A program made the translations under genes and the position numbers. Positions 1 to 64,000 of a DNA stretch of 64,000 bases are shown here, piece after piece (the first letter of the stretch is position 1; each line of letters opens with the position of its first letter). The notes under the pieces were generated by a model. That model was not told where the DNA came from and did no database searches. It worked only from the letters and a program-made list of their open reading frames with translations. The DNA comes from Fimbriimonadales bacterium (lineage in GTDB: Bacteria; Armatimonadota; Fimbriimonadia; Fimbriimonadales; ATM1): contig JBGTLG010000041.1 in NCBI GenBank assembly GCA_041744215.1, positions 64,001-128,000 of the forward strand, read 5' to 3'.

Positions 1-533
1 CCGCCGGATAACTCACGTTGCTGACGCCACGTACCTACAGTCAACCGCTGCCAGTCTTGTGATAGCCAACCACTGATCGTTTGGAGTTCCCCAAGTTCAC
101 CAGACCTGACGATCTCCCTGGCTCGCTGCAGCACGTCGGTGCAGGGGGTGTTGTAACCCACAACGAACACCAGCCCAGAGTCTCTAACCTTCGCGGACAG
201 CGCGCGCGCCTCGGCGGAACCAACAACCATCGGTTTCTCCATGAGCACGTGACGCCCCTCTTCAAGAGCTTGCATCCCCTGATTGAAATGAAGACTATGC
301 GGCGTACAGATGACGACAGCGTCGCATTCGCAGCCACCATAAAGCGCGTTCGTCGAATCGAACAAGTGAGGAGCATCGACATCGCTAAAGTGCTCTCGGG
401 CAAAGTTCTCCATTCGGGAGGCATCCACATCAACAAGTCCAACCACCTCGCAGCCGACGACTTCCTTGAGACGACGCGCATGAACGCCAGCAAAGCCACC
501 GCAGCCGATCAACGCTACACGAACCGAGTTCAT
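1..533 (-). CDS. Gfo/Idh/MocA-family oxidoreductase (3'-truncated by window edge; absent from ORF track)
   Basis: Manual translation from ATG 533: MNSVRVALIGCGGFAGVH... (Rossmann fold), DAVVICTPHSLH, GRHVLMEKPM (EKP motif), FVVGYN. Confidence 0.9.
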   Translation of the reverse strand, partial: MNSVRVALIGCGGFAGVHARRLKEVVGCEVVGLVDVDASRMENFAREHFSDVDAPHLFDSTNALYGGCECDAVVICTPHSLHFNQGMQALEEGRHVLMEKPMVVGSAEARALSAKVRDSGLVFVVGYNTPCTDVLQRAREIVRSGELGELQTISGWLSQDWQRLTVGTWRQQRELSG

Positions 534-543
534 AACGAAGACT

Positions 544-1626
544 TTACCGCCCAAACACAACACGACCGAGGCGCGCGACATACATCAATTCGACGAGTGC
601 CCAGGAAATCATCACCGTAAGGCCCCAGAGCCACAGATAAGGTAACGGCGTGTAGTTGAAGACCTTAATGAAGCTTGTTGCCGTGAGGAAAACGATGACT
701 GCGGGATGAATCACAAACACGCCAAGTGATCGGTTGCCAATCGAAGCAATGATGCGCGATGTTCTATCCCATGTTGCGACCCACTTTGCGAAGCCAAGCA
801 TAAGGAATGACATCGAAGTCGCATATGTGACCAGTGCCAAGTTGAAGAGCCGGGACTCAGCAGCCCCGCCCCCGGCTAGCCAGATCTCCATAGAAACATA
901 TGCAAGCACTCCGACAAGAGCCAGCGCTCCAAAGGTCCACTTCGATCGGCTCCACATCTGCTCCCAATCATTCCATCTGACTCCAAGATAGGCACCCATT
1001 AGGACTGGCGGCAGGTACCACAAGACCGATGAGGCCGGGTAAGGCAAGAAGCCGGTGTGGCTGTCATTCAGAAATGCCACAAGAAAATTTGCGTAAAACA
1101 CGACGATCTGTGCCACGAACGCCAGCACTACGAATCGACGAAATGGCTGCTGCCTCCAGCGAATGATCGACAGAAGCAGAGGGAGGAGGATCGACACCTG
1201 AATGAGAACTGAGAAGAAGTACAGGTGGTACTCTGCCTTTCCCCATAGCAAGTAAACAGCCCAGTTCTCGGCGACTGGCGGACGATCCGGAAGGAACGCG
1301 TATCGAAACCAGATATAGAATGCGCTCCAGAGAATGTACGGCCAAACCGTTCTTGCAACTCTACGCAGATAGAATTGGGACCAGTTTGGCGTCTCCAATT
1401 TGGCCAAACTGCGAACGAGCAGCAGCGCACTAATCATCAAAAAGACTGGCACAGCGAAGTGCAGTACCTTTTGCAGGATAAACAAACCCCACCACTCTGC
1501 TGACCCGCGAATTGCGAACCTGCTCAATGAAAACCCGAGAGCATGATGTGCGACCACCTCGAGAATCGATAACCCCTTGACGATGTCGAACGCGGCATCG
1601 CGAGTTGACGTCGGCGGCAAACTCAT
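544..1626 (-). CDS. Acyltransferase_3 family membrane O-acyltransferase
   Basis: FDIVKGLSILEVVAHH, FAVPVFLMISA, RRVARTVWPY, YHLYF, SLGVFVIHP; about 10 TM helices. Confidence 0.88.
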   Translation of the reverse strand: MSLPPTSTRDAAFDIVKGLSILEVVAHHALGFSLSRFAIRGSAEWWGLFILQKVLHFAVPVFLMISALLLVRSLAKLETPNWSQFYLRRVARTVWPYILWSAFYIWFRYAFLPDRPPVAENWAVYLLWGKAEYHLYFFSVLIQVSILLPLLLSIIRWRQQPFRRFVVLAFVAQIVVFYANFLVAFLNDSHTGFLPYPASSVLWYLPPVLMGAYLGVRWNDWEQMWSRSKWTFGALALVGVLAYVSMEIWLAGGGAAESRLFNLALVTYATSMSFLMLGFAKWVATWDRTSRIIASIGNRSLGVFVIHPAVIVFLTATSFIKVFNYTPLPYLWLWGLTVMISWALVELMYVARLGRVVFGR

Positions 1627-1631
1627 CTGAT

Positions 1632-2255
1632 TTAGCCCTCGGTTCCGTAAAGGCGGTCACCGAAATCGCCAAGCCCTGGCAAGATGTACTTCAGAGCATT
1701 CAGTTCGCGGTCGAGAGCTGCAAAGTATACGTGGACGTCTGGATGTTCCCTGCTGATCCGATCCATGCCTTCCGGCGCAGCGACTACGCTAAGAAGCTTT
1801 ATGTTCTCTGCTCCAGCGGCTTTCACGAGATCGCAAGCCTGCGAAGCAGTGCCGCCGGTTGCGAGCATCGGGTCTAACAGCAGCGTAAGACTGGCTGACA
1901 GCTTTGGGAGCTTGCAATAGTAGCTGGTGGCAATTGCCGTAGATTCGTCGCGAACTAATCCAATGTATCCCACGGAGACATTCTGGAAAAGCTCGGTTAT
2001 CGGCGATAGCATTCCGAGTCCCGCACGGAGAATCGGAACCGCAGCAATGCCCTGCGATAGCCTCTCAGCCTGCGCGGATTCGAGCGGCGTCTCGACGGTG
2101 TAGGAATTCGTCTTTAGGCCTCGGGTCGCCTCGATTGCGAGGACGGTCGTCAGTCTCCGGGCGAGATCGCGAAACTCAGCAGGAAGTGTGCGCTTGTCTC
2201 TAAGTTTCCCGACAACCTCTAGCGCAAGCGGATGATCGATCAAGTGAAATGGCAT
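1632..2255 (-). CDS. upp: Uracil phosphoribosyltransferase
   Basis: PILRAGLGM, DPMLATGGT, YILPGLGDFGDRLYGT; start reset to ATG 2255 (MPFHLIDHP). Confidence 0.96.
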   Translation of the reverse strand: MPFHLIDHPLALEVVGKLRDKRTLPAEFRDLARRLTTVLAIEATRGLKTNSYTVETPLESAQAERLSQGIAAVPILRAGLGMLSPITELFQNVSVGYIGLVRDESTAIATSYYCKLPKLSASLTLLLDPMLATGGTASQACDLVKAAGAENIKLLSVVAAPEGMDRISREHPDVHVYFAALDRELNALKYILPGLGDFGDRLYGTEG

Positions 2256-2256
2256 A

Positions 2257-4263
2257 TCACTTCCACTCTTTGACCAGGAACGGCATGTACACCCCGCCAA
2301 CGACCGATCGCGCTTGGAAGCCGACTTGCCGCGCGTCCTTCGTTGAAAACCAATCTGTAAGCGGGACACGATTGGGAGTCTCACTTACAAATTGGTAAAT
2401 GGGCCGCATAAAGAAGTCGAAGTCCTCCTTGTTTTGCGACAAACACGCAGTCCAAACTGACCAATCAAGCTTTGCATAGTCCGCTCGATTGTCAAGGGGT
2501 AGGCCGTACTTCGCCATCCTCGTCTTGTAGTACTCCACTTCCTTCTTGAACACACTCTCTGGGAACAAGCCAAGGGCAAGCACCTTATCCCAAATCAGAT
2601 TGTACTTTTGGCTCCACGTTCCAGGTTTATCATACGTCAGGCGGAAGTGGTCGCCGTCGTCGGCCATCTTTGTCCACTCTTGCGCCATGCGCTTTGCTTC
2701 TCTTTTGTATGTTTCCGCCTGTTCTTTCCTTCCGCGCTTGTCGCAATGCTTTGCATAAGCACCCAGCGCGACGATCGCTTTAGCCGCGAGATTGACATTT
2801 CGCGCAAGGTGTCCGGCAAAGTCGTCTGTACACAGTTGGTTACCTGGATCGAGTCCGTGCTCGAGCAGATAGTTCGCCCACTGATCGAGCTTCGTCCAGT
2901 AGGCTCCATCGAACGGCGCGTGGTCTTTAAGGATATCCATAGCGGCAACCATGATGAGCATATTGCCGCATCCCTCGACAGGCATCTGGTTCTCTTCACT
3001 TCGCTCTCCGCCGCCATACACTTGCCCGTTTGCTCTAGGGTATGTGCCGAGGTCGTGTGGCGCGAATGCGAATGTCCACTTCTGCGACATCGCATAGTCT
3101 AAAACTGGTCGGAGTTGCGCCTCCAGGAGCGTGACATCGAAATGTAGAAAGAACGGAGATGCGGGATAGGTTACGTCAACGGTTCCTATGCAGCCATTGC
3201 TGAAGTTTTCTTTGCTGAACATCAGCACGTCCCCGTTGAAGTCTTTCACAAGTTTGTGCGCTGCGAGGGTTTGTCGGTAGACCAAGGCGCACAGCGCTGC
3301 GTACTCGTCACCTCCGATAGACGTCGCCTTTGACATGAGCTCATCTTCGAAAGCCCTAACACGCTCGTAATGGGAGTTCTCACTTGAGTTGAGTCTCTTA
3401 GCAGGATCCAATAGCATCTCGCTTAGATCGCGGGAGACCGTTCGCCAAAGGGCAGGAAGCGCCCGATAGAAATACTCGATCGAAAAGTGGTCGTCATATC
3501 CAACTCGAATCTGAGCCCGAGGATTGTCAGGATGAAGAACGGTGGCGAACGCCGCGACGGGCCAGCGGTCGGATGCGGCACGAGGCATATCGAAGTCATC
3601 TCTGCGGGGTAGCGTGCCGGCCTCGACGAACTCTCGTCTTACGACATCAGCTGTTCCAAACGTTGCACTGTAGTCGCGATGTCCAATCAATATGAGTTTG
3701 CCCCAGTCAATCCTGAGGTTGTCGCCGCTTTTCTTCAGCACATTCTGCTCTTGGGACATGAAGTAAAGCACCTGATGCTCGCCTTGATCGGACTTTCCCC
3801 ACATGACAGACTGCCGGCTGGAATCGACGGCCGCTTCAGCGCTCATGTCAAAGTGAACTGCGACTTCCTGGCTGCCCTCACGCAGTTGCTGAGCTTCGAT
3901 GGTTATCAGGCTTACTGGGAATGAGATCGACCAGTGTCGATCCGTGATGATTGGGGAAAGAAACTCGATGATCAGACGAACATCGTCTTGTTCAAATGTA
4001 TAGATCGTTCGCGTCGGAAGCACTTGAAGCCCGACCTGATTCATCGCTTGTATATCTCGCAAACCAGGCCCCATCCAACGATAAGCACGGTCCCCGATAC
4101 GAATCATTCCGCACATTCCATTGATCGCTCCCGTCCAGTGACGCGGCCAGTCGTCCGTGAGCTTGTTTGTGAATGACCAGATTGAGAAGTAGGGGTCATG
4201 AGTTATAAGGGGCACCGCCGGTGGGCGTAGGATAGGCTGCTGCATGGCATTGAGGGCGAGCAT
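2257..4263 (-). CDS. GtaA-like glutaminase / DUF4965-DUF5127 family putative (alpha/alpha)6 hydrolase
   Basis: RPPAVPLITHDPYFSIWS, FSKENFSNGCIGTVDV, APHDLGTYP, NQLCTDDFAG, WSQKYNL, FQARSVVGG. Start uncertain; ATG 4305 is only the reverse complement of the polA -10 box. Confidence 0.8.
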   Translation of the reverse strand: MLALNAMQQPILRPPAVPLITHDPYFSIWSFTNKLTDDWPRHWTGAINGMCGMIRIGDRAYRWMGPGLRDIQAMNQVGLQVLPTRTIYTFEQDDVRLIIEFLSPIITDRHWSISFPVSLITIEAQQLREGSQEVAVHFDMSAEAAVDSSRQSVMWGKSDQGEHQVLYFMSQEQNVLKKSGDNLRIDWGKLILIGHRDYSATFGTADVVRREFVEAGTLPRRDDFDMPRAASDRWPVAAFATVLHPDNPRAQIRVGYDDHFSIEYFYRALPALWRTVSRDLSEMLLDPAKRLNSSENSHYERVRAFEDELMSKATSIGGDEYAALCALVYRQTLAAHKLVKDFNGDVLMFSKENFSNGCIGTVDVTYPASPFFLHFDVTLLEAQLRPVLDYAMSQKWTFAFAPHDLGTYPRANGQVYGGGERSEENQMPVEGCGNMLIMVAAMDILKDHAPFDGAYWTKLDQWANYLLEHGLDPGNQLCTDDFAGHLARNVNLAAKAIVALGAYAKHCDKRGRKEQAETYKREAKRMAQEWTKMADDGDHFRLTYDKPGTWSQKYNLIWDKVLALGLFPESVFKKEVEYYKTRMAKYGLPLDNRADYAKLDWSVWTACLSQNKEDFDFFMRPIYQFVSETPNRVPLTDWFSTKDARQVGFQARSVVGGVYMPFLVKEWK

Positions 4264-4299
4264 TTCCAGGATCACTGCGTAAGCTTCGACGTCCGCTGG

Positions 4300-4305
4300 T
4301 AACAT
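4300..4305 (+). promoter_or_regulatory. Extended -10 box (TGgTAACAT) 6 nt before the polA ATG; leaderless-type start
   Basis: cTGgTAACATccctccATG with no Shine-Dalgarno. Confidence 0.6.
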
Positions 4306-4311
4306 CCCTCC

Positions 4312-6861
4312 ATGCCTGACAAGCGCCTGGTCATCATCGATGGATACAGCCTGCTGTTTCGCGCATTTTACGGAACTCGATTTCTGAGCACAACCGACGG
4401 TAGGCCAACGAATGCGCTGTTCGGCCTCGTCAGCATGCTCTATACTCTGCTCGAACGGGACAAGCCCGATTCCATTGTCGTCGCGCTTGACGCTCCTGGC
4501 AAGACCTTTCGCGATGCGCGGTACGCCGAGTACAAGGGCACTCGAAAAGAGACGCCTGACGAACTGAAATCACAGTTTCCATTAGCGAGGGAATTGCTGG
4601 CTGGGCTCGGCATCCCGATGCTCGAAGTTACTGGATACGAAGCGGATGACATCGTTGGGACGCTTGCCAAAGATGCAGAGCAAAGGGGCTACAGCACCAT
4701 CATTGTTACAGGGGATACTGATCAGCTTCAGCTTGTCGACGAGCACGTAACGGTTATGACAACGAGGCAAGGTGTCACTGACGTTGTGTACTACGACCCG
4801 GAGGCAGTTCGTGCAAGGTACGGCTTCGGACCCGAATTCGTTGCCGACTACAAGGCACTGGTCGGCGATACAAGTGACAATATTCCTGGCGTACCCGGAA
4901 TTGGCGATAAAAGCGCGACGAAGCTCATTCAGGAATTCGGAGACGTCGAAGCAATCATTGCAAACATCGACGAGGTCGATGAGAAGTTTAGAAAAAAGCT
5001 TCAACCCCACCTTGAACAGTTAGTGATGTCGAAATGGTTGGCGACGATTATCCGTGATGCACCAGTCGAATTCGATTACGAGCCATTTCGTATCAACAAG
5101 CAGGAGTTTGAAGCTGCGCAACGCATGCTCGAAAGTTTGGAGTTTAGAAATCACCTTAGGAAGCTGCCTCAGATTCTAGGCCCCTACATGGAGGAGGAGC
5201 AGAAGGGACTCTTCAGCGCGGATCTCGAAGTCATCGAGGAACGACCACCCATCTCTGCGTCGAGCGCTTCGTTTAGTGAGGTCGAGAAGTGGAGGGAAGG
5301 TCGCGTCGCCGGGCTTCACATTGGGGCAAACGCGGCCGCCATCGCGATAGATCGCGAGGCGAAGGAGATTTCTCTTGACACAGCCGACCGCTTGATAGCA
5401 GAGTCAGTGTCGACCCTTGCAATCCATAACGCGAAGCCTCACCTTCGACGCCTCGCTGTGTTTGAGGCGCCAGCATTCGACCCGATGCTCGCAGCGTATG
5501 TACTCCAACCAGGCCGCAGCAACTACCTCATTGAAGACATTGCTCAGGGCTTTCTCGAGGAAGGAACTCCCCAGTCCACTGCTGAGAAGGCATCGGCAGT
5601 CCATCGCCTGATCGAACCGCTCTCAAGCCGCCTGAAGCTCGACGAGCAATGGGAAATCTACGAAGACATCGAAGTCGCACTCGAACCAATACTTGCTCGA
5701 ATGGAGCACCTAGGCATCGCAGTAGATCGCGAAATGCTTGAGGATTTCAGTAAATCGCTGGCATCTTCAATCGCACTTATTGAGAAGGAGATTTTTCAGA
5801 TGGCGGGTGAGGAGTTTACGATCGGCTCTCCACAGCAGTTAGGCCGCATTCTGTTTGAAAAGTTGGGTATCCCGGTAGTGAGGAAAACAAAGACCGGTTA
5901 TGCGACCGGAGCCGAGATCTTGCAGCTACTGGGTCCGGCGTTTCCGATCGCGAAGGAAGTGCTCAGCTGGCGCGAGCTGACGAAGCTCAAGAGTACATAC
6001 GCTGATGCTTTACCAAAGATGATCTCGAGTGACGGACGGATTCACACGACGTTCGCTCAGACAGTCGCTGCAACTGGCCGCCTAAGCAGCGTTGATCCAA
6101 ACCTGCAAAACATTCCGATTCGAACCGAGTTGGGCAAACAGATTCGAAAAGCGTTCATTCCAGCACCAGGATTTCAGCTTGCATCTTTGGACTACTCGCA
6201 AATTGAGTTGCGACTCCTTGCCCACGAATGCAAGGAAGAAGCATTGGTACATGCATTCCTCAATCACCAGGACGTTCACGCGGCAACAGCAGCGACGATG
6301 TGGCAGACAAAGGTTGATGACGTCACGCCGCAGCAGCGGCGTTATGCAAAGATGCTTAACTACGCCGTTCCTTATGGCGTTACGGACTTCGGCCTGGCGA
6401 ACCAACTTGGCGGTGAGTTCACAGTAGAGCAAACGAAGGAAATGATCAAAACCTATTTTAAGAGGTTTCCAAAGATCAGAGGTTACATCGACAAAACTCT
6501 CGAAGCTGCGCGTGCTAGAGGATTTACGACGACGATTTTGGGAAGGCGTAGATACTTCCCCGATATTCACGCCGGAAATCGCGCAGCAAGGCAGTACGCT
6601 GAGAGGCAGGCGATCAACGCTCCTTTGCAAGGAGGTTCTGCTGACCTAATCAAGGTGGCGATGATCAGGATCCAACCGATGCTAAGCGATAAACGATCTC
6701 GGATGGTTTTGCAGGTTCATGACGAGCTTGTTTTTGAAATAGCGAACGGCGAAGAGGCGCTTCTTGATCCGATCCGTGCAGCTATGGAGGCAGCAATTGC
6801 GTTGGATGTTCCCATCGACGTCGATATGAGCATTGGGTCCAATTGGCTAGAGGCCAAGTGA
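4312..6861 (+). CDS. polA: DNA polymerase I (Taq-like length, degenerate 3'-5' exonuclease domain)
   Basis: IIDGYSLLFRAFY, GYEADD, GDTSDNIPGVPGIG, TGRLSSVDPNLQNIP, DYSQIELR, QVHDELV. Confidence 0.97.
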   Translation: MPDKRLVIIDGYSLLFRAFYGTRFLSTTDGRPTNALFGLVSMLYTLLERDKPDSIVVALDAPGKTFRDARYAEYKGTRKETPDELKSQFPLARELLAGLGIPMLEVTGYEADDIVGTLAKDAEQRGYSTIIVTGDTDQLQLVDEHVTVMTTRQGVTDVVYYDPEAVRARYGFGPEFVADYKALVGDTSDNIPGVPGIGDKSATKLIQEFGDVEAIIANIDEVDEKFRKKLQPHLEQLVMSKWLATIIRDAPVEFDYEPFRINKQEFEAAQRMLESLEFRNHLRKLPQILGPYMEEEQKGLFSADLEVIEERPPISASSASFSEVEKWREGRVAGLHIGANAAAIAIDREAKEISLDTADRLIAESVSTLAIHNAKPHLRRLAVFEAPAFDPMLAAYVLQPGRSNYLIEDIAQGFLEEGTPQSTAEKASAVHRLIEPLSSRLKLDEQWEIYEDIEVALEPILARMEHLGIAVDREMLEDFSKSLASSIALIEKEIFQMAGEEFTIGSPQQLGRILFEKLGIPVVRKTKTGYATGAEILQLLGPAFPIAKEVLSWRELTKLKSTYADALPKMISSDGRIHTTFAQTVAATGRLSSVDPNLQNIPIRTELGKQIRKAFIPAPGFQLASLDYSQIELRLLAHECKEEALVHAFLNHQDVHAATAATMWQTKVDDVTPQQRRYAKMLNYAVPYGVTDFGLANQLGGEFTVEQTKEMIKTYFKRFPKIRGYIDKTLEAARARGFTTTILGRRRYFPDIHAGNRAARQYAERQAINAPLQGGSADLIKVAMIRIQPMLSDKRSRMVLQVHDELVFEIANGEEALLDPIRAAMEAAIALDVPIDVDMSIGSNWLEAK

Positions 6862-6863
6862 CC

Positions 6864-8015
6864 TCAGCAAAACCTCGACCTCGCCCACATTCTCGCATCT
6901 GCGTCAGCTTGAAGAATAGCCTCGAGAGATACTTCGGCCTCCGGCAGAGCATCGAACGAGTCTTTGCATAGGTCTTGAATTCGAAGGAACGGAATCTCGT
7001 CACGTAGAAAGGCGTTTGCGGCCTCTTCGTTGACACCATTCAGAAATGTTGGCGCAATCCCACCCAGATTGAAGGCTTTACGGGCGAGGTCTGGGCATAT
7101 GAAGACACGTTCGTCGTACTCCTCAAATGTCAGCGAAGGAGTCATCAACGGGTCCCAAGGATTGGATGGTCCAGAATGCGCATGCGATCCAAACAACGCA
7201 TACTGAATCGGCAGCTTCATGTCGGGATGCCCCATTTGTGCAAGTGAGCTCCCGTCGCGAAACTTTACTATCGAATGAATGACACTCTGAGGATGAACGA
7301 CTACATCCACGCGATCGGGAGGCAGATCGTAAAGCCAACAAGCTTCGATAATCTCAAGCCCTTTATTCATTAGGGTTGCCGAGTCGATCGTGATCTTCCC
7401 GCCCATGTTCCACGTCGGATGTTTGAGCGCCTGTTCTCGAGAGGCATCACGCAGTTGATCATACGACCATCCCCGAAACGGCCCCCCTGACGCCGTCAAA
7501 ATGATTCGATCAACTTCCTCCATGCCCGGATATTCTTTGTTTGCTCCACGAAGACATTGCAAGACTGCCGAGTGCTCGGAGTCGATCGGCATGATGGTGA
7601 CGCCTGCGCTTTTCGCCGCAGGCATGACGATCGATCCACCGGCGACTAATACTTCTTTCGATGCTAACGCGATCTCTTTCTTCGCCGAAATCGCTGCAAG
7701 GGTCGGCTCAAGACCTATCATCCCGCTTACAGCCACCACGACTATGTCGACACCTGGATCGGAGGCAATACCAACCAACCCCTCCATTCCCGTGGGTACT
7801 GGTCGCGACAGGGCCTTAGAAAGCTGCTCGGCTGCGGCAATGTCATACATCGCCAAGCGAGAAACCTTGAACTCGTGCGCCAGAGCGGCGACTCGGGAGT
7901 GATCCGTCTTAGCGGCAAGCGCAACAATGCTGACTTCCGAGGGGTGACGGCGAATCACGTTGATAGTCTGCTCGCCAATGCTGCCCGTACAGCCAAGTAT
8001 CGCGATGCGCTTCAC
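6864..8015 (-). CDS. dxr: 1-deoxy-D-xylulose-5-phosphate reductoisomerase
   Basis: LGCTGSIG, PIDSEHSA, LTASGGPF, HPTWNMGGKITIDSATLMNKGLE. Confidence 0.97.
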   Translation of the reverse strand: MKRIAILGCTGSIGEQTINVIRRHPSEVSIVALAAKTDHSRVAALAHEFKVSRLAMYDIAAAEQLSKALSRPVPTGMEGLVGIASDPGVDIVVVAVSGMIGLEPTLAAISAKKEIALASKEVLVAGGSIVMPAAKSAGVTIMPIDSEHSAVLQCLRGANKEYPGMEEVDRIILTASGGPFRGWSYDQLRDASREQALKHPTWNMGGKITIDSATLMNKGLEIIEACWLYDLPPDRVDVVVHPQSVIHSIVKFRDGSSLAQMGHPDMKLPIQYALFGSHAHSGPSNPWDPLMTPSLTFEEYDERVFICPDLARKAFNLGGIAPTFLNGVNEEAANAFLRDEIPFLRIQDLCKDSFDALPEAEVSLEAILQADADARMWARSRFC

Positions 8016-8019
8016 GAAC

Positions 8020-9144
8020 CTATTCTACGTCCTCTAGCAATGCAGCTGCAATTTTCGCGGTTCTTGTTATCGCATCTCTGGGACCTAACATACGTCTAAT
8101 CTCTTGAAAGTCGTTGAGTTGTTGAGCTCTGACGTCTTCGTTGAATAACACTTCGTATGCGGCGTTGTAAACAGCGTCCGGCGTCACATTCCACATTAGC
8201 AACTCAGTGACAACCTTCTTCTGCATTATTATTGAGGGCATCGCCACGAATTCGAATCTCGGCCTTCGGATGCGTACCTCGGTCTCCAGCAGCTTAGACC
8301 CGCGATAAACAACGACCATCGGGCAGTCGCAGACCGCGCATTCTAGCGCTGCCGTTCCTGAGCAAACTATTGCGGCGGCAGCACGCTTCAGCGTGTGGGG
8401 GGCGGGTTCAGCAGATAGCTCAACCGGCACTCGCGAATGAGCGGACCACATCCGCGATACCTTCTCGGGGTCAGCAGTGGGTGCAACTACGATGGTCGCT
8501 GGAAGAGCCGAGTTTCCAAGTCTCTCAACTGCCTGCGCAATAACTGGGAGATTGAATTCGATCTCATGCAGCCGGCTACCAGGAAGTATCGCGATCCCAG
8601 AGCGGTCCGCTTCCTCAAACTGGTCGCATATCTGCACAATCGGATGACCTACCCATTCCGAGACGCCGCCCATAGAGAGCAGCATCTCATTCGACCATTT
8701 GAACGGAGTCGCTATTCGATCGGCAATCTTTGGTAGATCCACTCCTTGCTTCTGCCTTCTCCAAGAGCCGGGTGGCATAAAGTACAGCGTCTTGGATCCG
8801 ATGCGCTTTGCAATTCGGGACAACCGAATGTTGACGTATCCGAAATCAATCGCTATCACAAGCCTTGGCTTTTGGTGTCGCAACCACCGTGTCACTTTGC
8901 GCATATCCCGGTAGACCCTTGGCACGACTAGCAATGAATGAAAGATTCCGATGGCTCCCCAACTGCTTGAGTCTGCGATGATCTCCGCGCCAGCGCTCCG
9001 CAGTTTTGAGGCGCCAATCGCGTGAAACTCGGCATCCACCCCTAATTGCCTCATTTCGTTTATCAGCGCAGCCCCGACAGCATCGCCGCTCGCCTCACCG
9101 GCCGACAAAAGAACCCGTGGCTTACCGCTGGTCTTGGCGTCCAA
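8020..9144 (-). CDS. lpxB: Lipid-A-disaccharide synthase
   Basis: LSAGEASGD, VGHP, LPGSRLHE, SGT; follows lpxA. Start TTG 9144 or GTG 9156. Confidence 0.92.
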   Translation of the reverse strand: MDAKTSGKPRVLLSAGEASGDAVGAALINEMRQLGVDAEFHAIGASKLRSAGAEIIADSSSWGAIGIFHSLLVVPRVYRDMRKVTRWLRHQKPRLVIAIDFGYVNIRLSRIAKRIGSKTLYFMPPGSWRRQKQGVDLPKIADRIATPFKWSNEMLLSMGGVSEWVGHPIVQICDQFEEADRSGIAILPGSRLHEIEFNLPVIAQAVERLGNSALPATIVVAPTADPEKVSRMWSAHSRVPVELSAEPAPHTLKRAAAAIVCSGTAALECAVCDCPMVVVYRGSKLLETEVRIRRPRFEFVAMPSIIMQKKVVTELLMWNVTPDAVYNAAYEVLFNEDVRAQQLNDFQEIRRMLGPRDAITRTAKIAAALLEDVE

Positions 9145-9910
9145 ATCGGCCACCACCTACGTTTTGCAAGAAGTTGAGCAGGTACTCCACTTCCGGCGTA
9201 ATCTCAACCTCTCGCCGCACCGCCTCAATAGCCCGGGTCATACCCATCTCGGATCGAAAGAGAAGCTTGCACGCCTTGTGGAGCGCGAGCCGGACGGTCT
9301 GTTCAACGCCCATCCTTCGCAAGCCCACTGAGTTGATGTCGTAGACGCGCTGATCTCGCCCTTCTGTCAGCATAAATGGTGGAACATCCCTTGACACTCC
9401 AGACATGCCGCCGACCATCGCGTACTTACCGATCCGAACAAACTGATGAACGCCCGTCATGCCGCCGATGTTGACGCCTTCTTCGACTGTAACGTGTCCG
9501 CTGATTCCCACGTTATTGGCCATTGTAATGTTGTCATGCAAAACAACGTTGTGCCCTAAATGACAGAACGCCATGAGAAAATTGTTGTTGCCGACAACCG
9601 TTTTGTTTCCTTCGCCCGTGGCTCGGTGGACGGTAACGAACTCACGAAAGACGTTGTCGTTCCCGATCTCAAGAAACGTTGGCTCGCCAGAGTACTTTCT
9701 GTCTTGCGGATCACCACCGAGAACGGCGCCGTGCCCCACCACGTTGCGTGCTCCGATCTTCGTCGAGTGCCGAACAATGGCATGCGCCTCAATGATGGAG
9801 TCGTCGCCTATCTGGGCACCGGCTTCGATGACTGTAAACGGCCCTACGATAACACCGTTGCCAAGTGCTGCAGACGGGTCAACTATTGCGGTCGGGTGAA
9901 CCTCTGTCAA
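9122..9910 (-). CDS. lpxA: UDP-GlcNAc O-acyltransferase
   Basis: VHPTAIVDP, GGDPQD, REFVTVHRAT, HLGHN, VHQFVRIG; TTG start at 9910 overlapping the fabZ stop. Confidence 0.95.
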   Translation of the reverse strand: MTEVHPTAIVDPSAALGNGVIVGPFTVIEAGAQIGDDSIIEAHAIVRHSTKIGARNVVGHGAVLGGDPQDRKYSGEPTFLEIGNDNVFREFVTVHRATGEGNKTVVGNNNFLMAFCHLGHNVVLHDNITMANNVGISGHVTVEEGVNIGGMTGVHQFVRIGKYAMVGGMSGVSRDVPPFMLTEGRDQRVYDINSVGLRRMGVEQTVRLALHKACKLLFRSEMGMTRAIEAVRREVEITPEVEYLLNFLQNVGGGRFGRQDQR

Positions 9911-10344
9911 AGCTTTGTTCCATTCGCCAGCACTTTGAAAGCCATCTCGGCTTCGCACACAAGTTCACCATCCACCGTCGCGCGTGCCTTGATTGAGCCA
10001 ACACTGTTTCTGAACCACTGAAGTTCGGCAACGGTTTCCAAACGATCCCCCGGCACCACAGGTCGTCTAAACTTCACTTTGTCCAATCCAGCGATCAACG
10101 GCGTAAACCCCTCATATCGCGGGTCGGCAAGCATCATAACAGCACTGACCTGCGCCATAGACTCAAGAATCAGCACGCCTGGCATGATGGGCATGTTAGG
10201 ATAGTGGCCTTGAAAGAATTGTTCATTGTAAGTCACGTTTTTGTACCCACGAACACTCTTGCCAACCTCGATCTCTTCAATTCGATCAACCAACAGCATC
10301 GGGTAGCGATGCGGCAATAGAGATTGGAGTGATTTGATGTCCAT
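9907..10344 (-). CDS. fabZ: 3-hydroxyacyl-ACP dehydratase
   Basis: LPHRYPMLLVD, FFQGHYP, MPGVLILESMAQ, FRRPVVPGD. Confidence 0.97.
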   Translation of the reverse strand: MDIKSLQSLLPHRYPMLLVDRIEEIEVGKSVRGYKNVTYNEQFFQGHYPNMPIMPGVLILESMAQVSAVMMLADPRYEGFTPLIAGLDKVKFRRPVVPGDRLETVAELQWFRNSVGSIKARATVDGELVCEAEMAFKVLANGTKL

Positions 10345-10347
10345 AGT

Positions 10348-11160
10348 TTAGTCCTCCCAATCACACAACTCTTGAAGTCGTTCGGCCGCACGAAGATTTA
10401 GCTTGTGACCTGACCGCTCCGCCGCGACATTTAGAAATCGAGGCGGGATCCCTGCAAGGTATAAGTCGCCAATGCAATCCAGCAATTTGTGACGAGCAGG
10501 TTCGTCGGGAAACCGAGCGGTTGTGCGATATTCGCTAGAACCGAGCACCAACGTATTAGATTCGTTGCCGCCCCTTCCTAGGCCCATCGACTGAATCACA
10601 GCGATCTCTTCTTCAAAAACAAATGTTTTGGCTGGTGCAATCTCCGACAAGTAGCGTTCCTTATTGATCTCAATCTCAAACTCGACTTTTCCTGGCCACC
10701 GCTCGCCCGAATCAAACTCGTACCGCCACCAACCCTCGCCAACAGATATGCTCATCCGCTGGTCGTCCTCCTGCATGTTGATGCGCCCAAACAAACCCGC
10801 GGCGTACTTCATCCCCAACGACTCAAAACCAGCATCCATTAACCCCTTGGCGAACTCAACTGACGAACCATCGAGAATGGGGATCTCATTGCCCTCGACT
10901 TCGATCTCGGCATCCGTAACTTCAAGTGCTGCCATCGCGCTCATCAGGTGCTCGATAGTGCTAACGGTGCCGAGTCTCGTGCACCGACTTGAATCGGTGA
11001 CGTTCTCTGGCACGGCCTCATACCTCTTGCCACTGTGCAGGAAGGCCAAGTCGCGATCACCACTCCTGACGATGGCCCTACAGCTCTCGCCTGAGTGAAT
11101 TCCTATTCCCTCGAAGACCACATCACGCGCAACTGTCTGCCTGGCGAATTCGATCTTCAC
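10348..11160 (-). CDS. lpxC: UDP-3-O-acyl-GlcNAc deacetylase
   Basis: GIGIHSG, TIEHLMSA, EIPILDGS, HKLLDCIGDL, SGHKLN. Confidence 0.95.
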   Translation of the reverse strand: MKIEFARQTVARDVVFEGIGIHSGESCRAIVRSGDRDLAFLHSGKRYEAVPENVTDSSRCTRLGTVSTIEHLMSAMAALEVTDAEIEVEGNEIPILDGSSVEFAKGLMDAGFESLGMKYAAGLFGRINMQEDDQRMSISVGEGWWRYEFDSGERWPGKVEFEIEINKERYLSEIAPAKTFVFEEEIAVIQSMGLGRGGNESNTLVLGSSEYRTTARFPDEPARHKLLDCIGDLYLAGIPPRFLNVAAERSGHKLNLRAAERLQELCDWED

Positions 11161-12200
11161 TGTTGCTTTCCTCTCAGTTCGGCGATCTCTCTCTCGAGCC
11201 GGCGAATCCGGTCAACAATCTCGGGAAGCTTTGCACCCAACAAAAAAGCGCGCATTGCTCCGCGCGCCTCCTGTGCTGGCGTGCCCCAGTACTCGCCAGG
11301 TTCTTGAATGTTCTGCGCTACGCCGGATCTCGGCCCGAGGACGACGTCGTCTGTCACGCTGGTGTGGTCACTAATCGCCGCTGCGCCGCCCATCGTAACA
11401 CGGGCACCGATGTGAGCGCTTCCGCCGATCCCACATTGTCCGGCTATCACGGTGTCGGAGCCAATCTGAACGTTGTGGGCGACCTGAACTAGATTATCAA
11501 TTTTGGTGCCACTACCGATGCTTGTCTCGCCAGCCGTTCCCCGGTCAACAGCTGTCAAAGCGCCGATTTCACAATCGTCGCCGATTCTGACTCCACCGAC
11601 CTGGGGCACCTTCCGGTGGCGCACGCCATCCCAGAAGTATCCAAATCCATCCGCTCCCAAAGTCGCACCGGAATGGACGATTGACCTGTCACCGATCCAC
11701 ACATCGCGATAGAGCACTACATGCGGGTACAGCTTTGCGCCGCTACCCAATCGGCAGTTCTCGCCGACGTAGCAAAAGGGATAGACACGAACATCTGGGC
11801 CGACGTGAACACCCCCCTCGATGACGGTAAACGGCCCAATTCGTGCAGACCTGTCGATTGAGGCTGCCGGGTCAACCACTGCTGTCGAGTGTATGCCTTC
11901 GCTTAAGGGCAACTCATTCCAGGCGATCGCGAGCAGTCGCCCAAAAGCTTCGCGAGGCGAGCGACAGCGGATGTGGGGTTTTGTGCAGTCTGCCTCGCCC
12001 AATGCGACGATGACCGCGGCAACGCTCGAAGCTTCGGCGGCTGCCATGTACTGAGCAGATTCTGCGAACGTGATGCCGGTCGGGTCATCGTAGCCCGCTG
12101 GGACGGGGCGGCCGATCCTAAGCTCCGATGGACCATGGAGTTCACCACCGACGATTTCGGCGATGTCGGATAGTGTCCAAGTTAGGGATTCCTGAGCCAA
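11157..12200 (-). CDS. lpxD: UDP-3-O-acylglucosamine N-acyltransferase
   Basis: Hexapeptide repeats, GADGFGY, VPQVGGV, KIDNLVQVAHNV. Confidence 0.95.
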   Translation of the reverse strand: MAQESLTWTLSDIAEIVGGELHGPSELRIGRPVPAGYDDPTGITFAESAQYMAAAEASSVAAVIVALGEADCTKPHIRCRSPREAFGRLLAIAWNELPLSEGIHSTAVVDPAASIDRSARIGPFTVIEGGVHVGPDVRVYPFCYVGENCRLGSGAKLYPHVVLYRDVWIGDRSIVHSGATLGADGFGYFWDGVRHRKVPQVGGVRIGDDCEIGALTAVDRGTAGETSIGSGTKIDNLVQVAHNVQIGSDTVIAGQCGIGGSAHIGARVTMGGAAAISDHTSVTDDVVLGPRSGVAQNIQEPGEYWGTPAQEARGAMRAFLLGAKLPEIVDRIRRLEREIAELRGKQQ

Positions 12201-13171
12201 GAAGTGAACTCCGCTGTCTTGTCCGGCCCGAAGTGGGGTCCAGCGGCCAGTTTGTACCCGCGAACCCGAAGAAAAATGTCGAGTTTTGCTGCCAAAACGC
12301 CATTTCTTTGCTCATCACGAATGAAAGTTTGTGATTCGGCCATGCTGGCATCGACCGCTTCAACATGCAGTTCTTCCGGCGGCTGCGGCTCCAGGCTCAG
12401 TCGATTTGAGTCAAGAAGCGGGGGGAGGGCAGCCCTATTGGTCTCTCGGAGTCGATCTCGAACCATCTCGGCCGCACGCGAATCGGCGCGGCTTAGGATC
12501 GCACGGACCTCCGACTCGATGCGCACCCCTTCGCCCAGGTTCAATTCGCGAACCTGCGCAAGAATTGCTTCGATCCGCCGGTCAGTCTCAGCTTCGTCCT
12601 CGCGAATCTTAGCGTGGAGTTCACGTCCCTCGGAGCTCCATTCGCGGAGTAAGCGCGACCTTGACAACTCTTCTTCCGAGTACCCTCTAACAGTCGGCCA
12701 CCCCACCAGTAGCGCAGCTCGAACTATCATTCGCGCGCGATTTGGAGTTCGGTCGCGGACGACCTGCGAGATCTGCTCCATTGCGGCGTCCGCGCGAGCG
12801 CGTATGGCACCCGATAACGATCTCCGAATGGAGTTCACTTCCGCCTCCGCTTCGACGAGGACAACGCGCCGGTAGTTTTCTTCCAATTCGTTTTGAAGTT
12901 CGAGAAACTCCCGCTCCATGAGTGCTAGCGCTCCTTCTCTCCTCCCTTCTGCCGACTCCTTACCGCGCATGCTGGGCGCTACGCCTGGAATGCCGAAACT
13001 CTGGGGGCCAGTTCGATAGTCCTTGCTCGGAACACGAGAAAAGAAGCCGGGCAACTCCACATCGGACGGCACCCGGCTCAAATCAACCCAAACAACTGGT
13101 TCGCGTTTTGCGCAGCCCGAGCAAATCGCAAGGGTGCTAAGGGCTATCGGTATCCATTTGCTTGATCGCAT
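12182..13171 (-). CDS. Putative lipoprotein with an elongated OmpH/Skp-like coiled coil
   Basis: From ATG 13171: MRSSKWIPIALSTLAICSGC (lipobox), VVWVDLSRV, long E/R-rich helices, C-terminal GYKL...DKTAEF; lies between skp and lpxD. Confidence 0.6.
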   Translation of the reverse strand: MRSSKWIPIALSTLAICSGCAKREPVVWVDLSRVPSDVELPGFFSRVPSKDYRTGPQSFGIPGVAPSMRGKESAEGRREGALALMEREFLELQNELEENYRRVVLVEAEAEVNSIRRSLSGAIRARADAAMEQISQVVRDRTPNRARMIVRAALLVGWPTVRGYSEEELSRSRLLREWSSEGRELHAKIREDEAETDRRIEAILAQVRELNLGEGVRIESEVRAILSRADSRAAEMVRDRLRETNRAALPPLLDSNRLSLEPQPPEELHVEAVDASMAESQTFIRDEQRNGVLAAKLDIFLRVRGYKLAAGPHFGPDKTAEFTSWLRNP

Positions 13172-13769
13172 CCTGTGTGATGTCGTTTGCCGAGTAAACG
13201 GCGACGCTCGCCTCGAAAACGAGCGTGAATCCGCCACGTTGCGCTACTTTTTGGGACGCAACTCGCGCCTTTTCTATGACTTCCTGCTGAGACTGTTGAG
13301 CCAGTTGACCCATTTCGCCGCCAAAGTCTTGGTTCCAGTCGCGCGCCATCTCGAGAGCTTCATTCGCCATAGCAGAAAGCTCGTTGGCTCGCTGAAGCTG
13401 TGCTGGCTGAGGGTTCGTTAGCCGCATTAACGTTTCCAATTCGTTCTTCTGACTACGAATTGTGTCCTGTAAACGCTTGAGGTCATCCTGTTGTGCGGCT
13501 GTCGGACTTGCAATCAGCATGAGGTCCTTCAATTGTGATCCTTGTGCCCGCGACAAGACTCGGTTTTCCGATACGAACTGCAGCAGCGCGGTCATCTTGT
13601 TGCGTCGTCCGTCAAACTCTGCTCGCTTCCGCATACCCAGCTTGGAATCCTCAGCGACTTTGCCAAGGTCCACTACTCCGAACTTCATAGTATTGCCCTG
13701 GAACGCGGCTAGCGCTACAAACGCAATCGCAATCCCTATGATAGTCACGATAACTCGGTTTGGTTTCAT
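13137..13769 (-). CDS. skp: OmpH/Skp outer-membrane chaperone
   Basis: Signal peptide, KFGVVDLGKV, coiled coil, GFTLVF...VYSANDITQ; downstream of bamA. Confidence 0.85.
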   Translation of the reverse strand: MKPNRVIVTIIGIAIAFVALAAFQGNTMKFGVVDLGKVAEDSKLGMRKRAEFDGRRNKMTALLQFVSENRVLSRAQGSQLKDLMLIASPTAAQQDDLKRLQDTIRSQKNELETLMRLTNPQPAQLQRANELSAMANEALEMARDWNQDFGGEMGQLAQQSQQEVIEKARVASQKVAQRGGFTLVFEASVAVYSANDITQDAIKQMDTDSP

Positions 13770-13806
13770 ACGTTGTGCTCCTTAGATTGTAGATCGAGCT
13801 TTTGGC

Positions 13807-15591
13807 TCAGAAAGACCCACCGATTAGGAAGTGCGTCTTGGCTTTTCCTTCCTTGTTGATTCCGACATCCAGACGAATTGGCCCGAAAGGTGTTTTGAAA
13901 TTGACTCCAATGCCATAGCCCAAATTCATGTTGAGCTTGTTGCTCTGCGTGAAAGTGCGAATCCCCGGGTACCCGCTCCAGGCGCCTCCCCAATCCACGA
14001 ACCCAATCACATTAAATGCCTTTTGGATTGGATGACGATACTCAAGTTGGAACAAGAGCGCGTGTTTACCCCAGAATCGATCCTCGTCGTAACCGCGAAC
14101 TCCGCCCGATCCACCCACAAAGTATTGCTCGAAGAAGGGGGGCTCACCGACAATCGTCGCTGCAAAGGCCCGAAATGCTAAGACCTTCCGAGGTTCATCA
14201 AATTCTTCAATCGTTCGTGGTTTTTCGCTGCTTGAATAGACACGATAGTCAATCGATGTTCGCAGATACAATCGCTGGCCAAGACTATCGAATCCTACGT
14301 TCTGCCCGCCAACGCTCGTGATGTTGCTGAAGTTAGGCTCAACAGATACTCGTAACCAGTCCCCACGAGCTGGGTCCTGGTTGAAGTCTCGACGATTGCG
14401 CGTGATCCCAAGATTCAAACCTGCTGTAAATCCATCTTGAAACACAAACTCTTCGCCGGGATCGACGACAAAGTCGCGAGTGTTGATGTGCTGTGCCTCA
14501 AAACCGTAGAAGTATCGAGTGATCCGGTCTGCAACGCTTGAAAACATCAAGTTGCCACCAGTCATCCGTTGGGAGAACCTGCCTAATGGCCCGCCCTCGG
14601 ATCCAAAGAGTGAACTGCCAAACACAAGTGTCTCGCGAGAGAATATGCTCGCGTTTAGGGATGTTCGCTTCCGATCAACAAATGGGTCGCCGTAGTCGAG
14701 AGTGATGCTTGTGCCCAATCCTTGTGCAGACTGCAGAAGATTTACGCCGACCGATTTACCCGTCCCATTGAAGTTGCTGTCGTTTAGCGTGAACAGGCCC
14801 GCAAGGCGGTTCTTCGGGTCAAGTTGTAGACCCACGTTGAAGCTGCCTGTCCTTGTTTCTTTTAGATCAATCTTGACGACTACCTTCCCGAGCGAGTCTT
14901 CTGAGTCGATTACGTCTGGTCGAATCTCCTCAAACCACCGCGTGTCTGCGAGTCGCTTGAGGTCTTCTTGTAACTGTGTGAAGTTGAGGATCTGATTTTC
15001 TTCAGTGTCTATCGCTCGGCGAACGACTCCTGGCCGGGTTCTCGTCAGTCCCGTGATCTCGACTCTCTCGATGCTGGCCTCAGTCACCGTAACCTTGAGG
15101 ATTGAAGGATCTTCCATCAACGGCTCGTATTCAGTAACCCGGGCGAAGTAGCCCTGCCTTCGGTACAACTCGGAAACGCCGCGAGCATCCTGCTCAAGCA
15201 CGTTCGGATTGAAAACCTGTCCCACCCTGTTCCTTAGGGCGCCTGTGATCATCTCTGTGGGAACGACAGTATTCCCTTCGACTCGAATCGCGGTGATCAC
15301 CTCCCATTCAACTACTTCGACAACGACTCTCCAACGTCCATTGTCCAGAAGTTGACCATAAACCTTGACATCCTGAAACTGATTTGTGTTCTCAAGAGCT
15401 TGCTTGTCGCGAGCTAGCTGCGTGGGTTGATAAACTTGTCCCACCTTGCTCCCAATGATGTTGACTATCAGCGCTTCGGATACGGCCTTGTTGCCGCGCA
15501 CGACAACCTCACCAATCAGTTCGTTGCCCTGGCTGATCGCTGGGGTAGTGGCAGAAAGCAAAATGAAGAGGCAAATGAGTGGTCTGGTCAA
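13807..15591 (-). CDS. bamA: BamA/Omp85 outer-membrane assembly factor (about 3 POTRA domains)
   Basis: Signal peptide, POTRA repeats, NFNGTG, VRGY, FKTPFGPIRLD, C-terminal Phe. Confidence 0.92.
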   Translation of the reverse strand: MTRPLICLFILLSATTPAISQGNELIGEVVVRGNKAVSEALIVNIIGSKVGQVYQPTQLARDKQALENTNQFQDVKVYGQLLDNGRWRVVVEVVEWEVITAIRVEGNTVVPTEMITGALRNRVGQVFNPNVLEQDARGVSELYRRQGYFARVTEYEPLMEDPSILKVTVTEASIERVEITGLTRTRPGVVRRAIDTEENQILNFTQLQEDLKRLADTRWFEEIRPDVIDSEDSLGKVVVKIDLKETRTGSFNVGLQLDPKNRLAGLFTLNDSNFNGTGKSVGVNLLQSAQGLGTSITLDYGDPFVDRKRTSLNASIFSRETLVFGSSLFGSEGGPLGRFSQRMTGGNLMFSSVADRITRYFYGFEAQHINTRDFVVDPGEEFVFQDGFTAGLNLGITRNRRDFNQDPARGDWLRVSVEPNFSNITSVGGQNVGFDSLGQRLYLRTSIDYRVYSSSEKPRTIEEFDEPRKVLAFRAFAATIVGEPPFFEQYFVGGSGGVRGYDEDRFWGKHALLFQLEYRHPIQKAFNVIGFVDWGGAWSGYPGIRTFTQSNKLNMNLGYGIGVNFKTPFGPIRLDVGINKEGKAKTHFLIGGSF

Positions 15592-15607
15592 CGGTTCCTC
15601 CGAAGCG

Positions 15608-16144
15608 TCATGTTTTCAAATATGGAGCAAGGCGCTGGCGCAGCTGCTGGCGCGCACGCGCCAGGCGACTACGAACCGCCTCAACGGTGATATCCATCGA
15701 TTGGGCGATTTCTTCATAGGATAGCCCCTCGATGTCGCGCAATACTACGCACTCGCGGTAGCCGAGGGGCAAACTTTCGATCGCCTCGGTCAAATGAGTC
15801 CTCAATTCCGAGATCTCGGCCGACCTCTCTGGATCTGCCGTTCGATCTGGCAAGTCCATCGTTTCCTCGCCGTCCCCAGACTCGAGGGGTTGTTCGCGAT
15901 CGCGCCTTCGCCCGACCTTGGCGAGACGATCCTTGTTCAAGTTGATTAGAATTCGGTACAGCCATGTGTAAGCTTGCGACTCTTTCCTAAACTTTCCCCA
16001 GGCACGGAACGCCCGCAGGAACGTATCTTGGACGAGTTCTGCCGCCTCATCTGGGTTCGATGTCAGGCGCAAAGCGACGCCATAAAGCCGCCGCTCGAAG
16101 AGGGAGACAAGTTTCTCAAATTCCCTCTCGTGGCTGCCTAGCAT
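15608..16144 (-). CDS. ECF (sigma-24-like) RNA polymerase sigma factor
   Basis: AAELVQDTFLRAF, YTWLYRILIN, LRDIEGLSYEEIA, VRSRLARAR; ATG 16144 preceded by SD AAGGAGG. Confidence 0.92.
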   Translation of the reverse strand: MLGSHEREFEKLVSLFERRLYGVALRLTSNPDEAAELVQDTFLRAFRAWGKFRKESQAYTWLYRILINLNKDRLAKVGRRRDREQPLESGDGEETMDLPDRTADPERSAEISELRTHLTEAIESLPLGYRECVVLRDIEGLSYEEIAQSMDITVEAVRSRLARARQQLRQRLAPYLKT

Positions 16145-16169
16145 GGTCGCCTCCTTGCGTCCTGGTGCG

Positions 16170-16197
16170 TTAGACCTTGCTCCATTGGATTCGTTTC
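16170..16197 (-). promoter_or_regulatory. Candidate ECF-type promoter GAAAC-N17-GTCTAA
   Basis: Lies in the short gap between the tamB stop and the sigma SD; AAC -35 and GTC/TCTAA -10 are typical of ECF promoters. Confidence 0.55.
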
Positions 16198-16211
16198 GCG
16201 AGACCGGGACC

Positions 16212-19200
16212 TTAGAACCGACCGGAGTATCCGAGAGAGGCCCTCCAGAGTCCTTCTCCATCTATGCCGAAAGCCAGGTTTAGACGATTCAGAAGCGAAC
16301 CGCGCAGGGGTGGACGATAGATTATCTGAATCAATTCGATTGCACGAGTCCTCGGAGATTCGTCAATTGGCCGACGGTATTCCAGCGTGAAACCATTTCC
16401 GATCGACTTGCCAAGCGTGACAACTCCGCTTGCTCCCTGGCTGAAATCGATGAACACGTAATCCAATCCGAAGGATCGCTCGATGCCCTGCGTCAGCGGC
16501 GCGAGAATGTTCGGAGCTGCCAGGCTCAGAATATCCCTCAACTGCGCTTCAAAGTTCCCCGAGATCGCCCCGCCGATCGATTCGAATAGTTGTCGCTGGC
16601 CGAGAATCGCGAAGATCTGATCGCGTGACAGGTCGGGGGGGTCTGAATTGGCTTCGATTCGCAACTCGTCCCGTGAAAGAACATCACCTGAAACGTTTAG
16701 GTTAATCGTGTATCTTTGAATATTAAGGCCATTGAAAGCGGTTGCCCTGGTGGTCGCGTCAAAATCAACCTGGAGCGTTGGCAATGTCTGACCGGTGAAG
16801 TCGGCACCATACTTGAAATGCGCGACCCCACCCTGCTCGATGCCTATGCGATGCGTAGGCAAAGAGATCGCGCCAGACTGAATCGTGAACAGCATATCAG
16901 CCAGCGGATTCGAAAGGCTGCCCAATAGAAAACCGGTCGCATCAACTTCGGCACGCAACACACCGCTCCGAAATGATCCGTTGTTTATTCGAATCGCGCG
17001 AATTGCGAAGTTGGGATCGATTGGCAACACACCGGTGCCTTCACCCGAAGGCACATCACCATCTAAAACAAGCGAGGCATTGTCGATTGAGATAACCGCG
17101 TGGTCGCTTCCAATTGTTGGCGTTAGCAATGACCCCGAAACATTAACCCCTGTTGTCGAGACTACCGCGCGCAACACATTGCCATCACCGAATCGTTGAG
17201 AGATCGGTAGTGCCGTAAGATTCAACTCTGTTTCCGACGTGAACGCATCCGCGATCACGTCGTATCCGCCCCTAACGAAAAACTCGCCACCATTGACCGT
17301 TGAGCCGCTCACGTCGAGACCTATGATATGGCCAGACTGCAATCGCAGTTCAGCGCTTGGAACGACTAGAACAGTGTCCATGCCGTTAAACTTGAGTCGC
17401 TCCGCGTTAGCCGAGAGAGTGCCATCTACACGCCACTCGGCTTTAGTCCCTGACACAGTCAGGGATCCGCCGGTAAACGTGCCACGCGTCTCCTCCGTAT
17501 CGAGTCCCCCGAAAAAGCGGGAAAGCGCGTTCAGGTCACGGGACGGAACATCGATGAGAGCGAAGATGGACTCCCCATCGGGGACCTCAAATGGATACCG
17601 GAAGGGAACTCGTGCTTCGATCAACCTTGCCTCGAGCCCCCTCACTCCAAGCTGGCCGCCGTCGGCGACGATTTCCCCATCCGAAATCGATATGCGATCA
17701 ATAGCGAAAGCGTCAACGGAGTACTGATCAAAGGCCAAGTCACGGCCATTCACCGATGCGATGATGTCTGGCGAACTGGTCTTGCCGAACACCAGAAACG
17801 GAACCTGTACCACGCCACGAATACCTGCTAGCTCGGGCCAAAGATTCGGGAGCCAATCAAGATCAATTCTTGAAAACTCCCCGTCGAGCTGTAGGTCGCC
17901 CAATTCTTCAATGAAGTTGTCACGGTCTTTGTTCAGCGCAAACCGAACGGGACCTCCTTCGAGAGATGCACGCTCGATGGTCCACTTTCCGTCCTGCCGA
18001 TCTGCGCTCACATCTAAAACTCCGAGATCGAGAGATCGAAACTTGATGTCCGAAACAGTCAGTGCAATCGCGGTTCGCCACTCTTCGAGCGTTCCACCAA
18101 AGTGTGCGATGGCAGTAACTGACGCTTCCGTTTCCGCGATCATCTCCCTCAGGGCTGGCGGGGCGAGGTCCAGCAGTTCGTCGCTAAAAGCTCGGTACAA
18201 CGGAACGGTCGAAAAGCGGAGCATTGAAATCGATCCCGAAATGTCCTTTGTCGACCAATCCACTGACGCATCTTCTGCAACAATGAATCCGTCAAGACTG
18301 CCAATCGCGCCATTGACAAGTATCCGAGTGTCTTCCAGTGTCACTTCTAAGTCGCCAGAACCGACAGGAACGCCGTCAAGCTCGATATCTTCAGCACGAA
18401 TTGAGACTTGCCCACTCGTCGGCACAGCGTCCAAAAATGTCAGCGCACCGGTGAGGTCGATCGTCCCGGTCATCGATGTGTTGGGGCCGATGTAAGAACG
18501 CAGGCTCTCTGCAGGCAGATTTGCACCCGAAAACGCGATCACACTTTCGCCGTGCAACGCCACCGTTCCCGATGCGCTGAACTTTCCGTCCCCGACCATA
18601 GCTGTGAGTTCCTCCAGATGAACTGCGCCGGCTCGCCATTCGAAACGCGCACCAAGCGAGTTGGCGGTAATGAGGTCAATGAGCGCATTGGTTGCGCTCA
18701 GCTCGGCGCGGACGATTGGATCACCCAGCGTGCCGGATGCGGACCAACTTCCGGATGCGAGGCCATAGATCCGTGAATTCGGAAAGTAGTAAAGCACGGA
18801 TGCGTCGTTGACAAGCCCTCTTCCCGATAGCAGGCCCCCAGAAACTAAGCTCAACTCAATCTCTCCGGTCAACTGGCCGACCCCCGCACGTATGTCGATG
18901 CCTCTAGCAAACAACGTGTCGTCAGCTACCCGCAATGAGGCGGCAGAAAACGGGAGCGAATATCCATTGATGAAAGCATCGTAGACTTCGGCGTCAGCCT
19001 CAGCGATTGGTTTTTGGAGACTGCCTTTGATTGACCCTTGTGCAAAGACTGTGCCTGATGCAGGCGAGGATGGGAACAGGCCAAGCGAAACCGAAAAGGC
19101 CTCGAACTTAAAGTCAAGAGATTCGTCGTGAAGTCCGAAGAAGCCACTCGCGCGAACTGAGCCGCTGGGTCCTGCCAGCTCAACTATCTTGAAATCAAAT

Positions 19201-20693
19201 CGTCCGTCCGAAAAAGCCGCGCGCGAACGGACGTCGACAGTCTCAACAACAGATTCTTGGTCGTCTTCCAATAGTAAGTCGGCGGTCCCTTCAAGATTCA
19301 CGGTCGCACTGACATCAGCGAGGGGGCCTTCTATCAGTGCGTTGACGTTCACCCTGCCGCCAAGTACGTACACTCGCGGCAAGTTTGGTACGCGGTCAAG
19401 GCTAATCCCTGATGCGGAAAGAGAGCCGCGAATCGTCGGCTCCTCAGTCAGTACAAGCGCGAAGTCTCCAGTTGCAGCCGAGCCGTACAAGTTGCCAGTT
19501 GTATTTGTAAACAACAGTGTAGTTCCATCTGTGACGAAGTTTGACGCCACATCGCTCGCTGTGTAATCTGAAAGAGATACGGACGCTGCGACCAGGTTGC
19601 CAGCGACGGCTACCCGGCGGCCGTACTCGACGTCGCCTTCGAATCGCGCCCGCGAAAACCGCAAGTCAGCCGGAAGCATCGGCTCGCTAACTAGCCTTCG
19701 GACCGCTGCGTCCGAGTCCGCCCACGCGCTGCCAGACAATCGAATAGCGAATCCATCGGCCCAGCCAATACTGCCCGTCGCGTTCGCCATTGCGCCCGTT
19801 GCGACCGCTTCGAAGTCACCCGACATCCCGCGCTCAGTCGCATAACCGTCAAACCTCGCGCGATGCACCGACCGTCCAAACAACACGAGGGAGCTTGCGG
19901 TGGCAACGCCGCGGGCATCCAGGCGCACTTGCTCGTCGAAGGCTATGTTGACAACGCCACTGAATTGACCGGAAACAATGCTCCAATCCTTGAGCCACTC
20001 GCTCTCGCGAAACTCTGGAGATGCATCCAGATAACGGCGCACTCTGCCTAACTGGAAGCTTGGCGTATCAATCGTCGCATCTTTAAGCACTCCGTCCAGA
20101 TACGATGCACTTGCGACGAGCCGCCCCGCATCCTCGATGAACCCGCTCAAGTAAAGAGTCCAGTTCTCACCGACGCCTTCTACGCGAATCTTCTCAAAGT
20201 CGCCAACCCAATCGCCTACAGGGCCTACTGAGCGATCGGAAAGATAAACGCGAGTCTTTGAAACGTTGACGACAAACGGAAGCGCCTCGACTTCTTCGTC
20301 TGGGGGAGTTGGGAGCAGCCGCTCGAAACTCCACAGCCCGCCCTCGTCTCTCGACAGCCGCACTTCTCCACCTTCAGCATCAACGTGAACGACCTTGCCA
20401 ATCCAGGGCAGAGGCGGGATAACTCTTATCCTCTCTGCAGCAAGTATCCGCTTCCCTTCAGGGTCAAACGCCTCAACACCCTCTGCAGAGATCCAAGTAA
20501 GTGTGTCGCCAACTTCAACGTGACGGGCGAGGATTGTGACCGTACCGCCGCTGGCCTCGTAGGTTAATCTGACGTTGCGATAAGGTCCTTGGAGCGCGTC
20601 GATATACCGGTTAATGTACGCCGCAGCCCATATCGACAGCGCGAGCGTTGGAAGGGTGAACGCGATGGCGAAGATCTCTCGAGATACCCGAAT
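16212..20693 (-). CDS. tamB: TamB/AsmA-like bridge protein (about 1493 aa, probable ATT start)
   Basis: Beta-taco-type repeats and a TamB-like C-terminus (SDPPDLSRDQIFAILG). The frame stays open 110 codons above the ORF-track GTG and encodes an N-terminal TM anchor. Confidence 0.82.
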   Translation of the reverse strand: MRVSREIFAIAFTLPTLALSIWAAAYINRYIDALQGPYRNVRLTYEASGGTVTILARHVEVGDTLTWISAEGVEAFDPEGKRILAAERIRVIPPLPWIGKVVHVDAEGGEVRLSRDEGGLWSFERLLPTPPDEEVEALPFVVNVSKTRVYLSDRSVGPVGDWVGDFEKIRVEGVGENWTLYLSGFIEDAGRLVASASYLDGVLKDATIDTPSFQLGRVRRYLDASPEFRESEWLKDWSIVSGQFSGVVNIAFDEQVRLDARGVATASSLVLFGRSVHRARFDGYATERGMSGDFEAVATGAMANATGSIGWADGFAIRLSGSAWADSDAAVRRLVSEPMLPADLRFSRARFEGDVEYGRRVAVAGNLVAASVSLSDYTASDVASNFVTDGTTLLFTNTTGNLYGSAATGDFALVLTEEPTIRGSLSASGISLDRVPNLPRVYVLGGRVNVNALIEGPLADVSATVNLEGTADLLLEDDQESVVETVDVRSRAAFSDGRFDFKIVELAGPSGSVRASGFFGLHDESLDFKFEAFSVSLGLFPSSPASGTVFAQGSIKGSLQKPIAEADAEVYDAFINGYSLPFSAASLRVADDTLFARGIDIRAGVGQLTGEIELSLVSGGLLSGRGLVNDASVLYYFPNSRIYGLASGSWSASGTLGDPIVRAELSATNALIDLITANSLGARFEWRAGAVHLEELTAMVGDGKFSASGTVALHGESVIAFSGANLPAESLRSYIGPNTSMTGTIDLTGALTFLDAVPTSGQVSIRAEDIELDGVPVGSGDLEVTLEDTRILVNGAIGSLDGFIVAEDASVDWSTKDISGSISMLRFSTVPLYRAFSDELLDLAPPALREMIAETEASVTAIAHFGGTLEEWRTAIALTVSDIKFRSLDLGVLDVSADRQDGKWTIERASLEGGPVRFALNKDRDNFIEELGDLQLDGEFSRIDLDWLPNLWPELAGIRGVVQVPFLVFGKTSSPDIIASVNGRDLAFDQYSVDAFAIDRISISDGEIVADGGQLGVRGLEARLIEARVPFRYPFEVPDGESIFALIDVPSRDLNALSRFFGGLDTEETRGTFTGGSLTVSGTKAEWRVDGTLSANAERLKFNGMDTVLVVPSAELRLQSGHIIGLDVSGSTVNGGEFFVRGGYDVIADAFTSETELNLTALPISQRFGDGNVLRAVVSTTGVNVSGSLLTPTIGSDHAVISIDNASLVLDGDVPSGEGTGVLPIDPNFAIRAIRINNGSFRSGVLRAEVDATGFLLGSLSNPLADMLFTIQSGAISLPTHRIGIEQGGVAHFKYGADFTGQTLPTLQVDFDATTRATAFNGLNIQRYTINLNVSGDVLSRDELRIEANSDPPDLSRDQIFAILGQRQLFESIGGAISGNFEAQLRDILSLAAPNILAPLTQGIERSFGLDYVFIDFSQGASGVVTLGKSIGNGFTLEYRRPIDESPRTRAIELIQIIYRPPLRGSLLNRLNLAFGIDGEGLWRASLGYSGRF

Positions 20694-20697
20694 GGTG

Positions 20698-21582
20698 TCA
20701 GCCTCCTGCGGCGGCGAGCCGCTCGGCCATCACTTTCTTGCTGAACTCAATTGCGTTGTACGAACTTCGAACGAAGGGACCGCTCGCAACGAACGCAAAT
20801 CCCATATCTTCGCCAAGCTTTTGGTAGTGCTCAAACTTTGACGGGTGTACGAATGTGTTTACAGGCAAATGGCGCATGGTCGGGCGCAGATACTGTCCGA
20901 TTGTGACTGCGTCGACGTCTACAGCGCGCAAGTCCTTCAGCGCTTGAACAACCTCTTCTTCCGTTTCGCCCAACCCGAGCATGATGCCTGACTTAGTGTA
21001 AATCGAAGCATCAAGTTCTTTCACCATCCTCAGCACCTGAAGTGAGCGGTCATACTTTGCTTGCGGCCTTACTATCGTGGAGAGCCTGCGGACTGTTTCG
21101 AGATTGTGATTAAAGATTTCGGGCTTCGCGTCCGTCACGATCTTGATACACCACCGCTTCGCTTTGAAGTCCGGTGTGAGCACTTCGACAATCGCGTGCG
21201 GTTGGGCTTTGTGAAGTGCTCGAATCGTCTCAGCGAACTGACCGGCTCCCTCGTCCGCTAGGTCGTCCCTGGCAACACTCGTCACAACGACGTGCTTCAA
21301 CCCCAACTCCGCCGAAACCTCTGCCACATTCTGTGGCTCGTATGCATCCACCTCAAGCGGCTTGCCGACCTTAATCGCACAAAAGCCACAGGCCCGTGTA
21401 CAGGTATCGCCCAAAATCATGAACGTTGCGGTCTTCTTCGACCAGCACTCGGGAAGGTTCGGACAGCGGGCACTTTCGCAGACCGTGTGGAGGCGGGCTT
21501 TCCGCATCATTTCCCGGACCTCGTTGATCGTGTCAGGGCGGGGAAGCCGGATGGTCAGCCATTCTGGCAGACGTTGAACCAT
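20698..21582 (-). CDS. lipA: Lipoyl synthase
   Basis: CESARCPNLPEC (CX4CX5C), CTRACGFC (radical SAM), RSSY. Confidence 0.97.
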   Translation of the reverse strand: MVQRLPEWLTIRLPRPDTINEVREMMRKARLHTVCESARCPNLPECWSKKTATFMILGDTCTRACGFCAIKVGKPLEVDAYEPQNVAEVSAELGLKHVVVTSVARDDLADEGAGQFAETIRALHKAQPHAIVEVLTPDFKAKRWCIKIVTDAKPEIFNHNLETVRRLSTIVRPQAKYDRSLQVLRMVKELDASIYTKSGIMLGLGETEEEVVQALKDLRAVDVDAVTIGQYLRPTMRHLPVNTFVHPSKFEHYQKLGEDMGFAFVASGPFVRSSYNAIEFSKKVMAERLAAAGG

Positions 21583-21593
21583 TTGAACTCCAG

Positions 21594-21618
21594 ATTATAG
21601 CGTACAGGGGCGTATAAT
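21594..21618. promoter_or_regulatory. Back-to-back TATAAT -10 boxes for lipA (-) and the small ORF-ychF-aroE unit (+)
   Basis: ATTATA at 21594-21599 and TATAAT at 21613-21618 within a 44-bp intergenic gap. Confidence 0.6.
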
Positions 21619-21626
21619 CCGCCGTT

Positions 21627-21785
21627 GTGACCGCCCGAAAGAGACCTCGCCAGCCGTTTCCTTGGGGGCTTTGGGTGCTCGCTATCCTCACGTTTGCGGC
21701 GGCATACCTATTCTTTGGGCTTCCTCACCAGCTTGGCAAAAGAGAGATGAAAACAGAGTTTTTCCAATCGGAGCCCAGACGTTGA
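21627..21785 (+). CDS. Unannotated 52-aa single-pass membrane protein
   Basis: MTARKRPRQPFPWGLWVLAILTFAAAYLFFGLPHQLGKREMKTEFFQSEPRR*; basic N-terminus then a TM helix; its TGA overlaps the ychF TTG. Confidence 0.7.
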   Translation: MTARKRPRQPFPWGLWVLAILTFAAAYLFFGLPHQLGKREMKTEFFQSEPRR

Positions 21786-22816
21786 AGGCTGGGCTTATCG
21801 GCTACCCTTTCGCAGGCAAGACGACCTTGTTCGAGGCCGTTGCGATGAACAATCGAAGCGGAGATCTTGCGTCGGTCGCAGTGCCAGACCCACGCCTCGA
21901 CGCAATCTGCTCCGTTATTCAACCTAAGAAGAGAACACCGACTACCCTCGAACTAATGGACAACGCTGCCCGTATGCCAGAACCCGGCCGCGGAAAACCC
22001 GCGGACTTTGCCGCTGCCGCACGTCGGGTGGATGTGCTGATTCATGTGGTGCGAGAGTTTGATTCAACGTCGGTTCCTTTCCACGGGGAGCCAAATCCAA
22101 TTCGTGATCAGTCGGCTGTCGAAACTGAACTCATACTCGCGGACCTGCAGTTAGTAGAGAACCGCCTTGACAAGCTCGCAAAGTCACACGATGCACGCAA
22201 GCCTGGCTCTCAAGATTACTTGGAGAAAGTGCTCTTTGAACGAATCAAGCCCGAACTTGAAAGCGGAACGAGGCTGAGAGATCTTGAGTTTCCCGAAGAT
22301 GAGAATGAGATTCTCAGCAAATATCAGATGCTCTCGCTCAAGCCGATGGTTGTAGCAATCAACTGCGCAGAGACGTCGATAGGCGACGACTCAAAGCTTG
22401 AAGCGACGTGCAAGGATCCAGTCTTCCGAATATGCGCAGAGGTGGAAAGAGAGATTGCCAAGATGGAATCGGCCGATCGGGATGTTTTCCTCCAAGACCT
22501 CGGAATCTCAAAACCAGCAAGTGAAAGCCTGATCCGTGCGGTTTACGACGCTCTGGGCTTGATAACCTTTTTCACTGCGGGACAAAACGAAACCAAAGCA
22601 TGGCCTCTTCGAAGAGGAGCCTCCGCGGTAAAGGCGGCCGGGGTAGTTCACACTGACATCGCGCGCGGCTTCATCCGTGCGGAGGTGGTTCACTACGCCG
22701 ACTTCGAGGCTAAGGGTAGCGTCAAAGCCTGTTACGACGATGGCATGATGAAACTCGAAGGGAAGGACTACGTCGTGCAAGACGGAGACATCATCAACAT
22801 TAGGAACAAGTCATAA
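21782..22816 (+). CDS. YchF/Ola1-like Obg-family NTPase with TGS (DUF933) domain, divergent
   Basis: GYPFAGKT, VPDPRL, HTDIARGFIRAEV, EGKDYVVQDGD; switch I and G3 are altered. Confidence 0.85.
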   Translation: MKAGLIGYPFAGKTTLFEAVAMNNRSGDLASVAVPDPRLDAICSVIQPKKRTPTTLELMDNAARMPEPGRGKPADFAAAARRVDVLIHVVREFDSTSVPFHGEPNPIRDQSAVETELILADLQLVENRLDKLAKSHDARKPGSQDYLEKVLFERIKPELESGTRLRDLEFPEDENEILSKYQMLSLKPMVVAINCAETSIGDDSKLEATCKDPVFRICAEVEREIAKMESADRDVFLQDLGISKPASESLIRAVYDALGLITFFTAGQNETKAWPLRRGASAVKAAGVVHTDIARGFIRAEVVHYADFEAKGSVKACYDDGMMKLEGKDYVVQDGDIINIRNKS

Positions 22817-22818
22817 AG

Positions 22819-23655
22819 ATGATGTCGGATTGGAGAGCGATCGTCCCAGCCACAGAAGGAGCACTCAGGTTCGGCCTGTTAGGCGACCCTGTTGAGGGAA
22901 CAATCTATCCGACGATGGTCTCGGCTGCTCTGAAAGAGATGGGATTGCGCGGCGAGTATCACACCATCCAAGTGCCCAGCGCGGAGTTTGAAGAAGCAGT
23001 TCACCACCTCGCCACTGTGGGATTTCTCGGAGTTAACGTCACCCTACCGCATAAAGCCCGCGCCGCCCGGATCGCAGAGCGGTACTACGAAGTTAAGCAC
23101 AACGTTGGCGTTGCAAACGCGCTCAAACTGAAAGATGGCATTTGGGGAATGAACACCGAAGTCCCTGCGTTTGTTGCCCCGATTAAACACCTCGAACCAA
23201 GCGTTGCACTGGTTCTCGGCAGTGGGCCAGCAGCGAGAACTGCAATCACAGCGCTCCTCATAGAAGGATGGAGAGTTAAAGTCTGGAACAAGAACGCGAT
23301 GAAATCACGGCTACTGCGCTCGGTCCTGCAGCGGATGGGTGATACCGAACTCATTGCGTATGCGAACCCCGCCGGATGTTCGCTAATTGTAAATGCAACG
23401 AGAGCAGGGATGAAGCCAGGCGAACAGCCCAACATCGAGTGGAAGAATGTGCGGCGAGGCGCGGTTGCATACGACTTCGTTTTTCGTCGGGTCGCAACTG
23501 AGTTTCTTCGCTCGGCGGCGTCCCGCGGACTCCAGACGATCGATGGGCGCGAGATGGCCGTTGAAAAGGCTGCTCTCGCACTTGAGTGGTGGTTGGAGCA
23601 GACGGTGCCGCGACAACCGATGCGCAATGCTGTCGGGCTGGCAGTTAAGCCTTGA
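22819..23655 (+). CDS. Shikimate dehydrogenase-family protein, divergent
   Basis: [28 protein letters not shown]; several shikimate-binding residues substituted. Confidence 0.8.
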
Positions 23656-24670
23656 ACAGATCGCTTTGGCTACGGTCGTATGTTATTCCAAGAGCCTTGT
23701 AGGCCAATTCGGCAGCCATTCGTCCCCGAGGAGTGCGTTGCAGGAATCCTTGCTGGATCAGATACGGCTCGTACATTTCCTCAATAGTTCCAGAGTCTTC
23801 AGAGACGCTTGCAGCGATAGTTTCGACTCCAACCGGACCTCCGCCAAAACGTTGAACGATACATGCGAGGATCATCCGATCAATACGATCAAGACCGTAG
23901 TCATCAATCTCGAGTTGTTCGAGCGCGAATCGAGCGACATCGATGTCAATAGCCGTCTTGCCGAGATGGGACATAAAGTCGCGGGTCCGGCGCAACAATC
24001 TGTTTGCAATTCGCGGCGTGCCTCGACTCCTCCGACCGACCTCAGATTCCGCTTGGTCGTCGATTGCGCAATCTAAGAGTGTCGCTGACCTGCGCAGAAT
24101 CATCCTTAGCGCATCGGTCGAGTAAAACTCGAAGTCATGCACGATCCCGAACCGATCGCGCAATGGTCCTGTCAAGAGTCCAGCCCGAGTTGTGGCTCCG
24201 ACGATTGTAAAGCGAGGCAAATCCAGTCGGATGCTGCGTGCGCCAGGACCCTTCCCGATGATGATGTCAATCTTGAAATCCTCCATCGCCGGATACAGTA
24301 TCTCTTCAACTACACGTCCGAGTCGGTGAATCTCGTCGATGAACAGGACTGAGCCCTCTTGCATGTTTGTGAGAATTGCAGCGAGGTCGCCAGGCCGTTC
24401 GATCGCCGGACCGCTCGTGACTCTGATCGGAGCATCCAACTCGTTCGCGATAATGTTCGCAAGTGTCGTCTTCCCCAATCCTGGCGCGCCTTTCAAGAGA
24501 ACATGATCCAATACGTCTCCTCGTGACTTTGCCGCGTTTATGAAGATGGAAAGGTTGGCCTTGATTTTCTCCTGGCCGATGAATTGATCGAGACGACGAG
24601 GCCGAAGCGTTACGTCGAAGTTGGCATCTTCCTCCGCTTGAACAGCGCTGACAAGTCGATCTTCGCTCAT
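23645..24670 (-). CDS. ruvB: Holliday junction helicase RuvB
   Basis: [45 protein letters not shown]. Confidence 0.97.
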
Positions 24671-25260
24671 GAACTCTTCCCAGCGAATTTTAGCGCACGC
24701 GACACCAGTTCGGCTGTATCGTCAGTATCTTTCAATTCGCCCGCCTGCTTGGCTGCCCTCTCTGCTTCGGAGCGCTTCAGCCCGAGTGAAACCAGCGCCT
24801 CGACGACGTCGTCGAGAGGTGACGCCGCACCCACGCCAATTCGTCCGAGAACCGATTCTTCGCGAACCTTGTCAGATAGCTCCACGCAGATTCTCTGCGC
24901 TAGCTTCGCGCCGATTCCTGGCGCACGCACAAGCGGTTTGTAGTCACCGGAGAAGACTGCGCCAATGACACCTTCTTCGCCCACTGCGCCTATCAATGAG
25001 AGCGCAAGTCTCGGGCCGAGCCCGTTCACTGTCGTCAACAAGTCGAAGAGACGCCTCTCGTGTGTTGAGCCAAAGCCAAAAAGCGAGATTTCGTTCTCGC
25101 GTACAATCTGGCGAGTGTGCAGTTCGACGCGAGACCCTGACTTGGGCAGGGCTGAATGAAATCTCTCCGTGACGAAAACTTGGTACCCCACTCCACCAAC
25201 AGTAACGACTACGTAGCCCGGTCCGATTTCCGCGAGTTCGCCTTGAAGCCTCGCGATCAC
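24667..25260 (-). CDS. ruvA: Holliday junction DNA-binding protein RuvA
   Basis: [39 protein letters not shown]. Confidence 0.96.
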
Positions 25261-26438
25261 GAGCCTACGCCCCTCGTCAGGTTTTCTCTCGGGCGGGTCA
25301 ACTCGTAGCCGCCCTCCACGAGATGGAATCGATAGACCTGACTGTTATAGGGGCTCACGGAATCATCGCCAAGTTCCCTGAGGTCGGCTGGCAGTTGGCT
25401 CAGGTGGGACAAGCGGATTGCGAGCTCGATCATTCGAATACCCTCCTCGCGCAACGCGCCGATTTCAGAAGCTTGGTTAGAGTACGGGTTGATCGGTGCG
25501 AAATAGAGGCTTGCGACCGGATGAGCGACGACGTCGATGGTCGGCCATAAGATTGGCTCGGAAACTTGTTTATTGAAGTTCTCTAGCATCGAGACCGCGA
25601 TGCCCACAGCCATCTTCGCTTCGTCAACGATCACAGCAGCGGGGATAGAGTCGGTCTTTTGCGAGTGCTTCTCCGTGAAACTCACGAGCGACTCGCCGAT
25701 CTCTGGTGGAATCGGCTTCCGGGCTCCGGCCTCTCGCACCGTGCGAAGAACGCTCTCAAGCGGGACCGCAGGTCCATCTGGCTGCAAGCTCCCGACCCAC
25801 GCCTGCAACCGTGCAATCTCTGCGTTCCTCGCGACAGTTCCGATGCCTGTGCGCGCGGCGAACGGCGCGAGTGACTGGCGCAACGCTTCGTTCATCGATT
25901 GGTCGATTTGTTTCGACGTAGTGCGGATGGCCATTGTCAAGTAATCCGCCACGGTCCCAGCAGTGATCCCGCCCGCCACGGACTCGGCCGCAACGTAGTC
26001 ACCGTAGCTTAAGGCAGATCGAAGCACGTTAGCGGCCCGCGCTGGATCGCTGCGGTCAATCGCATCGGCCAACTCCACCGCGAACACTGGAGCAAGAGCC
26101 GCGACCTCTTCAGTCCGGTTTGGCGCGCCGAGCGCCAGTGGCGGAGGAGGCGGCGTCCCGTCAAACTTCCCGAAAAACCGCAGCGCCTCGACAGCCTTCG
26201 CGGTCGCGAGCAGGTATCGCTCTCGGTCGCTTCGGGTGACCCCTGGCTTGAGCGGAGCTTCTGGGATCCCGGCTACCTGGAGCGACTGCAATGCTGCGGC
26301 GATAGCGTCTTGCGGGCCAGCCGGCGCAGGGGCGGCCGCGGGCGGGGCGCCCATTGTACGGTCAGTCCGTTGCGCAGTGTCATTGCAGCCAGGGATGGCT
26401 GCGACGATGAGCACGAGAGTGGCGAGGCGGAGATTCAC
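25257..26438 (-). CDS. Hypothetical lipoprotein
   Basis: GTG 26438: MNLRLATLVLIVAAIPGC (lipobox), Pro/Ala linker, helical body; stop overlaps the ruvA start. Confidence 0.65.
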   Translation of the reverse strand: MNLRLATLVLIVAAIPGCNDTAQRTDRTMGAPPAAAPAPAGPQDAIAAALQSLQVAGIPEAPLKPGVTRSDRERYLLATAKAVEALRFFGKFDGTPPPPPLALGAPNRTEEVAALAPVFAVELADAIDRSDPARAANVLRSALSYGDYVAAESVAGGITAGTVADYLTMAIRTTSKQIDQSMNEALRQSLAPFAARTGIGTVARNAEIARLQAWVGSLQPDGPAVPLESVLRTVREAGARKPIPPEIGESLVSFTEKHSQKTDSIPAAVIVDEAKMAVGIAVSMLENFNKQVSEPILWPTIDVVAHPVASLYFAPINPYSNQASEIGALREEGIRMIELAIRLSHLSQLPADLRELGDDSVSPYNSQVYRFHLVEGGYELTRPRENLTRGVGS

Positions 26439-26502
26439 GGTCTTCAGAACTTCGACCGTACCCCAGACGCAACCGTTTCGGACTTCGGCGTAAACTCCAG
26501 AC

Positions 26503-27603
26503 GTGGCCACGAAACGCACGGACGACCAGGATCTAACTGTGATCAAGGCGGCCGAAGACCATGTCATGCAGGAAGTGCGCCCCCGAGCCAACGCCATCGA
26601 TCAGAACCTTGACGAGCTGCGAGCTGCCCTCGACGGCCTCGCAGCCAAGGGCTACCTAGGGCTTCGGGTCCCGTCAAACTTCGGTGGCCACGGAGTGCCG
26701 GATGTCGGATTCCGGAGGTTTCAGGAGGCCTTAGCGCGATGTTCAGGCGCCCTTGCGTTTCTGCAGACCCAGCATCAAAGCGCCTGCGCATTCGTCGCAA
26801 CAAGCGCAAACACGGAGGCGCACAAGGCCTTTCTGCCCGGATTCGCATCCGGCAAGATGCGTTGCGGAATCGCCTTCTCCCAGCTTCGGCGTCCGGGCCG
26901 TCCGATGATGACTGCGCAACCAACCAAGGGAGGCTATCTGTTTAGTGGAACCGCGCCGTGGATTACCGGGTGGGACATCTTCGATCACTGCGTTTTCGCA
27001 GGGACCATTGAGAGTGGCGAATCCGTGTGGGGAGTAGGCGAGCTTCGGGAAAGTCGCTCGCTGCGGCCAAGTCCGGTTATGCGGTTGGCTGCGCTAGAAG
27101 TCTGCCAAACCGTCTCCGCTGAACTGATCGACTACTTTGTGCCGAGTGAAGCGATTATTCACACTCGACCTGCTGACTGGATCACCAACAACGATAGCCT
27201 CAATCTTGCGCTGCAAAGTCCGTTTGCTCTGGGCTGTGCTGGCGCGGGAATCGACGTTCTCAGAAATGTGTTCGAAAAGAAGCCGTTAGATGATGTTCTG
27301 ACCACCTCAGCCCTGCTGGATTCAGAACTGGCATCCTGCCGGGAAAACGCCTACGCCGCGATGGATGACAAGGGCAACTTTGAGAAGAGCCTCCAAGCGA
27401 GAGCATGGGCGATCGAATTGGCGGGCAGGTGCGCACATGCGGCCGTTGTAGCCTCTTCAGGACGGGGAAACTCCATGGAAAGCGACGCGCAGCGCGTTTA
27501 TCGTGAGGCGCTGGTCTTCAGCGTCTCCGCCCAGACCCCGGCCATCCTTGGGGCCACGCTACGTCGCTTCACGCGCGAGAAGATTACAGTTGCTCGTAAG
27601 TAG
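26503..27603 (+). CDS. Acyl-CoA dehydrogenase-family flavoprotein
   Basis: GLRVPSNFGG, ALAFLQTQHQSA, GTAPWITG, AQRVYREALVF. Confidence 0.85.
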   Translation: MATKRTDDQDLTVIKAAEDHVMQEVRPRANAIDQNLDELRAALDGLAAKGYLGLRVPSNFGGHGVPDVGFRRFQEALARCSGALAFLQTQHQSACAFVATSANTEAHKAFLPGFASGKMRCGIAFSQLRRPGRPMMTAQPTKGGYLFSGTAPWITGWDIFDHCVFAGTIESGESVWGVGELRESRSLRPSPVMRLAALEVCQTVSAELIDYFVPSEAIIHTRPADWITNNDSLNLALQSPFALGCAGAGIDVLRNVFEKKPLDDVLTTSALLDSELASCRENAYAAMDDKGNFEKSLQARAWAIELAGRCAHAAVVASSGRGNSMESDAQRVYREALVFSVSAQTPAILGATLRRFTREKITVARK

Positions 27604-27856
27604 GCTTGATGAGCCAAGCCTTTGGAATCGGCTTGAGGCCAGCGACGACCAAGTTAAACTCTGGGCTCTTCATGACCTTGGTCGACACGGTCAACCTGAC
27701 TTTTCCGTTTGGTGTCTGAATCGTTACGTTTTGGAGGTTTGGGTACTGAATGCGGTTCTTTCGAGGCGCGCGAAACTTCCACTGGCCTGAGTGCCGGTGT
27801 CGGATGTGTCGGGCTTTGAGACCCTTCTTGCCGCTAACTTGACAGATTTTTGCCAT
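27584..27856 (-). CDS. rpmB: 50S ribosomal protein L28
   Basis: MAKICQVSGKK...RIQYPNLQ...VRLTVSTK; 90 aa from ATG 27856. Confidence 0.85.
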   Translation of the reverse strand: MAKICQVSGKKGLKARHIRHRHSGQWKFRAPRKNRIQYPNLQNVTIQTPNGKVRLTVSTKVMKSPEFNLVVAGLKPIPKAWLIKPTYEQL

Positions 27857-27939
27857 GGGAATGCCTCTGCGCCGGATGGGACGCTGAGGCGAAAGATACC
27901 CCACTCAAGGGGCTCATCGCAAGGCGGTAACATTCGGTA

Positions 27940-29688
27940 GTGCCTTCCAAGGTCGCATTGTTGGACCCTCACACGATCAACCAGATCGCCGCTGGCGAGG
28001 TCGTCGAGCGCCCAGCGAGCGTGGTGAAGGAGCTACTTGAGAACGCCATCGATGCAGGCGCGAGCAGAATCGAGATTTCGGTAAGCGGCGCGGGACGCGA
28101 CCGAATAAAAGTTTCAGACAACGGCGCTGGCATGTCCCCGGAGGACGTCGAACTGTCGCTCCAGCGACACGCGACCAGCAAGATTCGAGCAGCCGGGGAT
28201 TTGTTGCGCGTGGTATCACTCGGCTTTCGCGGTGAGGCTATCCCCAGCATCGCAAGCGTCTCAAAAACCACGATCGCGTCAGCGGAGGAAGACGGTGCAC
28301 GAACGCGCATCGAAGTCGATTACGGCGCGGTTGTCCGGAAAGACACAGTAGCTGGCCCGAAGGGAACCGATGTCACCGTCGAAAATCTCTTCGAAAACAC
28401 CCCTGCTCGGCTAAAGTTTCTTCGCACGGACACTACCGAGTCGGCCGCCATCGTTGACCTCGTCGGAAAGTACGCGCTGGCGTATCCCCACGTCTCTTTC
28501 ATTTTGCGTGTGGGCGATAACGTAACGGTTCAAACAACGGGTTCCGGTGACTTGCTGGATGTCTTGCAACACGTCTGGAGCGCCGATCTGGCGCGCGCGC
28601 TCGCAGAAGTCGACACAGTCGTTGGCGGGATTCGGGTTCAGGGTTTCGTCAGCCCGCCGCATGTCAACAAGCCCACGAGGTCGCACCAGATTCTTTACGT
28701 GAACGGACGGCCCGTTAGGTCGAAGACGCTCTACGCTGCATTGGACGCGGCCTATCGATCGATCACGCCGGAGAGACGCTATCCTGCTGCTGTGCTCTCG
28801 ATCTCGATCGACCCCGCAGACGTCGACATAAACGTTAGCCCAACAAAATCCGAAGTTAAGTTTCACCGCGAAGGCGCAGTCTTCGATGCAATCAGGCTCG
28901 CCATAAAGTCGGGACTGATGGAACATGGGCTCATGCCGGCAGTCGCCGCAACCGTAGCAGGATCGGGCGTCTCAGCAGCAGACGTCCTCGGCCTCGTGTC
29001 ACTGGGCTCCGTGGCCGCAACTGCGGGCTCTGGCGCGGAGCCTCTCGCACACCTCTTTCGCGAGCCATTTGAGCCATCTGAGAGGGCGCGCTATCCGTTC
29101 CTTGACCTGCTCGAGGACTTTCGGGTGTTGGGGCAGGCGATCGATACCTTCATCGTCGCATCCACACGCAGGGGCATAGCAATCATCGACCAGCATGTAG
29201 CGCACGAGCGCGTGCTCTACGAATACCTATGTGGCCTCAAGTCGGGGACGCCCATCGAGGAGCAGCCGCTTCTGACGCCGACTACTATCGAGTTGGATCG
29301 CAGCCTCGCGATGCAGTTTGCCGACCATCTTGACGACCTCGCTGCGATTGGCTTTCGTGTTGAGCCCTTTGGAGGAAACGACTTCCTCGTCCGTTCGATT
29401 CCTGGCGCATTGTCGAGCAAGGACTTCATGAGGGTTCTTCGAGACATTGCCGAGGAACTTGCATCATCCGGTGGGAGGCTTCGACCGAGTGACGCCCGAG
29501 AGAAGATATGGATCACAAGTGCATGCCGCATGGCCGTGAAAGCGGGCGACCCGCTGAGTCTCGCAGAAATGGAGAAGCTAGTTGCAGACCTTGCTGAGAC
29601 CGAGAACCCTTACCTCTGCCCGCACGGTCGCCCAATAACAATCACCCTCGGATTCGATGAGCTGATGCGCAGGTTCAAGCGGACGTGA
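27940..29688 (+). CDS. mutL: DNA mismatch repair endonuclease MutL
   Basis: NQIAAGEVVERP, GFRGEA, DQHVAHERVLYE, SACR, CPHGRP. Confidence 0.97.
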   Translation: MPSKVALLDPHTINQIAAGEVVERPASVVKELLENAIDAGASRIEISVSGAGRDRIKVSDNGAGMSPEDVELSLQRHATSKIRAAGDLLRVVSLGFRGEAIPSIASVSKTTIASAEEDGARTRIEVDYGAVVRKDTVAGPKGTDVTVENLFENTPARLKFLRTDTTESAAIVDLVGKYALAYPHVSFILRVGDNVTVQTTGSGDLLDVLQHVWSADLARALAEVDTVVGGIRVQGFVSPPHVNKPTRSHQILYVNGRPVRSKTLYAALDAAYRSITPERRYPAAVLSISIDPADVDINVSPTKSEVKFHREGAVFDAIRLAIKSGLMEHGLMPAVAATVAGSGVSAADVLGLVSLGSVAATAGSGAEPLAHLFREPFEPSERARYPFLDLLEDFRVLGQAIDTFIVASTRRGIAIIDQHVAHERVLYEYLCGLKSGTPIEEQPLLTPTTIELDRSLAMQFADHLDDLAAIGFRVEPFGGNDFLVRSIPGALSSKDFMRVLRDIAEELASSGGRLRPSDAREKIWITSACRMAVKAGDPLSLAEMEKLVADLAETENPYLCPHGRPITITLGFDELMRRFKRT

Positions 29689-30170
29689 GGATCCTGGGTA
29701 TTGACCCGGGCTTTGGAAGACTCGGATACGGTGTTATTGATAAAGTCGGGATGGAGCCTCAGGTTGTCGCCTATGGCGTGATCTCGACGAAACCCTCGGC
29801 CAGCATGCCCGAGCGGCTTGGCCAAATCTACCTCGAGGTAGGCGAAATCATCGAAAAGCACGCGCCGGACTGCGTTGCCAGCGAGAGGCAGATCTTCTCC
29901 GCCAACAAAACCACGGCTCTCGATGTCGCGAAATCGCTTGGCGTGGTGATGCTCCTGACAGCGCATCGCGACCTCCAGTGGTCGGATTACACGCCCGCAG
30001 AGGTCAAGATGGCTGTGACCGGAAACGGATCAGCAGACAAGAGTCAGGTGGAGTTCATGGTGGGTCGGCTGCTCAATCTCGAGGGCGTAAAGCTGGTCGA
30101 CGATGCCGCAGACGCGCTCGCGATCGCGCTGTGCCATGAGCAGCACGAAAGGATTCGCTCCAAAGGATAG
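29685..30170 (+). CDS. ruvC: Holliday junction resolvase RuvC
   Basis: ILGIDPG, YTPAEVKMAVTGNGSADK, DDAADALAIA. Confidence 0.96.
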   Translation: MRILGIDPGFGRLGYGVIDKVGMEPQVVAYGVISTKPSASMPERLGQIYLEVGEIIEKHAPDCVASERQIFSANKTTALDVAKSLGVVMLLTAHRDLQWSDYTPAEVKMAVTGNGSADKSQVEFMVGRLLNLEGVKLVDDAADALAIALCHEQHERIRSKG

Positions 30171-30214
30171 CGCGGGGTATTCTTCCGTGCGGCCAGGAGA
30201 GCCGATTTCACCAA

Positions 30215-32410
30215 ATGTTGGATTCATGGATGAGCACCGATCGAGTCGCCGTTTTAGGCGCAGGCACGATGGGTAGCGGCATTGCAGCCCATTTAGCAAA
30301 CCTCGGTTTCGATGTGCTCCTTTTTGATCTCACGAAGGAGTCGGTCCATGCCGCATTCGATCGCGCCCAGTCTTCAAAACCGCCCCCTTTTTACGATCAC
30401 AATGCGGTGACGCGAGTTACGCTTTGCTCGATCGAGGAGGATCTTCACAGGATTGAAGAAGTCAATTGGGTGTGCGAGGCAATCGTCGAAAAAATGGATT
30501 TGAAGCGAGATCTCTACGCTCGTATCGAGCCCCATCTGAGATCCGATGCGATGATATCAACCAACACAAGCGGTTTGGAGATTAAGCTACTTGCCGAAGG
30601 GATGAGCGAGTCGTTTCGCAAACGCTTTATCGGCACTCACTTTTTCAATCCACCTCGATACCTGAAGCTGATTGAGCTGATCCCGACCGCAGACACAGAT
30701 AGATCGACCGTCGACGCGTACACGCTTTTTCTCGAAGATCGAGTTGGCAGGCGCGTCGTCGTTGCAAAAGATACGCCAGGGTTCATTGCAAACCGCTACG
30801 GCATGTGGTGCCTTTTTCAAGCGATTCACACCTGCGAAAAACTTCGCTTCTCTGTGGAAGCAGTCGATGCCATGACCGGCCCTTTCCTTGGTCGACCTAA
30901 AACTGCAACGTTCCGTCTGGCAGACCTGATTGGCCTCGACATCATGGAGGACATTGCGCAAAACATCCAAGCACGTTGTCATTCAGACGCGGCGACGAAC
31001 GTACTCGATCTGCCCCAGTCTGTTGCATCGCTCATTGAGGCGGGTCGAATTGGGTCAAAGTCTGGACGAGGGTTTTATGAGCGAGCAGGCAAAGAGTTCC
31101 TTGTCTACGACTTTGCCGATGGTGGATACCGCCAGCCTGAGGTTGCCTCATTTCCCACGATTGAAGAGCTTGCCCGAAAGCCGATCGGCGAAAGACTCAG
31201 AATTGCACTGACTCGAAGGGACGAGGTAGGTGAGTTTATGAGGGCGCATCTGTCGCCGATTTTGGAGTACGCAGCCACGATTGGATCGGAAGTTTCGTTC
31301 AACGTATCCGACTTTGACAGAGTGATGAAATGGGGATTCGGTTGGGAAGCCGGACCATTCGAACTTATCGATAGAATCGGCTACGAGGTGTTGGAAGGAT
31401 TCTGGTCCGCATCGCCTCTCAAGAAAAAGTCTCCCTTTTATCTGGATGGCGCACCTCTGTCCTTCCCGGATCAGCGCCACTTGCCGATCAAAGAGAATCC
31501 TGCGTTCGCAAGTGTTGCTGCGTTTCCAGCTGTCGATACTCACGACGAATGGATCGTCCGCGAAGACGGAGAAGGCGGTTTCATTTTCGAGTTTCGTACG
31601 AAGCTAAACGCTCTCAATTCTAAACTCATTTCAGCACTGACTGGGCTGTTGCGCCAGAACTCTGGAGTGCGAATCACACTTACAAATGAGGGACGCGCGT
31701 TTTCTGCGGGTTTTGACTTGACGACATTGTTGCGAGCAACAGAAGAGGGGCGTCTTTCTGAAGTTGAATCTTGGCTGCGCGATCTTCAGGAGTGCTGCCT
31801 TCTGCTTCGCGAACATAGCACCGTTGCCGGTGTGCATGGTTTCACTCTTGGCGGCGGGATGGAGATCGCGATGCACTGCCAAAAAATTGTCGCAGACCCT
31901 GAAGCGATTCTCGGGTTGCCTGAGTCGTTGGTCGGCCTTGTGCCAGCCGGCGGAGGCACTGCTCTAATGCGACACCGATCCCAAGGTGACGCAAAGCTAA
32001 TGGCTCAAGCCTTCACTCTTCTTGCCACCGCAACGAAGGTGCCCGCCAGCGCAGCAAAGAAGTCCCTGCTCTTGCGCGAGAATGATGAATTGATCGTTAA
32101 TCCAGACCAATTGGTGTATAAGGCTGTTCACGCCAGCCCAGAGCCGCTGCCCAAGCCTGTTTGGCTGCCAGCTCCGCCGCAGGCGAAAGGCATGATCGAC
32201 CAGGAGATCGAGAAGCTTCGCAGCAATTGGACGATTGGAGAATACGGGCTCACTATCGCAGAGGAACTGAAGCGTATCTTCACCCAACCAGACTCCTACG
32301 AGGCTGCGCTCGAGATGGAGCGAGAGGCGTTTCTACGACTCCTCACAAGGCCGCTGACAATAAACAGAATCAAGCACCTTCTCGAAACTGGGAAACCACT
32401 AAACAATTAG
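30215..32410 (+). CDS. 3-hydroxyacyl-CoA dehydrogenase / enoyl-CoA hydratase fusion (FadN-like order)
   Basis: GAGTMGSGIA, TNTSG, HFFNPPRY, GFIANR, GGGMEI, GLPESLVGLVPAGGG, TGKPLNN. Confidence 0.9.
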   Translation: MLDSWMSTDRVAVLGAGTMGSGIAAHLANLGFDVLLFDLTKESVHAAFDRAQSSKPPPFYDHNAVTRVTLCSIEEDLHRIEEVNWVCEAIVEKMDLKRDLYARIEPHLRSDAMISTNTSGLEIKLLAEGMSESFRKRFIGTHFFNPPRYLKLIELIPTADTDRSTVDAYTLFLEDRVGRRVVVAKDTPGFIANRYGMWCLFQAIHTCEKLRFSVEAVDAMTGPFLGRPKTATFRLADLIGLDIMEDIAQNIQARCHSDAATNVLDLPQSVASLIEAGRIGSKSGRGFYERAGKEFLVYDFADGGYRQPEVASFPTIEELARKPIGERLRIALTRRDEVGEFMRAHLSPILEYAATIGSEVSFNVSDFDRVMKWGFGWEAGPFELIDRIGYEVLEGFWSASPLKKKSPFYLDGAPLSFPDQRHLPIKENPAFASVAAFPAVDTHDEWIVREDGEGGFIFEFRTKLNALNSKLISALTGLLRQNSGVRITLTNEGRAFSAGFDLTTLLRATEEGRLSEVESWLRDLQECCLLLREHSTVAGVHGFTLGGGMEIAMHCQKIVADPEAILGLPESLVGLVPAGGGTALMRHRSQGDAKLMAQAFTLLATATKVPASAAKKSLLLRENDELIVNPDQLVYKAVHASPEPLPKPVWLPAPPQAKGMIDQEIEKLRSNWTIGEYGLTIAEELKRIFTQPDSYEAALEMEREAFLRLLTRPLTINRIKHLLETGKPLNN

Positions 32411-32413
32411 TCT

Positions 32414-33163
32414 ATGAAGATCCTTGTTCCTACAAAGCGAGTACCAGACCCGTACGCGAAGATTCGACTGACATCCGACGGATCCTCGATCGAAACGTCA
32501 GCAATCAAGTTTGAGATAAATCCATTCGATGAGATTGCGGTCGAAGAAGCAGTCAGACAAAAAGAAGCTTTGGGCTGCGAGATCGTGGTTGTGAGCATAG
32601 GACCGCCAGAATGCGAAGAGCAACTTCGAAAGTCACTCGCGATCGGGGCCGACAGAGCGATTCACATCGAGACAGCGGAGCTGTTTGATTCACTTGGTAT
32701 CGCCAAAGTTCTTAAGTCAATCGTCGACCGAGAGCAACCCGATGTAGTCTTGATGGGAAAGCAAGCGATCGACGATGACGCGAATCAAGCTGGGCAGATG
32801 CTCGCCGCACTCCTCGAATGGCCCCAAGCAACTTTTGCTAGCAAAGTCGAAATAGCGAATTCTAAGGCGACGGTGACGCGCGAAACCGACTTCGGGCAAG
32901 AAACGCTGCGAATGTCGCTCCCATGTTTAATCACCACAGACTTGCGATTGAACGAACCCAGATACGTCGCGCTGCCTGGGATCATCAAGGCACGCACCAA
33001 GCCGCTTGAAAAGCTCACCATGGCTGACATAGGGGTGAGCGCAGAGTGTAGCATCGAGATTGTTGGCATGGAGCAGCCGCCATCACGAACCGCAGGCAGA
33101 AGAGTCGCCAGTGTGGATGAATTGCTTGAAGCGCTAAGAAACGAAAAAGGGGTTGCGATCTGA
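32414..33163 (+). CDS. etfB: Electron transfer flavoprotein beta subunit
   Basis: KRVPD, INPFDEIAVEEA, GKQAIDDD, NEPRY. Confidence 0.95.
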   Translation: MKILVPTKRVPDPYAKIRLTSDGSSIETSAIKFEINPFDEIAVEEAVRQKEALGCEIVVVSIGPPECEEQLRKSLAIGADRAIHIETAELFDSLGIAKVLKSIVDREQPDVVLMGKQAIDDDANQAGQMLAALLEWPQATFASKVEIANSKATVTRETDFGQETLRMSLPCLITTDLRLNEPRYVALPGIIKARTKPLEKLTMADIGVSAECSIEIVGMEQPPSRTAGRRVASVDELLEALRNEKGVAI

Positions 33164-34059
33164 TGGGAAAGACGCTTCTCATATCGCTCGATGCCAACGA
33201 TGTCGAACCGCTGGCAGCGTTTGCGCAACGGCATGGGACTGCGTTCGACCTCTTGTCCCTCGCGTCACGTGCGCCGATAGACGTGGGCGCGGACACAGCG
33301 TATTCCGCAAACCTTAAAGAGGTTCCGCCTGCTGATTCGCTCGTGGCATCGTTACGCTCCTTTGCGGCCGACTACGATCTAATCGCTGTGTCCGCAAGTA
33401 TGTTTGGAAAAGACTTTGCTCCAAGACTTGCTGGCGCGCTTAACCGGCCAATGGTCGGAGATATACTCGAGATCAAGAGCGCTGACACGTTTGTTCGGCC
33501 GATGTACGCTGGAAATGTGCTGGCAACGGTTCGGGTCACGCAACCCAAGTTCGTAGCTTCAGTTCGTGCCACCGCGTTCGGAAGTCCATCTCGCGCCGGT
33601 GCGTCCGCAGAACAGTCAATATCGATTGCTGGCGAGGGAAAAGCAGAAAGAACCAGCGTGAGTGAAAAGGAAGCTGCACGGCCTGATCTGACGATGGCAA
33701 ACACCGTCGTTTCTGGCGGCAGGCCTCTCAAGGATGCAGAAACGTTTGAGAAACTGATCGGTGGATTGGCTGATGCGTTGGGCGGCGCGGCGGGTGCCAC
33801 TCGGGCCGCCGTCGACAGCAACATCGCACCAAACGAATTGCAGGTCGGCCAAACCGGAAAGATTGTTGCGCCTGATCTCTACATAGCCGCAGGGATCAGC
33901 GGAAGCACCCAGCACATGGCAGGAATGAAGGATAGCAAGGTAATCGTTGCCATCAATACTGATGGTGATGCGCCCATCTTCGAGATCGCGGACTACGGAC
34001 TTGTCATGGACCTTTACGAAGCAATTCCGGAACTGCTCAGCAAAGTCAAGCGAGCTTAG
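33163..34059 (+). CDS. etfA: Electron transfer flavoprotein alpha subunit
   Basis: RPMYAGN, VVSGGR, QVGQTGK, GISGSTQH, IVAIN. Confidence 0.95.
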   Translation: MGKTLLISLDANDVEPLAAFAQRHGTAFDLLSLASRAPIDVGADTAYSANLKEVPPADSLVASLRSFAADYDLIAVSASMFGKDFAPRLAGALNRPMVGDILEIKSADTFVRPMYAGNVLATVRVTQPKFVASVRATAFGSPSRAGASAEQSISIAGEGKAERTSVSEKEAARPDLTMANTVVSGGRPLKDAETFEKLIGGLADALGGAAGATRAAVDSNIAPNELQVGQTGKIVAPDLYIAAGISGSTQHMAGMKDSKVIVAINTDGDAPIFEIADYGLVMDLYEAIPELLSKVKRA

Positions 34060-34319
34060 TTCTCAACTGGTAACGGTTGTTCTCCGGGACGCTTGTAGCC
34101 TTGTTCTCGGGCAAGCGCCTCGCGACCTCGTGGCTTCTCGAGCTCCGACTTTTCCTCCAGCATTCTAGCTCGCTCTTCCTCTGCCATACGCATCCGAGCG
34201 TCGCTTGCAGATTTCTTCGCCTTCTGATCTTGATACAACTCCCAAGTCCCCACATTGAAAAACATTGCCGCTAAGACCGCAATAGCCACAGCCAGCAAGA
34301 CAACTCCAAATCGCTTCAT
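34056..34319 (-). CDS. FtsB/DivIC-like septum formation initiator
   Basis: N-terminal TM, coiled coil, EALAREQGYKRPGE; downstream of eno-pyk. Confidence 0.7.
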   Translation of the reverse strand: MKRFGVVLLAVAIAVLAAMFFNVGTWELYQDQKAKKSASDARMRMAEEERARMLEEKSELEKPRGREALAREQGYKRPGEQPLPVEN

Positions 34320-35734
34320 ATCTTTGTCCTCGGGTCATGGACCTGCATGAGGGTGACCATGTTCGTCGTCCCAGGACGACCAACTGGGATGCCCGCTGTG
34401 ATAACGACTAAGTCACCCTGCTTTAAGACGCCGCCATCGATACCTGCAATAAATCCCTTCGAAATCATCTCCTCAGTATCGTGAAACTCGTCGGTCAAAA
34501 GCGGTTGGACACCCCATAAGAGTGCCACTTGCCTCGCGGTTCTCTCACGATAGGTAGCACAAAGCACCGGTACCCGGGGGCGAAACTTGGCAACCATTCT
34601 CGCAGTAAAGCCGCTCGTCGAAAACGATAAAATCGCACGCGCATGGAGGTCGCCGGCAATTCGACAAGCAGCGCGCGCGACCGCCTCAGTAGCGTCACCA
34701 GCCTTGCGCCATTCCTGCGCCTCTACCAAACGAGCAAACTCGGGACTCTTTTCGGTTTTCTCAGCGAGTCTACTCATCGCGTTCACAGCCTCCACCGGAT
34801 ACATCCCGCTTGCGGTCTCGCCGCTCAACATGATTGCATCGGTGCCGTCAAGAATCGCGTTTGCGACATCGCTTGCTTCTGCGCGTGTCGGTCGAGAATT
34901 CTCCATCATGCTTTCCATCATTTGGGTCGCCGTGATCACCGGCCTTCCAGCTTCTCGACACATGCCAATGATCCGCTTTTGCACAAGTGGAACGTCCTCA
35001 ATTGGAAGTTGAAGCCCCAAATCGCCGCGCGCGACCATGATCGCATCGCTGTGGCGGATGATGTTTGCGATATCTTGAACTGCACTCTTCGTTTCAATTT
35101 TCGCAACGATCTGAATCGACTTATCCAATTCATCGATGATCGCCCCGAGGCTAAGCACATCTTCCGCGGACCTCACATAGCTCATCGCAACATATTCCGC
35201 AGATAGCTCGGCGGCGACTTTTACGTCCTCGATGTCCTTTTGCGTAACGACGGGAACGTCGAAGCTTGCGCCGACGACAGTAACTCCGCGCCTCGAGTGG
35301 ACCCTTCCACCGGCGACGGTCGTCAAGATTGCTCCCTCTTCGCTCGTGGACTTGACCGAGAAAGCGACCTCACCGTCTCCGACAAGCACCTTGGCACCAG
35401 GAACGAGCTTAGCGAGAACCTCCGGAGCGAGAATGGGCAGTTCGCCCTCGCCAACCCCAACCCGAACTGTGCTGCCCTTGTCAACCTCGAGGGATCCGAC
35501 GACATCGCCAATCCTGAACTTTGGGCCGCTAAGGTCAACGAGGATAGAGACCGATGTCTTCAGTTCTTTCGAGATAGATCGAACCCAGTCAATCCATCGG
35601 CGACGAATAGCCCATTCGCCGTGGCTGCAGTTTATGCGAGCCACGTTCATCCCGGCCTCGATCAGTTGTCTGATACGCTCCTGCGAGTCAACTGCCGGGC
35701 CAATGGTGCAAACGATCTTTGTCTTTCGGGGCAT
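34316..35734 (-). CDS. pyk: Pyruvate kinase
   Basis: TKIVCTIGP, AKIE, MVARGDLG, ATQMMESM, DAIMLSGETA. Confidence 0.97.
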   Translation of the reverse strand: MPRKTKIVCTIGPAVDSQERIRQLIEAGMNVARINCSHGEWAIRRRWIDWVRSISKELKTSVSILVDLSGPKFRIGDVVGSLEVDKGSTVRVGVGEGELPILAPEVLAKLVPGAKVLVGDGEVAFSVKSTSEEGAILTTVAGGRVHSRRGVTVVGASFDVPVVTQKDIEDVKVAAELSAEYVAMSYVRSAEDVLSLGAIIDELDKSIQIVAKIETKSAVQDIANIIRHSDAIMVARGDLGLQLPIEDVPLVQKRIIGMCREAGRPVITATQMMESMMENSRPTRAEASDVANAILDGTDAIMLSGETASGMYPVEAVNAMSRLAEKTEKSPEFARLVEAQEWRKAGDATEAVARAACRIAGDLHARAILSFSTSGFTARMVAKFRPRVPVLCATYRERTARQVALLWGVQPLLTDEFHDTEEMISKGFIAGIDGGVLKQGDLVVITAGIPVGRPGTTNMVTLMQVHDPRTKI

Positions 35735-35772
35735 ACCTTCCCTGGCTGCTCCTGCCTAATTGTAGACTGTTC

Positions 35773-37920
<2,148 letters not shown>

Positions 37921-37928
<8 letters not shown>

Positions 37929-38454
37929 CTCAGAAAGGTCAACTGAAGTTCGAATGTCCGAACTGATGACACCCGAGTCCGCTAACTTTTTAGGAAACGT
38001 TTTTGGCGGAATCATTCTCGCAATGCTCGACAAGGTCGCCTATGTGACCGCGAGTCGGTTTGCCGGGAGAACTTGCGTGACTGCGAGTTTTGACCGAGTG
38101 GACTTTCATAGCCCAATCTATGTTGGCGAGCTTGTACACATGATCGGGCAAGTCGTATACGTAGGACGCACAAGCGTCCAAGTCGAAGTCCAAGTCCACG
38201 CAGAAAACATAAAGGAAGGGACCTATCGACATACCAACACATGCACGGCAACGCTAGTTTCGATCGACGAGAATCACAAACCGACTGCCGTGCCACGTTT
38301 ACAGTGTGAAACGCGAGAACAGATGATAAGTTTTCTTAAAGGCAAAGCGCGAAGAGAACTCTCACAAAAGCACCAAGCTGAGTTACAAAAGATCGCAGGA
38401 GACATCGAGTCGTTGACGGACGAAGCGATGCGTTCTGCAATCGAAGGCACCTAA
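37921..38454 (+). CDS. Hot-dog-fold acyl-CoA thioesterase (YciA-like)
   Basis: ANFLGNVFGG, DKVA, VTASFDRVDF, VGRTSVQV. Confidence 0.88.
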
Positions 38455-39728
38455 CGCTCAATCTTCTCGACACCCATAAACGGGCGGAGCGCCTCGGGAA
38501 CTTCTACGCTGCCGTCCTCTTGTTGATAGCTTTCCAACAACGCCGCGGTCAACCGCGGCAGCGCCACTCCACTCGCATTGAGCGTGTGCAAGAAACGTGG
38601 TTTGGCGCCAGCTTCCGGTCGATACCGGATGTTTGCACGCCGCGCCTGAAAGTCTTCAAAATTACTTGCGCTGCTAACTTCTAAGTACTGCCCGACGCCT
38701 GGGGCCCATATCTCGAGGTCGTAGCATTTCGCGTTCGCAAAGCTCATTTCGGGCGCGCAGAGCAGCGAAGTTCGGTAAGCCAGGCGCAAGGATTGGAGTA
38801 CTGCTTCGGCATCCAATCTAAGAGTCTCCAACTCATCATAACTTGACTCAGGCGTGCAGAATTTAACGAGTTCCACTTTGTCAAACTCGTGAACCCGAAG
38901 CAGCCCTCGCGTATCCTTGCCAGCTGCCCCCGCCTCTCTCCGGAAGCAGGCGGAAAACGCCGCGTAGTGAATTGGAAGCTGACTCGCTTCGAGTATCTCG
39001 TCGCGAAGCAGGTTTGTAACGGGCACCTCAGCGGTTGGAACTAAGAACAGATCGTCTCGATCGGTTCGATACAGATCATCCTCAAACTTTGGCAACTGGC
39101 CAGTGCCTAACAGCGAGTCTCGATTCACGAGAAGCGGTGGATAGATTTCGGTGTAGCCACGCTGATCGCAATGAAACTGGACCATATAGTTGAACAGCGA
39201 CCGTTGCAATCTTGCTCCCAACCCACGATAAACGATGAACCCGCTGCCTGCTATCTTTGCGCCGGCTGCGAAGTCGATGATCCCTAATGCTTCCGCGATT
39301 TCCCAGTGAGGTTTCGGCTCAAAGTGGAAGCTTGGCTTCTCGCCCCACTCGTCAACGATTAGGTTGTCCGATTCACCCTCGCCGTCAGGCACGCTGGGAT
39401 GCGGAATATTGGGGATTTGCAACTCGATTTCACGGAGTCCACCCTCCAGTTCACGCTCTCGCTCTTCGGCTGAAGAAATCTCTTCTCGGAGCGCCTTTCC
39501 TCGCTGTTGATAAGATTCGGCTTCCTCACGCTTGCCAGCCTTCATTAGCTCGCCGACAGTCTTACCTATAACGTTTGACTCAGCTCGCTTCGCGTCTAGC
39601 TCCGTTTTTAGGGAACGTAACTCAGCGTCAACTTTCAGGAACTCTTCGATAGGCGCTTCGATACGTTTGCGGGCTGCGCCCAGCATGACGCGTTCTGTTT
39701 CTGTCCTGATGACGTTCCTATCCAACAC
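38451..39728 (-). CDS. serS: Serine--tRNA ligase
   Basis: GTGQLPKF, PTAEVP, FRREAG, EVSSASN, HTLNASG. Confidence 0.98.
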   Translation of the reverse strand: MLDRNVIRTETERVMLGAARKRIEAPIEEFLKVDAELRSLKTELDAKRAESNVIGKTVGELMKAGKREEAESYQQRGKALREEISSAEERERELEGGLREIELQIPNIPHPSVPDGEGESDNLIVDEWGEKPSFHFEPKPHWEIAEALGIIDFAAGAKIAGSGFIVYRGLGARLQRSLFNYMVQFHCDQRGYTEIYPPLLVNRDSLLGTGQLPKFEDDLYRTDRDDLFLVPTAEVPVTNLLRDEILEASQLPIHYAAFSACFRREAGAAGKDTRGLLRVHEFDKVELVKFCTPESSYDELETLRLDAEAVLQSLRLAYRTSLLCAPEMSFANAKCYDLEIWAPGVGQYLEVSSASNFEDFQARRANIRYRPEAGAKPRFLHTLNASGVALPRLTAALLESYQQEDGSVEVPEALRPFMGVEKIER

Positions 39729-39755
39729 GGGAGAAATACCGCCTTGCGTAATAGC

Positions 39756-41477
39756 CTATTTGTTCAAGTCTTCGGCGCGCTGAACGTCAAGCTTCATTGG
39801 AATCTTGACAGAGAACGTGGAGCCTTCGCCGATCTCCGATTCGGCCCACACCTCTCCCAAATGAATCTGTTCAACCAGGTGCTTGACCAGGAAGAGCCCG
39901 AGCCCGGTTCCGTAGATCTTCCGATTGTCTTCCGTATGGACGCGGTGGAATCGGTCAAAAACCTTCGGCAGGTGCTCTTTGGGGATTCCAATTCCCTGAT
40001 CGGAGATCGAGACAACTATATCGGATGGCTGCACTTCGATCTTGACCGTTATCTTTCCTCCGCCTGGAGAATACTTGACCGCGTTGCCGACGAGATTCGT
40101 GAGGATCTGATCGAGTTTGTCACTGTCAGCGATGATTTCGGGCACCGAAGGAGGTGCGTCGAGAACGATCTCATGCTTCGCCGTACCCTGTCGCTGGATC
40201 AACACGACCTTCTTCGCGAGTTGGAGAACGTCTACATTCTCATAGGTCGGCTTAAGGCTCTCACCAGCTTCTATCCGGGCGATGTTCAATAGGTCATTGA
40301 TGAGGCGGGTCAATCGGTCGCACTCGTGGTCGATAATCGTGTAGAACTCGCGCCGATCCTCCTCAGGAAACGTATCATCCATCAATAGAGTGCTGATGAA
40401 ACCCTTGATCGCCGTGAGGGGCGTGCGCAACTCGTGAGAGACGGTCGCGACGAACGCACTCTTCATGCGCTCGATGTTCTTGAGCTCGGTGACATCATTG
40501 AAAATGCCAACGGCGCCTATCAACCGCCCTTCTTCGCTCTTGACTTGCGCCGTCTGCACCTGGAAGATCCGCTCAGGCCGTCCCTCCGACTGGATCGACA
40601 TCTCGAGTGATTCAGAGTCCTTCCCCTCGACGCCGTTCCTTATCACCTGGGCAACCCTTGCATCGCGAACGACCGAGCTTAGATCGGATCCGATCACATC
40701 GGTGCCTACAGAAAAAATCGCCCTCGCGCTCCCGTTCATTTGCATGACGCGTCCATCAGCGCTAACAAGCACAATTCCTGCCGCAAGCGACTCCAGCGTG
40801 TGAAGAAGCTCTTCTTTTTCTTCGACGATCTCCTGATAGAGACGGAGGTTTGAGATGATGGACGCCGCGCTCTTCGCCATCCGTTCCAAAAGCCGAACGT
40901 CCTCGTCGTTGAAGTCTTCGCCATGGCGCTTGTTGAACGCGTGCAGCACGCCGATCGTCGTTCGATCAACAACACGGTTCTCTTCGTCCCGCTTTTCGAT
41001 TACGAGCGGTACGGTGACGCCATTCTGGACATGGAGGATGCCGAAGGGATCTCCAGCGGTGCGAACATCGCCGAGCGCATCATGAAAAATAGTCGGCCGC
41101 CCCTCGCGAAAGACCTCACCGGAAACACCTTGAGTCGCCCGAAGCCGCACCATGCCAAGCAAATCTTCATCAATACCGAAAGCTGGCGGGATGCCCATGA
41201 GCTCGCCGGTCTCACGATCATAAAACATCATCAAGACCTTTTCGGCCTGAAGAATCATGGCGATCCGCTGCACCAATCGACGCAGCGTACTGTCGAGTTC
41301 GCTGATTGGAGCGATGTCCTCAACTTCGCTCGCCGCACGTGCTGCCCCCTGGGATCTTTGCCGGAGACTTGCGATCGTCGCTTCGGCGTCTTGGAGCTTC
41401 TTACCGAGTTCCTCAATTTGTCGCCGAAGCGCAGCGTCTTCTGAGGGGGTGCCCCTTTCTTCCATGTGGGTATCCAT
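39756..41477 (-). CDS. Cytoplasmic GAF-PAS sensor histidine kinase
   Basis: N-terminal coiled coil, GAF (FNK...FNDED), PAS, SHELRTPL, NLVGNAVKY, DQGIG, GTGLGL; no TM helix. Start uncertain. Confidence 0.92.
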   Translation of the reverse strand: MDTHMEERGTPSEDAALRRQIEELGKKLQDAEATIASLRQRSQGAARAASEVEDIAPISELDSTLRRLVQRIAMILQAEKVLMMFYDRETGELMGIPPAFGIDEDLLGMVRLRATQGVSGEVFREGRPTIFHDALGDVRTAGDPFGILHVQNGVTVPLVIEKRDEENRVVDRTTIGVLHAFNKRHGEDFNDEDVRLLERMAKSAASIISNLRLYQEIVEEKEELLHTLESLAAGIVLVSADGRVMQMNGSARAIFSVGTDVIGSDLSSVVRDARVAQVIRNGVEGKDSESLEMSIQSEGRPERIFQVQTAQVKSEEGRLIGAVGIFNDVTELKNIERMKSAFVATVSHELRTPLTAIKGFISTLLMDDTFPEEDRREFYTIIDHECDRLTRLINDLLNIARIEAGESLKPTYENVDVLQLAKKVVLIQRQGTAKHEIVLDAPPSVPEIIADSDKLDQILTNLVGNAVKYSPGGGKITVKIEVQPSDIVVSISDQGIGIPKEHLPKVFDRFHRVHTEDNRKIYGTGLGLFLVKHLVEQIHLGEVWAESEIGEGSTFSVKIPMKLDVQRAEDLNK

Positions 41478-41618
41478 ACTCCAAATCATTGACGGCGGTA
41501 CGCCAAGGTGAACTGCGATTATACCGACCGCCCCCAGCCAATGCCCAAAAATCGACCTCCGGATGACGATTTCACGGACCCCAACCCGGTTCTGATATAC
41601 TCACCTTCAGTTCAGTTT

Positions 41619-42287
41619 ATGGGCCGAGACCTCGAAGAAATGCCGCTTTTTCCGCTCAATGCGGTGCTCTTGCCGTACCAGGCCATCCCCCTCCACGTTT
41701 TCGAGGACCGGTACCGAAGGATGATCCGGCGGTGCATCGCAGAGGATCGCTCCTTTGGGGTTGTGCTCATCCGACAGGGGGATGAGACAGGTGACCCGGA
41801 TGTAACCCCATACATGGTCGGTACCAGCGCCCGAATCCTCGAGCACTCGACCCTCCCCGATGGCAAGCTGCACCTGACCGCCGTGGGCGAGCGCCGCTTT
41901 CGGATCCGCCGCATCGAACGGGACGACGGTCACCTCGTTGGGCTTGTCGAGCCGATAATCGAGTTGGAATGGACCGACACTCCGGAGCACGACACGCTGA
42001 TTTCCCGGGCGAAGGACGCATTCCGCCTGCACATCAGCGCACTCTTTGGAGGGAAAGATGTCAACCTCAAAATTAGTTACACAGACGACCCTGTCGCGCT
42101 GTCATTCGCCATTGCGGGGTGCATCCACCTCTCCACACTCGAAAAACAGCGAATACTCGAGATTACGGACACGGCCGAGCGCATGAGAGAGATTGTCCCC
42201 CTGCTTGAGGCACAGGCCGTCGAGACGATGACCACCGCCCAGCGAACTGTCGAGGATGACTTCGAAGACTTCCTGTTCCCCAACTAG
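41619..42287 (+). CDS. Stand-alone Lon N-terminal (substrate-binding) domain protein
   Basis: MPLFPLNAVLLP, PLHVFEDRYRRM, FGVVLI, GERRFRI, EKQRILE. Confidence 0.88.
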   Translation: MGRDLEEMPLFPLNAVLLPYQAIPLHVFEDRYRRMIRRCIAEDRSFGVVLIRQGDETGDPDVTPYMVGTSARILEHSTLPDGKLHLTAVGERRFRIRRIERDDGHLVGLVEPIIELEWTDTPEHDTLISRAKDAFRLHISALFGGKDVNLKISYTDDPVALSFAIAGCIHLSTLEKQRILEITDTAERMREIVPLLEAQAVETMTTAQRTVEDDFEDFLFPN

Positions 42288-42314
42288 GATCCTTGCCCAA
42301 GACGTCCAATAGCT

Positions 42315-43583
42315 ATGATCCTCGCACTGGCAGCTATCTTCGCCCTGCAAACGACGCCACTTCAGTCGTTCATTGATAAAGTCGACGGACGCTACGGAGT
42401 GTCGGCGGGCCGACCGGAAACTGACGAAAGGGGCACTCTCCACTCGATACGGCTCGTCTCACAGGCGTGGCAGGGCACGACCTGGGCGCACGACATCGAG
42501 TTGATCGTTCCAAAGACCGACGACTTCCCAGACAAGACTCTGCTCTTCATCACCGGAGATCGTGGGTCAAGCGACCAGGATCGGACAGAAGCATGGAAAA
42601 TCGCCGAGCTCGGCAGGTTCTCAGTCGCGATTCTGTACGAGGCCCCAAATCAGCCGATTTTCGATCTAAGAGAAGACGATCTGATCGCATACACATTTGG
42701 GCAGTATCTTCGCACGGAAGACGACAGCTGGCCCCTCCTGTTTCCAATGGTGAAGTCGGCTGTAAAGGCGATGGACGCGATCGAGACGTACTCGGAAAGC
42801 AAACTGAGCAAAAAGATCGAGCGATTTGTCGTTACCGGAGCCAGCAAGAGGGCCTGGACGAGCTACCTCGTCGCAGCCTCGGACAAGCGCGTCATCGGAC
42901 TTGCGCCGATGGTTTTCGACTTCCTTGACTTCCCTCTGCAGCTGGAGCACCAGCGCAAGCTCTGGGGTGGATATAGCCCGATGATCGGCTCCTACACAGA
43001 ACGAGGGCTTCACGAGGTAGTTGAGTCGCCTCAAGGCCAGCGCCTGCTGGACAGAGTCGATCCAATACGGTACCGGGACAGGCTTACCATGCCGAAGCTA
43101 ATCATCTTGGGTGCCAACGACCCGTATTGGGCGATCAACGCGATCACCGTCTATTGGGATCGGCTGATGGGCGCTAAGGCGGTCATGTACGCCCCTAATG
43201 CTGGGCACAGTCTCAACGGAAACACCCGAGTTCACGGCAGTCTCGCGGTGTTTACCCGACTGGCAATGGCCGGCCGGCCATTGCCAAGCCTCACCTGGAA
43301 CTGGATGACAGCGATAGGGAGCGACACGACGACCCCTTCTCACGGCATCCTCACCCTTCGCGCTCCTGGCGCCGTCAAAACGAGGCTCTGGTCGGCAGAC
43401 TCTGCGAGCCGAAACTTCACCGAGTCGACGTGGAACATGACTGCCGAAGGCGGAACGGAATTCACGCCGAAACCGGCGTCCGGTCGATCCGGCTACCGCG
43501 CTGCGTTCGGGGAGGCCGAGTTTGAAATCGATGGGATTCGATGTTGGGTCTCCACTGTACCGATCATCCTCGCCGGCAGATAG
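42315..43583 (+). CDS. PqaA-type (PhoPQ-activated pathogenicity-related) secreted alpha/beta hydrolase
   Basis: Signal peptide, [40 protein letters not shown]. Confidence 0.82.
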
Positions 43584-43605
43584 ATCAAAATACGACCGTT
43601 CACTC

Positions 43606-44307
43606 ATGCATGCGCCATTGATCCGCCGTGCCGTCGTGCTCCTCAGCGGCGGGCTTGACTCGGCCACCACGCTCGCAATAGCGAAGTCGCAAAATCGTGA
43701 TTGCTATGCACTTTCGTTCAACTATGGGCAGCGTCACAGATTCGAACTCGATTGCGCAAAACACCTGGCAGAAGCGTTCAACGTGCGCGATCACGTGATC
43801 GTTGACGTGGATCTTCGCAAGTTCGGCGGATCAGCGCTAACGTCCGACACTCCTGTTCCGAGGAGCAATGCACGTAAGGGAGCACGCGAGATTCCGAAAA
43901 CGTACGTCCCTGCACGCAACACCATTTTTCTTTCGTTATCGCTTGCCTATGCCGAAGTAGCTGAAGCGCGGGACATCTTCATCGGTGTCAACGCACTCGA
44001 CTACAGCGGATACCCCGATTGTCGCCCTGAGTATCTGGACGCATTCCAGAAGATGGCTGCACTTGCGACAAAGTCTGGCGTCGAAGGAAATCCAGTAACA
44101 GTTTGCGCTCCGTTGGTGCGTATGTCTAAAGCTGAGATCATTCGGAGAGGAATGGAACTTGGTGTCAATTTCGCGATGACTTCCAGTTGCTACCTTGCTG
44201 ATGGTGAAGGACGCGCATGTGGAGAGTGCGACGCGTGCGCGATTCGCAAGCAAGGATTTGCGGATGCGGGTCTCGAGGATCCGATTCTATACGTAGGTGC
44301 AAAATGA
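43606..44307 (+). CDS. queC: 7-cyano-7-deazaguanine synthase
   Basis: [37 protein letters not shown]. Confidence 0.96.
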
Positions 44308-44939
44308 GTAAAACCTACTCGGTCAAGGAGATCTTTTACACTCTCCAGGGAGAAGGAGGTCAGTCGGGACGGGCAGCGGTTTTCTGCCGATTTTCGGGTT
44401 GTAACTTATGGTCAGGTCGTGAGGAAGATCGCGAAGTTGCCATATGTGATTTCTGTGATACTGACTTTGTCGGGATCGACGGAGATGGCGGCGGCAGATT
44501 TGCGAATGCAATGGATTTGACCGAGGCGATCCGAATCAAATGGCCGAGTGGTGGGAGCCCGCTGGTTGTCTTCACCGGTGGCGAACCCCTGCTTCAGCTC
44601 GATTCCGCCCTAATCGATATGTGCCACGAGCAAGGTTTCGAAGTCGCAGTCGAGACAAACGGAACAATCTCTGCGCCAAAAGAGATTGACTGGCTGACGG
44701 TTAGCCCTAAAGCCGGGGCAGATTTGGTGCAACGCAGAGGAACCGAGTTGAAGCTGGTCTTCCCTCAAGAAGGCGCACAACCGCATTTGTTCGAAGAACT
44801 AGAGTTTGAACACTTCTTCTTACAACCGATGGATGGTCCGAATGTGGACGAAAACACCAGACTTGCAACGCAGTATTGTTTAGCGAACCCACTCTGGAAA
44901 CTTAGTCTTCAAACTCATAAGCTACTCGGCCTCCGTTAG
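44304..44939 (+). CDS. queE: 7-carboxy-7-deazaguanine synthase (CX14CX2C type)
   Basis: [47 protein letters not shown]. Confidence 0.95.
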
Positions 44940-46258
44940 GCTTCCGTGAGATACTCTCTGATGCTCGTGCTTCTCGCGATTGTTTCACAATCTGCACTGA
45001 GCTGCTGGGCGAGATTACCAAGAAGTGTTGCTTCCTTCGGGCCTGCAACAACCTTCTTCTGTGTCTCGGCTGCGAGGACGTTGCAGAACAGCTCGCTTTC
45101 GATCGGTCCACCTGAAACGCGAATCTCATCGAATGATTGGCCGACAAGTGCCTCGAGAATCTTTAGCTGCTGGGCATTCGATCGTGCAATGCTGACGACC
45201 GCGATTCCGATCCACTCAGCTTCGGAATCGGGCGCCCTGCCAAGAGACTTGCAAACCGCAGCAACCATACTTGGTGGATTGAAAAAGCGCTCGTCGCGCA
45301 GGTTCACCGAGTCAACATCCAATCGGGCGGTTCGAATCCAATCTGGAATTGATCCTTGAATGCGCAGCTCATCGTAAAGCCGATTCACGATGTAAAAACC
45401 GGCGACGTTTGTCAAGAACCGCACACGTCCATCCACGGCTCGCTCGTTTGAGAACCCCCCAATCTCTGCCTCGCGAGATAGGAGCGGTCGATCCAACAAA
45501 CAGCCAAGCAGCGACCATGTTCCCAAACTGATAAACGCTTGCTTGCGGCTCAGCTCACCCATCCCATGCACGGCGCAAGCTGTATCGTGCCCAGCTATAT
45601 GCACAAACTCGAGCGCAGAGTGGGCGATGCTAAATCGTTGGCCCGGAGCACGCGGCGCCTTCTTTGGGACTGGAACTTTCGCAATCTCGAATGCTCGGCC
45701 ACACCAGTCATGTCCGTCAGCGCTCAACAACTGAGAAGTCGACGCCATCGTCCACTCATTCTCCAACGGGGCACCAATAGTCCGGGCGAGCCAAGAAGGC
45801 AAGAACACCCAATCGCGACTGACGTCGTCTCCCCTCTCCCTTCGAGCTGCAAGTTGATAAATGGTATTGAACGGTTGATGTTGTATGCCGGTTTGCTGAA
45901 ACAGCTCCGATCGATGTTCTTCGAGTTCGGAGAACACTTCAAGGTGCTTAGAATCGCGATAGCTGACAACCGGAGGATCAGGGAGGCCAAACTCGTCAAG
46001 GAATCCAAAATCGACACCCCACGTATCGATGCCCAACGTGCACTTAGTAAAAGCGTTTGTTCCGTATTCGACCGCGCTTTCACAAAACTCCGTAAGCGCT
46101 GCAATGTCCCAAACCTCTCGGCCGTCTGCCAGGATCGGCCTGTGCTCAATCCGTTTGATTACTTCGAACTGAATCGAGCCGTCTTCTAGCCAACCCGCGG
46201 CGAACCGAGCGCTGGTCGCGCCCAGATCGACTGCAATCGCGCCAGTCGCTCTCTTCAT
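44936..46258 (-). CDS. FGGY-family sugar kinase (rhamnulokinase-like)
   Basis: AVDLGATS, GIDTWGVD, YRD, FNTIYQL, HDTA, GTWSLLG, GPKEATLLGN. Confidence 0.85.
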   Translation of the reverse strand: MKRATGAIAVDLGATSARFAAGWLEDGSIQFEVIKRIEHRPILADGREVWDIAALTEFCESAVEYGTNAFTKCTLGIDTWGVDFGFLDEFGLPDPPVVSYRDSKHLEVFSELEEHRSELFQQTGIQHQPFNTIYQLAARRERGDDVSRDWVFLPSWLARTIGAPLENEWTMASTSQLLSADGHDWCGRAFEIAKVPVPKKAPRAPGQRFSIAHSALEFVHIAGHDTACAVHGMGELSRKQAFISLGTWSLLGCLLDRPLLSREAEIGGFSNERAVDGRVRFLTNVAGFYIVNRLYDELRIQGSIPDWIRTARLDVDSVNLRDERFFNPPSMVAAVCKSLGRAPDSEAEWIGIAVVSIARSNAQQLKILEALVGQSFDEIRVSGGPIESELFCNVLAAETQKKVVAGPKEATLLGNLAQQLSADCETIARSTSIREYLTEA

Positions 46259-47529
46259 TTTCCTTGTGCCATAGCGTCGTGTGCTGCAGTGTCGCCAGCT
46301 ACATAGCCAGTAGAGAATGCAGCCTGCAGATTGTATCCTCCTACCGGGCCCGCGATATCCAGTGCCTCACCGCAAAGATAGAGCCCGCGCACGATCGTTG
46401 ATCTCATTGACTTTTGATCAACCTCATCCAAAGCCACCCCACCAGCTACGCACTCGCCCTTCTCCAACGGCACACTTCGTACGTCGCCAAGAGTCCAGCC
46501 TTTGATCAACTCCACAATCCTGCTTCGCTCCTTTCGGCTTAGCGAGGCCAAGCTGCGAACCGGGTCGAGGGAGATGCTATCTAGCGCGCTCCGGACCAAC
46601 GCTTCGGGCATCAACTCAGCAATAAACGTACCAATTGAGCGCCTCGGATGTAGCGTCGAATACTCTACTAGTCGCTCCGTCGTTTGTTCAAAAGATGAGT
46701 CGGGCAAGATGTCAACTTCGAGCGATATCGGACCAAGCATCGCTCGCTCCGCCACGTCGCGACTGATCCCCAGAACTGTCGGCCCGGAGACACCGCGGTG
46801 CGTAAACAACACGTCGCCGCGCCATCTTGCGATCTCTTTGCCAGTTTGTCGCGCCTTCAATAGACAATCTCTGATAGCGACACCTGCGCGCGCCTCCATG
46901 CCGTCAACTCCAAGGTAGATTGGCGCAAGCGCCGCTCGAATTGGCACGATCGAGTGACCAAGACGCTTTACCCAGCCCCACGCATCGCCGGTTGTTCCAG
47001 ACTTTGGGTACGAACTGCCGCCAGTCGCCACAATCACCCGGTTGCAGTTAAGGACTCCCGTTTCAAGCACAACTCCCGCAACAAACCCATCTGTTGCGCT
47101 GATACCACGTACACGAGTGCGCATCTCTACTTTGACTTTCGCTTCATGAAGTAAGTCCGACAGTATACGCATCACGTCCTTCGCCGTACCTCCCGACGGA
47201 AAAATGCGATTGTCTGGGCGAGTGTAGACTTTCAGGCCTCGAGAAGTCAGCATGCCGACGATTTCCGCATTTGTAAACCGATAGAACGAGGGACGCAGAA
47301 ATGCTGCCTCGTTTTTTCGGAACGCTCGCAGCACCTCCTCAATCTCACCGTCGTGAGTGATGTTGCACTTGCCTCCCCCCGATATGAGAATCTTTGTGCC
47401 AAGGCGCTCTGTTTTCTCTAACAGGACTGTCTTGGCACCTATGCTCGCCGCACGCCAAGCGGCGATGATTCCGGCAGCCCCGCCGCCGACAACAACTACA
47501 TCCGGAGCACTCTTCGAGCCTATCTGCAA
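46255..47529 (-). CDS. HI0933/BaiN-family FAD oxidoreductase
   Basis: GGGAAG, KILISGGGKCNITH, ATGGSSYP, LFTHRGVSGP, GGYNLQAAFSTG. Confidence 0.9.
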   Translation of the reverse strand: MQIGSKSAPDVVVVGGGAAGIIAAWRAASIGAKTVLLEKTERLGTKILISGGGKCNITHDGEIEEVLRAFRKNEAAFLRPSFYRFTNAEIVGMLTSRGLKVYTRPDNRIFPSGGTAKDVMRILSDLLHEAKVKVEMRTRVRGISATDGFVAGVVLETGVLNCNRVIVATGGSSYPKSGTTGDAWGWVKRLGHSIVPIRAALAPIYLGVDGMEARAGVAIRDCLLKARQTGKEIARWRGDVLFTHRGVSGPTVLGISRDVAERAMLGPISLEVDILPDSSFEQTTERLVEYSTLHPRRSIGTFIAELMPEALVRSALDSISLDPVRSLASLSRKERSRIVELIKGWTLGDVRSVPLEKGECVAGGVALDEVDQKSMRSTIVRGLYLCGEALDIAGPVGGYNLQAAFSTGYVAGDTAAHDAMAQGK

Positions 47530-47570
47530 AGTGGCCTCCGCGGCGACAGTCGTCGGGCCCTTATGTAGAC

Positions 47571-47885
47571 TTACCAGCCGTCCACAGTAAAGTACCGACT
47601 AACAAAGTCACTCATGCCAAAGACGAACATGATCAACAAGAAGAACAGTCCAGCTGCGGCCCAAATCTGCGCAAGCCGGGTCGAGTTTTTTAGGTTCATG
47701 AAATACAAGATAACCAACCCCGCCTTCGTGCAAGCAATGAATATAGCAAGAAGGATGTTTAGGTCTATGCCCCACAGCTTGAAGTGCCAATTCAGCGCAG
47801 AGTAGACCGTAAACGCTGTCAGCCCAAGGAGTAACGCGAAGACTCCTAAGTACGTTTTCACATCAGGCATGTTATGTCCAGACAT
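47571..47885 (-). CDS. coxD: Cytochrome c oxidase subunit IV
   Basis: 3 TM helices, KAGLVILYFMNL; last gene of the cox block. Confidence 0.85.
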   Translation of the reverse strand: MSGHNMPDVKTYLGVFALLLGLTAFTVYSALNWHFKLWGIDLNILLAIFIACTKAGLVILYFMNLKNSTRLAQIWAAAGLFFLLIMFVFGMSDFVSRYFTVDGW

Positions 47886-47898
47886 TGATGAAACCTCT

Positions 47899-48564
47899 CT
47901 ACCCTACCAAGTACAACATTGGGAACAGGAAAATCCAAACCAGGTCTACGAAGTGCCAGTAGAGGCCGGCGAGCTCAATCGGAATGTAGTCCGTCACCTG
48001 ATTGCGCATGCGATACACACGCACCGCAAGCCACGCCATGATCAAGATTCCAATGAGCACGTGTAAGCCGTGCAGCCCGGTCATCACGAAATACAAGCCG
48101 AAGAAGATTTGCGCGCCTCCGGCATCGACGCCTTCTACGTTGAACTGGAAGTCTCCGCCAGGCCAAAGATGATGTTCGAACTTCGAGCTGTACTCGACGT
48201 ACTTCACGGCCATAAACCCAAACGCAAGCACGCAAGTGGCGATCAGCCAACCGATCGTCGCTCGCCACCGATTCATAATCGAGGCGCGCACTCCGAGCGC
48301 CATCGTCAATGAGCTTGTGAGCAGGATCGTGGTGTTGAGCGCGCCCAGCGTCCAATCCAACTTGTGGTGGGCCGCCACGAACGCGTCGAGATACATGTGG
48401 CGATAGACGATGAACGCAGTAAACAGCCCCCCAAAGAACAGGAGCTCCTGAGCCAAGAACACCCACATGCCGAGGGAGTAGGACTTGAACTGCTGGTCCT
48501 CATCCTCAAACTGGTGTGCGACTGGGAGGTGCGTGTCGCTGACGTGAGCGTCAGACATGCTCAT
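47899..48564 (-). CDS. coxC: Cytochrome c oxidase subunit III (short form)
   Basis: [41 protein letters not shown]. Confidence 0.93.
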
Positions 48565-50194
48565 ACTCCTTTTCCTCTTCGCGCAGCTCTGGCGTGTAGT
48601 GATACGCCTCCTCTGTCACAACCGGCTTGGTAGCAAAATTCTCTGTGGGAGGCGGCGATGGCGTCTGCCATTCCAGACCTTTCGCACCCCAGGGGTTGGC
48701 GGAAGCCTTGTCGCCGTACCACAGCGACCAAATCAGGTAGCCGATGGTCAAGATAAAGCCCGAAGCAAGGATGGATGCGCCCGCGGAAGACAAGACGTGC
48801 AAGACTTGCCACTCTTCCGGATAGCTGTGATATCTGCGCGGCATGCCCATGTATCCAAGAATAAACTGAGGCATAAACGTCAGGTTAAAGCCGATGAAAG
48901 TCACGAGCGCGGACAGCTTGCCCATTCCCTCTGGATACATGCGGCCAGTCATTTTCGGCCACCAGAAGTGGATGCCCGCAAGGAATGCGATGATTTGGCC
49001 GCCGACCATCACATAGTGGAAGTGGGCCACTACGAAATAGGTGTCGTGGAGGTGAATGTCCATCGCCATCGAGGCCAAGAAGAGTCCAGTGAGTCCTCCT
49101 ATTGTAAACAGGCCCATGAAAGACAATGCAAACAGCATTGGCGCTGCCAAATGGATGGAGCCCTTGTACAGCGTCGCCGTCCAATTGAAGATCTTGATCG
49201 CAGAAGGGATGGCGACGAGGAAGGTAATCACAGAGAACACCATTCCCGCATACATTGACTGACCGCTTACGAACATATGGTGGCCCCAGACGAAGAAGCC
49301 AAGGACAGCGATAGCCAAGCTGGAGTACGCAACAAAGTCGTAGCCAAAAATCCGTCGGCGCGCGAAGCAAGCGATCACTTCGCTGATGACTCCCATGCCC
49401 GGCAAGATCATGATGTAGACCGCAGGGTGAGAATAGAACCAAAACAGATGTTGGAAGAGCACCGGATCGCCGCCCAAGTTCGGGTCAAAAATCCCGATCT
49501 TTGCGACTCGCTCCACTCCGACAAGGAACAGCGTGATAGCGATTACTGGCGTTCCCAAGACCTGAATGAGACTCGTGGCGTAGTGCGCCCAAACGAAGAG
49601 AGGTAAACGCGACCACGTTAATCCTGGCGCGCGCATCATGTGAATGGTCACGATAAAGTTCACGCCAGTCATGATCGACGAGAACCCCGCAACAAAAGCT
49701 GCGGAAACGGCCAGAACCACAGCGCCATGTGCAAAGGTTGAGCTTAGCGGCGTGTAAAACGTCCAGCCAGTATCGACGCCTCCCGATACCAGCGCAATCG
49801 TGCCGAGGACCGCGCCAGCCATGAAGACGTACCAACTGAGCAAGTTAAGCCGAGGGAACGCAACGTCCTTTGCGCCTAACATCAGTGGCAGCAAGAAGTT
49901 GCCGAGCACGGCTGGGATCGACGGTATCAAGAAGAAGAAGATCAACGTGACGCCGTGCATCGTAAACGTCTTGTTGTAAGTGTCCGACAACAGGAAGTCG
50001 CCTTGGGGCGTCAATAGTTCATAACGAATCAGCAACGCCATCGACCCACCGATGAGGAAGAAGATCAGGATCGCGATGAGATACAACAGCCCAATTCGCT
50101 TGTGGTCAAGCGTTATCAACCACGACTTAAGGCTGTAGTCGCAGTTGAGGTAATTCACCGATCCTCGCTGCTCAATTGAAGTAGTTGCGCTCAT
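48551..50194 (-). CDS. coxA: Cytochrome c oxidase subunit I, type A2
   Basis: [19 protein letters not shown] (YS motif), WGHHM, VVAHFHY, GMPRRY. Confidence 0.97.
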
Positions 50195-50197
50195 GGA

Positions 50198-51196
50198 TTA
50201 TCCTTCAGCCTCATCAGAAAGTGGCGGGGTCGATGCGGTAGGCAATTCTTTCAGAGATCGAATGTAAGCGATCAGCTGAAGAATTTGCTGTTCGTCGATT
50301 GTTGGGTAAGGCGGCATTCCGTCTTTGTCCTCCCACCCCGAAAGAATCATCTTTTGCGGCTCACGTATCGAATCGCGGATGTAGCCTTCATCCGCAGTCA
50401 CGAACCGGCCATCGGATAGGGCTCGCTGCGTGCCAAACATCCCCGCCAGCGGAGGACCACTCGTCGATCCAGGCGAGTGACAGCCACTGCACTCCAGTCT
50501 AGTGAACAGCTTTGCGCCCTGCTCAGCGAGTGACTCCGTGCGCTGTGCGGCACGGATCCCCCACTGCGTTTCTTCGAGCCAAGTCTCATAACCTTCTTCT
50601 GAAAGAACGGTAACCGTGCCGATCATCTCAGCGTGTTTTGTGCCGCAATACTCGGCGCAGAAGAGATGATAGGTTCCCGTCTTTGTGGCCTCAAACCAGA
50701 GCGTTGTGTATCTGCCAGGCAACACATCTTGCTTGACTCTAAACGCGGGCACATAGAAGCTGTGTAGAACATCCTGCGATATCATCGTAAGCTTCACGGG
50801 TCGACCCACAGGAATATGCAGGGTGTTGTTCTCACGCTGGCCCGTCGGGTGCTGCAAGTGCCACATCCATTGCTTCCCAATGACGATGATTTCGAGCGCG
50901 TCCCGCGAAGGAATCGGCTTTTGCATCTCGATAAACAGCTTTGCTGACCATCCGAAAACTACGAGCGACATCAGAAGAGGAATCACGGACCACGTTAGCT
51001 CAAGCGGCATGTTGTGACTCGGCGGGCGACTACGATCTGCCTTTGATCCAGCTCGATACTTGACGATGAAGTACAAGATCGCCGCGAACACGCCAATCGA
51101 AAAGAAAACGGTGAGCGCGGTCAGCACGTAGTAAATCAGATCTACTTCAGGTGCGACTTTTGACGCCTGCTCGGGGAAGAAGGGAATGCCTTTCAT
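50198..51196 (-). CDS. coxB: Cytochrome c oxidase subunit II with fused cytochrome c (caa3 type)
   Basis: DVLHSF, CAEYCGTKHAEM (CuA site), C-terminal CSGCH...MP. Confidence 0.95.
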   Translation of the reverse strand: MKGIPFFPEQASKVAPEVDLIYYVLTALTVFFSIGVFAAILYFIVKYRAGSKADRSRPPSHNMPLELTWSVIPLLMSLVVFGWSAKLFIEMQKPIPSRDALEIIVIGKQWMWHLQHPTGQRENNTLHIPVGRPVKLTMISQDVLHSFYVPAFRVKQDVLPGRYTTLWFEATKTGTYHLFCAEYCGTKHAEMIGTVTVLSEEGYETWLEETQWGIRAAQRTESLAEQGAKLFTRLECSGCHSPGSTSGPPLAGMFGTQRALSDGRFVTADEGYIRDSIREPQKMILSGWEDKDGMPPYPTIDEQQILQLIAYIRSLKELPTASTPPLSDEAEG

Positions 51197-51208
51197 TGGA
51201 TCGACACC

Positions 51209-52045
51209 TTAGTTTTCGCCCTCCGAAAAGTGAATGGGGCGCCGCAGCTTCTCGCGCCGAACCATAAGCGCAATCGTCGTCGCCAATACCAAGAGCGTGA
51301 GTATGCCAGCAATCTGAAGGACGCGAAGTATCGCGAAACCATACGTGCCAGTTGAAGGATCGTAGATGAGGCAATAAAGCGTCGCAGCATCAACGAAGGT
51401 GCCAATTTTGTTTTCTGATGCCTCAATTAGAGCTAACCTAAGATCCCGTGCCGAGTACTCGATCCCGTAAAAGTACTTCGAGACCTTCCCATGCGGTGTC
51501 GACACGATGATGACGGCCGGGTGCGCATACTGATCCGTACTCTCATCGTAAGTGTATGAAAAACCCACGACTTTGGCAAGCTTCTGAATGGCTGCCTCTT
51601 CGCCGGTTAGGAAGTGCCATCCGATGGCCGCGCCCTCACGATCGTAGCTCTCGATGTAGGAGCGCTTCTTCTTCGCGGCAACATCCGACGTCTCCCGAGG
51701 ATCAATTCCCACAAAGACCACGTCGTACTCATCACCCGCATTGAATCGAAGGACTTTCATTGCAGCGAGCAGACCGTTCATCACCTGGTTGCACAGCATC
51801 GGGCATTTGTAGTAGACCAACGTGACGACGATCGGTTTTCCGCGATAAAGCTCTCGCAGGGTTACCTCCTTGCCGTCATCGTTTCGAAAAGCGAGGTCAA
51901 GTGGGATCTGCGCGTCAAGCTTTTGCGAGATTGCCACTTTCGAGGCAACGGACATCGCGGGGCCAGATATAGGAGGCGATTGTGCAGCCGCGGCACTAAA
52001 CACCGCTGCGGTCGCCACACAGCACACCAAGAGCCTAAGCCTCAC
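51209..52045 (-). CDS. SCO/SenC copper chaperone (ACIII-cluster type)
   Basis: YYKCPMLC, WHFLTG, YAHP; C-terminal TM. Confidence 0.88.
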   Translation of the reverse strand: MRLRLLVCCVATAAVFSAAAAQSPPISGPAMSVASKVAISQKLDAQIPLDLAFRNDDGKEVTLRELYRGKPIVVTLVYYKCPMLCNQVMNGLLAAMKVLRFNAGDEYDVVFVGIDPRETSDVAAKKKRSYIESYDREGAAIGWHFLTGEEAAIQKLAKVVGFSYTYDESTDQYAHPAVIIVSTPHGKVSKYFYGIEYSARDLRLALIEASENKIGTFVDAATLYCLIYDPSTGTYGFAILRVLQIAGILTLLVLATTIALMVRREKLRRPIHFSEGEN

Positions 52046-52557
52046 TGTGTTGCCTCCTCATTTTCAGGCTGCGCTTCAGGCGGCGGCTCCTGTGCTGCTT
52101 CACCGCGATAGGGGAGCCCTTCCGATAACACAATATCCATCGCGCGATCGACCGGAATGTGGGCCAAGCCCGCACCTTGATCGATCCAGCCGTATTGGTT
52201 GACTCGCTTGCCTTCGGCCTCACGCAATTCATCCATATCTCGTTGAGGCTCTGCCTGCAACAGCGGCGAATCAGCCAACTGAGTGCGTTGATCGGCGAAC
52301 GGTGATGGATCCGGAGTCGGCCCGGCCCCCTTCGCCCAATACGTTTCCAAAATGCGCATTCCGACAATTGACGCGACCGCCATCACAACTAGAAAAGCGA
52401 CGAATGAAACTACACGGCGAGGCTTAAGAAACTCTTGCGTTTCATAACCCATGCTCGAATCGCCAGGAGGCTCGCCAAGGAAGTCATGCTCCTCGTCGAT
52501 CATCTCTGGAGAATCCGAACCTATCGTCGGCTTATCATGCTTGGGATCGTCATGCAT
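52042..52557 (-). CDS. Single-TM protein, ActG-like position
   Basis: One TM helix, PLLQAEP, YGWID...HIPVDRAM; lies between actF and sco. Confidence 0.6.
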   Translation of the reverse strand: MHDDPKHDKPTIGSDSPEMIDEEHDFLGEPPGDSSMGYETQEFLKPRRVVSFVAFLVVMAVASIVGMRILETYWAKGAGPTPDPSPFADQRTQLADSPLLQAEPQRDMDELREAEGKRVNQYGWIDQGAGLAHIPVDRAMDIVLSEGLPYRGEAAQEPPPEAQPENEEATQ

Positions 52558-53731
52558 GGGTGATGGCCTCCGCCGGTTTCGGCAATTCGACGTACTTTGG
52601 ATAAAGCTTCGTTGTTCTCAATCGCCACATCATTACGGCAAGCCAGAATCCGCCGATTCCGACAATCGCCGCTGCGTCCGTCCAAACAAACGAGAATCCC
52701 TCGCGGTGAAGCGACGGAACGACATTCCACGTCACGTCAACCAACCGTATGAGAACGATGAAGAGCGCGACGCCTCCCAGTAGCGCTGGAGTTCGCTTCG
52801 TTCTGCTGGATAGCAGCAGGAAGAACGGGAGCATGAAGTGGAGGAAGATCAGCGCACCTCCGACAAACTCCCATCCGCCAACGTTGCGCTTTATGAAGTA
52901 GGGAATCTCTTCAGGCAAGTTACCGGAGTAAGTGATGAGATACTGCGAAAACGACATGTATGCCCACAAAACCGTGAGCGTGAACAGCAAGTTGCCCAGA
53001 TCCTTCCACTGATAGTTGTACAGCTTGCCAACAAAGGATTCGGTCTTCCGAGCCAAAACCAAGAAGAACGTGCCGAGAGCCATCGCGCTAAGCGCGCAGC
53101 CTATAACAAAAAGTAGCCCCAGAATGGTCGAGAACCACTCCTTTTCGAGCGACATCACCCAGTCGGTTACTGCAAAGTTCGCGGTGATAACGAACAAGAC
53201 TGCCCAAGGCGCGGCAAAAGACTGTCGCGCGCCAGCCAAGCGCGGGTCTCCAGTAGCATCCTCCTCGCGCGACCGCTTTGTCAACCAAAACCAGCCGAAT
53301 ATCCAGACAGCAAAGTAGATCGCCGCACGTCCCGCAAAGAAGCCTGGGTTGAGATACGCGGTCTTGCCAGCAACTAATTTGTTCGTCGCCAAAACATCGG
53401 GATCAGCCCACGGATAAAGGTGCGGCATTCCGCCAACGATGAGGCCAACGACGAGGACGGCCATCAAGATCAAGTTGGTCGCACCGGCGTCCCAAAACCG
53501 AACAAGGGCGGTGCCCCAACTCCCGCGAGTGATATTTTGAAGGATGATCAGCGCCAGGCATCCCAGCGTCAACGACATCCAAACCATGAACCCGAAGAGG
53601 TAGGAGCCCCATGCGCCCGCAACGCCAGTGGCGATCGCGAAGATCAGGCCACCCATTCCGAGTGCACCAAGTGCGATGCCTCCTGCTTGGATCTTCTTCA
53701 AAGCAGGCATGCTCTGATCGTTAGTGATCAC
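52550..53731 (-). CDS. actF: Alternative complex III subunit F
   Basis: Polytopic NrfD-like paralogue (LYPW, DWVMSLE..WFST, SQYLITYSGNLPEE); GTG 53731 with SD AGGAGG. Confidence 0.88.
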   Translation of the reverse strand: MITNDQSMPALKKIQAGGIALGALGMGGLIFAIATGVAGAWGSYLFGFMVWMSLTLGCLALIILQNITRGSWGTALVRFWDAGATNLILMAVLVVGLIVGGMPHLYPWADPDVLATNKLVAGKTAYLNPGFFAGRAAIYFAVWIFGWFWLTKRSREEDATGDPRLAGARQSFAAPWAVLFVITANFAVTDWVMSLEKEWFSTILGLLFVIGCALSAMALGTFFLVLARKTESFVGKLYNYQWKDLGNLLFTLTVLWAYMSFSQYLITYSGNLPEEIPYFIKRNVGGWEFVGGALIFLHFMLPFFLLLSSRTKRTPALLGGVALFIVLIRLVDVTWNVVPSLHREGFSFVWTDAAAIVGIGGFWLAVMMWRLRTTKLYPKYVELPKPAEAITHA

Positions 53732-54356
53732 TCGGCGAGCCTCCTGCGCTCGGGTTGTCCATGTTTGCTCTTTCGTTATCAGGAATGTCTGCGGCCGTGG
53801 CTGACTGGCTCCGCTGCAGTGCGCGGATGTAGGCGACCGTTGCCCACTTCTCATCCACGGACATAACCTTGCCAAGCGGAGGATGCACTTTGTCTTGCTT
53901 GGCGGGATCCGAGATTCCGTTCAACACGTCGAAGCCAAGTGTCAACACTCCAAAGTAGTAGCCGATGGGTCTTGACATGATGGATGGATCAGTGAGCGGC
54001 TTAGGCTGTTGGAAGCCTCGCTGAACGATCATGCCCTGCCCGTCGCCCGATTGACCGTGACAAGGAAGGCAAAAGATATCGAATCGCTCTCGTCCACTCT
54101 CCAGCATCTCTTTCGTCACGCGGTATGGGAATCGTGTTGCAACCGCGCCGTTCTCTGTGCCTTGGTGCAGTAGCTCATCCTCGTTCAGTTGCCCTCGCGG
54201 AACGGTCCCCGACACCGGCATCCTCGCACCTGACCCATCCCTGAAGAACTCCGACTCATCGAATGTCGTGACTTTGGGCTGATCCCACATATCACGGTGA
54301 CATCCGACGACCAAAAGAGCGACAACCGAAATGAACGCCAGCGAAAAACGGCTCAC
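53721..54356 (-). CDS. actE: Alternative complex III monoheme cytochrome c lipoprotein
   Basis: LVVGC lipobox, DMWDQPK, GTVPRG, CLPCH, YIRALQRSQ. Confidence 0.9.
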   Translation of the reverse strand: MSRFSLAFISVVALLVVGCHRDMWDQPKVTTFDESEFFRDGSGARMPVSGTVPRGQLNEDELLHQGTENGAVATRFPYRVTKEMLESGRERFDIFCLPCHGQSGDGQGMIVQRGFQQPKPLTDPSIMSRPIGYYFGVLTLGFDVLNGISDPAKQDKVHPPLGKVMSVDEKWATVAYIRALQRSQSATAADIPDNERANMDNPSAGGSPSDH

Positions 54357-54907
54357 GCTTCGACCTCCTCGATGGTCTCGGCCCCAATGCTTGCCAAGAA
54401 CTCCCGCGTTCTCGCGCTGTCAAACTTCGGATCCGTAGACTCAATACACAGAAAGAACCTGTCATCCGTAACTCGGCTAAAGCTCTTTGTGCCAAAGAGC
54501 GGATGGTGCGGTCGAGGCAAACCGTTCAGCGCCAACATGCCTACCAACGCTGATAGTGCGGCGGCCAGGATCCCGCATTCGAATGTCACCGGAATAAACG
54601 ACGGCCAGCTAATGTCGGGCCTACCGCCCACATTCATCGGGTAGTCGTATGCGTGCACGTACACTTGCAGGAGAAATCCGAGTGCGGCGCCAGTCATGCC
54701 CGAAATGAACACGATCCACGGAACGCGGTCATCGCGGGTTCCAATCTCATCGGCCAATCCTTCCACAGCAAACGGAGTGAATGCGTCCATCGCAACGTAA
54801 CCCTCTTCGCGCGCTTTCTTTGTTGCTGCGGCGAGAGCCTCAGGCGATTCGAACGCTGCGAGGAGACCATATGTCGTTGGCTGTAGTGCCGCGGGTGCGT
54901 GGCTCAT
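54353..54907 (-). CDS. actD: Alternative complex III subunit D (DUF3341)
   Basis: DAFTPF, YPMNVGGRP, FIPVTFE, NGLPRPHHP. Confidence 0.9.
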   Translation of the reverse strand: MSHAPAALQPTTYGLLAAFESPEALAAATKKAREEGYVAMDAFTPFAVEGLADEIGTRDDRVPWIVFISGMTGAALGFLLQVYVHAYDYPMNVGGRPDISWPSFIPVTFECGILAAALSALVGMLALNGLPRPHHPLFGTKSFSRVTDDRFFLCIESTDPKFDSARTREFLASIGAETIEEVEA

Positions 54908-54909
54908 AG

Positions 54910-56322
54910 TTAGTGATGCCCTCCTGCGCCTGCATGCGCTTCATCGTGCTCGGCATGCAGCTGATGCTTCATCTCCGCAACCGGGATGATCGGAACGAAC
55001 CGGAAGTAAAGCACCATGCCCGTAATGAACAGGCCAAACGTGCCAACAAACATCGAGATGTCAAAAATGGTTGGGTTGTACATGCCCCAACTCGACGGCA
55101 TAAAGTCGCGATGGAGGCTTACAGGAACGATCACAAACCGCTCAAGCCACATACCAACTCCCACGATTAATGAGATGACCCAAAGCCAAGCCATGTTGAG
55201 GCGGATCTTTCGTGACCACAAGAACTGCGGAACGAGCCCGTTGCAGAAGATCAGACCCCAGTACAGATACATGTACGGACCAAATGCGCGGTTGTACATC
55301 ATGTACCACTCGTAAATGTTGCCGGAGTACCACGCGTAAAACGCCTCCATAATGTAACCGTAGAACACGATCAAGCCTGTTGTCAGCATGATCTTCGCCA
55401 TCCAATCGATATGCTTGATCGTAATGAAATCTTCCAAGTTGTACCATTTGCGAATCGGAATCACGAAGTTGAGCACCATCGCGAAGCCAGCGTACACAGC
55501 GCCCGCAACGAAGTACGGCGGGAAGATGGTCGCGTGCCAACCAGGAAGAATCGAAACGGCGAAGTCAAGGCTAACGATCGAGTGCACCGAAACGACAAGC
55601 GGCGTCGAGAGTCCCGCGAGAAGCAGATAGGCAGACTCGTAACGGTGCCAATGGCCGACCGATCCACGCCAGCCCATAGCGAGCATTCCGGTCGTCATCT
55701 GCATGACTCGGCTCCTCACCTTGTCGCGCAATCCTGCGATATCGGGGATCAGCCCCATGTACCAAAACAGCGCGGAAACCGTCAGATAAGTTGAAACGGC
55801 GAAGACGTCCCAGACCAGCGGACTGCGAAACTGTGGCCACACTCCGAGCGCATTCGGGTAGGGGAACAACCAATACGCAACCCATGGACGCCCCGTGTGG
55901 AACAGGGGGAACAAGCCTGCGCACATAACCGCGAACAGCGTCATTGTCTCAGCAAGGCGGTTAATCGACGTTCGCCATCGCTGACGCATCAGAAGCAAGA
56001 TCGCCGATATGAGCGTTCCTGCGTGACCGATACCGATCCACCATACGAAGTTGATGATGTCGAAGCCCCAACCGACAGGAACGTTGACGCCCCACAGCCC
56101 GATCCCTACAAAGACGAGCAAAACCAGCGTCAACACCATCACGCCCAGCGCGCCTGCACCCAAAGCGAGCGCTAACAGCCACCCTTTGGTGAACTTGTTG
56201 TTGAGAATGATCGAATCGATCTTGGTCGTTATCGACCGATTGTCATACTCGCCGTCGATCATCCGCTCCGGGAGCATCACCTCCGGCTCGTGTTGCCCAA
56301 TCTTCTCGTCTATCGTCTGCAT
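54910..56322 (-). CDS. actC: Alternative complex III quinol-binding subunit C (NrfD family)
   Basis: [50 protein letters not shown]. Confidence 0.94.
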
Positions 56323-56343
56323 GGGGTGTATGGCAGTGGCGAC

Positions 56344-59300
56344 TTAGTGGTCGGCCTTAGCCTGCCCTCCAAGATCAGGATTGGGATTGCTCACTTTCCC
56401 GAGGTAAGTGGTGCGCGGGCGAGTATTGATTTCCTCAAGCAGGCCGTAGTTGTGCGGCTCCGCAGCAAGCGCGGTTACTTCCGCCTGACTATCGTTCAGA
56501 TTGCCGAAGTAGATGGCCTTTGCCGGACACGCTGCCTGGCACGCAGTCTGCACTTCGCCGTCGCGGATCGGCCTGTTCTCTTTCTTGGCGGTCTTCCTCG
56601 CAATATTGATCCGTTGAACGCAGTAAGAACATTTCTCCATGACACCCCGGCTTCTGACTGTGACGTCGGGGTTCATGAGGAGATTATGAATCGGTGTTAC
56701 GAGCCGCTCCGTGTACTCGAAGTAATTGAATCTGCGCACCTTGTACGGGCAGTTGTTCGAGCAATATCTGGTACCGACGCAACGGTTGTACGTCATCACA
56801 TTCAAACCCTCATGATCATGCGTCGTAGCGGCCACGGGGCAAACAACCTCGCACGGCGCGAGTTCGCAGTGCTGACACATGACGGGCAGGTGGTACGTTT
56901 CAGGATCGTCGAGACTGTTCCCGCCGTAATAGCGGTCGATGCGGAGCCAGTGCATCTCGCGTCCGCGCAACACTTCCTGGCGACCGACCGGTGGGATGTT
57001 GTTTTCGTTCTGACAAGCTGTTACGCATGCATTGCAACCGGTGCAAACGCTCGTGTCAACAACCATCCCCCACTTGTTTCCAGGATAGTCGCGGTCAGGA
57101 TACATCGATATATCCCCTGCGTGGTGCACACCCATATGGTGGACATAATCAGGGTGAGCGATGAAGTCATCGAGCGTCGTCGGCCGCGCGACAGCACGAT
57201 TCTCCATGCTGTGATGAAACTGAACCGTTGCAATGTTGTACTGGTCGCCCGTGCGAGTAATCGTTGCGTTCGCTCCAAACGAACCCACCGATGACGGCTT
57301 GATTGCGAACGCGTTGTACCCAGGCGAGTTCCCCGCATCGAGAACAGTCCCGAGCTTGCGCCCATAACCGTAAGTGACAGTCACGCAATCGTCGGCGTGC
57401 CCATGCAATACAATCGCGGGGCCCGCAATACTGTGCCCCTGCACTTCGACGGTCACAACATCAACGACCGCTCCGTTTCCGTTTCTGCCCTCAACCGGAG
57501 CCGAAAGCCCAAGCTTCTCCGCAGTCGCAGGACTCATCGCGATCGCATTGTCCCAAGTTGTCTTGTAGAGCGGTTTCGGCAGCTCTTGAAGCCACGCATT
57601 GTTCGAAAACCGCCCGTCGTAAACTGTCGGATCGTGCCGGAAGACAACCTCGATGCCGCCGCCGGCAGGCGCCGCCAACTCGCCGAGCGCGGCGATACTT
57701 GCAGACACACTCTCCTGTCCCGCGGAGGTGTTCGCAATGACTCCATCGTGAAGCCATTTGCGCCACTGTGAAACGAACGCATCGCCTGAAAGTCCCGTGC
57801 TCGATTGCCAATACTCTTGGACACTCGCTTCCGCGGTGCGCGCTTCTCCTCGAATCGCCGAAATCACCTCTAGTGGCGACTTGCCACCCAAAAGCGGCTC
57901 GATGAGCGGCTGCATAAGCGAGGCGGTTCCGTCAAAAGCGCGAGCATCTCCCCAGGACTCCAACTCGTGCGCCATCGGAACATGCCAGCGACAGAAGGTC
58001 GAAGTCTCATCGACGTACATGCCAGCACGAGCAGAGAACCGCAACCTCTTGATAAGCTCGCCGAAGGGAAGGTCCGCGGGTCCGCTATACACGGGATTCG
58101 CGCCAATGATGAGAAGCGCTTCAACTGCTCCCGAAGAAAGCTCTGCATGCAGCTGCCTAATTTCTGCGCCATGTATGGTCGGCTTGGCGGCGACTGGCGT
58201 GACTAACTGAACGGTCGCCCCAACATTGCCGACGGATTCGTTGATAGCGTGTGCCAGCAGATGCGTTCTTGGGCTCGCGTTGCGCCCTGCATAAACGATA
58301 GATCGACCACGGTGCGAGGAAAGATCTGCGACAACCGCGGCGACCCACTTGCGTGCGCCCTCATCAAGGTTCCCAGGCGCGACTCCAATGCCAAGACCTG
58401 CGGCGACAGCAGCGGCAATATCGTCCAGCTTCGACGGCAGAGTGCGAAGGCGCGTGTCCGCCATCGCCCCCGTGATTGTAGGAGACGATTCAGCCGAATA
58501 AAGCCGATTGATCGCGCGCGTGTCTTTACGCACACGACGCTTCTCAGCGAAGTCGTGCATGTAACGGATCCGGCCTGGCCCATCTCCCATGAAGTCGCCT
58601 TCGAGGGCGACGATGACGTCTGCCTGATCGAATCTGTAAACGGCATCGACAGGTTTGCCAAACGCTGCGATGGCGGCAAGAGATGCGTTGTCTGCGTTGA
58701 CCGGCTCCCACTGATACCATTTCGCGTTCGGAAACTCGGCCAGCAGCTTCTCGATCTCGGCTGCGAGAGTCGGCGACGTGACCGTCTCCGTAAGAATCCT
58801 GAGGCTTTGCCCGCCTGTACCGCGCTGCCTGGCAAGTTCCGCGCGCGCATCTTCGATGAATCGATCGTAGGTCTTGATGACTCCTTCGAAAAGAACCGCT
58901 TGCGAACGGTTCGGATCATAAAGATCGAGGATGGTCGCAGACACCCAGGGATCGGTCGCCCCGAGACTTGCCGGATGCTCCGGGTTGCCTGCGAGAAACG
59001 TCGGTCGCCCTGTGTGGCTTTCCACCAACACGCCGTGAGCGTAGCCGCCGAGCGTGACTGTTGATGCGTAATTCAAAGGAATCCCGGGAACCATCCCCTC
59101 CGGGTTCGTGACGTACGGAACGATTTTCTCGATCGGCTGCCGGCGACAGCCCGCTAATCCCGCAAGCGCCATCGACGCAGCTGCGACTTGAAGGAACTTG
59201 CGGCGATCGATTGCCGCAGCCCAGGGCGGCGCCGTTCGCGGGAACTCCCGCTCAACGAACTCCTTGAACTGGTCCGTGTCGGCAATCTCTTCGAGCCCGC

Positions 59301-59397
59301 GCCAGACCCGTTTCGGGTCGCCCTCTGCGAGCCGAGTGCGCAACTCGCTGATGTTCAGCTGTTGAGGGGGTTTGCCGTTCCCGTTGCTGCTTGACAT
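56344..59397 (-). CDS. actB: Alternative complex III subunit B (molybdopterin-oxidoreductase-like domain fused to Fe-S domain)
   Basis: Tat motif DRRKFL...LAGC, GNPEHP, CTGCNACVTAC, CQHCELAPCEVVCP, CVGTRYCSNNCP, KCSYC. Confidence 0.93.
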   Translation of the reverse strand: MSSSNGNGKPPQQLNISELRTRLAEGDPKRVWRGLEEIADTDQFKEFVEREFPRTAPPWAAAIDRRKFLQVAAASMALAGLAGCRRQPIEKIVPYVTNPEGMVPGIPLNYASTVTLGGYAHGVLVESHTGRPTFLAGNPEHPASLGATDPWVSATILDLYDPNRSQAVLFEGVIKTYDRFIEDARAELARQRGTGGQSLRILTETVTSPTLAAEIEKLLAEFPNAKWYQWEPVNADNASLAAIAAFGKPVDAVYRFDQADVIVALEGDFMGDGPGRIRYMHDFAEKRRVRKDTRAINRLYSAESSPTITGAMADTRLRTLPSKLDDIAAAVAAGLGIGVAPGNLDEGARKWVAAVVADLSSHRGRSIVYAGRNASPRTHLLAHAINESVGNVGATVQLVTPVAAKPTIHGAEIRQLHAELSSGAVEALLIIGANPVYSGPADLPFGELIKRLRFSARAGMYVDETSTFCRWHVPMAHELESWGDARAFDGTASLMQPLIEPLLGGKSPLEVISAIRGEARTAEASVQEYWQSSTGLSGDAFVSQWRKWLHDGVIANTSAGQESVSASIAALGELAAPAGGGIEVVFRHDPTVYDGRFSNNAWLQELPKPLYKTTWDNAIAMSPATAEKLGLSAPVEGRNGNGAVVDVVTVEVQGHSIAGPAIVLHGHADDCVTVTYGYGRKLGTVLDAGNSPGYNAFAIKPSSVGSFGANATITRTGDQYNIATVQFHHSMENRAVARPTTLDDFIAHPDYVHHMGVHHAGDISMYPDRDYPGNKWGMVVDTSVCTGCNACVTACQNENNIPPVGRQEVLRGREMHWLRIDRYYGGNSLDDPETYHLPVMCQHCELAPCEVVCPVAATTHDHEGLNVMTYNRCVGTRYCSNNCPYKVRRFNYFEYTERLVTPIHNLLMNPDVTVRSRGVMEKCSYCVQRINIARKTAKKENRPIRDGEVQTACQAACPAKAIYFGNLNDSQAEVTALAAEPHNYGLLEEINTRPRTTYLGKVSNPNPDLGGQAKADH

Positions 59398-59426
59398 TTT
59401 ATGCGCTGATGATTCGGGCTTAGATC

Positions 59427-60077
59427 CTACCGATGGCAGACCCAACAGTCCGAAAGTTGCTCCTTCTGAATTCCGTACTTTTCAACGAGCTGCCTTCCGA
59501 GCGCAGCGTGCTCCTTCGGAACCTTGTACTTCGGATTATAAATCTCTTCTTTCGGCCGGATGAACTCCTCTGGGCTCCGGTGACAATCCAGGCACCACAG
59601 CATCTGCATCGCGTTCTCCTTGTAAGTGAGGTTCATCTCATCGACCGGGCCGTGGCACGTGTAACAGCTCACGCCTTTGGCTATGTGGATGCTGTGATCG
59701 AAGTATACGAATGCCGGAACATTGTTGACCTTGTTCCACTCAATCGGCGCGCCGCTTTCCATGCTGTCGCGAACAGGGGCGAGAAGCGGGCTGTTTGTCC
59801 AGACCTGGGAATGGCAGGTGTAACAAGTCTCAGTCGCGGGAATCCCTGCGTACGGTCCTTTCTCGACAGAGGTGTGGCAGTAGCGGCAGTCGATTCCAAG
59901 CTCCGCGACATGGTGCTTGTGGCTAAATGGCGCGGGCTGGTCGATTGCCACTCGCAGCCTGTGAGTGTAGGGTGTCACATTTCCACCAATCAGGAAAATA
60001 GCTGCCAACAGAACACCGGCCGCCGGAATCGACGCCTTGGAGTAGATGTTCGCGCTACGGCTAAAAATCTGCGGCAT
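59427..60077 (-). CDS. actA: Alternative complex III pentaheme cytochrome c
   Basis: Five CXXCH motifs (CRYCH, CYTCH x2, CLDCH, CWVCH), QPAPFSH, YFDHSIH. Confidence 0.94.
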   Translation of the reverse strand: MPQIFSRSANIYSKASIPAAGVLLAAIFLIGGNVTPYTHRLRVAIDQPAPFSHKHHVAELGIDCRYCHTSVEKGPYAGIPATETCYTCHSQVWTNSPLLAPVRDSMESGAPIEWNKVNNVPAFVYFDHSIHIAKGVSCYTCHGPVDEMNLTYKENAMQMLWCLDCHRSPEEFIRPKEEIYNPKYKVPKEHAALGRQLVEKYGIQKEQLSDCWVCHR

Positions 60078-60109
60078 GCTGCGCCCTCGCTACATCCCGC
60101 CGAAAACCC

Positions 60110-60280
60110 GCGCAATGACGCGAAAAAGGGCGAGCGGTTCGCAACGTTTTTCGAGTCATCTTTGCGCAGTGTCCCGACGGAAAATCCGTCCGTTCCATGT
60201 CTCTCTCGACGCCAGAGGGCGCCGGTTGGCCAGCGACATCGAAACCAAAAACTGACCGAGAGCCGCGTTCATGCGGACAC
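60110..60280 (-). other. Predicted structured 5' leader of the act-cox operon
   Basis: Imperfect 21-bp stem at 60110-60167, a GTGTCC/GGACAC pair at 60169-60280 and an internal GACGG/CCGTC hairpin. Confidence 0.45.
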
Positions 60281-60375
60281 CAAGATGGCCAGAATTCGAT
60301 AGCGCTGCCATGTTATCCTCAGGGTTACAGTCGAAGTCAAGCCCACGGCCAACTTCTACGCGATTTGAGTCTACC

Positions 60376-60403
60376 AGACTTTGTGCCATTTTTCACAAAG
60401 TCT
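60376..60403. promoter_or_regulatory. Palindrome AGACTTTGTG-N8-CACAAAGTCT (Rex-like operator, or hairpin)
   Basis: Perfect 10-bp inverted repeat; core TTGTGCCATTTTTCACAA versus Rex consensus TTGTGAAnnnnTTCACAA. Confidence 0.55.
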
Positions 60404-60445
60404 TTGCCTGCGGAGTTCGCACGTCGTCCGCTGCAATGACACCCA

Positions 60446-60871
60446 TCATCGGGATGGGAAAACGTGATAGAGCATGACGTAGACGCCCACGCCGGTAACG
60501 GACACGTAAAGCCAAATCGGAAGAGTCCACCTAGCGATCTTTCGGTGCTTGTCGAACTTCTGCGAAAGCCCTCGATACAGGGTCACCAGAACCATCGGGG
60601 CGACGATCGCGGCCAGAACCGTGTGGCTTACAAGAATCGCGAAGTAGATTGGACGCCACACCCCTTCTCCCGCGAACTTCGTCGCTCCAACTTGGAAGTG
60701 GTAGGTCAGATACGAAACAAGAAACAAAATCGAGGTCGCGAACGCCGCCAACATCACTTTGCGATGGGCTTCGCGCCTCCCGCGCCGAATCAAGCCCCAA
60801 CCTATTACTAATAGTACAGTACAAATGCTGTTTAGAATTGCATTGACTGTGGGCAAATCTTGAAGGCTCAA
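60446..60871 (-). CDS. DUF420 (CtaM-like) oxidase assembly membrane protein
   Basis: LPTVNAILN, HRKVM, FLVSYLTYH, HRKIARWTLPIWLYVSVTG. Confidence 0.88.
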   Translation of the reverse strand: MSLQDLPTVNAILNSICTVLLVIGWGLIRRGRREAHRKVMLAAFATSILFLVSYLTYHFQVGATKFAGEGVWRPIYFAILVSHTVLAAIVAPMVLVTLYRGLSQKFDKHRKIARWTLPIWLYVSVTGVGVYVMLYHVFPSR

Positions 60872-61512
60872 TTCGCCGGCGTCCTCGCAATGAGGGCTCT
60901 CATGTCCGTCACAAGCCTCTCGAACTCCTCCGGGTCAAGCGGGCGGTAGTAGCCTCGGATTAGCCCGGCTTGGTCAACCAACACAAACCTGTCGCTGTGG
61001 AGAATGTCGCCTGGAACCTCGGTCGTGCCGAGTGAGAGCCCGTCACGGGCGAACTGCATCGCCTCGCCTTCCCCGCCTCGAACAATCAGCCATCGGTTCC
61101 CATCACATCCCGCAGATTGAGCGAACTCCTTGAGCCGCTCGACGGTGTCAGTCGCCGGGTCAACAGAGACCTGCAGCAGCCGCACCTCGTCACTTCCCGA
61201 AAACGCATCATCAAGCCGTTTCATCGCGCTAGTCAACCCGGGGCAGATCCCAGTGCATGACGTGAAAAAGAAACCGATCACGGCAACTCGCCCGTCGAGA
61301 GACTCCCGGCTCACGGGATCGCCGAGATGCGAAACAAACGCGAAGTCCGGGAATGGCCCGATCGGCTCCGCTGTAGCAGAGGCAACGGTCTCCGGAGTGT
61401 TTGCCAGTTTCTGCGACAGAGGGTAGAGAACCAATCCCGCGACCGCCACGAGTGCGACGGAAGCTCCAATCATCCAGGGCCGGATGGACTTCGGCTGTGA
61501 TTCAATCGACAT
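60868..61512 (-). CDS. Second SCO/SenC copper chaperone
   Basis: FFTSCTGICP, SVDPATD, ILHSDRFVLVD, IRGYY. Confidence 0.9.
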   Translation of the reverse strand: MSIESQPKSIRPWMIGASVALVAVAGLVLYPLSQKLANTPETVASATAEPIGPFPDFAFVSHLGDPVSRESLDGRVAVIGFFFTSCTGICPGLTSAMKRLDDAFSGSDEVRLLQVSVDPATDTVERLKEFAQSAGCDGNRWLIVRGGEGEAMQFARDGLSLGTTEVPGDILHSDRFVLVDQAGLIRGYYRPLDPEEFERLVTDMRALIARTPAN

Positions 61513-61520
61513 TAGACTTC

Positions 61521-62159
61521 CTACAAAAACTTGAGAATCATGAAGAACACGATCCAAACGATCGCCATGAAGTGCCAGTACATCGAGAACAAATCAATTC
61601 CAAGGTGCTGTGCATTGGTGTACCTGCCGCGATACGACTTCCAAACGACATAGGCCAGCCACCCAATCCCTACGAACACGTGGGCTCCATGAACTCCAGT
61701 GAGTACGTAGAAAAGGTCGCGGAACGGATTCGTAGTAGCGAATACTTGCTGGCGAATCAATTCCGACCAGGCAAACCCCTGGCTCGCAAGAAACAATACT
61801 CCGAAAAAGAGCGTGAGCGTGACGAAAGTGAAAAGCGCGGCGCGATCTCCTCGCCTGATCGACTTTGAGCCTATCCGAAGCGTCAGGCTCGAAGCGAGAA
61901 TCATCACGGTGCTAACCCACAGAGAATTCGGCGCGTCAAACGGATAACTGAGCTTGTCCTGCAATCTGATCAAGTAGAGGATTGTTAAAGCGCCGAACAT
62001 TGTCGACAACGCCGACACCGCAAGCCACATGGCAAGATAGGGCGCGGTCCGGCGGCGTCCGGCCGGAACAGACATTCGCGCAGAGGAACCGTTTGTTGCT
62101 CCCTGATTCTGTTCATTCTCCGGCTGATCAATCATGGAACGGGAATCGAATCCCGCCAT
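61521..62159 (-). CDS. Second heme-copper oxidase subunit III-like protein
   Basis: STVMILASS, FYVLTGVHGAHV, YWHFMAIVW. Confidence 0.82.
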   Translation of the reverse strand: MAGFDSRSMIDQPENEQNQGATNGSSARMSVPAGRRRTAPYLAMWLAVSALSTMFGALTILYLIRLQDKLSYPFDAPNSLWVSTVMILASSLTLRIGSKSIRRGDRAALFTFVTLTLFFGVLFLASQGFAWSELIRQQVFATTNPFRDLFYVLTGVHGAHVFVGIGWLAYVVWKSYRGRYTNAQHLGIDLFSMYWHFMAIVWIVFFMILKFL

Positions 62160-62163
62160 AAGT

Positions 62164-63423
62164 TTACCGCCGCCTTGTTTCCTCCCCGATCAAACGCGCG
62201 CCTTTGTTGTAGGTGACGTAACTGTACGCCCACTGAACTGCGATCACCAGCCGATTGTCAAATCCTACGATCTGCATAATGTGGATAAACGCCCAAGCTA
62301 CCCATCCGAAAATGCCGGCGACCATGAATCGTCCGATCTTTCCGACAGCCGAATTGCGACCGATCACGGCCAAACTCCCGTAATCTCGGTATCTGAAACT
62401 AGGCTCGGCGCGACCCTTGAATCGGTGACTTAGCACACGCGCCACATGCCGACCCATTTGCATCGCAACTTGTGCAACACCTGGAAGCGGAGTCGGAAAG
62501 GACGCCAAGTCTCCGATAACGAAGATGTCGTCGTGCCCATCGACCGTGAGATTTTCCAACACCGCGATCCGACCCGCACTGTCAGTTTTCGCATCCGTTG
62601 CTTCGGCGACCGCTAAGCTGAAACCGCACGCTTCAACCCCCGCTGCCCAAAAGACATTTTCGGATCTCAATGTCCGTGACTCGCCTTGTGCGCTGATCGT
62701 AACCTCGCCATCCGCGATGTCGGTGACCCGCGATTCATTCAATACTGTAACCCCAAGCCGCTCAAGCGAGCGCCTGGCCCGCACCGAAAGTCGGGCGTCA
62801 AATGTCGGTAGCACACGAGAATCACCCTCAACAAGATAAATGGTGGCAAGCGCGGGATCGATTCGTCGGAAGTCCCCGCGGAGAGTTCTTCTTGACAACT
62901 CACCCAGCGCGCCAGCCAACTCCACACCTGTCGGACCAGCGCCGACGATAACAAAACTCAACAGCGCCGCGCGTCGAGCAGGATCGTCTTCCAATTCTGC
63001 CGACTCGAACGCCGAGAGCACTTTCGCCCTGATTCGGAGAGCGTCCTCAATCGTTTTCAATCCTGGCGCAATCTCTTCCCATCCATCGTTACCGAAGTAC
63101 GAATGGCGGACGCCTGTTGCAATGATGAGCGTATCGTAAGGCACCTCTCCATGATCTGTCACAACCTCCTTCGACTGTACGTCCAAGCCCTTGGCTTTCG
63201 TCATCAATACGCTCACGCGTTTTTGCTTCCGCACTACTGACCGAATAGGCGACGCGATATCCCCTGGGGAGAGGCCTCCCGTCGCAACTTGATAAAGGAG
63301 CGGCTGGAACAGGTGAAAGTTGCGCTCGTCGATCAGGATCACATCGACCGGTAACCGCGTGAGCGCCTTCGCGGCCTGAAGCCCACCGAATCCTCCACCG
63401 ACGACAACAACACGATGTTTCAC
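62164..63423 (-). CDS. ndh: Type II NADH:quinone oxidoreductase
   Basis: GGGFGG, FQPLLYQVATG, GAGPTGVELAG, WAAGV, PGVAQVAMQMG; start reset to GTG 63423. Confidence 0.9.
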   Translation of the reverse strand: MKHRVVVVGGGFGGLQAAKALTRLPVDVILIDERNFHLFQPLLYQVATGGLSPGDIASPIRSVVRKQKRVSVLMTKAKGLDVQSKEVVTDHGEVPYDTLIIATGVRHSYFGNDGWEEIAPGLKTIEDALRIRAKVLSAFESAELEDDPARRAALLSFVIVGAGPTGVELAGALGELSRRTLRGDFRRIDPALATIYLVEGDSRVLPTFDARLSVRARRSLERLGVTVLNESRVTDIADGEVTISAQGESRTLRSENVFWAAGVEACGFSLAVAEATDAKTDSAGRIAVLENLTVDGHDDIFVIGDLASFPTPLPGVAQVAMQMGRHVARVLSHRFKGRAEPSFRYRDYGSLAVIGRNSAVGKIGRFMVAGIFGWVAWAFIHIMQIVGFDNRLVIAVQWAYSYVTYNKGARLIGEETRRR

Positions 63424-63474
63424 CGAAAGCGTTTTACCCCTGGACGCCGTGTGTATACTCTTGGCACCGTTTCG

Positions 63475-64000
63475 ATGAACTCTTATCAAAAGACCGCGTT
63501 GTTCACAATCGGTGCGACGTTCTTCCTAATTATTGTTGGCGGACTCGTGCGCGCCGCCGGAGCAGGATTGGGTTGCCCAGATTGGCCGCACTGCTTTGGC
63601 AGCTGGATCCCACCAACGAGCGCAGATCAGCTGATTGGCACCGAATACGATCCCGCGCAATTCAATGTTTTTCAAACGTGGCTCGAATACATCAACCGAC
63701 TCATCGGCGTCATCATTGGCCTGTTAATCGTACTGACCGCTGTTCGGTCGCGACACTACTTCGCATCAAAACCCATCGTCTTCTGGGGCTCCATCTGCGC
63801 CGTTCTTCTCGTTGGATTTCAAGGCTGGCTCGGCGGGGTAGTCGTGAAATCGGAGCTTGAAGCGTGGATCATCACCGCGCATATGATTACAGCGATGGTG
63901 CTGGTTTGTTTGCTGATCTATCTCGTCTTCGTTGCAAGCGCTGAACAGCTTCGGGTTCAGGTAGAAGCCCTGCGTCGTTCACAGCTGCTCTGGCTTGGAA
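63475..64000 (+). CDS. ctaA: Heme A synthase (COX15/CtaA), 3'-truncated; absent from ORF track
   Basis: Manual translation: GGLVRAAGAGLGCPDWPHCFG, WLEYINRLIG, FQGWLGGVVV, ITAHM. Confidence 0.9.
   Translation, partial: MNSYQKTALFTIGATFFLIIVGGLVRAAGAGLGCPDWPHCFGSWIPPTSADQLIGTEYDPAQFNVFQTWLEYINRLIGVIIGLLIVLTAVRSRHYFASKPIVFWGSICAVLLVGFQGWLGGVVVKSELEAWIITAHMITAMVLVCLLIYLVFVASAEQLRVQVEALRRSQLLWLG

Follow-up and report, generated by a model that had tools for sequence, protein, structure and literature searches.

Conserved AUU-class start codons are textbook rarities in bacteria, known from infC and pcnB. Binns and Masters are said to have found in 2002 that the AUU start of Escherichia coli pcnB limits expression, and we know of no coupling of this start to an upstream stop codon.

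AUU, AUC and AUA are described as rare bacterial start codons, and the AUU or AUC at which infC initiates is described as the target through which IF3 regulates itself (PMC5499595). The infC junction, UAA-GGU-AUU together with its Shine-Dalgarno (SD) sequence, was twice as productive as an AUU construct with a single cistron and reached a quarter of the output of the AUG version (PMC3592434). Output below that of AUG and repression by IF3 are thus described for AUU starts in E. coli constructs (PMC3592434, PMC5499595). TamB of E. coli is described as anchored in the inner membrane (PMC12045153), and BB0794, the TamB orthologue of Borrelia burgdorferi, adjoins bamA-skp and interacts with BamA, with the genes reported as separate transcription units (PMC5582053). 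A literature search outside subscription journals returned no report of a non-canonical start for TamB, for AsmA-like genes or for Armatimonadota.

Here, we analyze a gene for a TamB-like protein located directly behind lipA in a 64,000-nucleotide stretch of DNA from a soil-type Fimbriimonadales bacterium (hereafter, the window). We propose, with a probability of roughly 0.78, that this protein initiates at an AUU codon at position 20693, driven by a strong SD sequence and probably coupled to the termination of lipA. Judged from sequence comparison, the family is a new conserved case of the AUU-class start, a kind already known from infC and pcnB.

Layout of the junction

The elements of the junction are the following:

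20698..21582, minus strand: lipA (lipoyl synthase), the gene upstream of the TamB-like gene
20730..20732, minus strand: in-frame TGA closing the TamB-like frame upstream
20702..20707, minus strand: SD sequence AGGAGG, with an 8-nt spacer (ctgacacc) to the ATT
20698..20700, minus strand: lipA stop codon TGA, 4 nt 5' of the ATT and in another frame
20691..20693, minus strand: ATT (AUU), the proposed start codon, which shares the frame of the long ORF
16212..20693, minus strand: TamB-like gene as proposed (ATT start at 20693, 1,493 codons, stop at 16214-16212)
20613..20675, minus strand: predicted membrane anchor IFAIAFTLPTLALSIWAAAYI at the N-terminus (residues 7-27, with the ATT as residue 1)
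20361..20363, minus strand: first canonical in-frame start, GTG, with an SD-like GGTGGAG (-7.1 kcal/mol)
21710..21739, minus strand: promoter-like site 5' of lipA (consensus scan only; one found, 0.6 expected)

The sequence bears out what the preliminary description had claimed of this junction. The frame is open from the TGA at 20732-20730, and the in-frame codons from 20729 to 20364 include no ATG, GTG or TTG, the GTG at 20363 being the first. The membrane-anchor peptide IRVSREIFAIAFTLPTLALSIWAAAYI is encoded upstream of this GTG, and a perfect SD sequence lies 8 nt 5' of the in-frame ATT. The last sense codons of lipA are GCA GGA GGC, followed by TGA (the protein ends A-A-G-G), so that the AGGAGG is made of lipA codons. 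From the in-frame TGA to the hydrophobic segment, the ATT at 20693 is the sole near-cognate codon. If it is used, a 21-residue anchor core with a mean Kyte-Doolittle value of 1.9 (by hydropathy only) follows a charged tail.

The SD sequence of the ATT forms a duplex of -10.5 kcal/mol with the general bacterial anti-SD; no 16S rRNA gene was detected within the 64-kb window. Few SD sequences of the window are as strong, the median of the best values being -6.4 kcal/mol, and AGGAGG occurs 32 times when both strands of the 64 kb are counted. Folding of the 119 nt that surround the start is no more stable than that of shuffled sequences (z +1.23). Searches of the window yielded no Rfam match and no tRNA gene, and no riboswitch or leader accounts for the junction. 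A scan for terminator-like sites between the two genes found none. The lipA stop is only 4 nt upstream, and we propose that ribosomes may be handed over from lipA.

We also searched the window for other ATH starts (ATH being ATT, ATC or ATA), retaining those that precede the first canonical codon and have an SD of at least -8 in strength. Only the ATC at 48603 and the ATT at 41552 passed, and both were rejected, their spacer being only 3 nt.

The stretch ahead of the first canonical codon

The GTG at 20363 is the start that a gene caller would choose. Initiation there would yield a product of 1,383 aa that lacks the anchor and would leave the upstream stretch untranslated. This alternative is aided by the SD-like GGTGGAG in front of the GTG and by the fact that, with a G+C content of 55%, stretches free of stop codons are not unusual. 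The absence of start codons is of limited help in judging it. At the ORF's own rate of 5.0%, a run of 110 codons without ATG, GTG or TTG has a probability of about 0.004, and the start-less open stretch of the TamB-like ORF, at 122 codons, exceeds those of all others when the 55 long ORFs of the window that do not overlap are compared (the next are 88 and 70). A 112-codon gap without a canonical start codon is also present within the same ORF, so the start-less gap alone is weak evidence.

The decisive point for the predicted translation of this region is its homology. The 110 codons 5' of the GTG align with the N-terminal tail and anchor of all relatives and are 44-45% identical to the N-termini of the two closest proteins, P0003 and P0004. 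Patterns of substitution in close pairs of orthologous loci point the same way. Over the first 27 codons from the ATH, pS and pN are 0.65 and 0.09 for the pair L018/L028, and 0.80 and 0.15 for L034/L037. Changes at third positions dominate from the ATH onward, and in the 45 nt upstream of it 8-13 of 15 sites differ in every phase. These patterns show that constraint at the protein level starts at the ATH codon in the close pairs. Against a start at the GTG, therefore, stand this homology, purifying selection from the ATH onward, the canonical starts of relatives, which sit before the anchor, and the inner-membrane anchoring described for E. coli TamB (PMC12045153). We give the GTG at 20363 only a slim chance of being the real start.

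Start codons of the orthologues

Orthologous loci were collected by a profile scan of genome contigs with a 31-row alignment, which returned 57 related loci from Fimbriimonadales and Armatimonadota; an earlier scan of the contigs with the three closest proteins had given 322 pattern matches and no relative. The genomes of the window, P0003 and P0004 are absent from the scanned collection. We excluded ten loci in which the match fell short of the N-terminus, together with L002, which lies at the edge of its contig, and L049 (a near-duplicate of L047), giving a set of 46 N-termini (the window and 45 loci).

No canonical start precedes the anchor in 19 of the 46 N-termini, which carry ATT (9), ATC (7) or ATA (3) instead, at the homologous column. 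The comparison of orthologue start codons that the preliminary description had proposed thus comes out in favor of its reading. Canonical candidates are present in the other 27, and the ATH trait is therefore not universal. The window ATT shares its alignment column with the ATT, ATC or ATA of 16 other loci and with the ATG of L039. The column lies 14-15 residues before an invariant Pro; what is conserved in it is the first Ile, with Arg or Lys as the next residue. At the same loci, canonical starts were found at the aligned N-terminus in all control genes (lipA 35/35, Omp85 29/29).

The closest genome relative, L001, whose protein is 55% identical, repeats the layout of the window behind lipA (AGGAGG, an 8-nt spacer and ATT), with an in-frame TAG 6 codons upstream and no canonical codon before the anchor. 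The other members of the clade of the window in the protein tree carry ATT (L005), ATA (L008) and ATC (L009), so that all five members have ATH over branches of about one change per site. A second clade has ATH in 8 of 9 members.

These data bear on the alternative that sequencing or assembly introduced the ATT by mistake, or that an ATG mutated to it very recently in a single genome. The codon is one base from ATG, and the closest protein relatives have predicted Met starts, at another position. However, L001 has ATT at the same site and in the same context, the remaining clade members have ATT, ATA or ATC, and 19 of 46 N-termini across the order are without a canonical start. Given the identical layout of L001 and the frequency of ATH, a read error or one-off ATG-to-ATT change appears very unlikely.

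For P0003 and P0004, which are 50-52% identical to the window protein, an ATG start is predicted 8 codons before the aligned Ile, although these are protein predictions only. At least part of the near clade would accordingly have a canonical start. The window residues immediately before the ATT, Q-E-A-D-T, resemble the Q-E-D-D-V of these two proteins, a likeness that could hint at coding further upstream. The bases concerned contain no start codon and also encode the end of lipA and the SD sequence.

Initiation might also take place at another nearby non-canonical codon, or at several, rather than specifically at the ATT. Two in-frame ATC codons (20675 and 20666) lie 6 and 9 codons downstream, at the beginning of the anchor, and in L053 the better SD serves the second of two ATC codons, so the exact codon can shift between species. 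In the window, these ATC codons have weak SD matches (-3.9 and -3.0, versus -10.5 for the ATT), their use would drop the charged tail ahead of the anchor, and conservation falls on the column of the first Ile, next to an Arg or Lys. We regard a start at such a codon as improbable and retain the ATT at 20693 as the codon that would be used.

Shine-Dalgarno strength and spacing to lipA

A duplex with the anti-SD of -9 kcal/mol or stronger precedes 12 of the 19 ATH starts, compared with 3.0% of 3,372 internal in-frame ATH codons (binomial tail about 6e-9, relatedness ignored). The remaining 7 have weak matches (-4.0 to -8.0). An uncorrected Mann-Whitney comparison likewise links ATH with a strong SD (p 8e-7), but it ignores relatedness and is not independent evidence. 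When relatedness was allowed for, the link was not significant (median p 0.25), in a test underpowered with 6 independent pairs, of which 3.0 ran in the same direction, 0.1 in the opposite one and 2.9 showed no difference.

The preliminary description had coupled the start to lipA, and the layout agrees with this within the clade of the window, where all five members (the window, L001, L005, L008 and L009) have only 3-4 nt between the stop of lipA and the ATH. The claim does not extend to the other ATH clades, in which the ATH follows the end of the lipA alignment at a distance of about 55-100 nt; coupling to lipA is hence not required for an ATH start as such. In the window itself, initiation of the TamB-like protein is probably coupled to the termination of lipA.

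The abutting genes raise the further alternative that LipA and the TamB-like protein are joined by frameshifting or stop read-through, with no separate start, and in L008 and L009 the lipA stop is indeed in frame, one codon before the ATH. The genes are out of frame, however, in the window, L001 and L005, the other ATH clades have the gap of about 55-100 nt, and a cytoplasmic radical-SAM enzyme ahead of a signal anchor makes little sense. A LipA-TamB fusion was rejected, as the frame relation varies among close relatives, and joining of the two products by either route has a negligible probability.

Family assignment and gene neighborhood

The name tamB, given in the preliminary description, holds only at the level of the family. 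The window protein has no match in Pfam or NCBIfam, even at E values up to 1, and the TamB label is based on its relatives and a profile. Proteins related to it, about 1,500 aa long, span the window protein end to end, and their anchor, including the invariant Pro, aligns with that of the window. Relatives with 30-52% identity (P0003, P0004 and P0008) match the C-terminal TamB domain (DUF490, Pfam PF04357) at 7e-11 to 2e-13, and profile A3, with the window protein as its first row, matches the solved TamB structure 9xdc_B (E 3.8e-13). Relatives also show weak AsmA, YhdP and DUF748 matches, which, together with the length of 1,493 aa, are only suggestive of a long beta-rich groove fold.

The preliminary description had expected gene callers to mis-annotate this start, and public data agree. 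Among 85 public representative proteins of at least 1,300 aa, 22 start inside the anchor and 19 are without a full anchor, according to our own hydropathy rule. About half of the public predictions for the family (41/85) thus look N-terminally clipped, beginning within the anchor or beyond it.

Upstream, lipA is well supported (NCBIfam lipoyl synthase, E 1.6e-124; Pfam Radical_SAM and LIAS_N). The genes on the other side include:

15608..16261, minus strand: ECF sigma factor gene (Pfam Sigma70_r2/r4), between the TamB-like and Omp85 genes
13807..15591, minus strand: Omp85/BamA-like gene, downstream (Pfam POTRA and Omp85)

The row reads TamB-like, sigma, BamA-like and OmpH/Skp. The longest ORF of the sigma gene overlaps the 3' end of the TamB-like gene. 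A matching sigma gene was found by tblastn only in L001-L012 (12 of 57 loci), and the nine sigma-bearing loci placed on the tree all fall in the 10-row clade of the window. The Omp85/BamA-like gene matches NCBIfam BamA at 3e-55, under the curated cut-off, and an Omp85 gene is downstream in most of the 57 related loci. Its product is the likely outer-membrane partner of the TamB-like protein.

Proposed mechanism and significance

In the proposed mechanism, the AGGAGG inside the last lipA codons would place the 30S subunit on the weak AUU, which would be read by initiator tRNA, so that the protein would begin Met-Arg-Val-Ser-Arg-Glu and continue into the anchor. Ribosomes ending lipA would probably hold the site unfolded and may re-initiate at the AUU, much as happens between thrS and infC in E. 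coli. A very large envelope-spanning protein would then be made at a low, fixed level compared with the products of the co-transcribed genes. Low expression from the AUU would be expected, as would sensitivity of this start to IF3. If the low fixed output is real, one transcript would provide very different amounts of LipA, the TamB-like bridge and BamA.

The family exchanges ATT, ATC and ATA with ATG across deep divergence, usually with a strong SD, and offers a natural series in which to follow the tolerance of weak start codons, their compensation and their selection. ATH starts are beyond the reach of standard gene callers, and clipping of the anchor would mislead predictions of topology, localization and structure for a protein thought to bridge two membranes.

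A more far-reaching possibility is that the AUU-class start is a long-kept regulatory device in Fimbriimonadales that ties synthesis of the TamB-like protein to translation fidelity (IF3, ppGpp, temperature), as in infC, with the strong SD as a co-evolved compensator. We consider this unlikely. If true, an outer-membrane biogenesis bridge heading the bamA-skp-lpx cluster would follow the fidelity state of the cell, and bacteria would have in it a third well-defined family of genes with conserved AUH initiation, the first related to the envelope.

Comparison with known systems

The closest parallel is infC of E. coli and many other bacteria, which likewise combines a conserved AUU-class start, an SD sequence and an upstream stop codon 3-4 nt away (3 nt after the thrS stop in infC). 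The junctions read UAA-GGU-AUU in infC (PMC3592434), TGA-CACC-ATT in the window, TAG-CGT-ATA in L008 and TAA-ACC-ATC in L009. Unlike infC, the gene encodes an envelope protein rather than a factor that proofreads start codons, and no autoregulatory loop is therefore evident. Also unlike infC, the TamB-like family displays all three of ATT, ATC and ATA, and about 60% of its orthologues have canonical candidates. The likeness to pcnB, the gene of poly(A) polymerase I in E. coli, lies in a non-canonical AUU that keeps output low, an effect which would apply here by analogy.

With E. coli TamB, the protein shares its large size, the N-terminal anchor, the TamB-type C-terminal region (at the family level) and a nearby gene for an Omp85 partner. 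The E. coli tamB gene, too, directly adjoins the gene before it, with an annotated ATG that overlaps the tamA stop as ATGA. It differs in having a canonical ATG and following tamA, whereas the window gene has an ATT start, follows lipA and precedes the ECF sigma factor and BamA-like genes. The available part of the account of BB0794 mentions no unusual start codon (PMC5582053). In gene order, the window resembles BB0794, in that the TamB-like gene lies near BamA-like and OmpH/Skp genes rather than beside tamA.

Junction of lipA and the TamB-like gene

The features at the junction, all on the minus strand, are as follows.

20698-21582, minus: lipA, lipoyl synthase (NCBIfam lipoyl synthase, E 1.6e-124)
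20702-20707, minus: AGGAGG, 8 nt 5' of the ATT
20691-20693, minus: ATT, candidate start codon
20613-20675, minus: predicted N-terminal membrane segment (anchor)
16212-20693, minus: proposed TamB-like gene

The final lipA codons read GCA GGA GGC TGA, and the lipA stop lies 4 nt 5' of ATT 20693, in a frame different from that of the TamB-like gene. The latter frame, which ends at 16212, is open upstream as far as a TGA at 20732-20730 and holds no ATG, GTG or TTG from there to GTG 20363, the ATT being its sole near-cognate codon ahead of the hydrophobic segment. The preliminary description had placed an ATT start here, coupled to lipA, and a re-reading of the minus-strand junction and frame confirmed all of its coordinates. 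The ATT-initiated product would comprise 1,493 residues, beginning I-R-V-S-R-E followed by IFAIAFTLPTLALSIWAAAYI (mean hydropathy 1.9). By consensus scan, one promoter-like site was found 5' of lipA and no terminator-like site between the two genes; the 119 nt around the start fold no more strongly than shuffles (z +1.23).

The window protein matches nothing in Pfam or NCBIfam, even at an E-value limit of 1. A word-based protein search returned two relatives among 7,999 scored candidates, P0003 and P0004, each of 1,501 aa and 50-52% identical to the window protein, with N-termini that align at 44-45% identity to the residues encoded 5' of GTG 20363. An exhaustive search using the N-terminal 600 residues as query yielded 94 relatives at E<=1e-3, 68 at 1e-10 and 14 at 1e-30. 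P0003, P0004 and a further relative, P0008, match PF04357 (TamB; 7e-11 to 2e-13), with faint YhdP, AsmA and DUF748 echoes, and a 31-row profile matches the solved TamB 9xdc_B (E 3.8e-13). Judged from these similarities, the label "TamB-like" appears justified at the family level, short of orthology to Escherichia coli TamB.

At the in-frame ATG/GTG/TTG rate of this ORF (5.0%, 69 in 1,383 codons), the 110-codon gap without a start has p ~0.004. A second such gap, of 112 codons, is present within the same ORF, so that the gap by itself is poor evidence and homology is decisive. Of 55 non-overlapping long ORFs in the window, none has a longer open stretch without a start than the TamB-like ORF, at 122 codons; the next two measure 88 and 70. 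Its ATT has a Shine-Dalgarno (SD) match of -10.5 kcal/mol, among the strongest in the window (median best value -6.4; the anti-SD was assumed, not host-derived).

Elsewhere in the window, an 88-codon start-less open stretch upstream of ATG 4305 in a glutaminase-A-like gene (2260-4569, minus) would overlap the divergent polA-like gene starting at 4312 and is probably non-coding. Two more in-frame codons with an SD-like motif precede the first canonical start, ATC 48603 (minus) before a COX3-like gene and ATT 41552 (minus) before a GAF-PAS histidine kinase; as further non-canonical starts they are probably due to chance, the spacer being just 3 nt in both. A respiratory cluster unrelated to the TamB-like start occupies 47902-59481 and 60449-63525 (minus) and encodes cytochrome c oxidase subunits I, II and III, SCO1/SenC, DUF420 and parts of alternative complex III (ActD, NrfD-like and 4Fe-4S proteins).

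Start codons of related genes

A first genome-collection scan found no relative of the TamB-like protein; a second, with the 31-row alignment, gave 57 loci (L001 and following), nearly all from MAGs labelled Fimbriimonadales, Fimbriimonadaceae or Armatimonadota. Ten loci with matches short of the N-terminus (L006, L007, L015, L024, L036, L045, L046, L048, L055 and L056) were excluded, as were L002 (contig edge) and L049 (near-duplicate of L047), leaving 46 N-termini, the window and 45 loci. The source records of L043 and L049 bear archaeal MAG titles ("uncultured archaeon" and a Methanoregulaceae bin), and both loci carry Fimbriimonadaceae-type TamB-like genes, that of L049 with an N-terminal protein sequence identical to that of L047; both contigs look mis-binned.

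For each N-terminus, the frame was traced back to the preceding stop, the anchor was placed by hydropathy and all candidate starts before it were listed. This comparison, which had been proposed as a check, bears out the preliminary description: 19 of the 46 have no ATG, GTG or TTG before the anchor (the window, L001, L005, L008, L009, L017-L021, L023, L025, L031, L035, L037, L038, L040, L052 and L053), and their best candidate is instead ATT (9), ATC (7) or ATA (3), hereafter ATH. In L008, L009, L035 and L037 there is no space for an alternative start because an in-frame stop lies just one codon 5' of the ATH. When 22 N-termini are aligned, 17 of them have their ATH in a single column, which also holds the L039 ATG and lies 14-15 residues ahead of an invariant proline; an Arg or Lys comes next in nearly every sequence. 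L001, the genome relative nearest to the window (protein 55% identical), has the same junction (lipA end A-A-G-G-TGA, AGGAGG, 8-nt spacer, ATT), with an in-frame TAG six codons 5' of the ATT; a read error or a mutation private to the window is thus nearly excluded.

Against initiation at AUU-class codons, 27 of the 46 carry canonical candidates, and the predicted start of P0003 and P0004 is an ATG eight codons 5' of the aligned Ile. Moreover, Q-E-A-D-T in the window (20694-20711, just before the ATT) resembles Q-E-D-D-V of these two proteins. Because a string that contains AGGAGG can code for Q-E plus a following D or A, P0003 and P0004 might share the layout of SD, 8 nt and Ile codon.

Anti-SD pairing, with an anti-SD assumed rather than taken from this genome, reaches -9 kcal/mol or below in 12 of the 19 ATH codons versus 3.0% of the 3,372 in-frame ATH codons inside these genes (binomial tail ~6e-9, relatedness ignored); the weak SDs of the other seven speak against the AUU reading. 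L034 was classed as canonical solely through a TTG five codons upstream that has no SD, but its ATC has a match of -11.3 and it groups with ATH sisters. The median SD is -9.3 in the ATH group versus -3.6 for the best canonical candidates in the remaining 27 (Mann-Whitney p 8e-7, relatedness not considered). With relatedness considered, six independent contrasts remain (3.0 in the same direction, 0.1 opposite, 2.9 without difference; median p 0.25), and compensation of an ATH start by a strong SD is for this reason at most suggested.

Coding constraint and phylogenetic distribution

Over codons 1-27, counted from the ATH, pS is well above pN in close pairs and changes are mostly at third positions, the very close pair L023/L040 (pS 0.14, pN 0.10) being uninformative.

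Substitutions in codons 1-27, counted from the ATH, in close pairs of loci
Pair, pS, pN
L018/L028, 0.65, 0.09
L034/L037, 0.80, 0.15
L035/L037, 0.80, 0.19

In the 45 nt 5' of the ATH, 8-13 of 15 sites differ in each phase, which indicates no coding signal there; this region is kept in the window and L001 because it is lipA.

An unrooted FastTree phylogeny was built from the 46 proteins after removal of tail and anchor. The window falls in a clade with L001, L005, L008 and L009, in which every one of the five members has ATH and the end branches are 0.4-1.2 changes per site long; in a second clade, 8 of 9 have ATH. Since the ATH/canonical label needs nine changes (six forced by well-supported branches) against a shuffled mean of 14.9, the ATH state is long-lived within clades, with several switches between it and canonical starts, to which the unrooted tree gives no direction.

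Gene neighbourhood

Most of the 57 loci have lipA directly 5' and an Omp85 gene 3' of the TamB-like gene. In the window, the run from lipA to Dxr is an outer-membrane biogenesis cluster.

6867-21582, minus: lipA, TamB-like gene, ECF sigma, Omp85/BamA-like, OmpH/Skp, unassigned 353-codon ORF (12185-13243), LpxD, LpxC, LpxA, LpxB, Dxr

In orthologues from the same loci, the start at or close to the aligned N-terminus is canonical for lipA in 35 of 35 (three further rows do not align from the N-terminus), for Omp85 in 29 of 29 (13 further rows left out) and for the sigma gene in two of two (10 rows left out). The start-codon oddity is specific to the TamB-like gene and not a trait of the genomes or assemblies.

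The start of the sigma gene itself (15608-16261, minus) is ambiguous. ATG 16261, which opens the longest ORF, has an SD match of -1.7 and places 50 nt of that ORF inside the 3' end of the TamB-like gene; a second ATG, 39 codons further in (~16144), is preceded by a strong match (-10.4). The Pfam domains start near residue 46-51. By tblastn across the 57 loci, L001-L012 are the only ones with a sigma gene between the TamB-like gene and the Omp85 gene.

Within the clade that includes the window, all five members have a gap of 3-4 nt from the lipA stop to the ATH (TGA-CACC-ATT twice, TAG-AGCC-ATT, TAG-CGT-ATA and TAA-ACC-ATC). A LipA-TamB fusion is argued against by the differing frames relative to lipA within the clade. 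In other ATH clades, the lipA alignment ends ~55-100 nt before the ATH.

Consequences for annotation

We classed 85 public representative proteins of at least 1,300 aa (among P0005-P0098) by a hydropathy rule. A tail and full anchor are present in 44, whereas 22 start at most ~3 residues from the anchor or inside it and 19 have no full anchor by this rule, a few being borderline (e.g. P0098, P0095 and P0053). P0005, 47% identical to the N-terminal 600 residues of the window protein, begins mid-anchor. These counts agree with the expectation that gene callers would mis-annotate this start and point to systematic N-terminal mis-annotation of the TamB-like family.

Proposed mechanism and comparison with known systems

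Initiator tRNA would initiate at the AUU under direction of the SD and, in the window's clade, ribosomes terminating lipA translation 4 nt away would assist. The closest studied case is infC. AUU, AUC and AUA are described as occasional bacterial starts, and the infC AUU or AUC as the target of IF3 autoregulation (PMC5499595); a study cited there gives AUA, AUU and AUC 5-7.5% of AUG output in one construct. The infC junction, UAA-GGU-AUU, is reported to double the output relative to a single-cistron AUU construct and to reach one quarter of that of the AUG version, which its authors credit to re-initiation and de novo initiation in roughly equal parts (PMC3592434), and re-initiation is reported to be reduced by excess IF3 (PMC2268962). 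By analogy, we infer that the ratio of TamB-like protein to LipA would be low and fixed and that synthesis of the TamB-like protein would be IF3-sensitive.

In the openly accessible literature, we found no report of a non-canonical start in TamB, AsmA-like or Armatimonadetes genes. AUU-class initiation itself is already known, and the TamB-like family would, from its sequences, be a new and unusually well-replicated case. The annotated ATG of E. coli K-12 tamB overlaps the tamA stop as ATGA; a tight junction with the upstream gene is thus common to E. coli tamB and the window gene, whereas the start codon differs.
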